DNA from: Bdellovibrionales bacterium
GTDB taxonomy: Bacteria > Pseudomonadota > Alphaproteobacteria > UBA9219
Direction: 5' to 3'
Assembly (NCBI GenBank): GCA_050180745.1
Contig: JBFXDW010000003.1
Location: 1-36,065, forward strand
Length of the DNA stretch: 36,065 nt
Shown one piece after another: positions 1 through 36,065 of the stretch (positions are counted from its first letter, which is position 1; the number at the start of each line of letters is the position of its first letter). The position numbers were made by a program, and so were the translations under genes. A model generated the notes under the pieces. That model searched no databases. It was not told where the DNA came from and saw only the letters and a list, made by a program, of their open reading frames with translations.

Positions 1-2
1 CC

Positions 3-818
3 TCTCTCAAAAGCAAAGAACTTTTCGCCGGAGGCTCTGCAGCCAATACCGTTTCCGGCCTAGCATCTCTTGGGGCGCGGGTTGGCTTCTTTACGAATGT
101 TGCCGCCGATCCCATCGGTCAGGCGCTTATTCAAAACTTCAAAGAGGCTGGTGTTAAATTATGTTGCCCGCCCGTTGATCCAAAGGCATCGCTATCGCCA
201 TCCTGCTTGATCCTAACGACTCCACAAGGGGAGCGAAGCATCCTTTTTCATGCAGAAACCCCGACAAGGTTTTCTGACGACGAACTGTCTGCGATTGCTA
301 AAACGCGCTGTGACTATCTTCTGTTTGAAGCGGCCATTTTGCTGGAAAAGCAAAACAAATTGCCTGCGCTTCTTGAAGCCGTAAGCCTGGCCAGAAAGAA
401 CGGCGCAAAAACGGTCTTTAATTTACAAGGATCGTATTCTTGGACAGAACTTAGCGTTCTTCCACGCGATGTTGCGTCAATGTCTGATATTGTTATAGGA
501 AACGAAATGGAGGTAGTTGCCTTTAAAAAGCATGTAACACTTCCGTCTTTTTCCAAGCAAACAGTTGTCATGACCCAGGGACAAAACGGAGCAACCCTTA
601 AAACGAAAGAAGCCCTCCTTCGCGTTAGAGCTGCTCCCGCTGTCCAAGTGGTTGACTCCATCGGTGCCGGGGATCAATTCCTAGCAGGTTTCTTGCACGC
701 CCTGTGCTTGGGCCTCTCGCCAAAGGAGGGAATGAAGGTCGGCGCAAGAACCGCTTGTTCCATTTTAGGAAGAAAGGGCGGACGACCCAACGCAGCTATC
801 AGCGCGGCTTTAATTTAG
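3..818 (+). CDS. PfkB/ribokinase-family carbohydrate or adenosine kinase, 5' end outside the window
   Basis: The frame is open from position 3 (SLKSKELFAGGSAANTVSGLASLG...), giving the PfkB GGSAAN motif. The C-terminal signature DSIGAGDQF is present. Confidence 0.9.
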   Translation, partial: SLKSKELFAGGSAANTVSGLASLGARVGFFTNVAADPIGQALIQNFKEAGVKLCCPPVDPKASLSPSCLILTTPQGERSILFHAETPTRFSDDELSAIAKTRCDYLLFEAAILLEKQNKLPALLEAVSLARKNGAKTVFNLQGSYSWTELSVLPRDVASMSDIVIGNEMEVVAFKKHVTLPSFSKQTVVMTQGQNGATLKTKEALLRVRAAPAVQVVDSIGAGDQFLAGFLHALCLGLSPKEGMKVGARTACSILGRKGGRPNAAISAALI

Positions 819-940
819 CAAAGAAGTCCAATGACAAAACCAACTGCCGCACCAAAAAGCGAACTTATCATATAGCCGATCACGGCTGGAGAGTTGTCTG
901 TGTCGTAACAAGAGATCGTAGTTGTTTTGCTTTCGTGCAT
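815..940 (-). CDS. 41-aa single-pass membrane peptide (not in the ORF track)
   Basis: Manual translation MHESKTTTISCYDTDNSPAVIGYMISSLFGAAVGFVIGLLC*. GAGGAAG RBS upstream, C-terminal hydrophobic helix, stop overlaps the kinase stop. Confidence 0.6.
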   Translation of the reverse strand: MHESKTTTISCYDTDNSPAVIGYMISSLFGAAVGFVIGLLC

Positions 941-1033
941 GATTTCTTCCTCATATTAAATGGAAGCTTTTTATAACGCACGAATGCGCCAATAACGGAC
1001 GGGCGCGTGGATTTTAATCGCCGCCAGCGCCTT

Positions 1034-1054
1034 AAGCGACCGTTTCTGTCACCT
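1034..1054. promoter_or_regulatory. Putative WYL-regulator box 1 (AAGCGAC-N7-GTCACCT)
   Basis: GACCGTTTCTGTCACCT matches box 2 at 14/17 positions. A minus-strand TAAAAT (1016-1011) lies 17 nt beyond it, upstream of the 41-aa ORF. Confidence 0.5.
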
Positions 1055-2042
1055 ATGGCAACCCATCCCACGATGGCGTTTTGCCAGCAATCAACTTTTT
1101 GAGTGCCGTTGGCTTAATCACCTCAACCTGATCGCCCCACATATAGAGATGCCACGCCATTTCAAGAAGGCCTCCGGCCTTAAAGCGCACGGTCATAGAG
1201 CCGTCTTTTCCGATGGTGACTTTCTGCTTCGGATGAAAGACGAAATCCTTGGCTGCTTCTGTTGCGTGAGGCGTGAACTTCCAAACGACTTCGACGGGCT
1301 TCTCACGCCAGATGCCAAAGGACTGCTCGGCATGGGCCTGAATATCGAAAGACGGATCACGGGCAAAACTTTCCTTTGGCACCGTTACGCCTTCGATTTG
1401 GGAAAGAATAAAGTGATAACGCGCAGCCTCGCGGCCTTTTTCAGTCCCACCGCCGACAAGATAGTGCCGATGGCCGTAGAGAAAACCATAGGGCGCAACA
1501 CGTTTGAGCGAGGCCTCGGCCTTGCCTTTGCCGCGATAGAGAATCTCAACGATTTTGCAGGCTTTGATGGCCTCGCGCAGCTTATGCAAATGTTCAGGAT
1601 CAATCTTGGGGCGAGGTCCAGGGCGTGCCGCCAATCCTTCGGCCTCAATCAAGGCTTCGAGGTCTGGCTCAATCCGGCGTGAAGCCTCGCATTTCTGAAA
1701 ACTTTTGATCTTTCCAGCTAACGAGCGCAGAGCTTTGGCCTGAAGGCGCAACCCCCGCCCGTTGAAGGCCTTTGAAGCCATGTCAAGGGTAGCCAGCTCA
1801 TCGGGCGTTAAAGCTAGGTGCCGCCCGTTTGTGGCCGAGGAAATGCGCCATCGTTTGATCCGTCCTTCATCGACGCTTTCTTCTGTTTGTGGATAGACCC
1901 GCACAACGGCATCGCGCATCCGCATGGCTGTCCGGCGTGAGACCTCAAACATTTCCTCAATATCTGCCAACGAAACGCCTTCGCCGTTCGATTGCATGGC
2001 AAAAGCGAGGTTTAGAAGATCTTCGGCTTTCTCAAATCGCAT
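1053..2042 (-). CDS. HTH-WYL-WCX transcriptional regulator, DriD/PafBC/YafY-like
   Basis: N-terminal wHTH (VSRRTAMRMRDAV), WYL core (RVAPYGFLYGHRHYLVG), WCX tail (FHPKQ...EMAWHLYMWGDQVEVIKP). 329 aa; the N-terminus resembles Caulobacter DriD as I recall it. Confidence 0.92.
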   Translation of the reverse strand: MRFEKAEDLLNLAFAMQSNGEGVSLADIEEMFEVSRRTAMRMRDAVVRVYPQTEESVDEGRIKRWRISSATNGRHLALTPDELATLDMASKAFNGRGLRLQAKALRSLAGKIKSFQKCEASRRIEPDLEALIEAEGLAARPGPRPKIDPEHLHKLREAIKACKIVEILYRGKGKAEASLKRVAPYGFLYGHRHYLVGGGTEKGREAARYHFILSQIEGVTVPKESFARDPSFDIQAHAEQSFGIWREKPVEVVWKFTPHATEAAKDFVFHPKQKVTIGKDGSMTVRFKAGGLLEMAWHLYMWGDQVEVIKPTALKKLIAGKTPSWDGLP

Positions 2043-2112
2043 TAAATCGGTTTCCTATACCTGTCATTCCCAGCGCAAGAGTGCCTCAAAAAAACACCTT
2101 AGCCAAGAGGGT

Positions 2113-2147
2113 ATATGACCGGAACTGTCACCTTCGCATGTTACAGG
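2113..2147 (+). promoter_or_regulatory. Putative WYL-regulator box 2 (ATATGAC-N7-GTCACCT) with downstream -10 (TACAGG)
   Basis: TGAC-N7-GTCA dyad in the divergent intergenic region. TGTCAC-N10-TA spacing (2126-2143). Confidence 0.6.
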
Positions 2148-2179
2148 AGATGAAACACCCAAAACCAAGCGAGGATTTT

Positions 2180-2575
2180 ATGCGTAAACAGATTATGACT
2201 CTTTTCCTTCTCGTCCCCCTTTGCGGTTGCGCGGTGGCTATGTCGGCCAGCCGCAGCACGGCCAAGGGCGATCCCGCCATGATGCAAGTCGGCGCTGATC
2301 GAGCGATCATTGAAGAGACCTTTGGCTCCCCGAATATGACGGCCAGCCTTGATGGCGGCAAAACGAAGGTGATTTACAAAATTGATCCTGATGCCCACAG
2401 CGCAGGGGCGCGAAACGCCGCCGTTGCGGGACATGTGGTTGCCGATGTTTTGACCTTTGGTCTCTGGGAAGTCGTAGGAACACCGCTTGAACTAGCCGCG
2501 CAGGACAAATATACGAACTACGTCCTGATCTATGACAAAGAGAACAAGGTCGAGAGCGTTGAAACAATTAAATAA
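2180..2575 (+). CDS. Lipoprotein, BamE/SmpA/OsmE-like
   Basis: GAGGA RBS before ATG 2180. Signal peptide MRKQIMTLFLLVPLCGC with an LCGC lipobox. G-x2-R-x2-I-x3-FGSP and the terminal LIYDKENKVES strand fit the BamE-like pattern. Confidence 0.75.
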   Translation: MRKQIMTLFLLVPLCGCAVAMSASRSTAKGDPAMMQVGADRAIIEETFGSPNMTASLDGGKTKVIYKIDPDAHSAGARNAAVAGHVVADVLTFGLWEVVGTPLELAAQDKYTNYVLIYDKENKVESVETIK

Positions 2576-2780
2576 TCGGCTCCACAGCTTCAAAACCGGA
2601 CGATGGGCGTCAATACGGCTCCTTCAGGCGCTTTTTGCACAGAAAAAAGCAAAAAACGAGCAGCGAACCTTGACGTTTCTGCGACAAATTCCTCAAATGG
2701 GTTAATATCTTATGACGAACGAATCATTTATTGGCGCATCCGAAGATTTAAGGAGCGCGAAAGGAACCCAAGGTCAAGAA

Positions 2781-4682
2781 ATGGCGAAAAGTCTCTTAGA
2801 ACAACTCCCCACCATTGTCGCGGAAGGAAAGCGAGAAGCCGAACGCATTATGGAGCGCTTGGAAAGTGCCCAGCGCATCGGCCTTCAGACCCGCGAACTT
2901 GTTATCCCGTCGCGGGACACGAATTGGCAAAACATGTTTGCGCGGGCGGAGAAGGCTTCGCATGACCTTGATCCCGCAAATATGAACCGCCTCATTTACG
3001 GCGACAATCTTCTGGCGATGGCCGCGCTCTTGGCGGGGAATGATGAAACGCCATCCATGCGCGGCAAGGTTGACCTGATCTATATCGACCCGCCATACGA
3101 CAGTAAGGCGGATTACCGAACGAAGATAAATCTTCCTGGCGATGAAATTGAACAGAAGCCAACTGCGATTGAGCAGTTTGCGTATTCTGATACATGGAAG
3201 GATGGTACATTCAGTTATTTGCAGATGATTGTGCCGCGGCTAGTGCTCATGCGAGAGCTTTTGAGTGATACTGGGTCCATCTGGGTCCATCTGGATTGGC
3301 ATGTTTCACACTACGTGAAGATTGTTCTAGATGAAGTGTTCGGGCGAGAATTATTTAGGAACGATATTACATGGCACTATGCGAATTCTGGACTAAAGGC
3401 GCGGTCTAGGAAATTTCATCAAGTTACTGATAATCTCTATTGGTACACAAAATCTTCTGAATTTACCTTTAATCATTTATTCAAGGAAAGAAAGGATGGC
3501 CAATCCAAGCAGGCGAAGCGTAAGTTCAATCCTATAACCAAGAAAGCCGATATGGTTAGGGATGAGCAGGGAAATATAGTGTATGAAATCAGAGACGAAG
3601 TTTTAGAAAACTCTCTTTGGGAAACTGGTAGTATGAGTAATAGCCCAGAACGGATAGGATATTCAACGCAAAAACCAGAAGCACTCTTACAGAAAATAAT
3701 CCAATCAACATCTAACGAAGGGTATCTAGTTCTGGATGCCTTCGCGGGTTCTGGCACAACAGCGGCAGTCGCTGAAAGACTTAGTCGTCGCTGGATTGCA
3801 ACCGATCTTGGAAAGCCCGCTTGCATGGTTACACGCAAGCGACTGATCGATCAGGACGCTAAGCCTTTCCTTTATCAGCATGTAGGCGACTATCAAGTTG
3901 AAATGGCCCGCAGCACAATGGGGCGCAAATTCCGCGTTGGTGATCTTTCTGAAATTGTCCTTCGCCTCTTTGGTACTTTGCTGCTTCCCATTGAAGAGAA
4001 CCCAAACCGCAATATGGGGCGGGTTCCGCACACCAAAATGCTGGTTCTTGCCGATAGCCCGAACAAGCTCACGGGTCTTGCAACGCTTAAACGCGCCATC
4101 GAAATCCGCGATAATCTGATGGGCGGCTGGGATAAGGTCATCATTCTGGGCTGGAACTTTGACTCCAACATTGGACAGGACATCCAAGCTCTTAATCAGG
4201 GCGACAAACTCGAAGTTTTGGTTATCCCTCCCGACTTGCTCGACCGCCTAAAGAAAAAAGGCGACAAGTTGAAGACGGAAGAAGTCCGTTTCTCCTCGCT
4301 TCAATACGTAAAAATCAAACCCATTGAGCGCACGAAGGCCGGAAGCAAAGAAACCTTGACGGTTGAGCTTGATAATTACGTTCTCCTTTCTCCCGACGCC
4401 CTTAGCCTCGATGAGGCAAACAAAAAGAAGTTGCAAAGCATTATCAACAAGGAGCCGATGGCACTTATCGAGTATTGGAGCGTCGATCCCGACTATGACG
4501 GCCATGTGTTCCGCTCGGTCTGGCAGGATTATCGCGGAAACACTGAAAACGATGACGATCCGTTCCGCGTCGTTACTACAGCCCAATTAACAGACCTTCC
4601 AGCCAAAGACGGCAAACGTCGCGTTTGTGTGCGCGTCGTTGACGTTTTCGGCTTTGAAGCTGAAGCCATTACGGAGGTCTGA
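2781..4682 (+). CDS. mod: Type III restriction-modification methyltransferase (Mod, beta-class amino-MTase); alternative start at 2712
   Basis: Motif IV IYIDPPY precedes motif I DAFAGSGTT. LIYGDNL and YSTQKPEALL motifs present. Lies upstream of a Res helicase-nuclease. Confidence 0.92.
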   Translation: MAKSLLEQLPTIVAEGKREAERIMERLESAQRIGLQTRELVIPSRDTNWQNMFARAEKASHDLDPANMNRLIYGDNLLAMAALLAGNDETPSMRGKVDLIYIDPPYDSKADYRTKINLPGDEIEQKPTAIEQFAYSDTWKDGTFSYLQMIVPRLVLMRELLSDTGSIWVHLDWHVSHYVKIVLDEVFGRELFRNDITWHYANSGLKARSRKFHQVTDNLYWYTKSSEFTFNHLFKERKDGQSKQAKRKFNPITKKADMVRDEQGNIVYEIRDEVLENSLWETGSMSNSPERIGYSTQKPEALLQKIIQSTSNEGYLVLDAFAGSGTTAAVAERLSRRWIATDLGKPACMVTRKRLIDQDAKPFLYQHVGDYQVEMARSTMGRKFRVGDLSEIVLRLFGTLLLPIEENPNRNMGRVPHTKMLVLADSPNKLTGLATLKRAIEIRDNLMGGWDKVIILGWNFDSNIGQDIQALNQGDKLEVLVIPPDLLDRLKKKGDKLKTEEVRFSSLQYVKIKPIERTKAGSKETLTVELDNYVLLSPDALSLDEANKKKLQSIINKEPMALIEYWSVDPDYDGHVFRSVWQDYRGNTENDDDPFRVVTTAQLTDLPAKDGKRRVCVRVVDVFGFEAEAITEV

Positions 4683-4684
4683 TT

Positions 4685-5617
4685 ATGACGCGAAGTAAAA
4701 CCCGCTACACAGTACCAGATACGGAAGGAGAAACAATTACTCCCAGTCGCCTCAAACAACTTGGTAAGGATCGCCAGATTGAGATTATGCGGCAATGGTT
4801 TTTTGAAAATTATGAAGACCCTGTTAATCGAACTCCTTATGAGAGTGCAGAGGGAGGATATATCTATATCTACGGGGGACCTTTCGAGGCACAAGAGGAA
4901 CTCGGTGGAGAATTTGGCGGGCTTGTCAAAGATGAGTTCATTGATGAACTCGCAGACGAACTAAATGATATTAGTTGGGAATGGACTCACACAGAACGGC
5001 CTAGCGATTATGATGATTTCTATGCGGTCGAAGCAACGCTTGATCCAGATATACCTGAAGATGCGCTACAAATCAGGATTGAAAAAATACGCGAGCTATT
5101 GGAACAAAAGGAACTGATCGATTCTAACCTCCACACCTTCCTGTTAATGATGATCTACAGCTTCAGCATCACTACGCTCGAATGCTTTTTATCTGATACC
5201 TTTATACGTGCGATAGATGCCAGCGATGTTCTGAAAAAGAAATATGTGACCGAGGGAAAATTGAAAATACCTTTGGCAAAACTTATCAGCATGAAAGATG
5301 TGAAAGAAGCTGAGGAAGCTGTCAATTTGCAGATCAGAGCAACACATCTAAGGACATCATATCATGATTTAGAAACGGCAAGCAGATTATATAAAAAAGT
5401 TCTTAATGTGGAGTTATCTGAAATTTCTTCAACAGATAAATTGCGTGACTATGTACGCAAACGACATGATTTTGTTCATAGAGGCGGGAAAGATGAACAA
5501 GGTAATGAAGTGACAACAAGCAAAGAAGAAGTCAAAGAACTTCTCGATGAGATTGAAAAGTTTTGTCTAGAGATCAAAGGCAAACTTAATCCGCCATTCT
5601 CGGATGATTTTTTCTAA
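4685..5617 (+). CDS. HEPN-domain putative RNase with an acidic N-terminal domain
   Basis: R-x4-H motif RHDFVH followed by RGGK (5462-5479). Upstream helix ITTLECFLSD. N-terminal WF..NYEDP..PYES.EGGY segment. AT-richer than the flanking genes. Confidence 0.75.
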   Translation: MTRSKTRYTVPDTEGETITPSRLKQLGKDRQIEIMRQWFFENYEDPVNRTPYESAEGGYIYIYGGPFEAQEELGGEFGGLVKDEFIDELADELNDISWEWTHTERPSDYDDFYAVEATLDPDIPEDALQIRIEKIRELLEQKELIDSNLHTFLLMMIYSFSITTLECFLSDTFIRAIDASDVLKKKYVTEGKLKIPLAKLISMKDVKEAEEAVNLQIRATHLRTSYHDLETASRLYKKVLNVELSEISSTDKLRDYVRKRHDFVHRGGKDEQGNEVTTSKEEVKELLDEIEKFCLEIKGKLNPPFSDDFF

Positions 5618-5628
5618 CGGAGCATGGC

Positions 5629-8562
5629 ATGAATGGAATAAATGACCTTACCCTCGCTCGTCGTCTAACATGCCGTGTGGCAGAGGCCTGCACTGGCCTT
5701 GAAAACGGCGATGCGCCGATCCTCTCTCAAGTTAGCGATGCCACCGCCGAACTTTTGAAATGGTGGTTCCAACAGGATTTTATGGATACGCGCTCTTACA
5801 ATTTCCATGAAGGGCAACGCGCCGCGATTTTGAACATTATCTACGCCCATGAAGTCCTGAAAACGGCTTCACTTAAGGGACTTTATGAGAACGTCGCGCC
5901 AGAAGTTCTCGTGGCCAGCGCCCAAGCGGTGGAACTTATCGGCGCGGATAAAAACGACTGCCCCAAATACTGCCTCAAGATGGCGACGGGTACGGGCAAG
6001 ACGTGGGTTTTGCAAGCCCTTATGGTTTGGCAGATTCTCAATGCCAACCGAGATCCCAGCAATTCCCGTTATACAAAGAATTTCTTGGTCGTTGCCCCTG
6101 GTCTTATCGTGTATGACCGTCTGCGCGACGCATTCGAGGGTAAAGAACGCGACGGAAAGCGTGATTTTGCAACGTCTGACCTTTCGATTTTTCAGGATCT
6201 ATTCATCCCAGCCGCGCACCGCGACGAAGTTTTTCGCTTTGTTCAGGGAGCCGTGTGCCCCAAGGAAGAAATTGGACGTAAGGTTACGTCGGGCGGCATT
6301 ATCGCCATAAGCAACTGGCACGTTCTAAGCGAAGAAGGCGAGGATGACGGCCAGCAAGAAATGGTTTTCGCCCCTGGTACGCGTCCCGATGCAAAGGACG
6401 TTATTAAAGACCTGCTTCCCTTAACGCCAGGAACGTCGCAGGGAAATGACCTCAACGTCCTTAACAGGCGTTTTCAGCGCGGCGGGATCCTGAACTATTT
6501 GTGTGAGCTGCCGAGCTTGATGGTGTTCAATGACGAAGCACACCATATCCACGAGTTTAAGCGCGAAGGCGAAGTTTCCGAGGTGGAGTGGCAGAAGAGC
6601 CTTTCCTTGATTGCTGAACCCAAAGCGGATCGTTTCGTTCAGGTGGACTTCTCAGCCACGCCTTACAACGAGGTTGGTACGGGCAAAAAGGCCAAGAAGT
6701 CGTTCTTTCCGCATATTGTCGTGGATTTCGACCTTAAAACGGCCATGCGCCTTGGCCTTGTAAAGTCGCTCGTCCTCGATAAACGAAGCGAAATTGGTGC
6801 GCTTTCCGATGAGCAATTGGAGTTCAAGGCTTACCGTGACGAAAACGGAAACCCGCAACTAGCCGAAGGCCAGCGCATTATGCTTCGCGCAGGCCTGACC
6901 AAGCTTCGCAAACTTGAAGAGGATTTTGCCAAGCTTGATCCCGACCGCCATCCCAAAATGCTTGTCGTTTGCGAAGACACGTCTGTCACGCCCCTCATTG
7001 AGGACTTTTTGCGTCTCGAAGGGCTGGGGCATGACGAGATTTTGCGCGTTGACTCCAACCGCAAAGGCGAACTCAAAATGGATGAATGGAAGGTTCTGCG
7101 TGAGCGCCTGTTCGATGTTGACCGCCACGCGCACCCGCGAGTCATTATAAGCGTTTTGATGCTCCGTGAAGGTTTCGATGTGAACAACATTTGCGTCATT
7201 GTTCCCCTTCGCGCCTCGGCTGCTGGCATTTTGCTGGAACAAACGATTGGACGTGGCCTGCGCCTCATGTGGCGCGGCGCGGATTTTGACGACATTAAGC
7301 ACGAAAACCGCAAGCTGATCTGCGAAGGTAAAACGCCGGAAAGTATGATCGACATTCTTTCAATCGTTGAGCATCCGGCTTTCATCGAGTTCTATGAAGA
7401 GTTGATTAAAGAGGGTCTTGTTGGCGAAACTGAAGACGACGACAATACCGGAGGCTCTTCTACAGGTGACTTGGTTGCTGTTGGGTTGCGCTCGAACTAT
7501 CAAGACTATGATTTTGCCATTCCGTTTATCCTTCGAGAGAGAGAAGAGGAAGTGCAAACGCGGGAGATTGCCGTTTCTTCCCTTGAACCTTTTACGACCT
7601 TTTCAGTTGATAGGCTGAAGGCAATGATCGGAACCGGAGAGAAGTTCCACTCTGAAGACGTTCAGGACAAAACTCGTTTTGGCGACTATCGCGTGAATGG
7701 CGGCGTGATGACGGCGACAGGGTACAATGATTACCTTGGGCGTATCGTTCGCCGCATCACAGAGGCTCTAAGCCAACCGCTTACCGATAGCTCCACCAAG
7801 TACAAGAAAGGCACCGAGTTTCCGCACATCCAGATCAACCGCGCCTATCTTGCGGAAGGGATTGACGAGTACATACGGACGCGGCTTTTTGAAAAGCCGT
7901 TCGATCCTTTTGAGAATGAAAACTGGCGCATCTTGCTTGTCGATCCTGTGACAGAACACATCATGAAGATTTGGGCGCGTCAGCTATTGGCGGCAGAGGA
8001 AACGGCTGTTACGGCGGATGCCGAAGTGACGCACCGCCTGCTTTCGGAAGTTCCCAAGCTTACCATGCGCGAAAGCTCGTCTCTCGCGGTTAGCAAAAGC
8101 ATCTATTTGCGTCTGCCTTATCCTTCCCGCAGCGGCGGACTAGAGCGGGCCTTTATCGAAACAGCAGATCGGGACGGCTCCGTCGATGGTTTCTGCAAGC
8201 TCAATGAGCAAAAGCACACCTTCACAAGACTGCGCTATATCAAGGAAGATGGGCTTCCGGCCTTCTATTACCCCGATTTTCTGGTTCGAAGCGGTGACAA
8301 GATTTATCTCGTCGAGACAAAGGCACAAGGACAAGTTAATACGCCAAACGTGAAGCGCAAGAAACGCGCCGCCGTCTCATGGTGCGATAGGCTCAACAGC
8401 CTCGCGCCGGAGCAGCGCGGCAATGCCGAATGGCACTATGTTTTGCTTGGCGAAGGCGTTTTCTATGAATGGCGAGACAAAGGCGCGTCCATTAAGGACA
8501 TGCTGGAATATGCAAAGCTAAGGCCTGTTGACGAAAGGGTTCAATCGGCGTTTGCTTTTTAG
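5629..8562 (+). CDS. res: Type III restriction endonuclease Res subunit (SF2 helicase plus PD-(D/E)xK nuclease)
   Basis: MATGTGKT (motif I), DEAHH (II), SATP (III), LREGFD (V), QTIGRGLR (VI), and C-terminal YYPDFLV...LVETK. Confidence 0.93.
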   Translation: MNGINDLTLARRLTCRVAEACTGLENGDAPILSQVSDATAELLKWWFQQDFMDTRSYNFHEGQRAAILNIIYAHEVLKTASLKGLYENVAPEVLVASAQAVELIGADKNDCPKYCLKMATGTGKTWVLQALMVWQILNANRDPSNSRYTKNFLVVAPGLIVYDRLRDAFEGKERDGKRDFATSDLSIFQDLFIPAAHRDEVFRFVQGAVCPKEEIGRKVTSGGIIAISNWHVLSEEGEDDGQQEMVFAPGTRPDAKDVIKDLLPLTPGTSQGNDLNVLNRRFQRGGILNYLCELPSLMVFNDEAHHIHEFKREGEVSEVEWQKSLSLIAEPKADRFVQVDFSATPYNEVGTGKKAKKSFFPHIVVDFDLKTAMRLGLVKSLVLDKRSEIGALSDEQLEFKAYRDENGNPQLAEGQRIMLRAGLTKLRKLEEDFAKLDPDRHPKMLVVCEDTSVTPLIEDFLRLEGLGHDEILRVDSNRKGELKMDEWKVLRERLFDVDRHAHPRVIISVLMLREGFDVNNICVIVPLRASAAGILLEQTIGRGLRLMWRGADFDDIKHENRKLICEGKTPESMIDILSIVEHPAFIEFYEELIKEGLVGETEDDDNTGGSSTGDLVAVGLRSNYQDYDFAIPFILREREEEVQTREIAVSSLEPFTTFSVDRLKAMIGTGEKFHSEDVQDKTRFGDYRVNGGVMTATGYNDYLGRIVRRITEALSQPLTDSSTKYKKGTEFPHIQINRAYLAEGIDEYIRTRLFEKPFDPFENENWRILLVDPVTEHIMKIWARQLLAAEETAVTADAEVTHRLLSEVPKLTMRESSSLAVSKSIYLRLPYPSRSGGLERAFIETADRDGSVDGFCKLNEQKHTFTRLRYIKEDGLPAFYYPDFLVRSGDKIYLVETKAQGQVNTPNVKRKKRAAVSWCDRLNSLAPEQRGNAEWHYVLLGEGVFYEWRDKGASIKDMLEYAKLRPVDERVQSAFAF

Positions 8563-8630
8563 ATTAACTTTTGAGCGGCAAAGGGTTATCCCTTCGACTA
8601 TAGTTGCTCATCTTTAGAATAAGGAGCCGC

Positions 8631-10052
8631 ATGGAAAACCTTCCCAAATACAAGCTGCTTTCTTCTGAGACAGCAGGAGGAAAACCTAATCTTCTCGACG
8701 GAAAAACAGCGGAGGAAGGCCTGCGACGGATACAGGCACTTCTGGCAGATTGGCTGCGCATGGAGAATGTTGTTGTTTTAACTGCCGCTGGCTGCTCTTT
8801 TGCGTGTGGCGGAAGACTGATGGCTGGACCAAAAGATAATAATCTGGAGTGTGTTGTTCTTAACGCCGTTGAAGCCGCGCAATTGGATGAAAACGCCAAA
8901 GCCGTTATTCAGCACAGAAAATCAACATGGCCAGAAGATGATGCTTATGGCCCCTTTGGATTTGAGGAGTGGCTAAGTTATGTGTTTAACGCGCCAAGTC
9001 TGTCCCAACCTGCATCTTCTCCCATTAAGTCTGTTATTTGGAAAACGATTAAAGACCAGGAGGAAAAGGGTCTAGCTCTCGATGATAAGGATTTAACAAG
9101 TTTGCGTAGCCTTATTGAAAAAGCAATCTATGCAGAATGTTCCTTACAAATTGATCGCACAGAACTTTCATCAGATCACGAACAAAAAACGTCGGGTCAT
9201 ATTCCTTTTTTAGCAAAACTCATCGCACGAGATGCAAACCTTGGCAGGACGCATTTGTTCACCCTTAATTATGACACCCTATTCGAACAAGCGATGGAAG
9301 AGCTTGGGATACAGTATTTTGATGGTTTTTCAGGAAAGGCTTGCTCTCGCTTCGATCCGTCGGTCTATGGCTTGGACATTTATTATCCTGGAGACGTTGC
9401 TGAAGGGCGGGTTCGTCGTTTTGATAAATTCTTGCAGTTCTACAAACTACATGGGTCTCTTCATTGGTCTTTTGATGAAAAAAACATATGTCGCGCAAAA
9501 CACCAAGATTTTGATTTTGTAAAAGACTATAAAGAACAGACCAATGAGAAAAAGGCGGAACGGCTTATATCGAAAGAATTTGGAGCTATTACCTCTTATG
9601 GGATACTCCCAACCTCACAGAAGTTTTCGCAAACGCTCGAAATGCCGTATGCTCATCTATTTCGCTTATTTCACGCAAGATTAAACCAACCGCAAACATT
9701 TCTGCTCGTCCTTGGTTATGGTTTTGGAGACGAGCATGTCACGCGAATTATTGAAACAGCCCTCATGAATCCATCTCTCGTAATGCTGGTTGTCGAACCA
9801 AACCCCAACAGCCTTGTCGTTAAAAAGATACTGAATTACCAGAAGCTAGGACAAAGGGCTTTCGTTTTGACATCAAGCGATGAAAGTTGGAAAAAGAACC
9901 CCTACCAATATGCAACCTTTTCTGACTTTGCCCAAAACATTATGCCCGACATTAAATGGCTTGAAGATTTCAAACGCCTTCGTTCTTTTGAAGAGCAAAT
10001 TGGTAATGCGCAGAAAGATGGAGCGCCATCAGCCATGTTAAGCGAGGGATGA
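8631..10052 (+). CDS. sir2: SIR2-family NADase (Sir2 of a Sir2-HerA defence pair)
   Basis: AAGGAG RBS before ATG 8631. Motifs VVLTAAGCS, FTLNYD, KLHGS and LGYGFGDEH. ATGA overlap with HerA. Confidence 0.9.
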   Translation: MENLPKYKLLSSETAGGKPNLLDGKTAEEGLRRIQALLADWLRMENVVVLTAAGCSFACGGRLMAGPKDNNLECVVLNAVEAAQLDENAKAVIQHRKSTWPEDDAYGPFGFEEWLSYVFNAPSLSQPASSPIKSVIWKTIKDQEEKGLALDDKDLTSLRSLIEKAIYAECSLQIDRTELSSDHEQKTSGHIPFLAKLIARDANLGRTHLFTLNYDTLFEQAMEELGIQYFDGFSGKACSRFDPSVYGLDIYYPGDVAEGRVRRFDKFLQFYKLHGSLHWSFDEKNICRAKHQDFDFVKDYKEQTNEKKAERLISKEFGAITSYGILPTSQKFSQTLEMPYAHLFRLFHARLNQPQTFLLVLGYGFGDEHVTRIIETALMNPSLVMLVVEPNPNSLVVKKILNYQKLGQRAFVLTSSDESWKKNPYQYATFSDFAQNIMPDIKWLEDFKRLRSFEEQIGNAQKDGAPSAMLSEG

Positions 10053-12196
10053 TGGAACAAACCCGTGTCATAGGCCATGTTGTTGCTATATATGGTTTCA
10101 GATTAAAAGTAGAGCTTTCCCCTGATGCAAAGTCTTCGTCAAGGGCAACCCCAGATGGGGTTCAACGCGCTGTTGCTATAAACTCCTTTTTAACATTTGA
10201 TCTTGGTGCGGGAACTTATGCGATAGGAATGTTAAGTGACTTGGAAGCGCGTGAAAGCTACGACCCAACACAAGACAAAGAATTATCGTTAGAACTGACA
10301 AAACCGCGACGCATTGCTTCCGTTCAACTTTTAGGAACAGTTAAGCAAGATGGAAAAAGGGAATGGAAATTTGATACTGGCATTACGGTGCTGCCAACAC
10401 TTGATACGCCTGCAGAGGTTGCCTCTCCAGACATTCTCTCCGGTATTTTTGCCTGCCCCCCAAAACGAAACAGGCCCCATTCCAGCACAACAGACGATTA
10501 TGATTTCCCGCTAGACTTAGGTCATCAAACGGGAAATGAGGACGTTATAATCAAAGCATCTTTTAATGACTTATTCTCTCGCCCTCTTGCTGTTGTAGGG
10601 AACACGGGGTCTGGTAAATCTTATACAGTCGCAAGCTTGTTACGTGGCATTATCGAGCTTGAACGGTTTTCCACGATTTCAGATGCAGAACCACACGTCT
10701 TTATCCTCGACATTAACGGCGAATACGCAAACGCCTTTTTAGATAAAGGCAGATCGTCCTATACACGCGAGCCAAACAAAATATATTTGAATGGAGAGGA
10801 ATTTTGTGTTCCTGCGTGGTTGATGAATGGTGAAGAAGTTTGCGAGTGGTTACAAGCTTCTGAAGCTACACAAGAGCCAGTATTGAAAGACTGGTGGGCG
10901 ATTGCAAAATCAAAACAGATGGGTATCGGATCATATGATCCATTACAAATTGCTATTCAGAAAATAGACGGGGCAATTGGTTGGTTGGACAAAAATAGCC
11001 CCAAGAGTGCTTTCAAGCTCGCGCTAGATCATGCCAAACAATATGCGCCTGACGAAGACTGGGACAGTCTCACGGCCCTTCCAAAGTGGTCAGATGATAC
11101 TTCAACAAAAAAGGATGACTGGGCAAAAATCACCAATGACAAGGAAGTTCGCGATTCTCTCGGAAAATTTCGTGGGAATCTGTTGGAAAAAATATCTATA
11201 AGACAACAGGATGGCATTAACTTTGCGAGAACCGCCGATTCTCCTCGGTTTGTTGCCTTAAATGATTTTCGTGACCCAAATCTTGTCGATAGATCAACAG
11301 ACATAGATGGAAGTAAAAAAATAGATCAGTATCTTCTAACATTAAAACTTCGTCTTCGCACAAGGCTTGATGATCGACGCTGGCAGTCATTCTTTAGCTA
11401 TGAACAGCAAAACGTTCACACGTTTGAAAATTGGATAGAGAAAATGGGGATCGGCCAGAAGAACGGCTGGCGAATCTCTATTTTGGATCTTTCAATGCTA
11501 GCCTCCGAAGTTTTACCCTTCGTCTGCGCTTTGATTGGTAGGCTCCTTTTGGAGACGAGGGAAATGTTGCGGCCAGATGTTCGTAGCAAATATCCCTGGG
11601 TGCTCGTTTTAGAAGAGGCCCACAATTACGCAAGGCCATCGGCACTTGCAGAAGACCGTGGGCAAACCCTTTCCCGTAGAGCTTTTGAGCGCATCGCTAA
11701 AGAGGGACGCAAGTTTGGTCTCTCTCTCATTGTCGCTAGCCAACGCCCAAGTGAGATTAGTCCGACGATTGTAAGTCAATGTGCAAACTTTTTTGCCCAT
11801 CGGTTGCAAAATCCAGATGATATAGAACATTTCCGCCGCATTATCCCGAAACAGGCACAAAGGCTGCTCGATCAAATAACAGTTTTAGCGGCAGGCGAAT
11901 CCATTGTCTTCGGAAGTGCTGTGCATATTCCAACACGTGTTCAGATTAGGATTCCATCCCAAGAACCGTGGAGCGCAACAGCAGCGCCATATGTTGATTG
12001 GGCAAAGACAGACCAGTTCCCAATAAAAGACGTTATTACAGACTGGGGGCTTGTGGAGGAAAAAGTCGTTGAGAAAGATTTTTCTGCGGGAGATAGTCAG
12101 CTAGAAGAAGAAACCACTACGGCTCCTGCTGCACAAGGAAGCAGCTATCCCTCACAAAATGGTTCCAATGATCTTGATGACGAGATACCGTTCTAA
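10049..12196 (+). CDS. herA: HerA/FtsK-family ATPase with N-terminal HAS barrel and SSB-like C-terminal tail
   Basis: Walker A GNTGSGKS, Walker B VLVLEEAH, IAKEGRKFG and ASQRPSE. Ends ...NGSNDLDDEIPF. Confidence 0.92.
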   Translation: MMEQTRVIGHVVAIYGFRLKVELSPDAKSSSRATPDGVQRAVAINSFLTFDLGAGTYAIGMLSDLEARESYDPTQDKELSLELTKPRRIASVQLLGTVKQDGKREWKFDTGITVLPTLDTPAEVASPDILSGIFACPPKRNRPHSSTTDDYDFPLDLGHQTGNEDVIIKASFNDLFSRPLAVVGNTGSGKSYTVASLLRGIIELERFSTISDAEPHVFILDINGEYANAFLDKGRSSYTREPNKIYLNGEEFCVPAWLMNGEEVCEWLQASEATQEPVLKDWWAIAKSKQMGIGSYDPLQIAIQKIDGAIGWLDKNSPKSAFKLALDHAKQYAPDEDWDSLTALPKWSDDTSTKKDDWAKITNDKEVRDSLGKFRGNLLEKISIRQQDGINFARTADSPRFVALNDFRDPNLVDRSTDIDGSKKIDQYLLTLKLRLRTRLDDRRWQSFFSYEQQNVHTFENWIEKMGIGQKNGWRISILDLSMLASEVLPFVCALIGRLLLETREMLRPDVRSKYPWVLVLEEAHNYARPSALAEDRGQTLSRRAFERIAKEGRKFGLSLIVASQRPSEISPTIVSQCANFFAHRLQNPDDIEHFRRIIPKQAQRLLDQITVLAAGESIVFGSAVHIPTRVQIRIPSQEPWSATAAPYVDWAKTDQFPIKDVITDWGLVEEKVVEKDFSAGDSQLEEETTTAPAAQGSSYPSQNGSNDLDDEIPF

Positions 12197-12205
12197 GGTA
12201 TAAAG

Positions 12206-12502
12206 TTAATCCATAAAAAACGTGCCCGTTGTAAATCCATCAGGAAGTTTTTGTGTCCGTATTTCTTTTCCATCCCATGTATGAACGGTTTGTCCTGTGG
12301 GATCATTAGGAAGAGTTTCGTTGCGGAAAATCCAGGCGCTTCCTTCTTCACTTGGGTCAACCCAAGTGGATGATATGAGCCTTGCGTTCTCCGGCATATC
12401 GGGAGAAAGGTCGGCCCTGTTTCGTGCCCGAAGCCTATTAAGCGCGTTTTCAGGCTTTTCTGCCTCAACATCAAATTCAAAAAATTGAATGCGTGCAGCC
12501 AT
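12206..12502 (-). CDS. Hypothetical protein (98 aa)
   Basis: ORF MAARIQFFEFDVEAEK..., convergent on the herA stop. No recognised motif and a weak RBS. Confidence 0.45.
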   Translation of the reverse strand: MAARIQFFEFDVEAEKPENALNRLRARNRADLSPDMPENARLISSTWVDPSEEGSAWIFRNETLPNDPTGQTVHTWDGKEIRTQKLPDGFTTGTFFMD

Positions 12503-12621
12503 GATTTTGTTGGTTGATCGCTTACCGCGTGTTGTTTGTTCGCTTTGCATGAAAGATTCCTTTGTTCGTGTTTCCGTGAAAATCTATCGCGGAATAAAAA
12601 AGAATCCCAGACGAAAAAACG

Positions 12622-12969
12622 TCACTTGTTATAATTCCCATTCTCTGGCCCCTTCGAGAGGGAAGGATTATCTTCTGTTGGCGTTTCAATATCCGGTACT
12701 TTGTCGAGAAGTTCCTCGGCGCTGCCCTCGATCTTTTGAAGGAACGGAAAGCGTTTGACGAGGACACGGAAGAGCGCGGTCACGCTTACGGCAACCAGCA
12801 ACGCCAGACCGCCGAGGAAGGTTTCATACGCAAGCGGGTCAAGGCCATGGTGAACGTTTAAGCTGTGTCCTGCAAAATACACCGTCGCGCCAGCGATAAG
12901 GCCAAGCGCGTTGCTTTTTCCCTTATGGCGGAACTTCGTGAACCACACGATTTTGCTCAACATGCCCAT
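12622..12969 (-). CDS. Two-TM membrane protein, putative holin
   Basis: Two hydrophobic segments (ALGLIAGATVYFAG; FLGGLALLVAVSVTALF) and a charged C-tail. GAAAGGA RBS, several close ATGs (MDKMGM). At the end of the lysis cassette. Confidence 0.55.
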   Translation of the reverse strand: MGMLSKIVWFTKFRHKGKSNALGLIAGATVYFAGHSLNVHHGLDPLAYETFLGGLALLVAVSVTALFRVLVKRFPFLQKIEGSAEELLDKVPDIETPTEDNPSLSKGPENGNYNK

Positions 12970-12994
12970 CTTGTCCATCCTTTCTTGCAGACGC

Positions 12995-13030
12995 AAAAGG
13001 AGCGCAGAGGTTTCCCCGTGCGCTCCTTTT
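12995..13030. terminator. Intrinsic terminator-like hairpin, potentially bidirectional
   Basis: AAAAGGAGCGCA (12995-13006) and TGCGCTCCTTTT (13019-13030) form a perfect 12-bp inverted repeat. Confidence 0.75.
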
Positions 13031-13043
13031 GGCTCGTTGTGGG

Positions 13044-13439
13044 TTAGGCTTCTTCCGTGGAGGCCGTAGCCGTGTCTTTGGCGGTGCTTTCGGCTTCTTC
13101 TGCAAAGGATGTGCCTTTAAGAAGAGCGTCGGCCTTTGCTATATATTCAGCATAAATGGCCTCGCGCTTTTCGTCGGTCATGATGCCTGCATTGTGCAAA
13201 AGCGTCGTGACCTGGCCCAAGAGATCGTTGAACGTCTCGAAGGCTTTTTGAACCGCTTCTTCCGCCGTCGTAAGGCCGGACTCGACCAGCGCAGTCAGGC
13301 TTTCAAGAGCCGTTCCGAGTTCTTCCAGTTTTACGGTCACTTCCGCCGCGATTGTTTTCCCGCTTTTGATCGCTGTTGTGACGGAAGAGATGATCGACGC
13401 GACCGACGTGGCCGCGCTTGCGATAGTGGCTAAACTCAT
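13044..13439 (-). CDS. Ala/Thr-rich amphipathic helical protein in the lysis cassette
   Basis: TAATG coupling to the upstream lipoprotein, AAGGA RBS, N-terminus MSLATIASAATSVASIISSVTTAIKSGK, acidic C-terminus. Confidence 0.7.
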   Translation of the reverse strand: MSLATIASAATSVASIISSVTTAIKSGKTIAAEVTVKLEELGTALESLTALVESGLTTAEEAVQKAFETFNDLLGQVTTLLHNAGIMTDEKREAIYAEYIAKADALLKGTSFAEEAESTAKDTATASTEEA

Positions 13440-13783
13440 TATTCGTTTCCTTTCAGTTGGGTTTCGCAGTTGTCGGCGGCTTCGGCCAAGGCATCGAAAG
13501 CCACGTCCTCTTCGTCCGTGATTGTGTCGGTCACGGTGTCCGCATCGACGGCGGTTTTTAGCGCCGTGATCTTGGTTTTGTGGGCGTAAATGGCTGGCGC
13601 ATAGTCGGCCTTAAAGTTTTCTTTGCCTTTGCACTTTTCGATTGCATCCTGATATTCCCGCCCGCGAGACAGGTGAGAATTAAGCTGTTGCTCGGCTAAT
13701 AGCCCGCTACAGGCCGAAAGCCCCAGAAGCGCAAGGCCGAGACAAACGACCTGTGCGCCTTGTTTGAGTTGCGTCATATTCAT
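13439..13783 (-). CDS. Lipoprotein, possible outer-membrane spanin-like
   Basis: GAAAGGAG RBS, ATG 13783 overlapping the endolysin stop (ATGA), signal peptide with LSAC lipobox, two further Cys. Confidence 0.7.
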   Translation of the reverse strand: MNMTQLKQGAQVVCLGLALLGLSACSGLLAEQQLNSHLSRGREYQDAIEKCKGKENFKADYAPAIYAHKTKITALKTAVDADTVTDTITDEEDVAFDALAEAADNCETQLKGNE

Positions 13784-14244
13784 GTTGTTCTTTCTCCTTT
13801 CAGTTGGATTGTGCTGCTTTTTTTCCAAAGAGCCGCTTCCGCCGCACGGCGGCGGGATAGGCCGTCCAGAACCTTTCCTTTCGATTTGTTCCAACGGGCA
13901 AGCTGCGCCGGAACATGGTCGTAAAGGCCTTGATTGAGTTTTCTCAAAAGGGTTGATCGCTTGAAGTTGCCCGCGCCCACGTTGAAAACGAACGAGACCA
14001 GCGCGGCGAATTGTCTTCGGCTTAACGGCACGTCAACGCATTGTTCAATAGGCAGCGCGGCCCTGGTTAGGTCGTCCATAAGGAGGGCTTCGGCCTGTTC
14101 TTTGGTTATGGCTTGGCCCTGCACAACGCCTTGCGTGTGGCCGTAGCCGATTGTCCATTTACCTGCCGGACACAGATAGGCGGACAAGCGCAAACCCTCG
14201 AATATCTTGACGAGATCAAGCGCCTCTTGAGGGATTTCAGGCAT
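13780..14244 (-). CDS. Endolysin, GH24 phage lysozyme
   Basis: FEGLRLSAYLCPAGKWTIGYGHT (E-x8-C-x5-T triad), ALVSFVFNVG, GLSRRRAAE. Confidence 0.95.
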   Translation of the reverse strand: MPEIPQEALDLVKIFEGLRLSAYLCPAGKWTIGYGHTQGVVQGQAITKEQAEALLMDDLTRAALPIEQCVDVPLSRRQFAALVSFVFNVGAGNFKRSTLLRKLNQGLYDHVPAQLARWNKSKGKVLDGLSRRRAAEAALWKKSSTIQLKGERTT

Positions 14245-14246
14245 GA

Positions 14247-14546
14247 CTAGCTATGCGCCGTCCACCAGCGCAGCAGATTGTTGGCAATGAACCCTGCCAC
14301 GGCACCCAGCGATAGGATCACGGCAAAGCCGCCTTTCCAGCGGTTGGCTAGGCGGTCGAGCTGGTCGAGGCGGGTGTCAACGCTATCGACCTTGGTTTTT
14401 AGGTCTGTGACGGCGGAGAGAAGGCTTGCGACTTGCGCTTCCAACCGTCCGATAGAACGGAAGAACTCGATTTGCTCGTTGGGGCTCATGGCAATAGGCT
14501 CCTGATCCAGCCCGTTGGGAAGGCTTTCTGTGTGTATTTGAGGCAT
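14247..14546 (-). CDS. Holin-like membrane protein (coiled coil plus C-terminal TM, XhlA-like architecture)
   Basis: Heptad segment IGRLEAQVASLLSAVTDLKTKVDSVDTRLDQL followed by TM GGFAVILSLGAVAGFIA. Directly upstream of the endolysin; the start may be an internal Met. Confidence 0.7.
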   Translation of the reverse strand: MPQIHTESLPNGLDQEPIAMSPNEQIEFFRSIGRLEAQVASLLSAVTDLKTKVDSVDTRLDQLDRLANRWKGGFAVILSLGAVAGFIANNLLRWWTAHS

Positions 14547-14549
14547 GGA

Positions 14550-14759
14550 TTATCCGGCGATGATGATCACGATGGGCTGTGCGGTTGTCGCGCAGGAAGC
14601 TGCTGCGTTTGAGCGAATGATTTCAACGGTGAGTTGGCTTGATCGCGCCTGAGGCGTTGCAGGGCGAGATATGATCTCTGTTGCGCAGGCACTCACGCGC
14701 CCGTGACCATTGAGCGGTTTGCGTACGATTTCTGCGGTGGTTTGAGAGACGAGAAGCAT
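14550..14759 (-). CDS. Small tail-fibre-associated protein
   Basis: TGATG coupling to the upstream gene. Three imperfect repeats (VSQTTAEIV, VSACATEII, SSQLTVEII). Confidence 0.6.
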   Translation of the reverse strand: MLLVSQTTAEIVRKPLNGHGRVSACATEIISRPATPQARSSQLTVEIIRSNAAASCATTAQPIVIIIAG

Positions 14760-15775
14760 CAGGCTTGGACCTTGTAGCCGAACTCGGCGGCGTTAATGTC
14801 AGTTTCAGTCCATGATGTTGCAGCAGAAGGGTTCTGCTCCCAAATGTGCCTGTAAATGAGATAGGAGTCGGAGAGGCTGATGTTGCTTCCCTCATGAATC
14901 GTGCCGTCATTCAGAGCTATCGCTCTTAAAATCCGTGGTCCGGCATCGTCCTTACGGGCCATCAAGTTGATTTGTGCGCCGTGGATCACGTTGCCATTTG
15001 TGCCAAGGTCGTCAAAGGAGAAGGTATCAACGTCTCCGACCACGTCGCTTGTGTTGTAGCTTGTGTCCGCGTCCGCTGGGGTTTCATCCACATTCTCCCA
15101 GTTGGCGGTCGAGCCGACGGGTGTGAAGGCGGCATTGCTGCCCTGACCATCCGGATAAAGCGTGTCTATGCGGCAGTCACCCAAATAATCGTTGTTCGTG
15201 TTCCCTGTGCCATCACATATGTAAAGATCATGGAATCCCGTACCAACCCATGAGGCACAGCCAAAGCGAATGGTTCTGGCCGTTGCAAGGCTGGAAGAAT
15301 ATTTGGTGTCACCCGTATAGGTGGCCCAGACCTGTTCGTTAACTCTGACCTCAAAAGTGCCGTTCGTGTCGGCTATTACGGCCTTAACTTCAATGTAGTT
15401 CCATACGCCTGCTTGAAGTGTTTGGGCGGCTGTCGTGAGCAGGACGGATCCGTCACCGCGATAGAGCTGGATCACGCCATTGGTGAGGCACAGGGTGAGT
15501 TGCACGCTGGAGGTCGCGTCAACAAACTGAACCGTTTTGGCGGTGTTCGTGGAGTTAATTTCTGGACAGAAGGCGAAGCCAACAATCCATGTCGTTTGAT
15601 CATCAAGCGAGATCGCAAAACGATCCCCACCGCTGTTGTACAGCTTGACGGCAACCGATCCAGCGCGCCTGCCGACCATGGTGCTGATTGAGGCGTTGCT
15701 GACAGTTGTATATTTTAGGGGCATTTGAGCTGGTATGGCATAATGGTCAAACCCGTCGATAAAACGTAGAGCCAT
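14759..15775 (-). CDS. Putative receptor-binding/tail fibre protein with a LamG/concanavalin-like beta-sandwich
   Basis: AAGGAG RBS. Beta-rich, with WNYIEVK..., FEVRVNE and HDLYICD motifs. Follows the DUF2793-like fibre gene. Confidence 0.65.
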   Translation of the reverse strand: MALRFIDGFDHYAIPAQMPLKYTTVSNASISTMVGRRAGSVAVKLYNSGGDRFAISLDDQTTWIVGFAFCPEINSTNTAKTVQFVDATSSVQLTLCLTNGVIQLYRGDGSVLLTTAAQTLQAGVWNYIEVKAVIADTNGTFEVRVNEQVWATYTGDTKYSSSLATARTIRFGCASWVGTGFHDLYICDGTGNTNNDYLGDCRIDTLYPDGQGSNAAFTPVGSTANWENVDETPADADTSYNTSDVVGDVDTFSFDDLGTNGNVIHGAQINLMARKDDAGPRILRAIALNDGTIHEGSNISLSDSYLIYRHIWEQNPSAATSWTETDINAAEFGYKVQA

Positions 15776-15789
15776 AGAGGGAGTCTCCT

Positions 15790-16512
15790 TCAGATGCGTA
15801 GGCCCGCCAAAGCGAAGCCAATGTCAGATAAGGTGTCATCCTGTGTCGTGGGAGCTATAAGGGTCAGGATGTCGCCTGTGGCAAAGTCTGTTGTCGTGGG
15901 GCAGTTGAATGTTGCGGCTGTACTGGAAGCGGCAAAGCGCAGCGTGGCGAACTCAGCCCCGTTCTTGCAGATCGAGAAAGAAACCGAGGCAGTCGCGGCA
16001 ACCGCTGCAACCCCCATGCTTAAGGGCATATTCGCAAGAAAGCGCACGGATCGGGGTAAAGGAAAGCGCAGGATAATGGCCCCTTCAACGGGCTTGCCCA
16101 GCAAAGAGCCGCCAATATCATACGGAGCCGTGCCAGCTTCGGCAGCGATGGTGAAGTTGCTCCCATCGCAATAAAGGAGCTTGCTTTCGCCGCTCCCGAA
16201 TGAAAGAGCCGTGCCGGATGGTGTCTTGACCGAGAGGGCATAGCCTCCACTCGTCGCATTAAGGACAAAGAGCAGTTTGGGATATGCCGGAACGGTGATT
16301 GTCCGCGCCGCCGTCAGGACTCCGGTAAACTTAAGGGCCATGCTGCCTAGCATCTGAGCATCACTCAGCGTCAAATCGGTATCAGAAAGCGTGATTTCCG
16401 TAAGTTGACATAAGGCTTTGTCCAGCGCGTCAAAGGCCGTGTTAGCTGTGACTTCCTTTTGCGCTTGGGAAGAGACGATATGCGCTATCTCAAGATTGGG
16501 GGTTGTTGTCAT
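15790..16512 (-). CDS. Tail fibre protein, DUF2793-like N-terminus
   Basis: MTTTPNLEIAHIVSSQAQKEVTANTAFDALD resembles the GTA/alphaproteobacterial phage fibre N-terminus. Located after the tail tip gene. Confidence 0.75.
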   Translation of the reverse strand: MTTTPNLEIAHIVSSQAQKEVTANTAFDALDKALCQLTEITLSDTDLTLSDAQMLGSMALKFTGVLTAARTITVPAYPKLLFVLNATSGGYALSVKTPSGTALSFGSGESKLLYCDGSNFTIAAEAGTAPYDIGGSLLGKPVEGAIILRFPLPRSVRFLANMPLSMGVAAVAATASVSFSICKNGAEFATLRFAASSTAATFNCPTTTDFATGDILTLIAPTTQDDTLSDIGFALAGLRI

Positions 16513-16617
16513 GTTTCTAACCTTTTGTTCTGGAACGGGTCAGGTAACTGCTTTATGTTCTTTAGGGTTTGTCTTTACCTTAAATCGCTAAAAGGCTCTC
16601 AAGGAGGAGATCGCTCT

Positions 16618-17106
16618 ATGACGTTTGAAATAACACCTGCATCACCCAATGACCTCGACGAAGCCCTTTCGTTTATTCAAGAAATTATAGGCGCGGGTGA
16701 AACCTACGCTTTATCAGGAGACATGGTGCGACAGGACATCCATGATTATTTTTTTCACAAAGGGCACAAGGTGTTTAAAGCTACTTTAGATGGCGAAATT
16801 GTTGGCATTTGTTATCTCCGTGCAAATCAAAGTGGCGGCGGGAGCCATGTTGCTAATGCCGGATTCATGGTCTCTTCTCTTGTGCGCCGAAAAGGCATAG
16901 CGCGACGAATGGCAAGGCATATTCTTGATGTAGCCAAGGAATCAGGGTTCATGGCCATGCAGTTCAATTTTGTTGTAAGCACAAACATGGCGGCGGTCAC
17001 TTTGTGGAAGGATTTGGGCTTTGATATTGTTGGAACGCTTCCCAAGGCGTTTAATCATCCTGCGCAAGGAAAAGTTGACGCTTTAGTCATGTATAAATTT
17101 CTCTGA
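16618..17106 (+). CDS. GNAT N-acetyltransferase (moron, antisense to the tail genes)
   Basis: AAGGAGGAG RBS. Acetyl-CoA motif VRRKGIARRM, plus HVANAGFMV and VVSTNMAAVTLWKDLGF. Confidence 0.9.
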   Translation: MTFEITPASPNDLDEALSFIQEIIGAGETYALSGDMVRQDIHDYFFHKGHKVFKATLDGEIVGICYLRANQSGGGSHVANAGFMVSSLVRRKGIARRMARHILDVAKESGFMAMQFNFVVSTNMAAVTLWKDLGFDIVGTLPKAFNHPAQGKVDALVMYKFL

Positions 17107-17110
17107 AGGC

Positions 17111-20100
17111 TTAAACCGTGGCCTTTCCTGCGTAGCCGCGCCCGATGGTTGCGTTCATTTGATAAATCGCCACGGCCAGCGTAGATTGTGCTGCGCCAAA
17201 ATCTTCTTCCTGCTCGGCAACGCTATAGGCCGCGCTTGTTGAACTGGCCGTGAGCGTTCGCACTACCGTCTCGCCGCTCAAAATGTCGATTTGATAGGAT
17301 TCCTCGCTCTCAAAAACCGGCACGTCGATCCCATCAAGCCATTCCCCATTCCATCGGGCGCGCCGCACCCATGAGAGCGTTAGATTGCCTGAAGTGTCGC
17401 GGCTTCCTGCAATATGCGCTGGCGCAAAACACCGGAGCGAGGCTGCGTTGTAAGCAAGGCTTGATTGCCGCGCGTCATCCCACTCACCGCCGGAGGGCAG
17501 GCATTTGTAATAAGACGTAGCCCCGATCTGTGATTGCCCCATATTCATGCGGTAGAGATCGCCAGCAGCCAAAACGATGAACCGCTCTGCGACCGTATGC
17601 GTTCCGATGGCCCATTCTGTGCCGCGCCGCCCGCGCAACAGGCCGGAAAGCTCATAAAGGCCACTCGATACCAGCGTTGCATCCCGCCATTGGATAATTT
17701 CGTGGCCCAAAAGCGCGACGTTCGCATAGTTTAAAACTTCAAGTTCGGTTTTGCTGTCGAGGGAGCCGGAAGATAGCGCAACCTGAAGCACGTTGTCCTC
17801 GTCCCAAACCCACGGGCTGCGCGGGTCGTCCAGCGCGTTCGCGGCCCAACCGAAGGCCGGTTCTTCGGAGCCTGTCCCTACAATGTCCCACGTAACCGCG
17901 TCAGTCGAACGGTAGAGGCTAGCACTGCTGGCCCCTTTGAGGCCGAAGGCGTAATAAAGCCCCAACCCATCATCAGCCTCGCGCAGCATGGGAAGATCCA
18001 TGATAAAGGCCGAGATTGGCGTGGCGATGGCGATTGCGCCAGACTCCAACGCCGCGCCTGCACCAGCTTTGTCCGAACGATAGGCTAGCGCGTCTTCCAG
18101 CGTGGCTTGGCAGGACACAACGTTATTCGCGCCAAAATCCACCTGCGTCAGGCGCACCTTAAGCATCACATCTTTTAGCGTGAGATTGATAACATCGGTT
18201 GGATTAAGCCGAAGCCATTTGGGCGGAAGATCAAACCCAACGGTTGTCCGCCCGATCCAAGCGTAAGTCAGGGTCTTTTCAGCCACTTGCGCGGCTTCAT
18301 CTGCCGTCAGAACAACTGTAAGCTCCACGCTTTCTAAATCCCGTGTCACAACCGCATTGCTGGATCGCGCCGCGTGCTGGGTGTTGGTCTGATAATCGCG
18401 GTTTGGGTCGTAATGCGTGAGGTCGATCCGAAGCGGTAATTCAATCTCTTGTTCCCGCGTTTCGGTCAGGCGTACCGGATCGTTGTTGCTTGATCCTTCT
18501 ACGGCACCCAGATCGTCATAGGGGATCGTGGCAACGACTTCCTGCCCACGCGGGACGAACGTCAAAAGACCGTCCGTTTCCACCGCGTCAATGAAATAGG
18601 TTCCGAGCAAGGGCTCCAGAACATCCCGCGCAGACGAACGGCGGCTCATAACATAGCCGTTCACGGATTCATTGACTTCATTCACCAGAAAATCGGTTTG
18701 CTTAAGGCCTGCGCGAAGGCAAAGATCGGATAAAATATCCGCAAGGGCGACCCGATTGGAGCCATATCGCTCTAGCGGATATTTAACATAGCCATCATTT
18801 GTCGAGACAATCATGCTATGGGTGAATTTCTCATAGCATCCACAAAAATGGGTGGCATAAGTCGGGGCATAAGCAGACAGGTCGTATGTTTTCTCGATCT
18901 GCATAGTTACAAGATTGACCAAGCTGATAGTGGCCCCACTGCATGTCCAAAACTGCCCGTTTTGGGGATAGGATTTGTCTCCTTGCAGCGTATAACCGAC
19001 AGCAAGATGTACGCCATCAACCGTGGCGACATAGCCGGAATGAATGTCCCATTTGACGATCCGACCTTGCGCGTTGAACTTGAAGTAAAGATAGCCTGTC
19101 GTATCATCCCAAAAGACAACGTTCGGGTTCACGCCGCCTGTATAGGCCGCGCACTCCATGATCTCCACGTGCGCCACGCCCAGCAAGTTAAAGGATACCT
19201 TTTTCGCGAAGGAAGCCGAGATTTGCCAGATGTTACCTTCCCCATCCTCGCATAGAGGGGCTTCCTCATAATGTGAGTCCAGAACCTCGGAAAGATCACG
19301 AAGAAGCTCAAAATCCGTGCTGTAAATCATCCGCGTGCGCGGAACGAGGATTTTGTTGCCTTGCACACTGCCCGTGACACTGTAGCCTATGCGGTTTTTG
19401 GTTTTGTCCATGACCGCCAAGGTTTCTGGATGGCGTTTAACAAGATGCATCCCGACGCCATAGGCGTGAGAGGCATGGTAAAAATAGCCTTCGCTATCGA
19501 AGCCATAGAGGTCGCCATAAAGGTTATGTTCAACATCGAAGGGAACATTCAGCAACAGGACGTTCTTGATAAGGTCATATTTGTAAATTGTGCTATCCGT
19601 TGTAAAGCCGACGAGCGTACCGTCCGGAGGCCAGATGGCCCCGCCGTTTCGGTATTTGCCAGCAACTGTCGGGAAGATCGTGGCATCGCAAGCCATGTCG
19701 CCAGAGCCGACGACCTCTGCGCTGATACTGGGAATGCGGTTTGAAAAGTCAGCAAGCTGCAAGTCCGTGAAGACCAAATAGCACAGGCCACGGTGCGCAG
19801 GCACATTGCCTGTGCCAAGGTGCATTTCCATCGTGCTATCGGGCTTTTGCGTTTCCGTTCCCAAATGAATGCGGATTACACCTGATTGTTTTTCGGTCGC
19901 TTGTGTATTGCTGGCCGAGGCATCGTAAATCAGCTTTGTATCCGCCCAAATGCGCCGGATAGCAGAGACCGGCCCCGCGCACAGTCCTACCGCAAAAGAA
20001 ACCGAATAGGTGTAGCTTGCTTGTTTGGCTCCACCGCCGCCTTTACCGCCCGCGCTGCTTTCATGGCGCGTTTCTTTCAGATCCGTTGACCAAATGACAT

Positions 20101-20317
20101 TACCTGCGACACGCATGGTGCCGTAAACAAGTTGGATCGTGCCGCCATAGGTCGAAGACTGAACCGAAAGATCATCCAGCTTTGAGCCTTCAACTTTCGT
20201 CTTGGAGCCAAACAGGAGGTTACCAAGGACAACGCCACCAAGCCACCCAGCGGTCGCGCCAAGGCCCGCCGCTGATGTCAAACCAGCACCCACAATGCCT
20301 AAAGCAAGAACAGCCAT
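17111..20317 (-). CDS. Tail tip/host-specificity protein (GTA megatron-like, gpJ-analogous)
   Basis: Start at ATG 20317 (TAATG coupling, GGAG RBS). Motifs YGTMRVAGNVIW, PAHRGLCYLVF, GHEIIQW, LSGLLRGRRGTE and LSWVRRAR. Confidence 0.9.
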   Translation of the reverse strand: MAVLALGIVGAGLTSAAGLGATAGWLGGVVLGNLLFGSKTKVEGSKLDDLSVQSSTYGGTIQLVYGTMRVAGNVIWSTDLKETRHESSAGGKGGGGAKQASYTYSVSFAVGLCAGPVSAIRRIWADTKLIYDASASNTQATEKQSGVIRIHLGTETQKPDSTMEMHLGTGNVPAHRGLCYLVFTDLQLADFSNRIPSISAEVVGSGDMACDATIFPTVAGKYRNGGAIWPPDGTLVGFTTDSTIYKYDLIKNVLLLNVPFDVEHNLYGDLYGFDSEGYFYHASHAYGVGMHLVKRHPETLAVMDKTKNRIGYSVTGSVQGNKILVPRTRMIYSTDFELLRDLSEVLDSHYEEAPLCEDGEGNIWQISASFAKKVSFNLLGVAHVEIMECAAYTGGVNPNVVFWDDTTGYLYFKFNAQGRIVKWDIHSGYVATVDGVHLAVGYTLQGDKSYPQNGQFWTCSGATISLVNLVTMQIEKTYDLSAYAPTYATHFCGCYEKFTHSMIVSTNDGYVKYPLERYGSNRVALADILSDLCLRAGLKQTDFLVNEVNESVNGYVMSRRSSARDVLEPLLGTYFIDAVETDGLLTFVPRGQEVVATIPYDDLGAVEGSSNNDPVRLTETREQEIELPLRIDLTHYDPNRDYQTNTQHAARSSNAVVTRDLESVELTVVLTADEAAQVAEKTLTYAWIGRTTVGFDLPPKWLRLNPTDVINLTLKDVMLKVRLTQVDFGANNVVSCQATLEDALAYRSDKAGAGAALESGAIAIATPISAFIMDLPMLREADDGLGLYYAFGLKGASSASLYRSTDAVTWDIVGTGSEEPAFGWAANALDDPRSPWVWDEDNVLQVALSSGSLDSKTELEVLNYANVALLGHEIIQWRDATLVSSGLYELSGLLRGRRGTEWAIGTHTVAERFIVLAAGDLYRMNMGQSQIGATSYYKCLPSGGEWDDARQSSLAYNAASLRCFAPAHIAGSRDTSGNLTLSWVRRARWNGEWLDGIDVPVFESEESYQIDILSGETVVRTLTASSTSAAYSVAEQEEDFGAAQSTLAVAIYQMNATIGRGYAGKATV

Positions 20318-20793
20318 TATTTGGGATCTCCATCCGCCTTCGCCAAGGCTTCGGCGCGACAAGCAAAAACAGGATAACGATAAGCAGCCATGATCCGGCT
20401 GCGCCAAAGATCATCCAGCCCATGCTCGACCACTTTGCCAGCACGGGAGTAGCTGTGAATAATGCCGCAATCCGTTATAAGTGCCACATGCTGCGGCTCT
20501 TTCCCCCATGCCATAAAGTAAATGTCGGCCATCGTCGCCTCGACCACAGGGATTTGCACGAGCCATGTCGCCAACCCCTCGCGCATCCGGCGCGGGTTGG
20601 GCATGATTGAATAGTTATTGAACGCCTTGGCTTGCGGTGAGGCTGGATCGTAATCCACGAGCCCCAATGCCATCCCGACGCCTTTAATCAGACCAATACA
20701 ATCGCACCCCACGCCGCGCACACATCCTTGATGTTTAAAGGGCGTGCCGAGCCATTTGCGGGCTTCCAGTAAAGCCGTTAATCTGGTAACCAT
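20317..20793 (-). CDS. NlpC/P60 peptidase, tail-associated (GTA g14/gpK-like)
   Basis: WLGTPFKHQG, GCDCIGL (catalytic Cys), QHVAL and IIHS. Confidence 0.92.
   Translation of the reverse strand: MVTRLTALLEARKWLGTPFKHQGCVRGVGCDCIGLIKGVGMALGLVDYDPASPQAKAFNNYSIMPNPRRMREGLATWLVQIPVVEATMADIYFMAWGKEPQHVALITDCGIIHSYSRAGKVVEHGLDDLWRSRIMAAYRYPVFACRAEALAKADGDPK
20333..20364. repeat. REP-like palindromic element inside the 3' end of the NlpC/P60 gene
   Basis: TCCGCCTTCGCCAAGGCTTCGGCGCGACAAGC with a GCCTT-CGCC-AAGGC hairpin, translated as ACRAEALAKAD. Confidence 0.5.
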
Positions 20794-20837
20794 AAGAGAA
20801 GTCTCCCTGTGTTGTCTTTATAAATAGAGGAGGTTCT

Positions 20838-21686
20838 ATGCGCATTTGTAGGGTTGTCAGAAAAAGAAATACCCAAGAGGGAAATGTTGAAAATGTGCTT
20901 TTGTCCGCTTTAAAGAATTTGGATATGAAAGACGGGCAATTTGATTTCCTCATGACCTATGGAGGCTTTATCAACACCAAAGCAGATAGAAACCCTAACA
21001 ATAGAAGTTGGGCCTCTACGAAAGAAGACCTGCGTCCGTTCATTGAAGCCGCAGAAAAAAAGATTAACACCCTTATCACAGATAAATTTTATAGAGTCGC
21101 TCAAGGAAAAGTCCGGTTCCTATCTTTGGGCGTGGATGTGAGTTCCCCTGATTTGAACTCCCCTAAACTGAAATCATCTGGATCACATTTGTTTAAATCA
21201 AGTGCTGAACTTATCGCAGTAATTGATGTGGCGAAAAAGAAGATCATACATTGGACGGGAAAATCCTATCCAACGTCTGATCAAGAACGAACCCTTGTGC
21301 AGGTTTCTGACCTGGACTCGCACTTCATAAAACTTGGAAAAAAAGAAATCCTTATTTTGGGATGTCATGATTTGAACATGTTCAGTTCACGAGGAGCTTC
21401 CACGAGAAAAAAAGGAGGAGAAAGAGATAAGAGGTGCAAGGAAATGTGCAGGCTGCTTAAGAAGCATCAGCCACAAGTAGCTCTTCACCATCCTCACTGC
21501 ACGGATTCTCCTAGAATTTGGCAAATAGCATGGAGCGGTCTTAAAAAAATATTACGTGTTGAACCTATTTGGGCAAGCGGGATTCACTATGCTCCTTCTA
21601 AAGAACCAAAATGTAGAGGACCACTCAAAAAAGTCCTTGAAGCCACACGATCAAATTCTAAGGACATCGTTGACGTCATTATCTAA
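20838..21686 (+). CDS. Basic hypothetical protein, possible degenerate carbon-nitrogen hydrolase (nitrilase) fold; moron
   Basis: GAGGAGG RBS, AT-rich. LILGCHDL resembles the nitrilase nucleophile elbow; WTGKSYP may supply the Lys. Confidence 0.6.
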   Translation: MRICRVVRKRNTQEGNVENVLLSALKNLDMKDGQFDFLMTYGGFINTKADRNPNNRSWASTKEDLRPFIEAAEKKINTLITDKFYRVAQGKVRFLSLGVDVSSPDLNSPKLKSSGSHLFKSSAELIAVIDVAKKKIIHWTGKSYPTSDQERTLVQVSDLDSHFIKLGKKEILILGCHDLNMFSSRGASTRKKGGERDKRCKEMCRLLKKHQPQVALHHPHCTDSPRIWQIAWSGLKKILRVEPIWASGIHYAPSKEPKCRGPLKKVLEATRSNSKDIVDVII

Positions 21687-22525
21687 CGACCATCTGGATA
21701 GCTCAAAACCGCGTCGGTGCCTGGAACATAGGGTTCGCCTCTAAAGTTGATGCCGTTGTTGTAACGGGAACAACAGGTCTCGAATGTTTTGTCGCAGCCA
21801 GGTTGCGCTATGTACGTGTCGCCCACCGCGATTTCAGACGGCATGGGTAGAAACAGCGTGAACGCGCCAGAGGCAAAGGAACGGATTTCCATCTTGCGCC
21901 CTTTGTTGGCACCGCTTGTCCATGTCAAGAGACCGCCTTTCCAATAGCCATCCTCTTCCGTGCGCGTGGCATCGGTAAAGCCATAACGGTCTGTGGCCTC
22001 GGTAACGCTGCCCGATAATGTCAAAGCGGACAGATCAATGCCGCAACGCGCATCACCAAGATCGGCGCGGCAGTCTGCCGTATAAAGCTCCCCTATATTT
22101 TGGGAGAAAAGCTGCGTGAGGCCGCGCAGCTCTGCCCTATAAAGCGTGTCTTTAAGCTCGACTTGTCCAATCGTTCCGCGTTTCAGGACGATCCGGCCTT
22201 CTGAAAGAGCGTTCCAATTCACAAGGAAAATCAAAACTTCGGCATTATCCCAAACGCCATCGCGTAAATCCTGCGCGGTAATGGCTTCACTATCGAACGC
22301 GCTTTCAATATCGAGATTGTCCACCGAGAGGTCGGAAATGGTCTGAATGGCCGTGCGCGTATAGCCCGTTCGCGCTTCATAGGTCACGTCACCAATCACA
22401 AGGTCGCGGTCATGATCGGTAAAGCCGAACATCGCACCATCCTTGCGCATGACCTTCCAACAAGTCGCAAGGCTGGTGGTCTCGCCCGCAATGTGCGTGG
22501 CAAGCTGTGTAGAAGCATATTTCAT
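21683..22525 (-). CDS. Baseplate hub protein (DUF2163, GTA g13/gpL-like)
   Basis: LATCWKV.RKDG..FGFTDHDRDL, CRADLGDARC, GCDKTFETC and NFRGEPYVPG. Confidence 0.93.
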   Translation of the reverse strand: MKYASTQLATHIAGETTSLATCWKVMRKDGAMFGFTDHDRDLVIGDVTYEARTGYTRTAIQTISDLSVDNLDIESAFDSEAITAQDLRDGVWDNAEVLIFLVNWNALSEGRIVLKRGTIGQVELKDTLYRAELRGLTQLFSQNIGELYTADCRADLGDARCGIDLSALTLSGSVTEATDRYGFTDATRTEEDGYWKGGLLTWTSGANKGRKMEIRSFASGAFTLFLPMPSEIAVGDTYIAQPGCDKTFETCCSRYNNGINFRGEPYVPGTDAVLSYPDGR

Positions 22526-22528
22526 GGA

Positions 22529-23128
22529 TCACACTCGGATTTCTATAATCGTAATGTCCGACCATTCATGAAGATTGAAGTTTTCGATGCTGACATCCAT
22601 CTCGTCCGTGTCGAAACGAACGGGCACGTCAAACTCAAAATCTGCCGTGATGATGGTGCCTTGCACTGGAGATTCGGAAAAAGTGACAATCCCCGTTGTC
22701 GTGTTGACCGAAACGCCCGTTGTGACCTTCACGCCACCCACATAAATGACAACCGTGCCGGAAACGGGCTTTGTGATTGTTCGTGTCTCGCTTCCCGTGC
22801 CGGATGCATACTCTTTAACCAGTTGAAATGTTTGCGTTTCACCATCGCCAAGGCCGATTTGCTGCCCCGTGGTCTTGTAATCCGTCCAATCTTTGAATCG
22901 GAACCCGTGCGCCTTTCCCTTACGGGCGCGAAAGAAGGCGATCAGGGTTTCAAGCTGGCTGGCCCGTTTCAGACCGGATGACACATCCCATTGCCCCCGC
23001 GCAGCCGACCAGTTCATATTCCTCTGTTCATAGCCGGAGGCCGTTGAGATAACGGACGTAGAATAAGCAGGCCCACCCGACGCGCCATAGGCGATGTCAT
23101 CAGGAAAGCGAACTTCATGAAAACTCAT
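22529..23128 (-). CDS. Distal tail protein (DUF2460, GTA g12-like)
   Basis: MSFHEVRFPDDIAYGASGGP, FFRARKG..HGFRFKDW and FEFDVPVRFD. Confidence 0.95.
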   Translation of the reverse strand: MSFHEVRFPDDIAYGASGGPAYSTSVISTASGYEQRNMNWSAARGQWDVSSGLKRASQLETLIAFFRARKGKAHGFRFKDWTDYKTTGQQIGLGDGETQTFQLVKEYASGTGSETRTITKPVSGTVVIYVGGVKVTTGVSVNTTTGIVTFSESPVQGTIITADFEFDVPVRFDTDEMDVSIENFNLHEWSDITIIEIRV

Positions 23129-23158
23129 AGAAAGACCCCCTCCGCTAGGCGGCGAGGT

Positions 23159-23302
23159 TCATTTTGCTTTTTCGATCTTCCGAAAACGCAAACTTACACC
23201 TACCGCAAGGATTAGCAGGATGAAAAGAATCAAGATGATTGGGTTGGTGAGGTAGACTTTTAGAAAGTCCGCGCAAAGCTGTAACGTGCTGATGTCGTTC
23301 AT
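23159..23302 (-). CDS. 47-aa single-pass membrane peptide (not in the ORF track)
   Basis: MNDISTLQLCADFLKVYLTNPIILILFILLILAVGVSLRFRKIEKAK*. GAAGGGA RBS, strong TM segment and basic C-tail. Confidence 0.7.
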   Translation of the reverse strand: MNDISTLQLCADFLKVYLTNPIILILFILLILAVGVSLRFRKIEKAK

Positions 23303-23353
23303 CGGTGTTTCCCTTCGGTTTGAGATTATCGACCAGCGGGATATTCCGCTGGT

Positions 23354-23435
23354 CGCCGGAGGTTCAAAACCGACACGAGGACGGCGCGATACTCTTTAGC
23401 CTTACGGCTTGGACATACAGTACCGCCCTCCGGCG
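23354..23435 (-). ncRNA. C4-antisense-like structured RNA
   Basis: Closing stem CGCCGGAGG/CCTCCGGCG and an internal GCC-GTAA-GGC GNRA hairpin. The segment CCTCGTGTCGGTTTTGAA is complementary to upstream TTCAAAACCCAACACGAG (23479-23496). Confidence 0.65.
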
Positions 23436-23536
23436 TCATAGCCGAAAGGCGACATCCATAACGGATGATGTCATACCGCTCGTGTTGGGTTTTGAAGCCC
23501 ATGAAGGCGGGGGTATGAATCCCGTCTTCATGCCTA

Positions 23537-23565
23537 AGAATGAAGGCAAGTCCTTCTTGGGTCAA
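23537..23565 (-). promoter_or_regulatory. Putative sigma70 promoter for the C4-like moron
   Basis: TTGACC (23565-23560), 17-nt spacer, CATTCT (23542-23537). Confidence 0.5.
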
Positions 23566-23596
23566 CAAAAATAAGCAAAACCAAGGTCTTGATAAG

Positions 23597-26125
23597 CTAC
23601 ATATTCCTCTTCGCTCGATTAAGGCTCTTTGTCGCCTTGGCCATGATCTGCCCTTGACTGGCGCGGAAGCTATCGGCGTTTGGCGTGGTTACGTTCATGA
23701 CGAGACTGACCCCCGAAGAGCGGCGAGACCGATCTTTCTTTGAAATCACTTCCTCACCACGTTGCAGGATGACGGGAACTTCGTCCGATTTCAGGCCAGC
23801 GATCCCGCCGCTATGGTAACGGGGCGCACCTGCGAAAACATGCGCGGGGACAGCTCGCCTTAGTGTAGGATCGCCAACCGTGCCACCGTCGTGGAAAAAG
23901 GAACTGATAATGCTTCCCAGAAAGCCGCCATCGCTGCTGCCGTTTCCTGTCAGGCTATTGAATAAGGGCGTTGTGATGGATTGCTTGACGAGCATCCGCG
24001 TAATATCGGCTACCACCGAGCTTGCCAGATCATTGAGGCTGTTCAGACTAATCTCGCCCGATGTGACCATCTTCACTATCGCGTCTTCTGTCGCGGTCAT
24101 GGCCTCCGTGAACGCATTCTCTATGGTCGTTGCCGTGTCGGTCGCGCTGTCCTTGTAATTCTGAAAAGCGCGAACGATACCTGCCGCAGGATCAGTGCGT
24201 GAGTCGAGCAAGTCTTTGTCTGCCCCCGCCAGCGCATGGTTATAGGTTCCTTGGCTGATGGCCCCAGCGTCTAATAATTGATTAAGGCGCTCAATCTTTT
24301 CGGCATAAAGCTCGGTTGCTGTTTTTGCTTCATCGGTGAGGCTTTTGCCTTCTTCCCGTAGCCTGTCCAGTTGCTCTTGCGCGGTCTTTTGATCGAAATA
24401 CGCTCCAGCAAGATCACGAACCTGTGCGATAAGCGCGGGTGCTGCCGTTTTGGGCAGGGCATCGACGGCTTCCTTAATCGAAAGCTGCCGCGCTGTTAGC
24501 CCTAGCTCTTTCAATTTATCGTTCAGGCCATCGACAATTTTTTGCGCTTCAAGAAAAGCTTTCTCATCGAAAAGCTGTCCGGCAAGCTTTGCCGTTTGTT
24601 CGCGCTGTGCTCCCGTCGCTTTGTCAGAAAGCCGCGCCACCGCTTCTTCAATGAAAATATTCCGCTCGTCGGTGAGGCCGATAAGCTTTTGCTTAAGATC
24701 ATCGACAATCTTTTGATTGGCAGAGGATTCTTTTTGTGCGGCCTCCGAAAGCGGGGTCTCAATATCAGAGATTTTAAACCCGATGGCTTTGCGGGCTGTT
24801 TCGATGGCTGTGTCAATTTGCGCGCTGTTTTCATCCGTGCGAAATCCGTTCAAAAACGTCTCGGTTTGCTTCAATTCGTCATTGAGCTTTTTGACTTGAT
24901 AGGCAGGGTCTTTTTCAAGAAACTTTTCGATCGTTTCCGCATAAGGCTGGGCGCGTTTGTCGATGAGATCATGGACACGCTCTTCTTCAGCCGCATTCTT
25001 GCCTGCTTCCGCCTTTTTCTTTTCTTCCTTCTCGGCTTCAATGGCCTTTTGCAAGGATTCGATTTGCTTTTTAAGTTCGTCCGCCCGCTCTTCATGATTG
25101 GCGACGTTGCCGCGCACTTGAAGCATGGTCGGAATGTCGCGAATGCGAACCAATTCCTTTTCAATCTCGGCCAGTTCCTTCTTTGCCTCACTTAACTGCC
25201 TGTCAAGCGGCACTTTGGAAATAACCTCGGTCGTGGTTCTGAAAGTTGAGGCCAGCCTGTTGAGGATTGCTTCCGCTGTACCGCCGACGGCTTCAGTTTT
25301 GCCGATGGTTTTCAGCATGTCGTCCCACGCCACCGATAAACGGTGCGTTGCCCCCGTCAGGCCTTGCGTTTCGGCGCGTCCCGCTCCACCGACTTGCTGG
25401 GCAAGAGCATCAAGGATAAGGCGCTGCGCTTCGGCATGTTTTCCAGTTTCAACAAGTATGGCGATGACTTCTTTTTGCGAATCCGTAAAGCTCACGCCAA
25501 CGCGCCGCAAAGCTGTAATGCCCTGAATGGGGTCTTCCAGCGCCTTGCCAAGCTGCGTTGCCGAGGAGCGAAGATCCTGCCCGAACACAGCGGACATATC
25601 TTGGGCAAGGTGAATGCTGCGTTTAAACGTGTCGCCTGCCACAGAGCGGAAGGTCGCCATGATCGCCGCCGCCCCTTCGACCGCTTCCGAGCTGGTCAGA
25701 GTTGACCTTTCCATGCCCTCGGCCATTTCGACGATTTCTTGTTTCGTTAGACCGGAGGCGTATCCCGTGGCTTTCAAAACGCCTTGCAAGCGGTTTTGTG
25801 CTTGTTCTTCTGCCATCGTTGCGGAAAGAGCGGCCTTGAGGCCAAGTGTCATTGCAGCCAATGCCGCCGCCGCTGCGAGACCTGCGGGGCCAATGGCCGC
25901 AAGGCCAGAACCCAGCGGCCCGATTTGTCCCGCCAGTCCTGTTGCTGCGCCTTTAACGTCATTGGCGGCAGCACCCAGAGCCTTCAGCGCACTTGAAGCG
26001 GGTTTGCCGGATTGGACAATCTCATTCAGAGATTTCTTGCCCGTTTTCCCAAACTCTATGAGTTCAGCTTTGGCCTTGCCGCCCTCCATCACAGAAAGGC
26101 GGATGGCAATGTTGTGTTGAGTCAT
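23597..26125 (-). CDS. Tail tape measure protein
   Basis: Ala-rich helical protein. QLGKALEDP..G.TALRRVGVSF, a lambda-H-like C-terminal region, and APRYHSGG...DEVPVILQRGE. GAGGAG RBS. Confidence 0.95.
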   Translation of the reverse strand: MTQHNIAIRLSVMEGGKAKAELIEFGKTGKKSLNEIVQSGKPASSALKALGAAANDVKGAATGLAGQIGPLGSGLAAIGPAGLAAAAALAAMTLGLKAALSATMAEEQAQNRLQGVLKATGYASGLTKQEIVEMAEGMERSTLTSSEAVEGAAAIMATFRSVAGDTFKRSIHLAQDMSAVFGQDLRSSATQLGKALEDPIQGITALRRVGVSFTDSQKEVIAILVETGKHAEAQRLILDALAQQVGGAGRAETQGLTGATHRLSVAWDDMLKTIGKTEAVGGTAEAILNRLASTFRTTTEVISKVPLDRQLSEAKKELAEIEKELVRIRDIPTMLQVRGNVANHEERADELKKQIESLQKAIEAEKEEKKKAEAGKNAAEEERVHDLIDKRAQPYAETIEKFLEKDPAYQVKKLNDELKQTETFLNGFRTDENSAQIDTAIETARKAIGFKISDIETPLSEAAQKESSANQKIVDDLKQKLIGLTDERNIFIEEAVARLSDKATGAQREQTAKLAGQLFDEKAFLEAQKIVDGLNDKLKELGLTARQLSIKEAVDALPKTAAPALIAQVRDLAGAYFDQKTAQEQLDRLREEGKSLTDEAKTATELYAEKIERLNQLLDAGAISQGTYNHALAGADKDLLDSRTDPAAGIVRAFQNYKDSATDTATTIENAFTEAMTATEDAIVKMVTSGEISLNSLNDLASSVVADITRMLVKQSITTPLFNSLTGNGSSDGGFLGSIISSFFHDGGTVGDPTLRRAVPAHVFAGAPRYHSGGIAGLKSDEVPVILQRGEEVISKKDRSRRSSGVSLVMNVTTPNADSFRASQGQIMAKATKSLNRAKRNM

Positions 26126-26220
26126 CAATTTTCTCCTCGTCTAAATAATATAGAAATATCAAATTATTTGGCATATTATGCTGTTATCAAAATACAACAG
26201 CTTTTTATTATTGGATCAGC

Positions 26221-27168
26221 ATGAAAATCTTCTCTCGCCGATATAAAACACCAATTGAATCTGGGCAGTTGATGGTCGAACTGTCTGCTCGTTTGCGGGG
26301 CAGAGTGTGGAAGGAAATGCAGGAAATAAACGAAACTATAAGAAAGACGACAGACGGAGGGTGGAACTATGATTCCTCTGTTCTTGATGAGGCAGAACAC
26401 ACGATCAAGAGACTTTATGGTGTTGATGAGTTTGATGTTTGGTTGAAATCCAGTGTCCAAGGAACTTCTTCTGAATTAAAGGATCTTGTTTGTAGCGGAT
26501 GTTATCATTACCAGATTTTGGATGTAATCGAAATATGCTTCGGAGAATTGTGGGACTCTAAGAGATACACTTTTCAGCATGCGGTCAACTTAGCAATGGA
26601 AGATGAGAGATGTCCGTGGAGACTGTCCGATGGGTACTTTTTCAAAGTTGACTCTGAATTTTTAGAACAACACATCTTTTCCACTGCCCATTTGATGTTA
26701 GGAGATGACGGTTTTAAAGGGGCGTTGGAGGAGTTCGATGATGCTAGAGCTGATCTGACAGCGGGCGATCACAAGGACGCCATTCTGAAAGCATGCAAGA
26801 GCCTAGAAAGCGTTATGAAGGTTATCCTCACCGCACGAGGAAAAGACTTTTCTCCGACTGCAGCTGCAAAAGTATTATTGAACAATCTATCTGAAAGCGG
26901 TTTTTTTGGTGATATTCCAATTGAAGGGAGGAATGTCATTACAGGACAGGTTGTGCTGTGCTTACCTTCTTTACGTAATAAATTAGCCGGACACGGTCAA
27001 GGAGGGATTGTTGTAAATATTCCTCAATCATATGCCTCGTTATCAATAAAACTTGCTGCAGTTCTTAATACCTTTCTGATTGAACATCATCAAGAAACCC
27101 AAGAAATTGGGTCTCCCGACACGACTGAAGATAATGCACTCGATCAAGACGATGATATTCCTTTCTAG
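26221..27168 (+). CDS. AbiJ/Abi_C-like HEPN abortive-infection protein with SSB-like C-terminal tail; moron
   Basis: N-terminal FSRRY...LRGRVW, DAILKACKSLESVMK helix, R-x5-H motif RNKLAGH (26974-26994). AT-rich, antisense, ends ...DQDDDIPF. Confidence 0.8.
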   Translation: MKIFSRRYKTPIESGQLMVELSARLRGRVWKEMQEINETIRKTTDGGWNYDSSVLDEAEHTIKRLYGVDEFDVWLKSSVQGTSSELKDLVCSGCYHYQILDVIEICFGELWDSKRYTFQHAVNLAMEDERCPWRLSDGYFFKVDSEFLEQHIFSTAHLMLGDDGFKGALEEFDDARADLTAGDHKDAILKACKSLESVMKVILTARGKDFSPTAAAKVLLNNLSESGFFGDIPIEGRNVITGQVVLCLPSLRNKLAGHGQGGIVVNIPQSYASLSIKLAAVLNTFLIEHHQETQEIGSPDTTEDNALDQDDDIPF

Positions 27169-27521
27169 TTTTGCAAGTGAGAAGCTTTTTCATTGATCGC
27201 GGTGACAAGGCCGGATTCACAGGATGGCAAAAGCTCGGCCAGCGCGTGAAGGTCATAGCCCAAGGCTTCGCCAACCTTGAGCGCGGCTTCCATATCAACG
27301 CCTGCAATGCCGAAGCCCGCCGTGCGAAGCTGGCCGGAGCAACGCAGAATGACATCCCACGCTTGCCAGCCTTCCATTGTTTGGGGTTCGCTCTCGCAGT
27401 AGGGACAGCGTTTGCCCTCATGATTGGCTTTGCCTTTGCTGCATGGCAGATCAGCGTCCGCACATGCGCCACAATAAGAAGGCCCGCCGCCAAAATGCCA
27501 TTTAGCGCGAGCCTCTAACCG
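27165..27521 (-). CDS. Tail assembly chaperone, frameshifted (gpT-like) portion of a gpGT fusion
   Basis: The -1 frame from the slippery site reads RLEARAKWHFGGGPSYCGACADADLPC...RCPYCESEPQTMEGWQAWD... with no stop until 27165. Confidence 0.8.
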   Translation of the reverse strand, partial: RLEARAKWHFGGGPSYCGACADADLPCSKGKANHEGKRCPYCESEPQTMEGWQAWDVILRCSGQLRTAGFGIAGVDMEAALKVGEALGYDLHALAELLPSCESGLVTAINEKASHLQN

Positions 27522-27856
27522 TTTTTTTCCTGTTCCAGAAGCAGGGTCGGGCTTAGATAAAGCCGCTCAAAAGCATCCGCCATCGGCCACAAATCCATAA
27601 GAGCTTCCACGCCCGCGTCTGTTACGTTAGCAGGCTTGTCCTTATCATCGGCAACGCCTTCCCATTCCGTGATGGCAAGCGTGGCCAGCTTCTTAATAAG
27701 CGCTGCGCTTCGTCCGCCAGCGTCTTCCGTATCAGCTTTAAGCGCAGACACACGCGCCGCCATGACAAGGGCAGTCGAGGCGGGATGCACCTTGACGCGC
27801 ACCCCATAGCCAAGATCAAGCCAATAATCTTCACGTTTGAGATCGAGTTTGATCAT
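27515..27856 (-). CDS. Tail assembly chaperone (gpG-like)
   Basis: Between the tail tube and tape measure genes. ITEWEGV motif; ends EQEKNG over A AAA AAC. Confidence 0.85.
   Translation of the reverse strand: MIKLDLKREDYWLDLGYGVRVKVHPASTALVMAARVSALKADTEDAGGRSAALIKKLATLAITEWEGVADDKDKPANVTDAGVEALMDLWPMADAFERLYLSPTLLLEQEKNG
27521..27527 (-). other. -1 programmed ribosomal frameshift slippery site A_AAA_AAC
   Basis: GAA AAA AAC GGT TAG at the end of gpG. The -1 frame joins the 27165-27377 ORF. Confidence 0.8.
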
Positions 27857-28797
27857 GCGTAGCTCTCCACATCGTTTGTCAGGATTACAGTCAGCATTTG
27901 ACCTGCTGCGGTGTTTTTGGCGGCTTGCCAGTTGAAAGAAGCCTGAATGCCTCCAGCCCCATCAATCGGAAGCTTGGGCTTGGGCAGATAAACCTCGTGC
28001 GCGGTAAAGATCAGCGAACGTTCGGCATCAATCGTGTAACCGAATGACAAAGCTACCGCCGTGTTGTCGGTTGCCGCATCCAGAAGCATTGTGTCCGCAA
28101 AGCGCACATCAATTGTTCCCGTAAACGCGGCCACCGTCGGGTCGGCCCCGTCGATCTTTCCGTCGTCACGAATGGTTTCGATCTTTTCGAGGTTGTTTGT
28201 GTAGGTGAATTGTGCGCCTGTGACGTTGCCAAGCTGTATGCCATCCTTTTTAACGCTCCCCTGAAACTGATTGAAGCGGGTGATGACAAGCTCGGTCGGC
28301 GTTCCGCCCAGAGTGGCGGCAGCGCGATCCTCGCCTTGAGCAATACAGCTCATCGTCGCCTTTGCTCCACCGGAACGCTCAAAAGAAACCTGCATCGAAT
28401 TGGCGCGAACGCCGCTATTCATAAAATAGCTTGAGGCCTCCGGTGTTCCGACTTCCAGCGATAAGCTAGGCAAAACGGTTGCGCCGGATTTGAAGGTGTG
28501 AACGTATGGCGCTTCAATCCCTGTCGTGACAGGCGCACCCAGCAAGGCGCGAAGCCAATAGCCGATATAACGAAGATCGACGGGCACAACCACGTCGCCT
28601 TCGACGTTGATAACATCGCGCATAGGCTGTGCGGGATCGCGACCTTGCCCCAGAAGATCGGACTCGATAAGTCCTTGCTCTGAACCAAGTTGCGATGAAA
28701 TAAAGGGAAACTTGATAAAATAGCCCGATGGCGCAGTGCCATAAACGCTTTCAAATTGCCCCAATAGCTGCGCGTTCGCGCCATAGGCTCGTGACAT
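27853..28797 (-). CDS. Major tail tube protein
   Basis: MSRAYGANAQL, LLGQGRDP, LPSLSLEVG.PE and VYLPKPK..I.GAGGIQASFNWQAA. GGAGG RBS and expected position. Confidence 0.9.
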   Translation of the reverse strand: MSRAYGANAQLLGQFESVYGTAPSGYFIKFPFISSQLGSEQGLIESDLLGQGRDPAQPMRDVINVEGDVVVPVDLRYIGYWLRALLGAPVTTGIEAPYVHTFKSGATVLPSLSLEVGTPEASSYFMNSGVRANSMQVSFERSGGAKATMSCIAQGEDRAAATLGGTPTELVITRFNQFQGSVKKDGIQLGNVTGAQFTYTNNLEKIETIRDDGKIDGADPTVAAFTGTIDVRFADTMLLDAATDNTAVALSFGYTIDAERSLIFTAHEVYLPKPKLPIDGAGGIQASFNWQAAKNTAAGQMLTVILTNDVESYA

Positions 28798-28830
28798 GAT
28801 ACCTCCAATTTTTAGGGGAAAGAAAGACCG

Positions 28831-29259
28831 CTAACCGAGTTGGCTGGCGGTCACATAGATAAGTTCAATAGGAACAATGGTCGTTTGAACGCTTGGCGCA
28901 CCTTCGATTGCCAGCGTGTCCGTGTCGGGTGCTTGCGGCGTTACGCGATCACATAAACCACCCAGCGTCGGATCATTTGAGAGAACAGCGGCAATCTCCT
29001 GAAACAATCCGTCCATCGTCTGGTTGCGCGTGTCGCCGTCAATCGCCTGCACGAAGATTTCAAGCGAGGCCGAATGTTCCCAATAGTAAGAGAGCGGTGA
29101 AAGCATGGTTTCGGGTTCGCCTGGATCGCCATCGCGCAAAATCAAAAGACCTTCTGGAGGGATTCTCTCCGGCAAGGGGTCATTGCGCAGGATTTTGGGG
29201 CCAGAGATTGTCTGTAAAGCTGCAAACAAGGCTTGCAGGATCGTTTCGCGTGTCGTCAT
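28831..29259 (-). CDS. Tail terminator/completion protein (gpU-like)
   Basis: MTTRETIL..., LILRDGDPGEP, DPTLGGLCD. Directly upstream of the tube gene. Confidence 0.75.
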   Translation of the reverse strand: MTTRETILQALFAALQTISGPKILRNDPLPERIPPEGLLILRDGDPGEPETMLSPLSYYWEHSASLEIFVQAIDGDTRNQTMDGLFQEIAAVLSNDPTLGGLCDRVTPQAPDTDTLAIEGAPSVQTTIVPIELIYVTASQLG

Positions 29260-29900
29260 GTGTCGGATGACTCTTTCCAGTTTTCAATCACGAGGGGCTC
29301 AAGGTTGTTGCTCCACTTTGCGACGGCGCTCTTTACGTCGAGACGTTTTTTTAAGGAGACCTGCGGAATAAGGACGAACATCGGCACGGTCGTTTGGCCT
29401 TTGCTCGTTTTGGCCTTTGCGAACCCACCGCGTTTGCCTTTTCGTGCCCGCATGTTTTCGGCAATAAGGATCGGGTTGTTGCCGCCCGTGCGTTTGACGA
29501 AAACAAGCTTTTGCTTGTTGTGTTGTTCCCAGTTTTTTGGCGTTAGCTTTTTACGTCCCGCCAGCTTGCCTGCTGCGGGGAGCGGGATCGGGAGATAAGC
29601 GCCCGTGTGTGAGCGAATGATGGCTCCCGTATCAAAGGCGGTGATAATCTGCGGTGCGTTGCTCCAAACAAAACCAGCCGTATTCAGGCTCATCCTGCCC
29701 TTGGGGTACGTTTTGCCGCGCCATGTAAAGGCCAGCTTTTTGCCAAGCCCTGCGCCTGTCACCTGATCGCGCAATTCTGCTTTAAGATGATCCGTTGTTT
29801 CGCGGACACCGAGCGTCACGGCACGTTCTGCCGCTGCAATTTCCTGTTTCATGATCTTTTCAAGATCACCACGCAGAGCGACAAACAAACGTGGGTTCAT
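29256..29900 (-). CDS. Basic neck/tail completion protein (gpZ/HK97 gp10-like, DUF6441-like)
   Basis: Lys/Arg-rich, with TVPMFVLIPQVSLKKRLD. ATGA overlaps on both sides. Confidence 0.75.
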   Translation of the reverse strand: MNPRLFVALRGDLEKIMKQEIAAAERAVTLGVRETTDHLKAELRDQVTGAGLGKKLAFTWRGKTYPKGRMSLNTAGFVWSNAPQIITAFDTGAIIRSHTGAYLPIPLPAAGKLAGRKKLTPKNWEQHNKQKLVFVKRTGGNNPILIAENMRARKGKRGGFAKAKTSKGQTTVPMFVLIPQVSLKKRLDVKSAVAKWSNNLEPLVIENWKESSDT

Positions 29901-30208
29901 AGCGGAACCACGTTCAATGTCCAAACCAGCCGCTCACGGTCAGCCGTCGGCTCGGATTGCACTTGATAGGTCACGCCATTCACCGTGAGCCTGTCTCCTA
30001 CTTGCGGCGCAGGAACATCGGACGCTTGCACGTCAAAGATATGCGTCTCGCTGTGGATTTGCGCATCGCCAAAGCTTTTCAGCGTATCCGGCTGTTTGGC
30101 GATAACGCGCACGGGTTTGGTTTCTGCGCTCCCGATAGAAAGGTAAGCAGCGTCCTTTGCAAGATGAGGGTCAGCAAAGAACGCTGCTATGGCTGCGGCA
30201 AAGGCCAT
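29897..30208 (-). CDS. Head-tail joining protein (gpFII-like)
   Basis: FFADPHLAKDA and PAPQVGDRLTVNG..Y.VQSEP..DRERLVW. TAATG-coupled to the capsid gene. Confidence 0.8.
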   Translation of the reverse strand: MAFAAAIAAFFADPHLAKDAAYLSIGSAETKPVRVIAKQPDTLKSFGDAQIHSETHIFDVQASDVPAPQVGDRLTVNGVTYQVQSEPTADRERLVWTLNVVPL

Positions 30209-31215
30209 TAAGCCACACCCTTAATCAGCACCTTTGGACGGGTGCAGATGGGCAGAGGGTTGGCTTGTGTGTGGAGTTTGACCCAGCGCCCGAACTCCAT
30301 ATCAACGGCCTGTTTTGCATAACGAGGCAAACCGATGGTGTTGACCGTTTCAACAAAATCCGCAGGCGCGTTGTATTGCCGGAAAAGGCCTTGTACCCCT
30401 ACGGGGAACAAACGGACTTCGCCATCTTCAATGGAACACCCGCTGCCTCCATGATATTCCTCAAAGACAATGCCCGCATAGTCAAACTGACCACGCGCTT
30501 GGCCGCGCCTTAAGAAGATGCCCTCCTGAAAACGATCATAAGCCGCTGTGACTTCCTCATGCGTAACCAGCGCGTCAAAGAAGCTGGCCGAGCAGAAAGC
30601 ATGGATATGATCGTAAGGAACCGCCCCAAGCGCGTTTTCCATTGTGCGCTTGATTTGGTGGCACAGCTTCTTGATCGCACCGTTGGCAGGATTGGCGTTG
30701 TCGAGATCAAAATCCACGTCGCTATTGGCCACAACGTTGAACTCGTCGAAGAGGTTGTAAAGAACGCTTACCCCATCCGCGTCGATAACCTCGCCCTTGA
30801 TTGCGCCAAGGCGCAGATTTTCAAGGGTAAGATCATGTTTCGCGGCCATTTCGCCAAGGCGATCATTCACGACGGTTTGAACGCTTTGAACAGCGGTTTC
30901 GCTGCCAAACTCCCGAACGCCTTGGACTTCATCGGCAAGGATGGTGTCTTCAAGCGTCAAGTGCGTGGCAAGCAAAGAACGGGCTTTACGTTTGTTGTGC
31001 TTGTTTTGGGTTGCGGGCGCACCACGGGGCGAAGTCGGGATCAGCTCAAGCGAACCTTCCTTTTCTTCGATCATGATGGAGATTGTCGATACCCCGCTTT
31101 CCCTGAAAAGACCAAGCTGTCCGACTTGTCCAGGGAGATAAGGCATTTTGTTGATGGCATCGGTCAGTGACGTGACCGAAAACGCATCGTTCGAGAAAAT
31201 ATCGAGCATAGGCAT
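30208..31215 (-). CDS. Major capsid protein (lambda gpE family)
   Basis: FSVTSLTDAIN..PY.PG, LRLGAIKG, APADFVETVNTIGLP and QANPLPICTRP. GAAAGGA RBS. Confidence 0.95.
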   Translation of the reverse strand: MPMLDIFSNDAFSVTSLTDAINKMPYLPGQVGQLGLFRESGVSTISIMIEEKEGSLELIPTSPRGAPATQNKHNKRKARSLLATHLTLEDTILADEVQGVREFGSETAVQSVQTVVNDRLGEMAAKHDLTLENLRLGAIKGEVIDADGVSVLYNLFDEFNVVANSDVDFDLDNANPANGAIKKLCHQIKRTMENALGAVPYDHIHAFCSASFFDALVTHEEVTAAYDRFQEGIFLRRGQARGQFDYAGIVFEEYHGGSGCSIEDGEVRLFPVGVQGLFRQYNAPADFVETVNTIGLPRYAKQAVDMEFGRWVKLHTQANPLPICTRPKVLIKGVA

Positions 31216-31291
31216 AAGGGATTTTCCTTTCCGCATAGAAAAAGCCCAGCACTTTTAAAAAGCACGGGGCTTGATTGGTGGTTTGGGCGTG

Positions 31292-31942
31292 TTAGAGGGC
31301 AGACCTTGCTAGGATCACTTGCTTTCTGAACTCGGAAAGGGCGACGGCTTTTTGAACGTCCGTCGCGCCCGTGAACCAAACCAACTCGGCCTCATTGACT
31401 TCCGCATGGCGGGAGATAATGACGGCTTCCTTGTCCCCATCGGTTGCGTCCACATTATCCAGCAAAAGCGCAACAGGCGTTTGCGAACCATCGGTGTTGG
31501 CTGGATTATATTCCTTGTACTTTCCTGATCCCGCCGAGACCGTCATGGTGAAGACATCGCCCGCTGCAAAGTCAGTAGAACCCGCTGTCAGGGTGAAATG
31601 AATCTCCCCTGCGAAGGCTGTGCCGACTTCTGCCGATCCAATGGTCACACCATCGGGATCTTCGACCGAGAAGGTTCCAGCGCCCGTGGCGGGCTCAATG
31701 CAGGTGATTTTGTAATCCCCCACCTTTGCGCCAGTATCGACGGATACGCTTGAAAGCACCCCATCGCCTGTATTGCCGGAAGAGGCTGCGCCGGAGGCTG
31801 TGCCAACCGACACCTTGCCAAGAACATGACCCGCCTTGAGATTTTGCCCAGCAAGAACGGTCACGATCTCCCGCGAGATTGTGCCTTCGCCCTCTGTCAC
31901 GAGGAACTCGGCTTTATGTTGACCTTCTGTAACTTCTGTCAT
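31292..31942 (-). CDS. Head decoration protein (gpD-like) with an inserted beta-rich domain
   Basis: N-terminal EFLVTE...SRE.VT...NLKAGHVLG and C-terminal GKYKEYNPANTDGSQ...RHAEVN..ELVW, separated by a Gly/Thr/Ser-rich insert of about 90 aa. Confidence 0.85.
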   Translation of the reverse strand: MTEVTEGQHKAEFLVTEGEGTISREIVTVLAGQNLKAGHVLGKVSVGTASGAASSGNTGDGVLSSVSVDTGAKVGDYKITCIEPATGAGTFSVEDPDGVTIGSAEVGTAFAGEIHFTLTAGSTDFAAGDVFTMTVSAGSGKYKEYNPANTDGSQTPVALLLDNVDATDGDKEAVIISRHAEVNEAELVWFTGATDVQKAVALSEFRKQVILARSAL

Positions 31943-31945
31943 GGA

Positions 31946-32302
31946 TTAGGCTCCTTTCACATTGTTGCGGGATGCGTAGATTGCTGCCGTGTCGATTTTG
32001 GCCTCGCCGGACGGCGTGGGGGCTGGCACATGACCTGTGATGGCCGTGGCTTCAGCTTGTTGGACTTTGCTTTCCAGCAAGGCTTTCCTTACCTCGGCAA
32101 CAGGAACGGTCTTTTTGATAAAGGCCTCTGCCTTTTCGGGTGCGCCCGCCAAAGAGCAAAGGTCTTGCACTTCGGTCATATAGGCTTGGGCCTCGGCAAA
32201 ACCTTCGGCTTTGGCCTGTTTGATAAGTTCCTCTTGCGAGGCCGTGACTTCCTGCGCTTGTTCTTGCGCCTGGGGAGTCGGCTTTTCTTCGGCTTGTGTC
32301 AT
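31946..32302 (-). CDS. Nested in-frame scaffolding protein (Nu3-like, 118 aa)
   Basis: Internal AGAAAGGA RBS just upstream of in-frame ATG 32302 (MTQAEEKPTPQ...). Confidence 0.65.
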   Translation of the reverse strand: MTQAEEKPTPQAQEQAQEVTASQEELIKQAKAEGFAEAQAYMTEVQDLCSLAGAPEKAEAFIKKTVPVAEVRKALLESKVQQAEATAITGHVPAPTPSGEAKIDTAAIYASRNNVKGA

Positions 32303-33169
32303 GAAAACATCCTTTCTGTTGGCTGGGGTTGAGAGAAGAGAAGAAAGATCGGTGAGTGCCATCTCAAAGGTTCCGATCTTGTCGGCAAGGCCTGCGCTCA
32401 CAGCGTTATCGCCAAAGAAAAGCGAGGCTTCTGTTTGGCGAATAGTCTTTGCATCAAGACCACGACCCGTGGCGACGCATTGAACGAACATGACGTAAAT
32501 GCGGTTCACTTCTTTTTGCAAAGCGTTCCGCGCTGGATCGGCCAGCGGTTTATGTGGGGAGTAATCGTCTTTATGGTCGCCTGCGAAGATGGCTGTATAT
32601 TTTAGGCCTTCGTCTTCATCTGCTTGGCTTTGATCGAGGTGAACGGCAATCACGCCGATAGAGCCAACGCCGCCCGTGCGCGAAACATAAATCCGCTCGG
32701 CGGATGCTGCCAACGCATAGGCTGCGGAAAAGGATTCTTCATTGGCAACAGCCCAGACGGGTTTCTCCTGCCGCGCCGCATAAATCTGATCGGCCAGATC
32801 AAACACGCCGCCCGCTTCACCCCCAGGGCTATCAATATCAAGCAAGATTGCCCGCACAGATGGATCACAAACCGCGCCAGCCAATTGCGCTGACAGCTCG
32901 GCATAGCTGGTGAGGCCGCTTAAAGCCTCCAGCCCCACCGTGCGCCGGACAAGCGTTCCAAGGATAGGAATAATGGCGACACCATCGCCTGTGATCTCAT
33001 AGTTGCGTGTCTTTTTAGGAACCGTATCCATCGCAGTCGCGGTTGCGCGAAGCGCAGAGCAGTCGCGATCAAACTTAGGCGCAAGAACGCCCAAGATCAC
33101 TTCCAGCTTGGCGTGGCTAATCATAAGGGGCGCAGAAAAGATGCGTCCCGCGATATGGGGCAAGATCAT
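31946..33169 (-). CDS. S49 prohead protease with C-terminal scaffold (lambda gpC/Nu3-like)
   Basis: LLDIDSPGG, FSAAYALA and GGVGSIGV, followed by a helical Ala/Glu/Gln-rich tail. Confidence 0.93.
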   Translation of the reverse strand: MILPHIAGRIFSAPLMISHAKLEVILGVLAPKFDRDCSALRATATAMDTVPKKTRNYEITGDGVAIIPILGTLVRRTVGLEALSGLTSYAELSAQLAGAVCDPSVRAILLDIDSPGGEAGGVFDLADQIYAARQEKPVWAVANEESFSAAYALAASAERIYVSRTGGVGSIGVIAVHLDQSQADEDEGLKYTAIFAGDHKDDYSPHKPLADPARNALQKEVNRIYVMFVQCVATGRGLDAKTIRQTEASLFFGDNAVSAGLADKIGTFEMALTDLSSLLSTPANRKDVFMTQAEEKPTPQAQEQAQEVTASQEELIKQAKAEGFAEAQAYMTEVQDLCSLAGAPEKAEAFIKKTVPVAEVRKALLESKVQQAEATAITGHVPAPTPSGEAKIDTAAIYASRNNVKGA

Positions 33170-34686
33170 GCGTTATTGTCTTTCTCTTCGGCGTTTTCGT
33201 CCGGCTCTTTGTTCTCGTCGGGCGTATCTTCCGTTTCAGCTTTGGGCGCGTCCGATGTTGCGCCTGTCTTGATGCCGAGCTTTTTCTTTCGCGCATTATC
33301 CTCGGCAATGCGCTGATACGTCTCATCGACGTTGTTGCCTTCGGCTTCGATAATGTCGCTTGGTGCTTTCCAGCCCATTTCCTGCGCGATCTTTTCGGCC
33401 TGACGGTCTTTAAGCGGATCGACCCATTCCCAGCGCGGCTTGATCCATTTCACGCGGTTATAAGGGCGCGGGTTTTGAACAAAGTGAGGAAGACGCAGCG
33501 CCCCAGACAGCACGGCTGTTTCCAGCCAACGCCGCCAGACCGGACGGCAAAGCTGATAAATCATCGTCATTTCTTGGAACTGGTTCAGGCGGCGGCGAAA
33601 CTCGACGGTACCGGCTCTCGTGCTTGAATAGTTGGCCGACTTAAGATCGCCCGTCACATTGGCGTAAGGAACGCCGAGCGCGGCTGAAATGGCTAAAAGG
33701 GTGCGATATTGAAACACCTCATAAGACCCGCCCACGTCTGCGGGGGATGAGAACTTAATGTCTTCGCCTGGCAACAAAACCTGCATCGTGCCAGGGGACA
33801 GTCCCGCTATGGCAGAGCCGTTTTCGTCGGCATCGCTTTCGCCAATCAATTTGTCTTCCGGTGAATCCTTAGTGATAAACCCAGCGAAGAGAGCCGCGAC
33901 CTTCTTGCGATCCAGTTCCGCATCGTCATATTGGTCGAGCAAAAATAGCTTAACCAGCGCGGGCGCGATCCAAGGAACGCCTCGGATTTGTCCAGGACGC
34001 TGCGGGCGATAGATATGCAGCACTTCCGAAGCCGGAACGCGCACAATCTCGCCTGTATTGCCGCTTTCCGTGCTGTCCCCTGGATGCTTGCGATAGAAAT
34101 GATAGGCAACACGCTTGCCAATCCCGTTAAACTCAATCCCGCACCGGACGCTGTTGCCTCTGGCTCCCCTTTCTGTTTTGGAGAGCGGCAACATCTCGCT
34201 TTCCAGAAGCTGAAGCTGCAAGGGAACGGAAAGCCCGTCAGACTCCCGCCGAGGCCGAAAGCGAATAAAACATTCGCCAGCTTCAAAGAGAGCATGGGCG
34301 ATAAGTGCCTGCATCCCGAAAAAATCTGTCAACCCATCGGCATCGGCTTCCAGCGCCCAGTCTTTCCAAAGCTGGATGATCTCATCTTTCAGCACTTCGT
34401 TTTCAATCAGGCACGAAGGGCGGATGCCATCGCCAATGGCATTTGAAACAAAACTATTCGCCGCATTTGATGCGTAGGGGTTAGAGCGCACAATCTGCCG
34501 CGCCCGTGCCCGCAGCAGGTCGCCACCGCTTGAGACGAGGCCGTTAATATTCTGTTCGGTTGCTTTCCACGCAATGAGCCTGCGCTTGGCCATCGCACCT
34601 TCAAAGCCGCCTGATAAGGCAGACATGGACAATCGTCCGGTGGCAGCGTATTTGGCCGCTGCCCCGATACGGGAAAACAGATTCAT
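33166..34686 (-). CDS. Portal protein (lambda gpB family)
   Basis: LRARARQIVRSNPYA, RPGQIRGVPW, TGDL.SANYSS.RAG and WEWVDPLKD. Confidence 0.96.
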   Translation of the reverse strand: MNLFSRIGAAAKYAATGRLSMSALSGGFEGAMAKRRLIAWKATEQNINGLVSSGGDLLRARARQIVRSNPYASNAANSFVSNAIGDGIRPSCLIENEVLKDEIIQLWKDWALEADADGLTDFFGMQALIAHALFEAGECFIRFRPRRESDGLSVPLQLQLLESEMLPLSKTERGARGNSVRCGIEFNGIGKRVAYHFYRKHPGDSTESGNTGEIVRVPASEVLHIYRPQRPGQIRGVPWIAPALVKLFLLDQYDDAELDRKKVAALFAGFITKDSPEDKLIGESDADENGSAIAGLSPGTMQVLLPGEDIKFSSPADVGGSYEVFQYRTLLAISAALGVPYANVTGDLKSANYSSTRAGTVEFRRRLNQFQEMTMIYQLCRPVWRRWLETAVLSGALRLPHFVQNPRPYNRVKWIKPRWEWVDPLKDRQAEKIAQEMGWKAPSDIIEAEGNNVDETYQRIAEDNARKKKLGIKTGATSDAPKAETEDTPDENKEPDENAEEKDNNA

Positions 34687-34699
34687 GGGGAAATCCTTC

Positions 34700-34906
34700 T
34701 TAAAGGTCTTTTTCGGCGTAAACCTTGATCTGGCGCGTCATCGGCTTGCCGCTATCCCGCGCCAAACCCTGTTCGACCTCGGCCAGCGCCGCTTTCAGCT
34801 CGGCCATCGTGCGGTATTGAACGGTCTTGCCGTCGTAAGACAGGCTCAACACGCCGCTTGCAATTGCGGCCTTCAAAGCATCGCGTTGCGTCGTCGTATA
34901 AGTCAT
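34700..34906 (-). CDS. Head-tail adaptor (gpW-like)
   Basis: ALKAAIASGVLSLSYDGKTVQYRTMAEL. GGAGG RBS, directly upstream of the portal gene. Confidence 0.9.
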   Translation of the reverse strand: MTYTTTQRDALKAAIASGVLSLSYDGKTVQYRTMAELKAALAEVEQGLARDSGKPMTRQIKVYAEKDL

Positions 34907-35060
34907 CGCGATGCCTCCAATTCAAGAAACGTTATGAAAGTTTAAAAGAGCCTTGCGTGGCTGGTGTTGGGCGTTATGCTGCCGAACCTTTTTTAGAGAC
35001 GGGTTTTGCAGTGATTGATTTTGTTTTTATGAAACCGCCGCTTTTTACAGGCGGTCACGC

Positions 35061-35723
35061 ATGAGGGCCGAGGCCTCTCATGTTGCAAACCTCAAAAAAT
35101 TGATCGAAGAAACGTCCCGTCGGCATAACACCTGGCAAGTGTTTCATGATTTTGTCGCTATGTCTGCGATCAGCATCCGCAACGCCACCGATCCAAGAGA
35201 GCGTGACAAGTACGAACAGCAATATCTCGACATTGTGAAAAGGTATGACAGGGAGGAAGTCGATAGGTTCCCCCTTATGCTGGCACATCTGGTCAGCGCT
35301 CTCGAAGAAGATTTGTCGGACATACTCGGCCAGCTATTCAGCGAATTGGAGCTGGGCAACAAATGGAAAGGCCAGTTCTTCACCCCCGATGATGTTTGCC
35401 GCCTTATGGCCAAGATCACCTACGGCGAAGACCTGAAAGAAAAACTCAAAACCCAGCCCTACATCTCGGTTCAGGAACCAGCCGTTGGCGGCGGAGCCAT
35501 GATTATCGCCTTAGCCCGTGAAATGAGGGATCAGGGCATTAACTATCAAAAGAAGCTTCAGGTCACGGCCATCGACATAGACCTTCGCGCCGTCCACATG
35601 GCCTACCTGCAATTCTCGCTCTTCCACATTCCCGCCATCGTCATCCACGGCGACACCATAAGCCTTGAAACCTATTCCGAATGGCGCACCCCAGCGGCAA
35701 TCTGGAACGGATCAAATAGTTAA
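35061..35723 (+). CDS. N6-adenine-methylase-like protein (HsdM-like N-terminal/SAM-binding part only)
   Basis: GQFFTP (motif X), QEPAVGGGAM (motif I), DID and GDT are present. Ends before any NPPF/Y motif IV. Confidence 0.8.
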   Translation: MRAEASHVANLKKLIEETSRRHNTWQVFHDFVAMSAISIRNATDPRERDKYEQQYLDIVKRYDREEVDRFPLMLAHLVSALEEDLSDILGQLFSELELGNKWKGQFFTPDDVCRLMAKITYGEDLKEKLKTQPYISVQEPAVGGGAMIIALAREMRDQGINYQKKLQVTAIDIDLRAVHMAYLQFSLFHIPAIVIHGDTISLETYSEWRTPAAIWNGSNS

Positions 35724-35823
35724 AATCTTAACCATAAATAGGCGCAAGAAGGGCAAAGCCGCGTTGCTTCTTAAAAAAGAGCCTCGGCACTAGACGGTTG
35801 ATTTGGCTGAAGATTATTTAAGA

Positions 35824-35853
35824 TTGCGCCCCACTCAACCATTGTGTTAATAA
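35824..35853 (+). promoter_or_regulatory. Putative sigma70 promoter
   Basis: TTGCGC (35824-35829), 17-18 nt spacer, TTAATA/TAATAA, directly before the minihelix. Confidence 0.4.
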
Positions 35854-35861
35854 CCTCGTCA

Positions 35862-35901
35862 GTGCCAGAAAAGTTCGATATAACTCCATTTTGGCGCACC
35901 A
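35862..35901 (+). pseudogene. tRNA-like remnant/minihelix ending in ACCA
   Basis: GTGCCAGAA pairs with TTTTGGCGC (G:U allowed). Internal GTTCGA and 3' ACCA. No D or anticodon arm. Confidence 0.45.
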
Positions 35902-35942
35902 TTCATTAAAAAAGCCCCCTTGCGGGGCTTTTTTAATGAATG
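35900..35942. terminator. Bidirectional intrinsic terminator (perfect 19-bp inverted repeat)
   Basis: CATTCATTAAAAAAGCCCC-cttgc-GGGGCTTTTTTAATGAATG. Confidence 0.85.
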
Positions 35943-35959
35943 ACGTCGGATGAACAGGC

Positions 35960-36065
35960 CTCGAACTTCCTAGGAAGTCCACAAAATCGCGAAGGCGATT
36001 TTGGACGCAACTTTTGCGAAGCGTTAGCGAAGCAAAAGGGCGCCCGAAGGGTGAAAAACATGAGG
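35960..36065. repeat. Multi-hairpin palindromic element, running off the window
   Basis: ACTTCCTAGGAAGT, CAAAATCGC-GAAG-GCGATTTTG, CTTTTGC...GCAAAAG and CGCCC-GAA-GGGTG in tandem. Confidence 0.6.

Follow-up and report, generated by a model that had tools for sequence, protein, structure and literature searches.

Single-gene HEPN defenses and nested defense genes

Defense genes resembling the one described here are known both as single-gene systems and as genes nested in restriction-modification (R-M) operons. aRES is a tested, stand-alone anti-phage system defined by a PF18870 domain together with a RES domain, and in its accessible portion the paper assigns neither a trigger nor a function to the PF18870 domain (10.64898/2026.01.28.702374). 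The available part of a review table lists PF18735 for ApeA, PD-T4-2, PD-T4-5 and PD-T7-3 (PMC10952713), and host tRNA is given as the target of ApeA (10.64898/2026.01.26.701840), HepS and DARNA in the accessible sections of those reports. Among nested genes, the accessible text of Payne et al. describes PrrC as ‘almost exclusively’ embedded and many independent systems as occasionally embedded in others (10.1101/2024.01.29.577857). According to the available text of Silas et al., Ronin (ronA) is ‘always’ linked to hsdMS; that text also describes a type III enzyme that, if blocked by Ocr, kills unaided. Anantharaman et al. propose a likeness to PrrC for at least 16 HEPN clades linked to R-M and, in the accessible part of their survey, list RiboL-PSP-HEPN without an R-M link (PMC3710099).

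Here we describe gene X, found between mod and res in a type III R-M operon within a window of 36,065 nucleotides (the whole stretch of DNA that was analyzed). We favor, at a probability of roughly 0.65, the reading that X is an RNase that acts alone in abortive infection and is carried, as an exchangeable cassette, between mod and res in a prophage R-M operon; Mod and Res are likely not needed for its control. X shares with aRES the form of a single stand-alone gene in defense islands, a C-terminal effector and, probably, the Pfam family of its N-terminal domain. It differs in that its predicted effector is a HEPN RNase whereas that of aRES is an NAD+ phosphorylase, in lacking a RES domain, and in scoring below the PF18870 cut-off (24 vs. 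27.4 bits), with a TM of 0.58 for the domain between predicted models. ApeA, HepS and DARNA (PD-T7-3) likewise join a HEPN effector and a sensor region in one gene located in prophages or islands, but their sensor domain differs from that of X, and DARNA carries its HEPN domain at the N-terminus. No PADLOC model of ApeA or DARNA type matches X or 97 relatives; HepS post-dates PADLOC 2.0, and its structural alignment with X (Z 6.4) covers the HEPN part only. Like X, PrrC places an Rx4H HEPN effector inside an R-M operon. Unlike PrrC and Ronin, X has no ABC ATPase, lies in a type III rather than a type I operon, and shows linkage that is rare rather than near-obligate. As with HEC and PDC genes, X lies inside the operon of a different system while probably being independent otherwise, but the accessible part of that survey covers Hma, BREX, DISARM and type I R-M, and X matches no HEC or PDC model of PADLOC 2.0. 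X passes the Pfam cut-off of PF18735 and its family corresponds to PHROG 17908, both sequence families without a tested function for the X architecture.

Gene X lies within a prophage type III operon

The gene order WYL regulator, mod, X, res, sir2, herA occupies one prophage end, and head, tail and lysis genes recognized by Pfam extend over 12-35 kb. The WYL/WCX regulator (1053..2042, minus strand) is divergent from the defense cluster and is a candidate controller. On the plus strand follow mod (2712..4682; a later ATG is the likely start, giving 633 aa as in the homolog P0262), X (4685..5617) and res (5629..8562). X encodes 310 aa, comprising an N-terminal domain of HEPN_RES_NTD1 type, a HEPN domain of RiboL-PSP type and an acidic tail. 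The TGA of mod ends at 4682 and is separated by a 2-nt gap, TT, from the ATG of X at 4685; the TAA of X ends at 5617, and an 11-nt gap leads to the ATG of res at 5629. A Sir2-HerA defense pair (8604..12196, plus strand) fills a second variable slot 3′ of res. Promoter and terminator scans gave no more hits than chance would (10 vs. 12.0; 12 vs. 13.1).

The GC content of X is 0.403 (GC3 0.36), compared with 0.484 for mod and 0.519 for res. The variable middle of mod (3250-3750) is equally AT-rich (0.405), and sir2 and herA are at 0.43 and 0.45; low GC is therefore a mark of all the swappable parts here. The flanking genes match the PADLOC models MTase_III (E 4.6e-78) and REase_III (E 6e-25). 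With mod upstream of res and the motifs DPPY, DAFAGSG, GTGKT, DEAH and PD..ETK intact, the SF2 helicase and PD-(D/E)xK nuclease motifs of Res among them, the operon has the makeup of a type III R-M system. We considered a decoy R-M system and rejected it because the catalytic motifs of Mod and Res are intact. The initial annotation, made from the sequence alone, had placed X 2 nt past mod and 11 nt before res, called it AT-richer than both neighbors and assigned these to a type III R-M system; the coordinates, the GC values and the PADLOC matches with intact motifs agree with it on all of these points.

Other features of the window were noted in passing. An AT-rich 282-aa moron beside the tail genes (20838-21686, plus strand) has no Pfam or NCBIfam match and no meaningful PADLOC match, and a 220-aa N6-methylase-like ORF lies at the other prophage end (35061-35723, plus strand). 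Small lipoprotein-like ORFs precede mod in the window (about 2180-2575, plus strand) and in a related prophage (L244:1-432); their sequences are unrelated, and they are possibly involved in superinfection exclusion.

X has the anatomy of a HEPN RNase

The HEPN domain spans residues 119-301 (5039..5587, plus strand) and contains RHDFVH, an Rx4H HEPN catalytic motif (R260-H265; 5462..5479, plus strand). Pfam assigns residues 128-301 to PF18735, HEPN_RiboL-PSP, at 32.4 bits against a cut-off of 28.4. R260, H265, E166, H227, R266 and G268 are invariant in 98/98 aligned relatives, and among 143 sequences R260, H265 and E166 are conserved at 0.99-1.00. In a model of X built from the 98-sequence alignment (pLDDT 90), the N-terminal domain is small and of alpha/beta type and the C-terminal domain is helical, with the last five residues (306-310) disordered (pLDDT < 50). 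Comparison of residues 118-307 with 48,161 solved chains placed the HEPN structures 1ufb, 5yep and 7ae2 on top, with 124-129 residues aligned at an rmsd of 3.3-4.4 and Z-scores of 8.3-8.6, which are modest and common for helical bundles. About 15 known HEPN chains, including HEPN toxins of MNT-HEPN pairs, are among the top matches. Foldseek with the X model gave no match at E 0.001, no PDB chain is homologous to X by sequence, and Pfam, NCBIfam and PADLOC detect no ABC ATPase domain in X. The predicted all-helical HEPN fold is consistent with the Pfam assignment of X to the HEPN superfamily, RiboL-PSP type. The earlier description of X, with an RHDFVH motif and the anatomy of a HEPN RNase, is borne out by the Pfam score, the structural matches and the invariance of R260 and H265.

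The N-terminal domain is a portable module

The core of the N-terminal domain (residues 34-100; 4784..4984, plus strand) is acidic and aromatic, with the motif FxENYEDPAxxTPYESAEGGYIYIWGGP and the invariant residues F39, P46, P51, G57, G65, P66 and W100. Across 75 residues of the domain we count 19 acidic, 4 basic and 13 aromatic. Pfam matches HEPN_RES_NTD1 (PF18870) to residues 34-100 at an E-value of 5e-5, below the family cut-off, and many X relatives carry a precomputed PF18870 mark. The predicted-structure neighbors of the domain include proteins combining PF18870 with RES; folded alone without an alignment, the domain reached a pLDDT of 49. The initial annotation had suggested an N-terminal domain shared by HEPN and RES proteins, an identity that the sub-threshold PF18870 match and the RES-protein neighbors support.

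Conservation of the N-terminal domain exceeds that of the HEPN part in all 13 pairs compared. Between X and its homolog P0002 (P0001 vs. P0002), the 108 N-terminal residues are 94% identical and the rest 39%, as if the HEPN half had recently been exchanged or the putative sensor were very strongly constrained. Elsewhere the domain is fused to PIN, GmrSD_N, REase_AHJR-like and unannotated domains, and in P0252 it occurs in tandem. These fusions to other effectors, together with aRES, indicate a portable module that works without R-M. We consider it likely that the domain is the sensor of X, a role that had also been raised from the sequence at the outset. As a separate observation, nine loci (L068, L072, L073, L076, L077, L079, L115, L118 and L120) fuse the domain to unannotated helical C-terminal domains; several of these fusions end in WPF, PPF or LPF and are candidate effectors.

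Relatives of X are mostly found outside R-M operons

The X family comprises 141 representatives of 50% clusters at E < 1e-30. We examined 240 loci, taken as the best 80 of 358 in genomes, the best 80 of 95 in viral sequences and the best 80 of at least 397 in metagenomes. Both domains and the Rx4H motif are encoded at 184 of the 240 best loci, which form 126 clusters at 85%; in 94 of these clusters the flanks reach at least 500 bp on each side. X matches no PADLOC family, and 1/98 relatives has one weak hit (E 6e-4). All 98 aligned relatives match phrog_17908, whose function is unknown, and a single-protein viral scan with X returned no match. In a mostly non-subscription literature we found no paper on the X architecture or on a HEPN guard embedded in a type III operon. 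Judged from its sequence, X likely represents an uncatalogued family of single-gene HEPN defenses that, in this prophage, travels with a type III operon.

Searches with Mod and Res, by tblastn and by profile, found the order mod-X-res in 1/184 two-domain loci among the 240 best (L170), a count in which the contexts of the roughly 15 closest homologs (P0002-P0015) lie mostly outside view. The sole other Mod/Res profile match among the 240 best loci is a small methylase four genes away from X in L210. L170 is 63% identical to the window in Mod, 41% in X and 66% in Res, with a 4-nt overlap and a 7-nt gap. We therefore reject an obligate mod-X-res linkage. Homologs in other contexts had been named in the initial annotation as one of the findings that would speak against a guard of the R-M complex, and such contexts largely prevail.

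Most two-domain relatives sit in prophage hotspots or defense islands. In L011, L106 and L117, X fills the P2-type slot flanked by replication gene A and the portal gene, and its other sites include lambdoid and Mu-like prophage slots, integrases, IS elements, plasmids and housekeeping genes. Among neighboring ORFs of at least 120 aa, dereplication reduced 284 to 197; scans of these and 5 others chosen by motif, and of a further 47 plus 3, identified defense neighbors such as ApeA_NTD1, AbiJ_NTD3, SIR2, Mrr and PD-T7-5. The frequent location beside integrases and IS elements or on plasmids, like the structural matches to toxins of MNT-HEPN pairs, would suit an addiction or stress toxin that helps to maintain mobile elements, or an RNase whose targets are RNAs of other mobile elements, with no infection trigger. 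However, the 197 dereplicated neighbors of at least 120 aa include no conserved partner (short antitoxins are outside that range), X sits in known prophage defense slots, and its N-terminal domain belongs to a tested anti-phage system; we regard a toxin of this kind as improbable. In one enterobacterial lineage (L087:6997-7998 and 22 related loci), we observed a 333-aa ORF that always lies 15 nt after X and belongs to no clear family (a weak GNAT hit, E 9e-4), possibly a two-gene variant.

Two further copies of X are adjacent to R-M genes. In L035 a type II R-M pair ends 18 nt upstream of X, and in L057 hsdS lies upstream of X on a contig that ends just past it. A mild association spanning types I, II and III (the window, L170, L035 and L057) would be explained if X sensed the products of DNA destruction, such as breaks, short oligonucleotides or ssDNA, without binding to the restriction nuclease. 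ApeA, also a single gene with an N-terminal domain and a HEPN domain, is reported in the accessible text to be activated by deoxydinucleotides (10.64898/2026.01.26.701840), and the available part of an earlier survey places ApeA in R-M operons in some taxa (PMC3710099). Yet a domain with 19 acidic and 4 basic residues in 75 offers a poor surface for nucleotides unless metal bridges them, and most X copies have no nuclease neighbor. Such indirect coupling strikes us as a long shot.

The mod-res junction seen from the R-M side

We assembled 13 loci of this Mod/Res subfamily in which the junction is visible, including six of 14 plasmid records and leaving out L243, which is cut off. Searches of genomes with Res gave thin returns (1/400, 0/40 relatives and 2/400). 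X occupies 2/13 junctions, those of the window and L170. In 10/13 (L244, L246, L248, L249, L251-L254, L257 and L258) mod directly abuts res, and in L247 an IS1380 element and a dehalogenase lie between them. L244, a related prophage whose Res is 92% identical, lacks X cleanly and reads mod-TGA-TC-ATG-res. In the independent run X2, two contigs connect 4687 and 5638 through the 6 nt also seen in L244, so that the cassette (4688..5637, plus strand) is delimited as 950 nt, in place of which X-less alleles of the operon have 6 nt. Contigs running from mod into the start of X were found at 88% in run X2 and at 99% in run X3. All of these matches are short pieces, taken at a threshold of 80%.

The Res tree groups the window with the X-less L244 as its sister, and L170 with the X-less L257 (bootstrap 99). 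With X-less sisters on both branches, two gains or a cassette exchange are simpler than one gain followed by several losses. The X copies of the window and L170 belong to the same clade of 20 (support 1.0), in which the L170 copy is sister to the stand-alone copies L162/L163 (support 0.96). In this clade L162/L226 and L163, the nearest L170 relatives of known context, and L199 all stand alone. The top X homolog (P0002) and the top Mod homolog (P0263) are each encoded on a single Logan contig of 5674 bases, which probably represents a third mod-X locus. A second such pair, P0062/P0295 on 3030-base contigs, is expected by chance in 120 x 120 comparisons and was not counted. The junction has been filled in two Res lineages (66% identical), and probably at a third locus, by a single X clade.

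These observations bear on the proposal of the initial annotation, that X is a dedicated, ATPase-less guard of the type III complex comparable to PrrC. X would bind Mod2Res and stay silent until an anti-restriction protein disabled the complex, possibly in the junction subclade only. The tight nesting in the window and L170, the probable third case, the single X clade and the R-M-adjacent copies L035 and L057 are in keeping with a guard, and the same logic has been proposed, in the accessible part of the survey, for at least 16 R-M-linked HEPN clades (PMC3710099). The proposal nevertheless fares poorly: the mod-X-res order is found at a single two-domain locus among those surveyed, X is absent from 11/13 junctions, the nearest X relatives of L170 stand alone, X has no ABC ATPase domain, and aRES works without R-M. 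The genuine guards PrrC and ronA, as described in the accessible texts, are nearly always linked. We judge a guard of this kind very doubtful. In sequence terms, the independence of X is argued for by the rarity of the nested arrangement, the X-less sister Res, the stand-alone L162/L163 and the portable N-terminal domain, and argued against by the occurrence of one X clade in two Res lineages, the probable third mod-X locus and the L035/L057 adjacency. There may be local coupling to R-M, or specialization, within the junction clade.

The slot 3′ of res also varies, holding Sir2-HerA in the window, AAA_13/PDC-S06 in L244 and an ATPase with a UvrD-like protein in L257. The L244 protein (L244:5787-8051, 754 aa) directly follows res, matches PADLOC PDC-S06, has a weak PrrC hit and carries a RESH motif near its end; it is RloC-like. 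In L257 (8009-12192), an ATPase (749 aa) and a UvrD-like helicase (644 aa) directly after res appear Gabija-like by eye. Mod of the window is 69% identical to that of L244 while Res is 92% identical, with the difference in the middle target-recognition region. Mod comparisons (window vs. L244, and P0263-P0381) indicate that specificities are swapped within this Mod family, which is very large (7935 hits).

A C-terminal acidic-Phe tail is enriched in the X family

X ends in a disordered tail, NPPFSDDFF (residues 302-310; 5588..5614, plus strand), with acidic residues and a terminal Phe. A terminal Phe is found in 92/171 homologs dereplicated at 60%, compared with 29/850 ORFs of the host genome, and a terminal Phe whose eight preceding residues include two or more D/E in 70/171 compared with 5/850. 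At the 240 best loci, 71/140 distinct X tails end in Phe vs. 27/834 neighbor tails. Because terminal Phe is enriched in the family yet absent from about half of its members, we take it to be selected but optional. Among relatives with the HEPN part only, 2/25 end in Phe, and among N-terminal-domain-only proteins 7/15 do, the latter from few families that are not independent; terminal Phe thus seems to follow the N-terminal domain rather than R-M. We rejected an AT-bias artifact, as the frequencies across three GC bins are 28/53, 32/61 and 11/26. Adaptation of the tail to the R-M position was also rejected: many stand-alone members have the tail, whereas P0002 does not.

The C-terminal tip of SSB is DDDIPF and T7 gp2.5 has an acidic tail ending in Phe, and the tails of the X family bear an apparent likeness to both. 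Terminal PF occurs in 27/171 homologs and a strict DD-x-IPF in 2/171; X itself ends in DDFF, and its SDDFF fits the SSB tip poorly. The acidic-aromatic tail noted in the initial annotation is real at the level of the family, and its description there as a weaker match to the SSB tip was apt. Three host-genome ORFs of at least 250 aa carry an SSB-tip-like pattern, which was written with these tails already known, and all three are defense proteins of the one prophage in the window: X, HerA (10049-12196, plus strand; DLDDEIPF) and an AbiJ_NTD4/DUF7014 moron (26221-27168, plus strand; DQDDDIPF). The HerA and AbiJ_NTD4 tails are nearer to the SSB tip than that of X. The host SSB was not found in the 90%-complete genome, and the mostly non-subscription literature yielded nothing on SSB-tip tails of defense proteins. 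On contig C1 of G000, we also noted a short phage-like ORF ending in TDFIDDEIPF.

A model for X and its place among phage defenses

As a stand-alone abortive-infection RNase, X would be kept off in uninfected cells, and two X subunits would form one composite active site from R260 and H265, by analogy with other HEPN systems. The acidic, aromatic N-terminal domain would bind an infection cue. The acidic surface of this domain favors a basic protein over a nucleotide as its ligand, and our foremost, though tentative, candidate is a basic nucleic-acid-binding phage replication or recombination protein. Activated X would cut host tRNA (rRNA or mRNA being less likely), as in ApeA, HepS and DARNA, and so stop translation, with the acidic-Phe tail serving, where present, as a peptide for docking or regulation. 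From the R-M operon X would gain a promoter, translational coupling and a ride, giving a layered defense in which DNA cutting comes first and X and Sir2-HerA act as back-up. A bolder and rather unlikely extension is that the N-terminal domain and terminal Phe together make up a portable infection sensor mounted on HEPN, RES, PIN and GmrSD effectors, with the tail acting as an SSB-tip decoy at replication proteins, and that the junction clade may be becoming an ATPase-free back-up of R-M.

Since single-gene HEPN defense RNases are known, as are defense genes inside R-M operons, the locus as such holds little surprise, and the interest of X rests less on the nesting than on its selected tail and the N-terminal module it shares with other systems. 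The value of X is as a handle: the family is large and has no catalogued match, and its enterobacterial members suit standard phage panels. The selected terminal Phe offers a sharp mutational handle on whether defense proteins borrow the SSB tip, and the ligand of the N-terminal domain shared with aRES, once found, would explain several systems together.

Follow-up and report, generated by a model that had tools for sequence, protein, structure and literature searches.

The window, by which we mean the whole stretch of 36,065 nucleotides analysed, carries a Sir2-HerA operon whose HerA protein ends in eight residues of the kind found at the C-terminus of bacterial SSB (SSB-Ct). The operon belongs to a defence island with type III R-M, HEPN and WYL genes, which is placed at the end of a prophage. 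The features on which the argument is built are the following.

1053..8562: remaining part of the defence island, upstream of Sir2-HerA (Pfam and PADLOC matches), with the next four genes
1053-2042, minus strand: WYL/WCX regulator (Pfam/PADLOC)
2712-4682: type III methylase (Pfam/PADLOC)
4685-5617: HEPN RiboL-PSP protein (Pfam/PADLOC)
5629-8562: type III Res helicase (Pfam/PADLOC)
8604..10052, plus strand: Sir2, the NADase-type partner gene of the Sir2-HerA operon (Pfam SIR2_2, PADLOC; TTG start uncertain)
10049..12196, plus strand: HerA ORF, 715 aa, C-terminal end ...NGSNDLDDEIPF
10049..12052, plus strand: HerA ATPase core, aa 1-668 (PADLOC HerA PDLC04106, Pfam DUF87)
12053..12169, plus strand: linker, aa 669-707, of low complexity, not conserved in sequence and predicted to be disordered
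12170..12196, plus strand: SSB-type C-terminal tip DLDDEIPF, aa 708-715, and TAA (from the translation)
13780..34686, minus strand: prophage lysis and structural module framing the island (Pfam matches, ORF list), with the next six genes
13780-14244, minus strand: lysozyme-like, read from the translated sequence only
17111-20407, minus strand: tail protein (Pfam)
23597-26128, minus strand: tape measure (Pfam)
30208-31236, minus strand: capsid E (Pfam)
31946-33169, minus strand: S49 protease (Pfam)
33166-34686, minus strand: lambda-type portal (Pfam)
26221..27168, plus strand: AbiJ-like protein of the same prophage, AbiJ_NTD4 + DUF7014, HEPN-like, 315 aa, ending DQDDDIPF

The first-pass annotation had recognized a Sir2-HerA system, and both of the overlapping adjacent genes indeed match their families in PADLOC and Pfam. 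Sir2 (Pfam SIR2_2, E 3.4e-12; PADLOC SIR2 PDLC04085, E 3.3e-208) is directly upstream of HerA, its stop overlapping the HerA start at 10049-10052, and it is kept beside HerA in 70 of 80 loci. HerA matches Pfam DUF87/HerA (E 7e-22) and PADLOC HerA PDLC04106 (E 2.9e-298), the latter over residues 2-668 against a profile of 667 positions. Moreover, its Walker A (GNTGSGKS, G184-S191) and Walker B (LEEAH, L521-H525) motifs are intact, being invariant in the HerA alignment. Judged by sequence, the pair can be assigned to the Sir2-HerA systems on two counts, an intact HerA-type P-loop ATPase of the FtsK/HerA superfamily and an adjacent SIR2-family gene. In the 80 loci, conservation around the HerA gene is limited to Sir2 and HerA, and no operon-encoded partner of the tip was found; the other "conserved clusters" round HerA, considered as partner genes, were rejected as shadow frames inside Sir2 and HerA. 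The search of a phage collection gave no close match to HerA or to the AbiJ-like protein.

The C-terminal tail of HerA

The translation of the ORF 10049..12196 finishes with the letters ...TTTAPAAQGSSYPSQNGSNDLDDEIPF, followed by the TAA stop, which bears out the acidic SSB-type tip DLDDEIPF that had been proposed for HerA; the segment 12050-12196, in which it had been placed, comprises linker, tip and stop. Since the PADLOC profile stops at residue 668, the last 47 residues of HerA are outside the family model. HerA chains of Sir2-HerA in the PDB match the query at E 3.6e-50 and below, and in the aligned chains (571-696 aa) the match stops about residue 666-667, which is the end of the core. 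The best chain, 9c1m (585 aa), the only one whose alignment was read, ends a few residues past its match. In the AF2 model residues 671-715 have pLDDT < 50 and no secondary structure, the whole model being mediocre (mean pLDDT 61), and about 22 alignment columns of the linker are without a majority residue.

This lack of a column consensus and the AF2 prediction suggest the kind of disordered linker that precedes the SSB-Ct motif. The linker had been called SSB-like, a description that holds for its low complexity and predicted disorder and fails for its composition, which is A/E/S/P-rich with 5% Gly versus G/S-rich with 26% Gly in the SSBs of relatives. The tip has the position of an SSB-Ct motif, at the extreme C-terminus with a Pro-Phe end and then the stop, and it fits the acidic consensus D-[LF]-D-D-[DE]-I-P-F. 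HerA has no SSB or OB match in Pfam (SSB family PF00436); it is not an SSB, and the tip alone is common to both proteins. When the region 669-715 was used by itself as a protein query, only HerA itself passed among 18 candidates. We think that the last 47 residues, formed by a flexible linker and an 8-residue tip, are probably an addition to an otherwise standard Sir2-HerA system of the abortive-infection type.

Conservation, background and origin of the tip

The first-pass annotation had regarded absence of the tail from close homologues as evidence against its importance. The tip is widespread among them: among the 120 best HerA homologues, a set at 56-100% identity that includes the query, 74 end in an acidic-IPF tip behind a variable linker, as do 73 of the 98 homologues with a tail of at least 20 aa. 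The tails of the tip-bearing homologues measure 23-48 aa (median 33) and have the consensus end [DE]-L-D-D-[ED]-I-P-F. The tip is thus kept in close homologues, across ~45% core divergence, while the linker drifts, which argues for selection. Its distribution extends further, as 21 of 79 HerA loci in species-representative genomes bear it, including Acidobacteriota, Nitrospirota and gammaproteobacterial MAGs, in a set where at least 9 loci are not assessable, being cut, fragmentary or frameshifted. A quick tree of HerA with 68 rows contains a 40-row sister clade without the tail and needs at least 9 changes of the tip, 5 of them forced by well-supported branches; the midpoint root serves for drawing only, and therefore we make no claim of gain versus loss. 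As far as these sequences indicate, the tip is an accessory feature, dispensable for the HerA family.

The background of such ends is low. Of 14,780 stop-to-stop frames (>= 50 aa) counted over the entire 1.79-Mb assembly, 4 end in an acidic-[ILVMF]PF tip. Among the frames of at least 150 aa at the 80 HerA loci, 22 of 1217 have the tip, namely 21 HerA and one frameshifted HerA fragment; with 80 of the 1217 frames being HerA-like, none of the ~1137 non-HerA frames has it. Across 71 genomes of the order, each genome has 0-2 copies of the exact DD[DE]IPF-stop, and reversed-pattern controls have none. Twenty-nine such sites were read: 27 belong to SSB and the other two to another tip-bearing HerA and to a phage DUF6511 protein; a tip-bearing DUF6511 protein is present in this genome and in a second one, G053. 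The background rate of the tip can be put at ~1e-4 or less.

No host ssb was found in the organism's own 89.9%-complete assembly, either with the PF00436 profile or by tblastn with relatives' SSBs, and for this reason the tip was compared with the SSBs of relatives. Five of these 20 SSBs end in DLDDEIPF, identical to the HerA tip in 8/8 positions, four end in ELDDEIPF, and all 20 fit [DEG][LIF][DN]D[DESN][IV]PF. That DLDDEIPF is an alphaproteobacterial SSB form, as had been stated in the first-pass annotation, is confirmed by these relatives and by excerpts of PMC13490951, which give LDDEIPF and DLDDEIPF as common alpha-proteobacterial SSB ends and count SSBs ending in DLDDEIPF in 4352 of the 18,841 alpha-proteobacterial assemblies retrieved there. 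In 23 genomes the tip of HerA was set beside that of the resident SSB; the two are identical in 8/8 positions in two of these genomes (G071 and G077) and show mismatches elsewhere, a test of co-variation that has little power because both tips are so conserved. In a Bryobacterales genome HerA ends DLDDEIPF and the resident SSB DDDDIPF; in a Nitrospira genome HerA ends ADDEIPF, and neither of the two SSB homologues read, of four matches, ends in IPF.

On these grounds of conservation, low background and likeness, we consider it very probable that the tip is under selection as an SSB-Ct mimic. The further proposal that the tail was captured from the 3' end of an ssb gene is rejected as unsupported: when the 147-nt tail was compared by blastn-short with 79 loci that carry ssb, it matched only over the last 18-27 nt, the part coding for the tip, and the linker differs in composition. 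At this match length, convergence and capture cannot be told apart from the sequences.

The tip is not special to HerA. The first-pass annotation had missed two further bearers of this kind of end, an AbiJ-like protein encoded elsewhere in the window and a subfamily of Shedu. The AbiJ-like gene is inserted on the opposite strand, with the tape-measure gene on one flank and the rest of the tail genes on the other. Its product matches AbiJ_NTD4 (E 1.3e-9) and DUF7014 (E 6e-11) in Pfam, and has an R-x5-H motif with R252, N253 and H258 nearly invariant or invariant, so that by sequence it would belong with proteins that join an AbiJ N-terminal domain to a HEPN R-x4-6-H motif. The AF2 model has pLDDT 92.8, falling to near 55 in the last ~20 aa, and the highest-probability PDB matches of this model in Foldseek are HEPN domains, with weak E-values of 0.1-1. 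The tip is present in 84 of 150 diverse representatives of the AbiJ_NTD4/DUF7014 family, mutually < 50% identical, and in 82 of 120 members of the SduA_C subfamily of Shedu nucleases. The same tip on unrelated defence effectors points to regulation or addressing rather than to one enzyme chemistry, and its occurrence on HerA, the AbiJ-like HEPN protein and Shedu suggests, from sequence comparison, a sensing or addressing module common to unrelated effectors.

What the tip may do

How infection is sensed is the main open question for most abortive-infection systems, and in recent work phage SSBs and single-strand annealing proteins recur as triggers or escape loci. Our best explanation overall, to which we give a probability of about 0.4, is that the tip is a selected mimic of the host SSB-Ct that serves as an integrated bait for phage proteins of recombination or replication. 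The working form of HerA is a hexamer, and therefore the complex would display six tips, an arrangement inferred from the solved Sir2-HerA complexes. With six tips, Sir2-HerA could dock onto any protein with an SSB-Ct-binding pocket, and phage proteins that need the host SSB tail would also seize the HerA tail. Candidates are the single-strand annealing proteins of the Red-beta, RecT, Erf and Sak kinds, besides other phage proteins that bind the SSB tail. Engagement of the tail would then bring the complex to phage replication intermediates, release a restraint, or both, the end point being HerA ATPase activity and NAD+ depletion by Sir2.

The steps of this explanation are not equally secure. 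Binding of the tip to SSB-Ct pockets is predicted from its sequence and we hold it to be likely. The only co-fold, of host Pol III chi with HerA residues 669-715, gave ipSAE 0.06 and 0.07, where the mark is 0.32, and carries no verdict either way (alignments: A1 for chi, 30 rows; A2 for HerA, 52 of the 74 tip-bearing homologues). That phage proteins specifically are the target is a tentative proposal, for which there are suggestive precedents. According to excerpts of the respective papers, Red-beta binds an SSB-Ct peptide with a Kd of ~11 uM (PMC6393309), RecT function tracks the host SSB-Ct (PMC13490951), and escape mutants of lactococcal AbiJ map in 9/9 cases to Sak/Erf-like annealing proteins (PMC12184496).

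Several points speak against a bait. The 40-row clade without the tail suggests that the tail is dispensable for the HerA family, and the Bryobacterales and Nitrospira genomes indicate that the HerA tip need not equal the resident SSB tip. An E. coli Sir2-HerA system senses phage SSB, and a search of PMC13434337 gave 0 matches for "IPF", the tip being unreported in that text; the sensing of SSB-like cues thus needs no tip. Moreover, a host-type tip should always be occupied by host SSB partners, so that a bait needs an extra specificity step. Finally, lactococcal AbiJ may be outside the AbiJ_NTD4/DUF7014 family.

The rival that survives best, unlikely as we judge it, addresses the tips to the host: they would dock Sir2-HerA onto Pol III chi, RecO, PriA, RecJ or RNase HI, so that the complex is parked at replication or repair sites, or so that a host nuclease or helicase is recruited to DNA held by the HerA ring. 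Archaeal HerA, which works with NurA, provides a model for such nuclease recruitment. The identity of the tip with host-type SSB tips fits docking onto host proteins, as do an operon without a partner gene and a genome that encodes both Pol III chi and RecO, whereas the ExoI C-domain was not found in the 89.9%-complete assembly. It is also a difficulty that a pocket filled by HerA cannot hold SSB too, which makes delivery to SSB-coated DNA not straightforward, and that recruitment of DNA enzymes makes little sense for a HEPN RNase-like protein with the same tag.

A quite improbable alternative makes the tip a gauge of ssDNA load, in which binding to free SSB at its unoccupied OB fold, or residence in SSB condensates, keeps the effector quiet until a surge of phage ssDNA frees the tips and permits activation. 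The SSB tip does bind the SSB OB fold, but weakly, and HerA linkers are not SSB-like in composition, both of which count against it. In its favour, excerpts of bioRxiv 797431 and PMC11947617 describe SSB condensation as dependent on linker and tip and controlled by DNA, and a part of the DARNA preprint describes several defence systems as responding to ssDNA or to the state of SSB.

Smaller still is the probability that multivalent tips simply vie with tip-bearing phage proteins (phage SSBs, DUF669, DUF6511) for host partners, starving phage replication independently of Sir2 activation. Phage or prophage replication proteins do bear the same tip, as with DUF6511 here and in G053 and, in the sections consulted, DUF669 (PMC13687109) and Bas52_0087 (preprint). 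Such competition would need high expression and would affect host SSB equally, and it leaves unexplained why toxic effectors specifically bear the tag.

Just as slight is the chance that the acidic tail acts within the complex as a DNA mimic or plug on the HerA pore or on Sir2, with auto-inhibition as its role and the likeness to SSB-Ct incidental. Acidic C-terminal tails of phage SSBs shield DNA-binding clefts, which is a point for it, and an acidic C-terminal tail is described for T7 SSB in the part of the DARNA preprint consulted. A generic plug, however, needs no exact D-D-[ED]-I-P-F end, matched in up to 8/8 positions, on three unrelated folds. A tail without function, whether a neutral or accidental extension or an artefact of annotation, would agree with the many family members without a tail, but it is already contradicted by the conservation pattern, with a tip kept while the linker drifts and a background of ~1e-4 or less, and its chance is negligible.

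Returning to the selected SSB-Ct mimic as a bait, a broader form of it is that the tip is a portable "integrated decoy" of unrelated anti-phage effectors (Sir2-HerA, AbiJ-like HEPN, Shedu), which would display the one host peptide that phage proteins of recombination and replication have to bind, would thereby keep watch over the SSB hub, and would fire when a phage protein binds; we regard this generalization as doubtful. If it were true, bacteria would have an equivalent of the integrated decoys known from plant NLR receptors, and there would be one explanation for many defence escapes through mutations in phage SSB or annealing proteins. A true bait would reveal mimicry of a host hub motif as a general principle of sensing, and would make the sensed phages predictable as those with proteins that dock on the host SSB tail. 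Docking onto host proteins, if true, would connect immunity by NAD+ depletion with the machinery of replication and repair. In either case the tip would be a simple sequence marker for finding further defence proteins. We think that the tip, as a short, conserved and deletable peptide by which effectors of three unrelated families would be linked to the SSB hub, is a directly testable handle. In the CC-licensed PMC papers and bioRxiv preprints searched, no account was found of HerA, Shedu, AbiJ or another defence effector bearing an SSB-type tip.

Comparison with known systems

The closest likeness is to bacterial SSB-Ct itself, with which the HerA tail has in common the extreme C-terminal position, the terminal Phe, up to 8/8 identical residues, a flexible linker and display on an oligomer, the last of these inferred for HerA. 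Unlike SSB, HerA has no OB fold or ssDNA-binding domain, the carrier is an FtsK/HerA-type ATPase, the linker is A/E/S/P-rich, and the binding of partners is predicted. Known Sir2-HerA (Nezha) systems, including E. coli type III, which is triggered by phage SSBs according to excerpts of PMC13434337, resemble the present one in the two-gene operon, the intact ATPase motifs and a thematic link to SSB cues. They differ in that the aligned solved HerA chains match only to the end of the query core, whereas the tail is present in 74/120 close homologues here. Lactococcal AbiJ, as described in excerpts of PMC12184496, is likewise an AbiJ-named HEPN abortive-infection protein, which phages escape through mutations in single-strand annealing proteins, and proteins of that class are known binders of SSB-Ct; it and the product of 26221..27168 are likened by the AbiJ name and the HEPN kind.

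A ring-shaped motor with an SSB-like tail has a parallel in the T7 replisome. The hexameric helicase Gp4 has a tail similar to that of the T7 SSB Gp2.5, and thus a ring-shaped motor there also bears an SSB-like acidic, Phe-ended tail, with a docking site common to motor and SSB. Unlike in HerA, the motif is another one, the arrangement is internal to the phage, and its role is in replication and not in defence. For Gp2.5, the acidic C-terminal tail with a terminal Phe is described in the DARNA preprint. Phage SSB-like proteins such as DUF669 (excerpts of PMC13687109) and Bas52_0087 (part of a preprint) are alike in being mobile-element proteins that copy the host SSB tip, presumably exploiting the host hub. 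Those proteins act on the phage side, in ssDNA-binding replication or repair, whereas the bearers of the tip here are defence effectors: an ATPase-NADase, a HEPN-like protein and a PD-(D/E)XK nuclease.

HerA tail within a prophage defence island

The window corresponds to a complete contig, C3. Its Sir2-HerA operon is the last unit of a defence island located at an end of a prophage; the remainder of the contig is taken up by the prophage's genes for lysis, tail, tape measure, capsid, protease and portal. The source assembly has 1.79 Mb in 145 contigs, with 89.9% completeness and 48% G+C. The genes concerned are:

1053-2042, reverse strand: WYL/WCX regulator, upstream of the type III restriction-modification pair and on the other strand
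2712-8562, forward strand: type III methylase / HEPN / Res helicase set, the type III restriction-modification pair
4685-5617, forward strand: HEPN RiboL-PSP / HEPN_RES_NTD1 gene, wedged between type III methylase and Res helicase
10049..12196, forward strand: HerA, 715 aa, ending in ...APAAQGSSYPSQNGSNDLDDEIPF and then stop

The HerA ATPase was identified by Pfam DUF87 (E 7e-22) and PADLOC HerA PDLC04106 (E 2.9e-298), and the gene directly upstream is SIR2 (PADLOC PDLC04085, E 3.3e-208), whose stop overlaps the HerA start. A 114-aa ORF without Pfam match (12206-12550, reverse strand) converges on the HerA stop.

The PADLOC profile is exhausted at residue 668 and, in solved Sir2-HerA complexes, the alignable part of the HerA chains stops at residue 666-667, so the last 47 residues are an extension, formed by a linker of about 39 residues and a tip of 8. 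The first-pass annotation had described a linker and DLDDEIPF after the ATPase core, and this is what the translated ORF contains. The AF2 model is mediocre (mean pLDDT 61) and leaves residues 671-715 without structure, in agreement, not a strong one, with predicted disorder.

Relation to SSB tips and conservation

The tip resembles the C-terminal docking peptide of bacterial SSB (SSB-Ct). No ssb was found in the window's assembly, 89.9% complete, by PF00436 search and tblastn with relatives' SSBs, and the comparison of the last 8 aa proposed earlier was made with the SSBs of 20 relatives, 12 from within the family and 8 from the order. All 20 SSBs fit [DEG][LIF][DN]D[DESN][IV]PF at the C-terminus; five are exactly DLDDEIPF, as in HerA, and four ELDDEIPF. 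The earlier statement that DLDDEIPF is a common alphaproteobacterial SSB form is borne out by counts in PMC13490951: of the 18,841 alpha-proteobacterial assemblies retrieved there, 5795 have LDDEIPF and 4352 have DLDDEIPF. Capture of the tail from an ssb 3' end, also proposed earlier, is unsupported, since the DNA similarity to ssb genes is confined to the 27 nt encoding the tip and the linker composition differs from that of SSB.

Among the best 120 of 717 HerA homologues (56-100% identity, query counted), 74 carry an acidic-[ILVMF]PF tip with consensus [DE]-L-D-D-[ED]-I-P-F. Tails of tip-bearing homologues have 23-48 aa (median 33), and no linker alignment column has a majority residue; a tail of at least 20 aa is present in 98 of the 120, the tip in 73 of these 98. 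In species-representative genomes the tip was found at 21/79 HerA loci, at least 9 of the 79 being cut or frameshifted, and tip-bearing loci include MAGs labelled Gammaproteobacteria, Chromatiales, Nitrospira, Bryobacterales, Acidobacteriaceae and Thermoanaerobaculia. In an arbitrarily rooted quick tree built from 68 core sequences, the window's HerA falls in a clade with 11/13 tip-bearing rows, one 40-row clade is entirely without tail, and the tip label requires at least 9 changes versus 15.4 in shuffles. Taken together, these sequence counts, loci and tree indicate that the tip is long-lived and conserved where present, yet accessory to the family.

HerA tips and resident SSB tips are alike in general form, with details that sometimes differ. 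In a Nitrospira MAG, HerA ends in ADDEIPF and is near-identical to that of a Chromatiales MAG, while the two SSB homologues read, of four matches, end in Q-G and I-P-A, none in IPF; this suggests that the gene was recently transferred to a host whose SSB tip differs. An Aestuariivita MAG has a seemingly frameshift-split HerA, whose 163-aa C-terminal piece (7568-8059 of locus L061, forward strand) retains DSDDDIPF, and a relative of the same order (G052) has another tip-bearing HerA (DLDDDIPF), with the gene 5' end cut by the edge of locus L039.

Tip-bearing proteins other than HerA

As judged from C-terminal sequences, the carriers of the SSB-type tip extend beyond HerA:

26221..27168, forward strand, same prophage as HerA: AbiJ_NTD4 + DUF7014 protein, 315 aa, ending in DQDDDIPF
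Contig C1 of the same assembly, locus L001, 1501-2073, reverse strand: DUF6511 protein ending in DFIDDEIPF, in a phage replication/recombination module

The AbiJ-like gene is an opposite-strand insert that separates the tape-measure gene from the remaining tail genes. Its product has 1250 relatives among 1.84 billion cluster representatives, and the tip is present in 84 of the best 150 (query counted; mutually <50% identical). Confidence in the protein model is high (pLDDT 92.8), the final ~20 residues excepted. For the C-terminal domain, Foldseek points to a likeness with HEPN domains (probability about 1, with E-values of only 0.1-1), and an R-x5-H motif is near-invariant. Just downstream, a 115-aa ORF without Pfam match (27171-27518) could encode a partner.

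In a relative (G007, locus L011, forward strand), a Shedu nuclease (350-aa frame, SduA_C E 5e-24) adjoins the host ssb and ends in ELDDSIPF, versus DLDDSIPF for that SSB; 82 of its 120 best homologues have an acidic-IPF tip.

The neighbours of the C1 DUF6511 gene encode a PD-(D/E)XK nuclease, a helicase fragment resembling RecD and a 239-aa protein that matches no Pfam family and has a tail rich in Q and P. Contig C8 holds another, related frame ending in SPEVPF, and the DUF6511 protein of another relative (G053, locus L040) ends in LDDEIPF.

The tip pattern occurs in 4 of 14,780 frames of at least 50 aa in the whole assembly, and in none of ~1137 non-HerA frames of at least 150 aa around 80 HerA loci. 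Exact DD[DE]IPF-stop is present in 33/71 genomes of the order, the window's included, with 0-2 sites in each of the other 70 searched and zero occurrences of the reversed control pattern. The 29 sites read, with five more unread, correspond to 27 SSBs, the G052 HerA and the G053 phage DUF6511 protein. Three sites lie in the window's genome, and no SSB is among them.

Possible role of the tip

The exact SSB-Ct ending, the flexible linker and the occurrence on three unrelated effector types would most simply mean that the tip docks to pockets that bind SSB-Ct, as a means of sensing or addressing. Neighbourhood comparison found no conserved third gene beside tip-bearing Sir2-HerA operons; therefore, the partner must be a host protein, a phage protein or the Sir2-HerA complex itself.

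We favour a role of the tip as bait: phage proteins obliged to bind the host SSB tail would bind the effector-borne copy. Support comes from the binding of SSB-Ct peptide by Red-beta (PMC6393309), the RecT compatibility that tracks host SSB-Ct (PMC13490951), the lactococcal AbiJ escapers, 9/9 in Sak/Erf annealing proteins (PMC12184496), and the triggering of E. coli Sir2-HerA by phage SSBs (PMC13434337). Weak points of the bait model are that the tips would be constantly occupied by host partners and that many HerA relatives have no tail. Alternatively, the tip might tether Sir2-HerA to host partners, be released from free SSB as ssDNA rises, or compete with tip-bearing phage proteins; the tail might also be an intramolecular plug.

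Sir2-HerA and SSB-Ct are each already known, and so are phage proteins carrying a copy of the SSB tip (PMC13687109; also a preprint). No description of defence effectors bearing it was found in the CC-licensed papers and bioRxiv preprints searched. The SSB tip on defence effectors is a general, simple and directly testable feature.

Follow-up and report, generated by a model that had tools for sequence, protein, structure and literature searches.

The locus raises the question of why a putative defence RNase, encoded in the tail module of a prophage, should end in a peptide that resembles the C-terminus of bacterial SSB, and what such a tail could contribute to the protein. The window (the whole stretch of 36,065 nucleotides that was analysed) carries the gene among the following features:

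23597..26128, minus strand: tape measure gene, 843 aa (Pfam Tape_meas_lam_C 9.2e-18, TMP_2 5.6e-11)
26129..26220, plus strand: AT-rich intergenic region 5' of the AbiJ-like gene, with sigma-70-like sites at 26151-26179 and 26184-26211
26221..27168, plus strand: AbiJ-like HEPN gene, 315 aa plus stop, GC 0.42
26227..26676, plus strand: AbiJ_NTD4 domain, aa 3-152 (Pfam PF18863, 39.1 bits against a cut-off of 34)
26701..27084, plus strand: HEPN domain of DUF7014 / Abi_C type, aa 161-288 (PF22809, 6e-11, 42.8 bits against a cut-off of 27)
26974..26994, plus strand: HEPN motif R252-N-K-L-A-G-H258 (R-x5-H)
27091..27147, plus strand: acidic linker QETQEIGSPDTTEDNALDQ, aa 291-309, 19 residues
27148..27165, plus strand: SSB-Ct-like tip DDDIPF, aa 310-315, with the stop codon at 27166-27168
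27165..27856, minus strand: frameshift product GT, in the -1 frame, with the slippery sequence A_AAA_AAC at 27521..27527
27515..27856, minus strand: tail assembly chaperone G (phrog_313)
27853..28797: tail tube gene, next after the chaperone

The initial annotation had described the gene as an AT-rich antisense moron, and its surroundings agree with this: it is a plus-strand insert in a minus-strand tail module, between GT and the tape measure gene, and it has a foreign composition, with a GC content of 0.42 versus 0.54-0.57 in the flanking minus-strand tail genes (in 500-nt windows, 0.41-0.43 at the gene versus 0.51-0.60 around it). The -1 frame of the chaperone is open for 120 codons, contains DUF7697 and stops at 27165, and GT and the AbiJ-like gene overlap tail-to-tail by 4 nt. 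Between 25900 and 27600 there are five promoter-like sites, against 2.0 +/- 1.4 in shuffles (consensus matches only), and the scan for signals of the AbiJ-like gene found no terminator-like site. The AbiJ-like family lies mostly outside phages, and the location in a tail module is atypical for it, since its phage-borne relatives amounted to one weak match in 50,697 phage records and one distant match in IMG/VR. Plasmids gave 335 records, which with few exceptions were distant, apparently tip-less STM4504/CBY_0614 proteins from enterobacterial plasmids. A scan of 65 neighbouring ORFs from 16 loci (2-5 hand-chosen ORFs per locus, out of 153 ORFs) revealed no conserved partner gene or operon, as each Pfam family appeared at most twice; some neighbours in the family loci are defence and mobile genes.

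The assignment as an AbiJ-like HEPN protein, first made from the letters alone, was borne out by the Pfam matches to AbiJ_NTD4 and DUF7014 and by the predicted fold, and the motif RNKLAGH lies at residues 252-258 of 315. The precomputed annotation places PF14355 on the window protein and on most of its 120 matches, and the protein also matches phrog_20794 of PHROG at 2.5e-21. With a maximum E-value of 1, PADLOC matched it to PDC-S32 only (4.1e-9), and its AbiJ model PDLC02347 gave no match. The NCBIfam model STM4504/CBY_0614 scored 81.1 bits against a cut-off of 150, so that the protein is related to that subfamily but does not belong to it. AbiJ_NTD4 is an alpha/beta domain predicted with an AF2 pLDDT of about 95 in the full model and 86.7 when folded alone; in the latter form its best VIA-align Z was 5.2, in the range that the tool calls common, and no solved relative was found. 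The C-terminal domain is, as modelled, a HEPN fold with an R-x4-6-H motif: residues 161-292 align in VIA-align with 1ufb_A at Z 13.2 (rmsd 2.7 over 119 residues), and also with 2hsb_A (Z 12.8) and 3o10_A (Z 12.5). Foldseek gave no match for the whole model at E up to 0.001, and listed HEPN targets with probability 1.0 and TM 0.58-0.69 depending on the target, but with E of at least 0.11. In alignments drawn from the 120 matches, R252, N253, L255, H258, G259, Q260 and G261 are invariant in one of 31 sequences, and H258-G-Q-G is invariant in another of 69.

A homodimer was predicted by ESMFold2 with a score of 0.64 (runs of 0.64, 0.67 and 0.60), the best of three controls reaching 0.00, although likeness to solved HEPN dimers may explain this pass; the mark is reached by 20 of 30 proteins solved as same-chain pairs and by 1 of 23 solved single chains. 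At least 66% of the contacts agree between runs, and the partner pLDDT is at least 77. The predicted interface comprises residues 231-292, including 250-255 of the motif, and excludes the tail, which would emerge from the last HEPN helix at this interface, beside the active-site motif.

The protein ends in ...NALDQDDDIPF and the stop codon. The acidic linker that had been reported is the segment QETQEIGSPDTTEDNALDQ, with 6 acidic and no basic residues, and the tip DDDIPF is identical to the SSB-Ct hexapeptide of E. coli as given in PMC5872125, just as the initial annotation had it. From residue 298 the chain is coil, with an AF2 pLDDT of 57-59 in its last two blocks, and neither the AF2 monomer nor the predicted dimer shows any sign of the tail docking on its own body. 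The feature shared with SSB is a disordered linker closed by an acidic tip with the end [ILV]-P-F, on a protein with no OB fold detected: Pfam SSB (PF00436) gave no match at E up to 0.1, and the model consists of an alpha/beta NTD4 and a helical HEPN domain. Such ends are rare: the 1.79-Mb assembly has 10,252 stop-to-stop frames that reach 60 aa or more, and [DE][DE][IVLF]PF closes only 3 of these. Across 151 genomes of the class, a search for the back-translated tip followed by a stop codon (a pattern that covers DD[DE]IPF only, not LPF or VPF tips) gave 145 matches and the reversed pattern none. Chance or a compositional artefact was considered as the origin of the tip, and these two counts exclude it.

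Among the relatives (n=120), 106 proteins end in PF, 94 in [DE][DE][IVL]PF and 53 in DDDIPF. Pairwise identity falls from 0.78 in the tip to 0.47 in the last HEPN helix and 0.12 in the linker, which in the family is 12-39 aa long with 21.5% Pro (linker statistics from 94 proteins, out of 104 with an [ILV]PF end). A tree computed with the tail columns left out, on 174 sequences out of 200 (proteins with a length of 285 aa or more, and ORFs from the loci that have a stop codon and are 285-345 aa long), has a branch with support 100 that splits 51 tip-less rows from 123 rows, of which 111 bear the tip. Gain and loss of the tip take 12 changes on this tree, versus 51.9 in shuffles, and none of 500 shuffles was as low. 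The sister clade of 51 rows has the same two domains, no tip in any of its members (0/51), and ends directly after the last HEPN helix. Thus, the tip arose once within the AbiJ-like family, the Pro-rich linker with its SSB tip marks this clade alone, and purifying selection acts across the clade on the tip and not on the linker. The tip can also be lost, since 12 of the 123 clade members are without it.

The tails are, in addition, closer to the SSB tail of their own genome than to those of other genomes. This comparison covered 18 of 21 genomes (two were without an SSB match and in one the SSB was cut by a contig end) and the last 8-12 residues, and gave shuffle p-values of 1e-4 to 2e-4 for the 18 pairs, about 0.0025-0.003 for 11 dereplicated pairs, 1e-4 to 3e-4 for the 17 pairs and 0.0025-0.004 for the 10 dereplicated pairs left once the unpublished genome G012 is taken out, and 0.0038 and 0.047 for positions -7 to -12 alone, all of which overstate the evidence, because kin are not independent. 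In Halanaerobium the AbiJ-like tail EEDFDVPF stands beside ADDFDVPF on SSB, in Verrucomicrobiae LADEPDDIPF beside LDAEPDDIPF, and in Mesorhizobium RELTDEIPF beside RELDDEIPF. The tracking is imperfect: of 15 tip-bearing pairs, only 9 share residue -3 with the host SSB. In five alphaproteobacterial genomes the AbiJ-like protein ends in LPF where SSB ends in IPF, and in one genome the ends are IPF and VPF, respectively. Eleven other tip-bearing proteins of one class have tails no closer to their own SSB (p 0.13-0.51), in a sample where the SSB tips are nearly uniform. A recent recombinational capture of the ssb 3' end was also considered and rejected, because in genomes of intermediate GC about half of the identical residues differ in codon (the same codon is used at only 4/8, 4/9 and 5/8); agreement of 7/9 and 7/7 was seen in two genomes, both with extreme codon bias. 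The tails thus track the SSB tail of their present host by convergence, and only at the protein level. The SSB of the window's own genome was not found in the assembly, which is 89.9% complete, and the local SSB tip was therefore deduced from 12 relatives.

The same window contains a second protein with a tail of this kind:

8604..10052: SIR2 of a SIR2-HerA pair (PADLOC PDLC04085, 3.3e-208)
10049..12196, plus strand: HerA of the pair (PADLOC PDLC04106, 2.9e-298 over residues 2-668)
12176-12193, plus strand: HerA tip DDEIPF, closing a 47-residue tail beyond the PADLOC model that ends in NDLDDEIPF

The statement that HerA carries the same tip holds for its kind but not literally, as DDEIPF differs from DDDIPF in one residue. 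The absence of any other similarity between the two proteins was confirmed by BLASTP, which aligns only the tails (8/19 identities, E 0.21). Among the relatives of HerA, 66 of 120 end in [DE][DE][IVL]PF and 45 of 120 have no PF end, and a tip-bearing HerA with 72% identity occurs in another genome of the class. Similar tips were found on a second AbiJ lineage, where one tip-bearing protein (L291, not the window protein) matches the PADLOC AbiJ model PDLC02347 at 2.4e-8, and on a PIN/PDC-S34 protein. A third protein of this genome with such a tip, a DUF6511 protein, is encoded in a prophage replication module. In a viral sample, a Pfam scan of 54 non-SSB tip-bearing proteins (out of 58 ORFs, less three under 50 aa and one duplicate) detected neither HEPN nor any other defence domain in them; they were SF2 helicases, an AAA_5 ATPase, Pam3_Gp34-like and DUF669 proteins and unknowns, some of them probably divergent phage SSBs, because the SSB HMM was built from 13 bacterial SSBs only. 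The idea of a portable module, put forward with the first reading of the window, is supported by the conservation of the tip in the AbiJ-like and HerA clades, by its tracking of the host SSB and by the second AbiJ lineage and the PIN/PDC-S34 protein. On the other hand, the recurrence is not a local matter of this window, since in the tree each family bears the tip ancestrally, and neither the viral tip-bearers nor the DUF6511 protein fit a defence-specific tip: it is portable, but not specific to defence. A role of the tip as a sensor or as a gate of the RNase, suggested in the same first reading, is at most a candidate function. The openly accessible literature, among the matches listed, describes SSB tips on SSBs, phage SSB-like triggers, DUF669 proteins and DdrB, and none on a HEPN, AbiJ, PIN or HerA defence protein.

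The SSB-like tail probably plugs a putative defence RNase into the DNA-replication and repair hub. The explanation that we favour, with a probability of roughly 45%, is that the protein is a stand-alone abortive-infection RNase dimer of the AbiJ family, whose free mimics of the SSB tip act as bait for phage proteins and thereby trigger RNA cleavage. Its layout would combine a sensor-like AbiJ_NTD4, a HEPN dimer with the motifs at its interface, a disordered linker and a copy of the host SSB tip, and the two free mimics of each dimer could dock in the pockets that read this tip. During infection they would be seized by phage recombination or replication proteins that need the host SSB tip, foremost the single-strand annealing proteins (SSAPs) of the RecT, Red-beta, Erf and Sak kinds, and capture would cluster or release the RNase, leading to RNA cleavage and abortive infection. 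Besides the conserved HEPN architecture, the predicted dimer, the free tail, the selection on the tip, its restriction to a single clade, the tracking of the host, the convergence at protein level and the lack of a recurrent partner gene, we count in favour of this proposal the literature on SSAPs and on phage SSBs. According to 10.1101/2020.04.14.041095 and PMC13490951, RecT and Red-beta read the final 7 residues of host SSB, where exchange of one residue is enough to alter compatibility; in lactococcal AbiJ, all 9 escape mutants lie in phage SSAPs of Sak/Erf type (PMC12184496). Phage SSBs, in turn, elicit a response from several defence systems, among them type III Sir2-HerA (PMC13434337) and the HEPN tRNase DARNA (10.64898/2026.02.22.705581). 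Against it we count the 12 of 123 clade members without a tip, the imperfect match at position -3, the eleven other tip-bearing proteins whose tails show no tracking, and the distant relationship to the AbiJ for which these escapers were obtained, the window protein having no match to the PADLOC AbiJ model.

Tethering to SSB-coated ssDNA through host SSB-interacting proteins is a close alternative, although on balance an unlikely one. The tip would bind ExoI, RecQ, PriA, RecO, chi and others; the RNase dimer would ride the genome-maintenance hub and be concentrated where SSB-coated ssDNA and its partner enzymes gather in phage replication, and the NTD4 domain would do the sensing. The conservation of the tip, the free tail and the host tracking agree with it, the latter being expected here too because the SSB partners of a host co-evolve with its tip; host tracking therefore fits tether and bait equally and does not separate them. 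A separate, conserved NTD4 offers a candidate sensor, and host SbcB (ExoI), jointly with a phage SSB-like protein bearing FDDDIPF, modulates defence by DRT10, as stated in 10.64898/2026.04.29.721553. However, permanent competition for SSB partners might burden the cell, tethering itself leaves the off-state of the RNase unexplained, and the LPF versus IPF mismatches count against the tether as well.

It is also conceivable, but improbable, that the Phe-ending acidic tail sits in the ssDNA-binding groove of host or phage SSB, in which case free SSB would hold the RNase until it loads on phage ssDNA and releases or activates it, or phage SSBs would trigger it directly. The affinity of the tip for OB folds is weak, which speaks against such an arrangement. 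What would favour it is that the tip of E. coli SSB binds its own OB domain (PMC3936761), that phage SSBs trigger type III Sir2-HerA (PMC13434337), the HerA of SIR2-HerA bearing the same kind of tip, and that DARNA is activated by SSB-presented ssDNA. DARNA, however, has a different architecture and senses ssDNA by a folded domain, not by a tail, and the literature on Sir2-HerA does not speak of a tail, 'C-terminal tail', 'C-terminus' and 'IPF' all being absent from PMC13434337.

An acidic tail could instead act within the protein, blocking a basic NTD4/HEPN surface until ssDNA or a competitor displaces it, as SSB and T7 gp2.5 use their acidic tails according to PMC3936761 and PMC10359462. The position of the tail-bearing helix at the predicted dimer interface, beside the active-site motif, would suit this mechanism, but we give it little credence, since the tail is undocked in the AF2 monomer (pLDDT 57-59) and absent from the predicted interface, a ligand that acts only within the protein need not track the host SSB tail at all, and the tip-less sister clade manages with the same two domains. 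That the resemblance to SSB is meaningless, the C-terminus being a degron, a sorting signal or a neutral remnant, is very unlikely: the loss in 12 of 123 clade members would allow it, but the tip (0.78) is more conserved than the HEPN helix (0.47) while the linker is unconstrained (0.12), lineage-specific SSB variants are copied (DFDVPF, EPDDIPF, RELxDEIPF) and the reversed-pattern control had 0 matches in 151 genomes.

The preferred reading, in which the tip is a bait for phage proteins, might be extended, more tentatively and with considerable doubt, to the idea that bacterial immune effectors in general use SSB-tip mimicry as an input module, one that has so far escaped notice, and would thereby guard the SSB hub. 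A disordered linker would then show a decoy of the peptide that phage recombinases and replication proteins must grasp, and its hijacking would activate the effector, the carriers being the HEPN RNases of two AbiJ lineages, the PIN/PDC-S34 protein and the HerA of SIR2-HerA. The tails would follow the host after horizontal transfer because a decoy must keep pace with the SSB tip of its host.

Little is established about how single-gene abortive-infection RNases sense infection, and recent work has linked phage SSBs and SSAPs to many defence systems without a common molecular handle; a host-matched SSB docking peptide on several unrelated effectors would be such a handle. It would also add a sequence rule for defence genes, namely a non-OB protein that ends in the SSB tip of its host, and would explain why tails change after transfer between phyla. 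The question is directly testable, because the peptide has 6-9 residues and its known partners are routinely purified, and since the tip in the window is identical to that of E. coli, standard E. coli phage panels and mutants in SSB partners could be used.

Compared with known systems, the protein resembles the AbiJ / Abi_C HEPN proteins in being encoded by a single gene and in joining an N-terminal AbiJ-type domain to a C-terminal HEPN domain with R-x4-6-H, although lactococcal AbiJ is only a distant relative. Its C-terminus is organised like that of bacterial SSB, with a variable, Pro-rich or acidic disordered linker and a near-invariant D-D-[DE]-[IV]-P-F at the very end, but the body appears from sequence to be of RNase type, without an OB fold, the linker is shorter (12-39 aa), and the tips would be displayed on a predicted dimer, whereas those of SSB are on a tetramer. 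SIR2-HerA (Nezha) shares a linker and tip of the same kind, on the HerA of the window and on 66 of 120 relatives, on an unrelated fold and effector (ATPase plus NADase). We know of no SSB-like tail on HepS, a HEPN protein of the Gifsy-1 prophage. HepS is alike as a prophage HEPN effector of abortive infection (PDB 9oik; Z 8.4, rmsd 3.0 over 123 residues), and is bound to a phage tail-tip protein, as the title of that entry has it. DARNA (PD-T7-3), a HEPN tRNase that responds to ssDNA presented by phage SSB, is likewise a single-protein HEPN abortive-infection RNase, with its activation tied to the state of the SSB-ssDNA hub (10.64898/2026.02.22.705581); it differs in its N-terminal HEPN domain, its folded Pds5-like ssDNA-binding domain and its dodecamers, and no SSB-like tail has been described for it, while in the window protein HEPN is C-terminal and the putative link to SSB is a mimic peptide. 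Finally, phage SSB-like proteins (DUF669 proteins, Bas52_0087) are also proteins of mobile elements that end in DDDIPF or DDIPF, and are thought to reach host SSB partners in this way (PMC13687109; 10.64898/2026.04.29.721553; 10.64898/2026.10.27.754916). Those are ssDNA-binding replication proteins that serve the phage and are sensed by defence, whereas here the tip stands on a putative defence effector.

The window with the AbiJ-like gene is an entire contig of 36,065 bases (C3), one of 145 in an assembly of 1.79 Mb that is 89.9% complete. The left third of this contig is a defence island, and the remainder, on the minus strand, holds lysis, tail and head genes in a prophage-like cluster. The open reading frame described in the initial annotation is real, as is its AT-rich antisense position in the tail module (GC content of 0.42 vs 0.54-0.57 in its neighbours).

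Main genes of the defence island and of the prophage cluster around the AbiJ-like gene
1053..2042, minus: WYL/WCX regulator, defence island
2712..4682: Type III methyltransferase, defence island
4685..5617, plus: RiboL-PSP HEPN gene, AT-rich, defence island
5629..8562: Type III restriction subunit, defence island
8604..10052: SIR2, defence island
10049..12196, plus: HerA, defence island
23597..26128, minus: tape measure gene, prophage cluster
26221..27168, plus: AbiJ-like gene, 315 aa, antisense to the tail genes
27515..27856, minus: tail assembly chaperone G, ending ...GAA AAA AAC GGT TAG

From its sequence, the chaperone is a G/GT pair that a programmed -1 frameshift would produce, with a slippery heptamer A_AAA_AAC at 27521..27527 (minus strand, 27165-27856). 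Read in the -1 frame from the heptamer, 120 codons run without interruption to a stop at 27165 and include a DUF7697 domain, suggesting that DUF7697 represents the 'T' in GT chaperones. Since this frame extends to 27165, the AbiJ-like gene has GT as its direct neighbour on one side, with a tail-to-tail overlap of 4 nt, and the tape measure gene on the other. The AT-rich 92-nt spacer upstream contains two promoter-like sites on the plus strand; no terminator-like site was found around the gene. It has no conserved partner gene either: among 65 neighbours at 16 loci, no family occurs more than twice. A second AT-rich antisense ORF in the tail module (20838-21686, plus, 282 aa, GC 0.41), between an NlpC/P60-like gene and a 280-aa tail gene, may be another moron. 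It has no match in Pfam, PADLOC, PHROG or NCBIfam; its nearest ESM Atlas structures are unnamed clusters and one cluster with mostly ScoMcrA_N members, and more distant neighbours are CN_hydrolase folds (TM 0.56-0.61). The gene at 4685-5617 (plus, GC 0.40), located between Mod and Res of the Type III restriction-modification system, codes for a RiboL-PSP HEPN domain and a HEPN/RES N-terminal domain 1, and lacks an SSB tip because its product ends in ...PPFSDDFF.

The AbiJ-like protein contains AbiJ_NTD4 (residues 3-152, 39.1 bits, cut-off 34) and DUF7014 (residues 161-288, 42.8 bits, cut-off 27), and precomputed annotation additionally assigns Abi_C (PF14355). Its sole PADLOC match is the candidate system PDC-S32 (4.1e-9). 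The AlphaFold2 model (69 sequences, mean pLDDT 91.9) is confident through residue 297, and the final 18 residues are coil (pLDDT 57-59). Residues 161-292 resemble solved HEPN domains (1ufb_A, Z 13.2, rmsd 2.7 over 119 residues; 2hsb_A, Z 12.8; 3o10_A, Z 12.5), the HEPN domain of lactococcal AbiA (Z 9.3) and the prophage protein HepS (Z 8.4), and the motif R252-N-K-L-A-G-H258 is conserved among aligned relatives. The N-terminal domain, modelled by itself (pLDDT 86.7), has no convincing solved relative, its top Z of 5.2 being within the tool's common range. A homodimer was predicted with a score of 0.64 (best of 3 controls, 0.00). This passes a mark that 20 of 30 proteins solved as pairs of one chain also reach, compared with 1 of 23 single-chain structures; the runs agreed in at least 66% of contacts, with a partner pLDDT of at least 77. 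The predicted interface is symmetric (residues 231-292), with the motif region inside and the tail outside. Because solved HEPN dimers exist, this pass is a likeness and not a proof.

Among 120 relatives drawn from 5.8 billion proteins, 106 end in PF, 104 in [IVL]PF, 94 in [DE][DE][IVL]PF and 53 exactly in DDDIPF. In the 94 full-length tip-bearers, the linker between the last HEPN helix and the tip measures 12-39 residues (median 19) and is rich in proline (21.5% vs 3.1% in the body), and mean pairwise identity is 0.78 in the six tip residues, 0.12 in the preceding twelve and 0.47 in the last HEPN helix. This is the layout of the SSB C-terminal region, an unconstrained disordered linker with a nearly invariant acidic-I-P-F cap. 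Full-length relatives with the tip come from Alphaproteobacteria, Acidobacteriota, Verrucomicrobiota, Omnitrophota, one Halanaerobium and one Baekduia; the scan gave 80 loci, with one genome per species. About 55 more distant AbiJ-type proteins end right behind the last HEPN helix. In a FastTree of 174 sequences, from which columns beyond window residue 288 had been deleted, one branch (support 100) separates 51 tip-less rows from 123 rows, of which 111 carry the tip and 12 are scattered tip-less singletons. The tip label changes 12 times on this tree vs 51.9 in shuffles (0 of 500 as low), which fits one origin in the family followed by sporadic loss, on an unrooted tree whose FastTree support values carry less weight than bootstraps would. 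Both Pfam domains are also present in two sister-clade proteins that lack the tip (P0115 and P0120), so the tail was added to a pre-existing architecture. As judged from these comparisons, the tip is under selection and the tail is a clade trait. Some copies, those of Nitratireductor soli (L023) and of loci L010, L020 and L024, are truncated or out of frame near the 3' end and look like decaying copies; in L023 the letters DIPF stand seven residues ahead of the stop.

SSB was searched for in 21 genomes with tip-bearing or near-full-length copies, and both tails were comparable in 18. The AbiJ-like tails resemble the SSB tail encoded in the same genome more than those of other genomes, with p of 1e-4 to 2e-4 for the final 8, 10 or 12 residues (18 pairs, 20,000 shuffles, kin not being independent) and about 0.0025 with close kin removed (11 pairs). 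When genome G012 was left out, 17 pairs gave 1e-4 to 3e-4, and 10 pairs 0.0025-0.004. Positions -7 to -12 alone, outside the generic hexapeptide, gave 0.0038 and 0.047. In the five clearest cases, lineage-specific SSB tails are copied.

C-terminal ends of AbiJ-like proteins and of SSB from the same host
Halanaerobium: AbiJ-like ...EEDFDVPF; SSB ...ADDFDVPF
Verrucomicrobiae: AbiJ-like ...LADEPDDIPF; SSB ...LDAEPDDIPF
Mesorhizobium: AbiJ-like ...RELTDEIPF; SSB ...RELDDEIPF
Baekduia: AbiJ-like ...ADDDIPF; SSB ...ADDDIPF
An acidobacterium: AbiJ-like ISDDDIPF; SSB ITDDDIPF

The Verrucomicrobiae and acidobacterial copies form one subclade (support 99), yet their tails differ as the host SSBs do. Identical residues share a codon at only 4 of 8, 4 of 9 and 5 of 8 positions in mid-GC genomes, so that the likeness, as far as the coding sequences tell, is at the protein level. 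The AbiJ-like protein and the host SSB have the same residue at -3 in only 9 of the 15 pairs with a tip, the mismatches being LPF vs SSB IPF in five alphaproteobacterial genomes and IPF vs VPF in one. A similar test with 11 other tip-bearing proteins of a single class revealed no greater likeness to their own SSB than to others (p 0.13-0.51). SSB is absent from the 89.9% complete assembly of the window's genome. In 12 relatives it ends mostly in [DE]LDD[DE]IPF, to which the HerA tail (NDLDDEIPF) has an eight-residue match and the AbiJ-like tail (LDQDDDIPF) a looser one. The alphaproteobacterial genome G001 (source of L002) has 24 SSB-domain matches, mostly short tip-less paralogues starting MNRATLLGHAGR, presumably carried on mobile elements.

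Only three frames of the window's genome end in [DE][DE][IVLF]PF: the AbiJ-like protein, HerA and a DUF6511 protein (C1 30504..31076, that is, 6505-7077 of locus L001, minus strand; end FIDDEIPF). The latter matches Pfam at 1.4e-22, with the model aligned to its very end. Its gene belongs to a second prophage's replication module, with genes for a phrog_2300 protein and a Sak4-like annealing protein on one side and for a PD-(D/E)XK nuclease, an SF1 helicase and a Toprim primase on the other; its role may be to lend an SSB tip to a phage ssDNA-binding partner that has none. Of 120 HerA relatives, 75 end in PF and 66 in [DE][DE][IVL]PF, with the tip behind a variable linker, past the conserved end of the fold. 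Across 151 genomes of the class, DD[DE]IPF followed by a stop codon has 145 matches (reversed control, 0), one in 105 genomes, two in 14 and three in 4, the window's genome being among the last despite its missing SSB. The match is SSB in all 25 checkable single-match genomes, and the 37 matches of 17 other multi-match genomes comprise 24 SSB paralogues and 13 non-SSB proteins.

Non-SSB tip-bearers in the other multi-match genomes
HerA, 72% identical to the window HerA
Protein with Abi_C and a PADLOC AbiJ model match, 23% identical to the window AbiJ-like protein and therefore a second AbiJ lineage with the tip
PIN_12/PIN_8 protein, matching candidate system PDC-S34
DUF736 protein
Seven proteins without any match
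24-residue ORF

In genome G121 (L292/L293), the SSB and a 197-aa protein that matches nothing in Pfam or PADLOC end in the same 15 residues (PPGMPMDDFDDEIPF); the 197-aa protein is perhaps a diverged paralogue of SSB, or its tail a recent copy. In a viral sample with at least 80 tip-bearing contigs, 22 ORFs among the matches listed fit a rough SSB model and 58 do not. The 54 of these scanned with Pfam, again among the matches listed, include three Helicase_C, two Pam3_Gp34-like, one DUF669 and two CbbQ_C matches, about 40 without a match, and none with a HEPN or other defence domain. Two are SF2 helicases of about 570 aa (L135 2213-3946 and L184 4839-6524, 562-578 aa; ResIII/DEAD, Helicase_C and a UPF0547 zinc ribbon) ending in DDDIPF, and an AAA_5/CbbQ_C ATPase (L193) ends in DDEIPF, so the host SSB tip also occurs on non-SSB phage replication enzymes. 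The proposal that the tip is a portable module of defence proteins thus holds for portability, with at least four unrelated defence architectures among the proteins examined, and fails for specificity, given the viral ORFs listed. From both surveys, the tip is a module in wide use among proteins acting at ssDNA, defence effectors being one set of users.

Since it is free in the models, more conserved than the enzyme core and tuned to the host SSB, the AbiJ-like tail has as its simplest explanation that it binds the proteins which read the host SSB tail, partners that we infer. That these are AbiJ-like RNases whose SSB-tip mimics engage SSB-tip readers has a probability of about 0.45. Within it, the favoured version, by itself rather doubtful, is that phage proteins grasping SSB tips seize the tails and trigger the RNase. 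It is favoured because phage annealing proteins recognise the last seven host SSB residues with single-residue sensitivity (10.1101/2020.04.14.041095; PMC13490951), Red-beta binds the SSB tip (PMC6393309) and lactococcal AbiJ is escaped by mutants that, in nine of nine cases, map to annealing proteins of the Sak or Erf type (PMC12184496). Annealing proteins would bind the tails, two baits per predicted dimer, and the dimer could be clustered or opened. Alternatively, host SSB partners could tether the protein, or its tail could dock in the OB fold of a host or phage SSB; phage SSBs are reported to trigger type III Sir2-HerA (PMC13434337), and ssDNA presented by a phage SSB to activate the HEPN tRNase DARNA (10.64898/2026.02.22.705581). 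Host tracking does not separate these two from seizure by phage proteins. Intramolecular autoinhibition by the tail has both host tracking and the structure models against it, and a tail without SSB-related function ranks last.

SSB tips have been described on SSBs, on phage SSB-like triggers of DRT10 (10.64898/2026.04.29.721553) and DRT4 (10.64898/2026.10.27.754916), on prophage DUF669 proteins (PMC13687109) and on DdrB. No discussion of one on a defence effector was found in the literature covered, which lies mostly outside subscription journals and supplements, and an earlier description is possible; 'C-terminal tail', 'C-terminus' and 'IPF' have 0 occurrences in the Sir2-HerA classification paper (PMC13434337). 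As far as this search reached, the tip is a clear, conserved and previously unremarked feature of the AbiJ-like protein, and infection sensing by such effectors becomes a question for simple peptide-level experiments. The protein is a member of the Pfam AbiJ_NTD4 / Abi_C group and reaches neither the PADLOC AbiJ model nor the cut-off of the NCBIfam STM4504/CBY_0614 subfamily (81 vs 150 bits). By analogy, its mode of action would be that of other single-gene HEPN abortive-infection proteins, plus a single extra feature that defines its clade, the tail.
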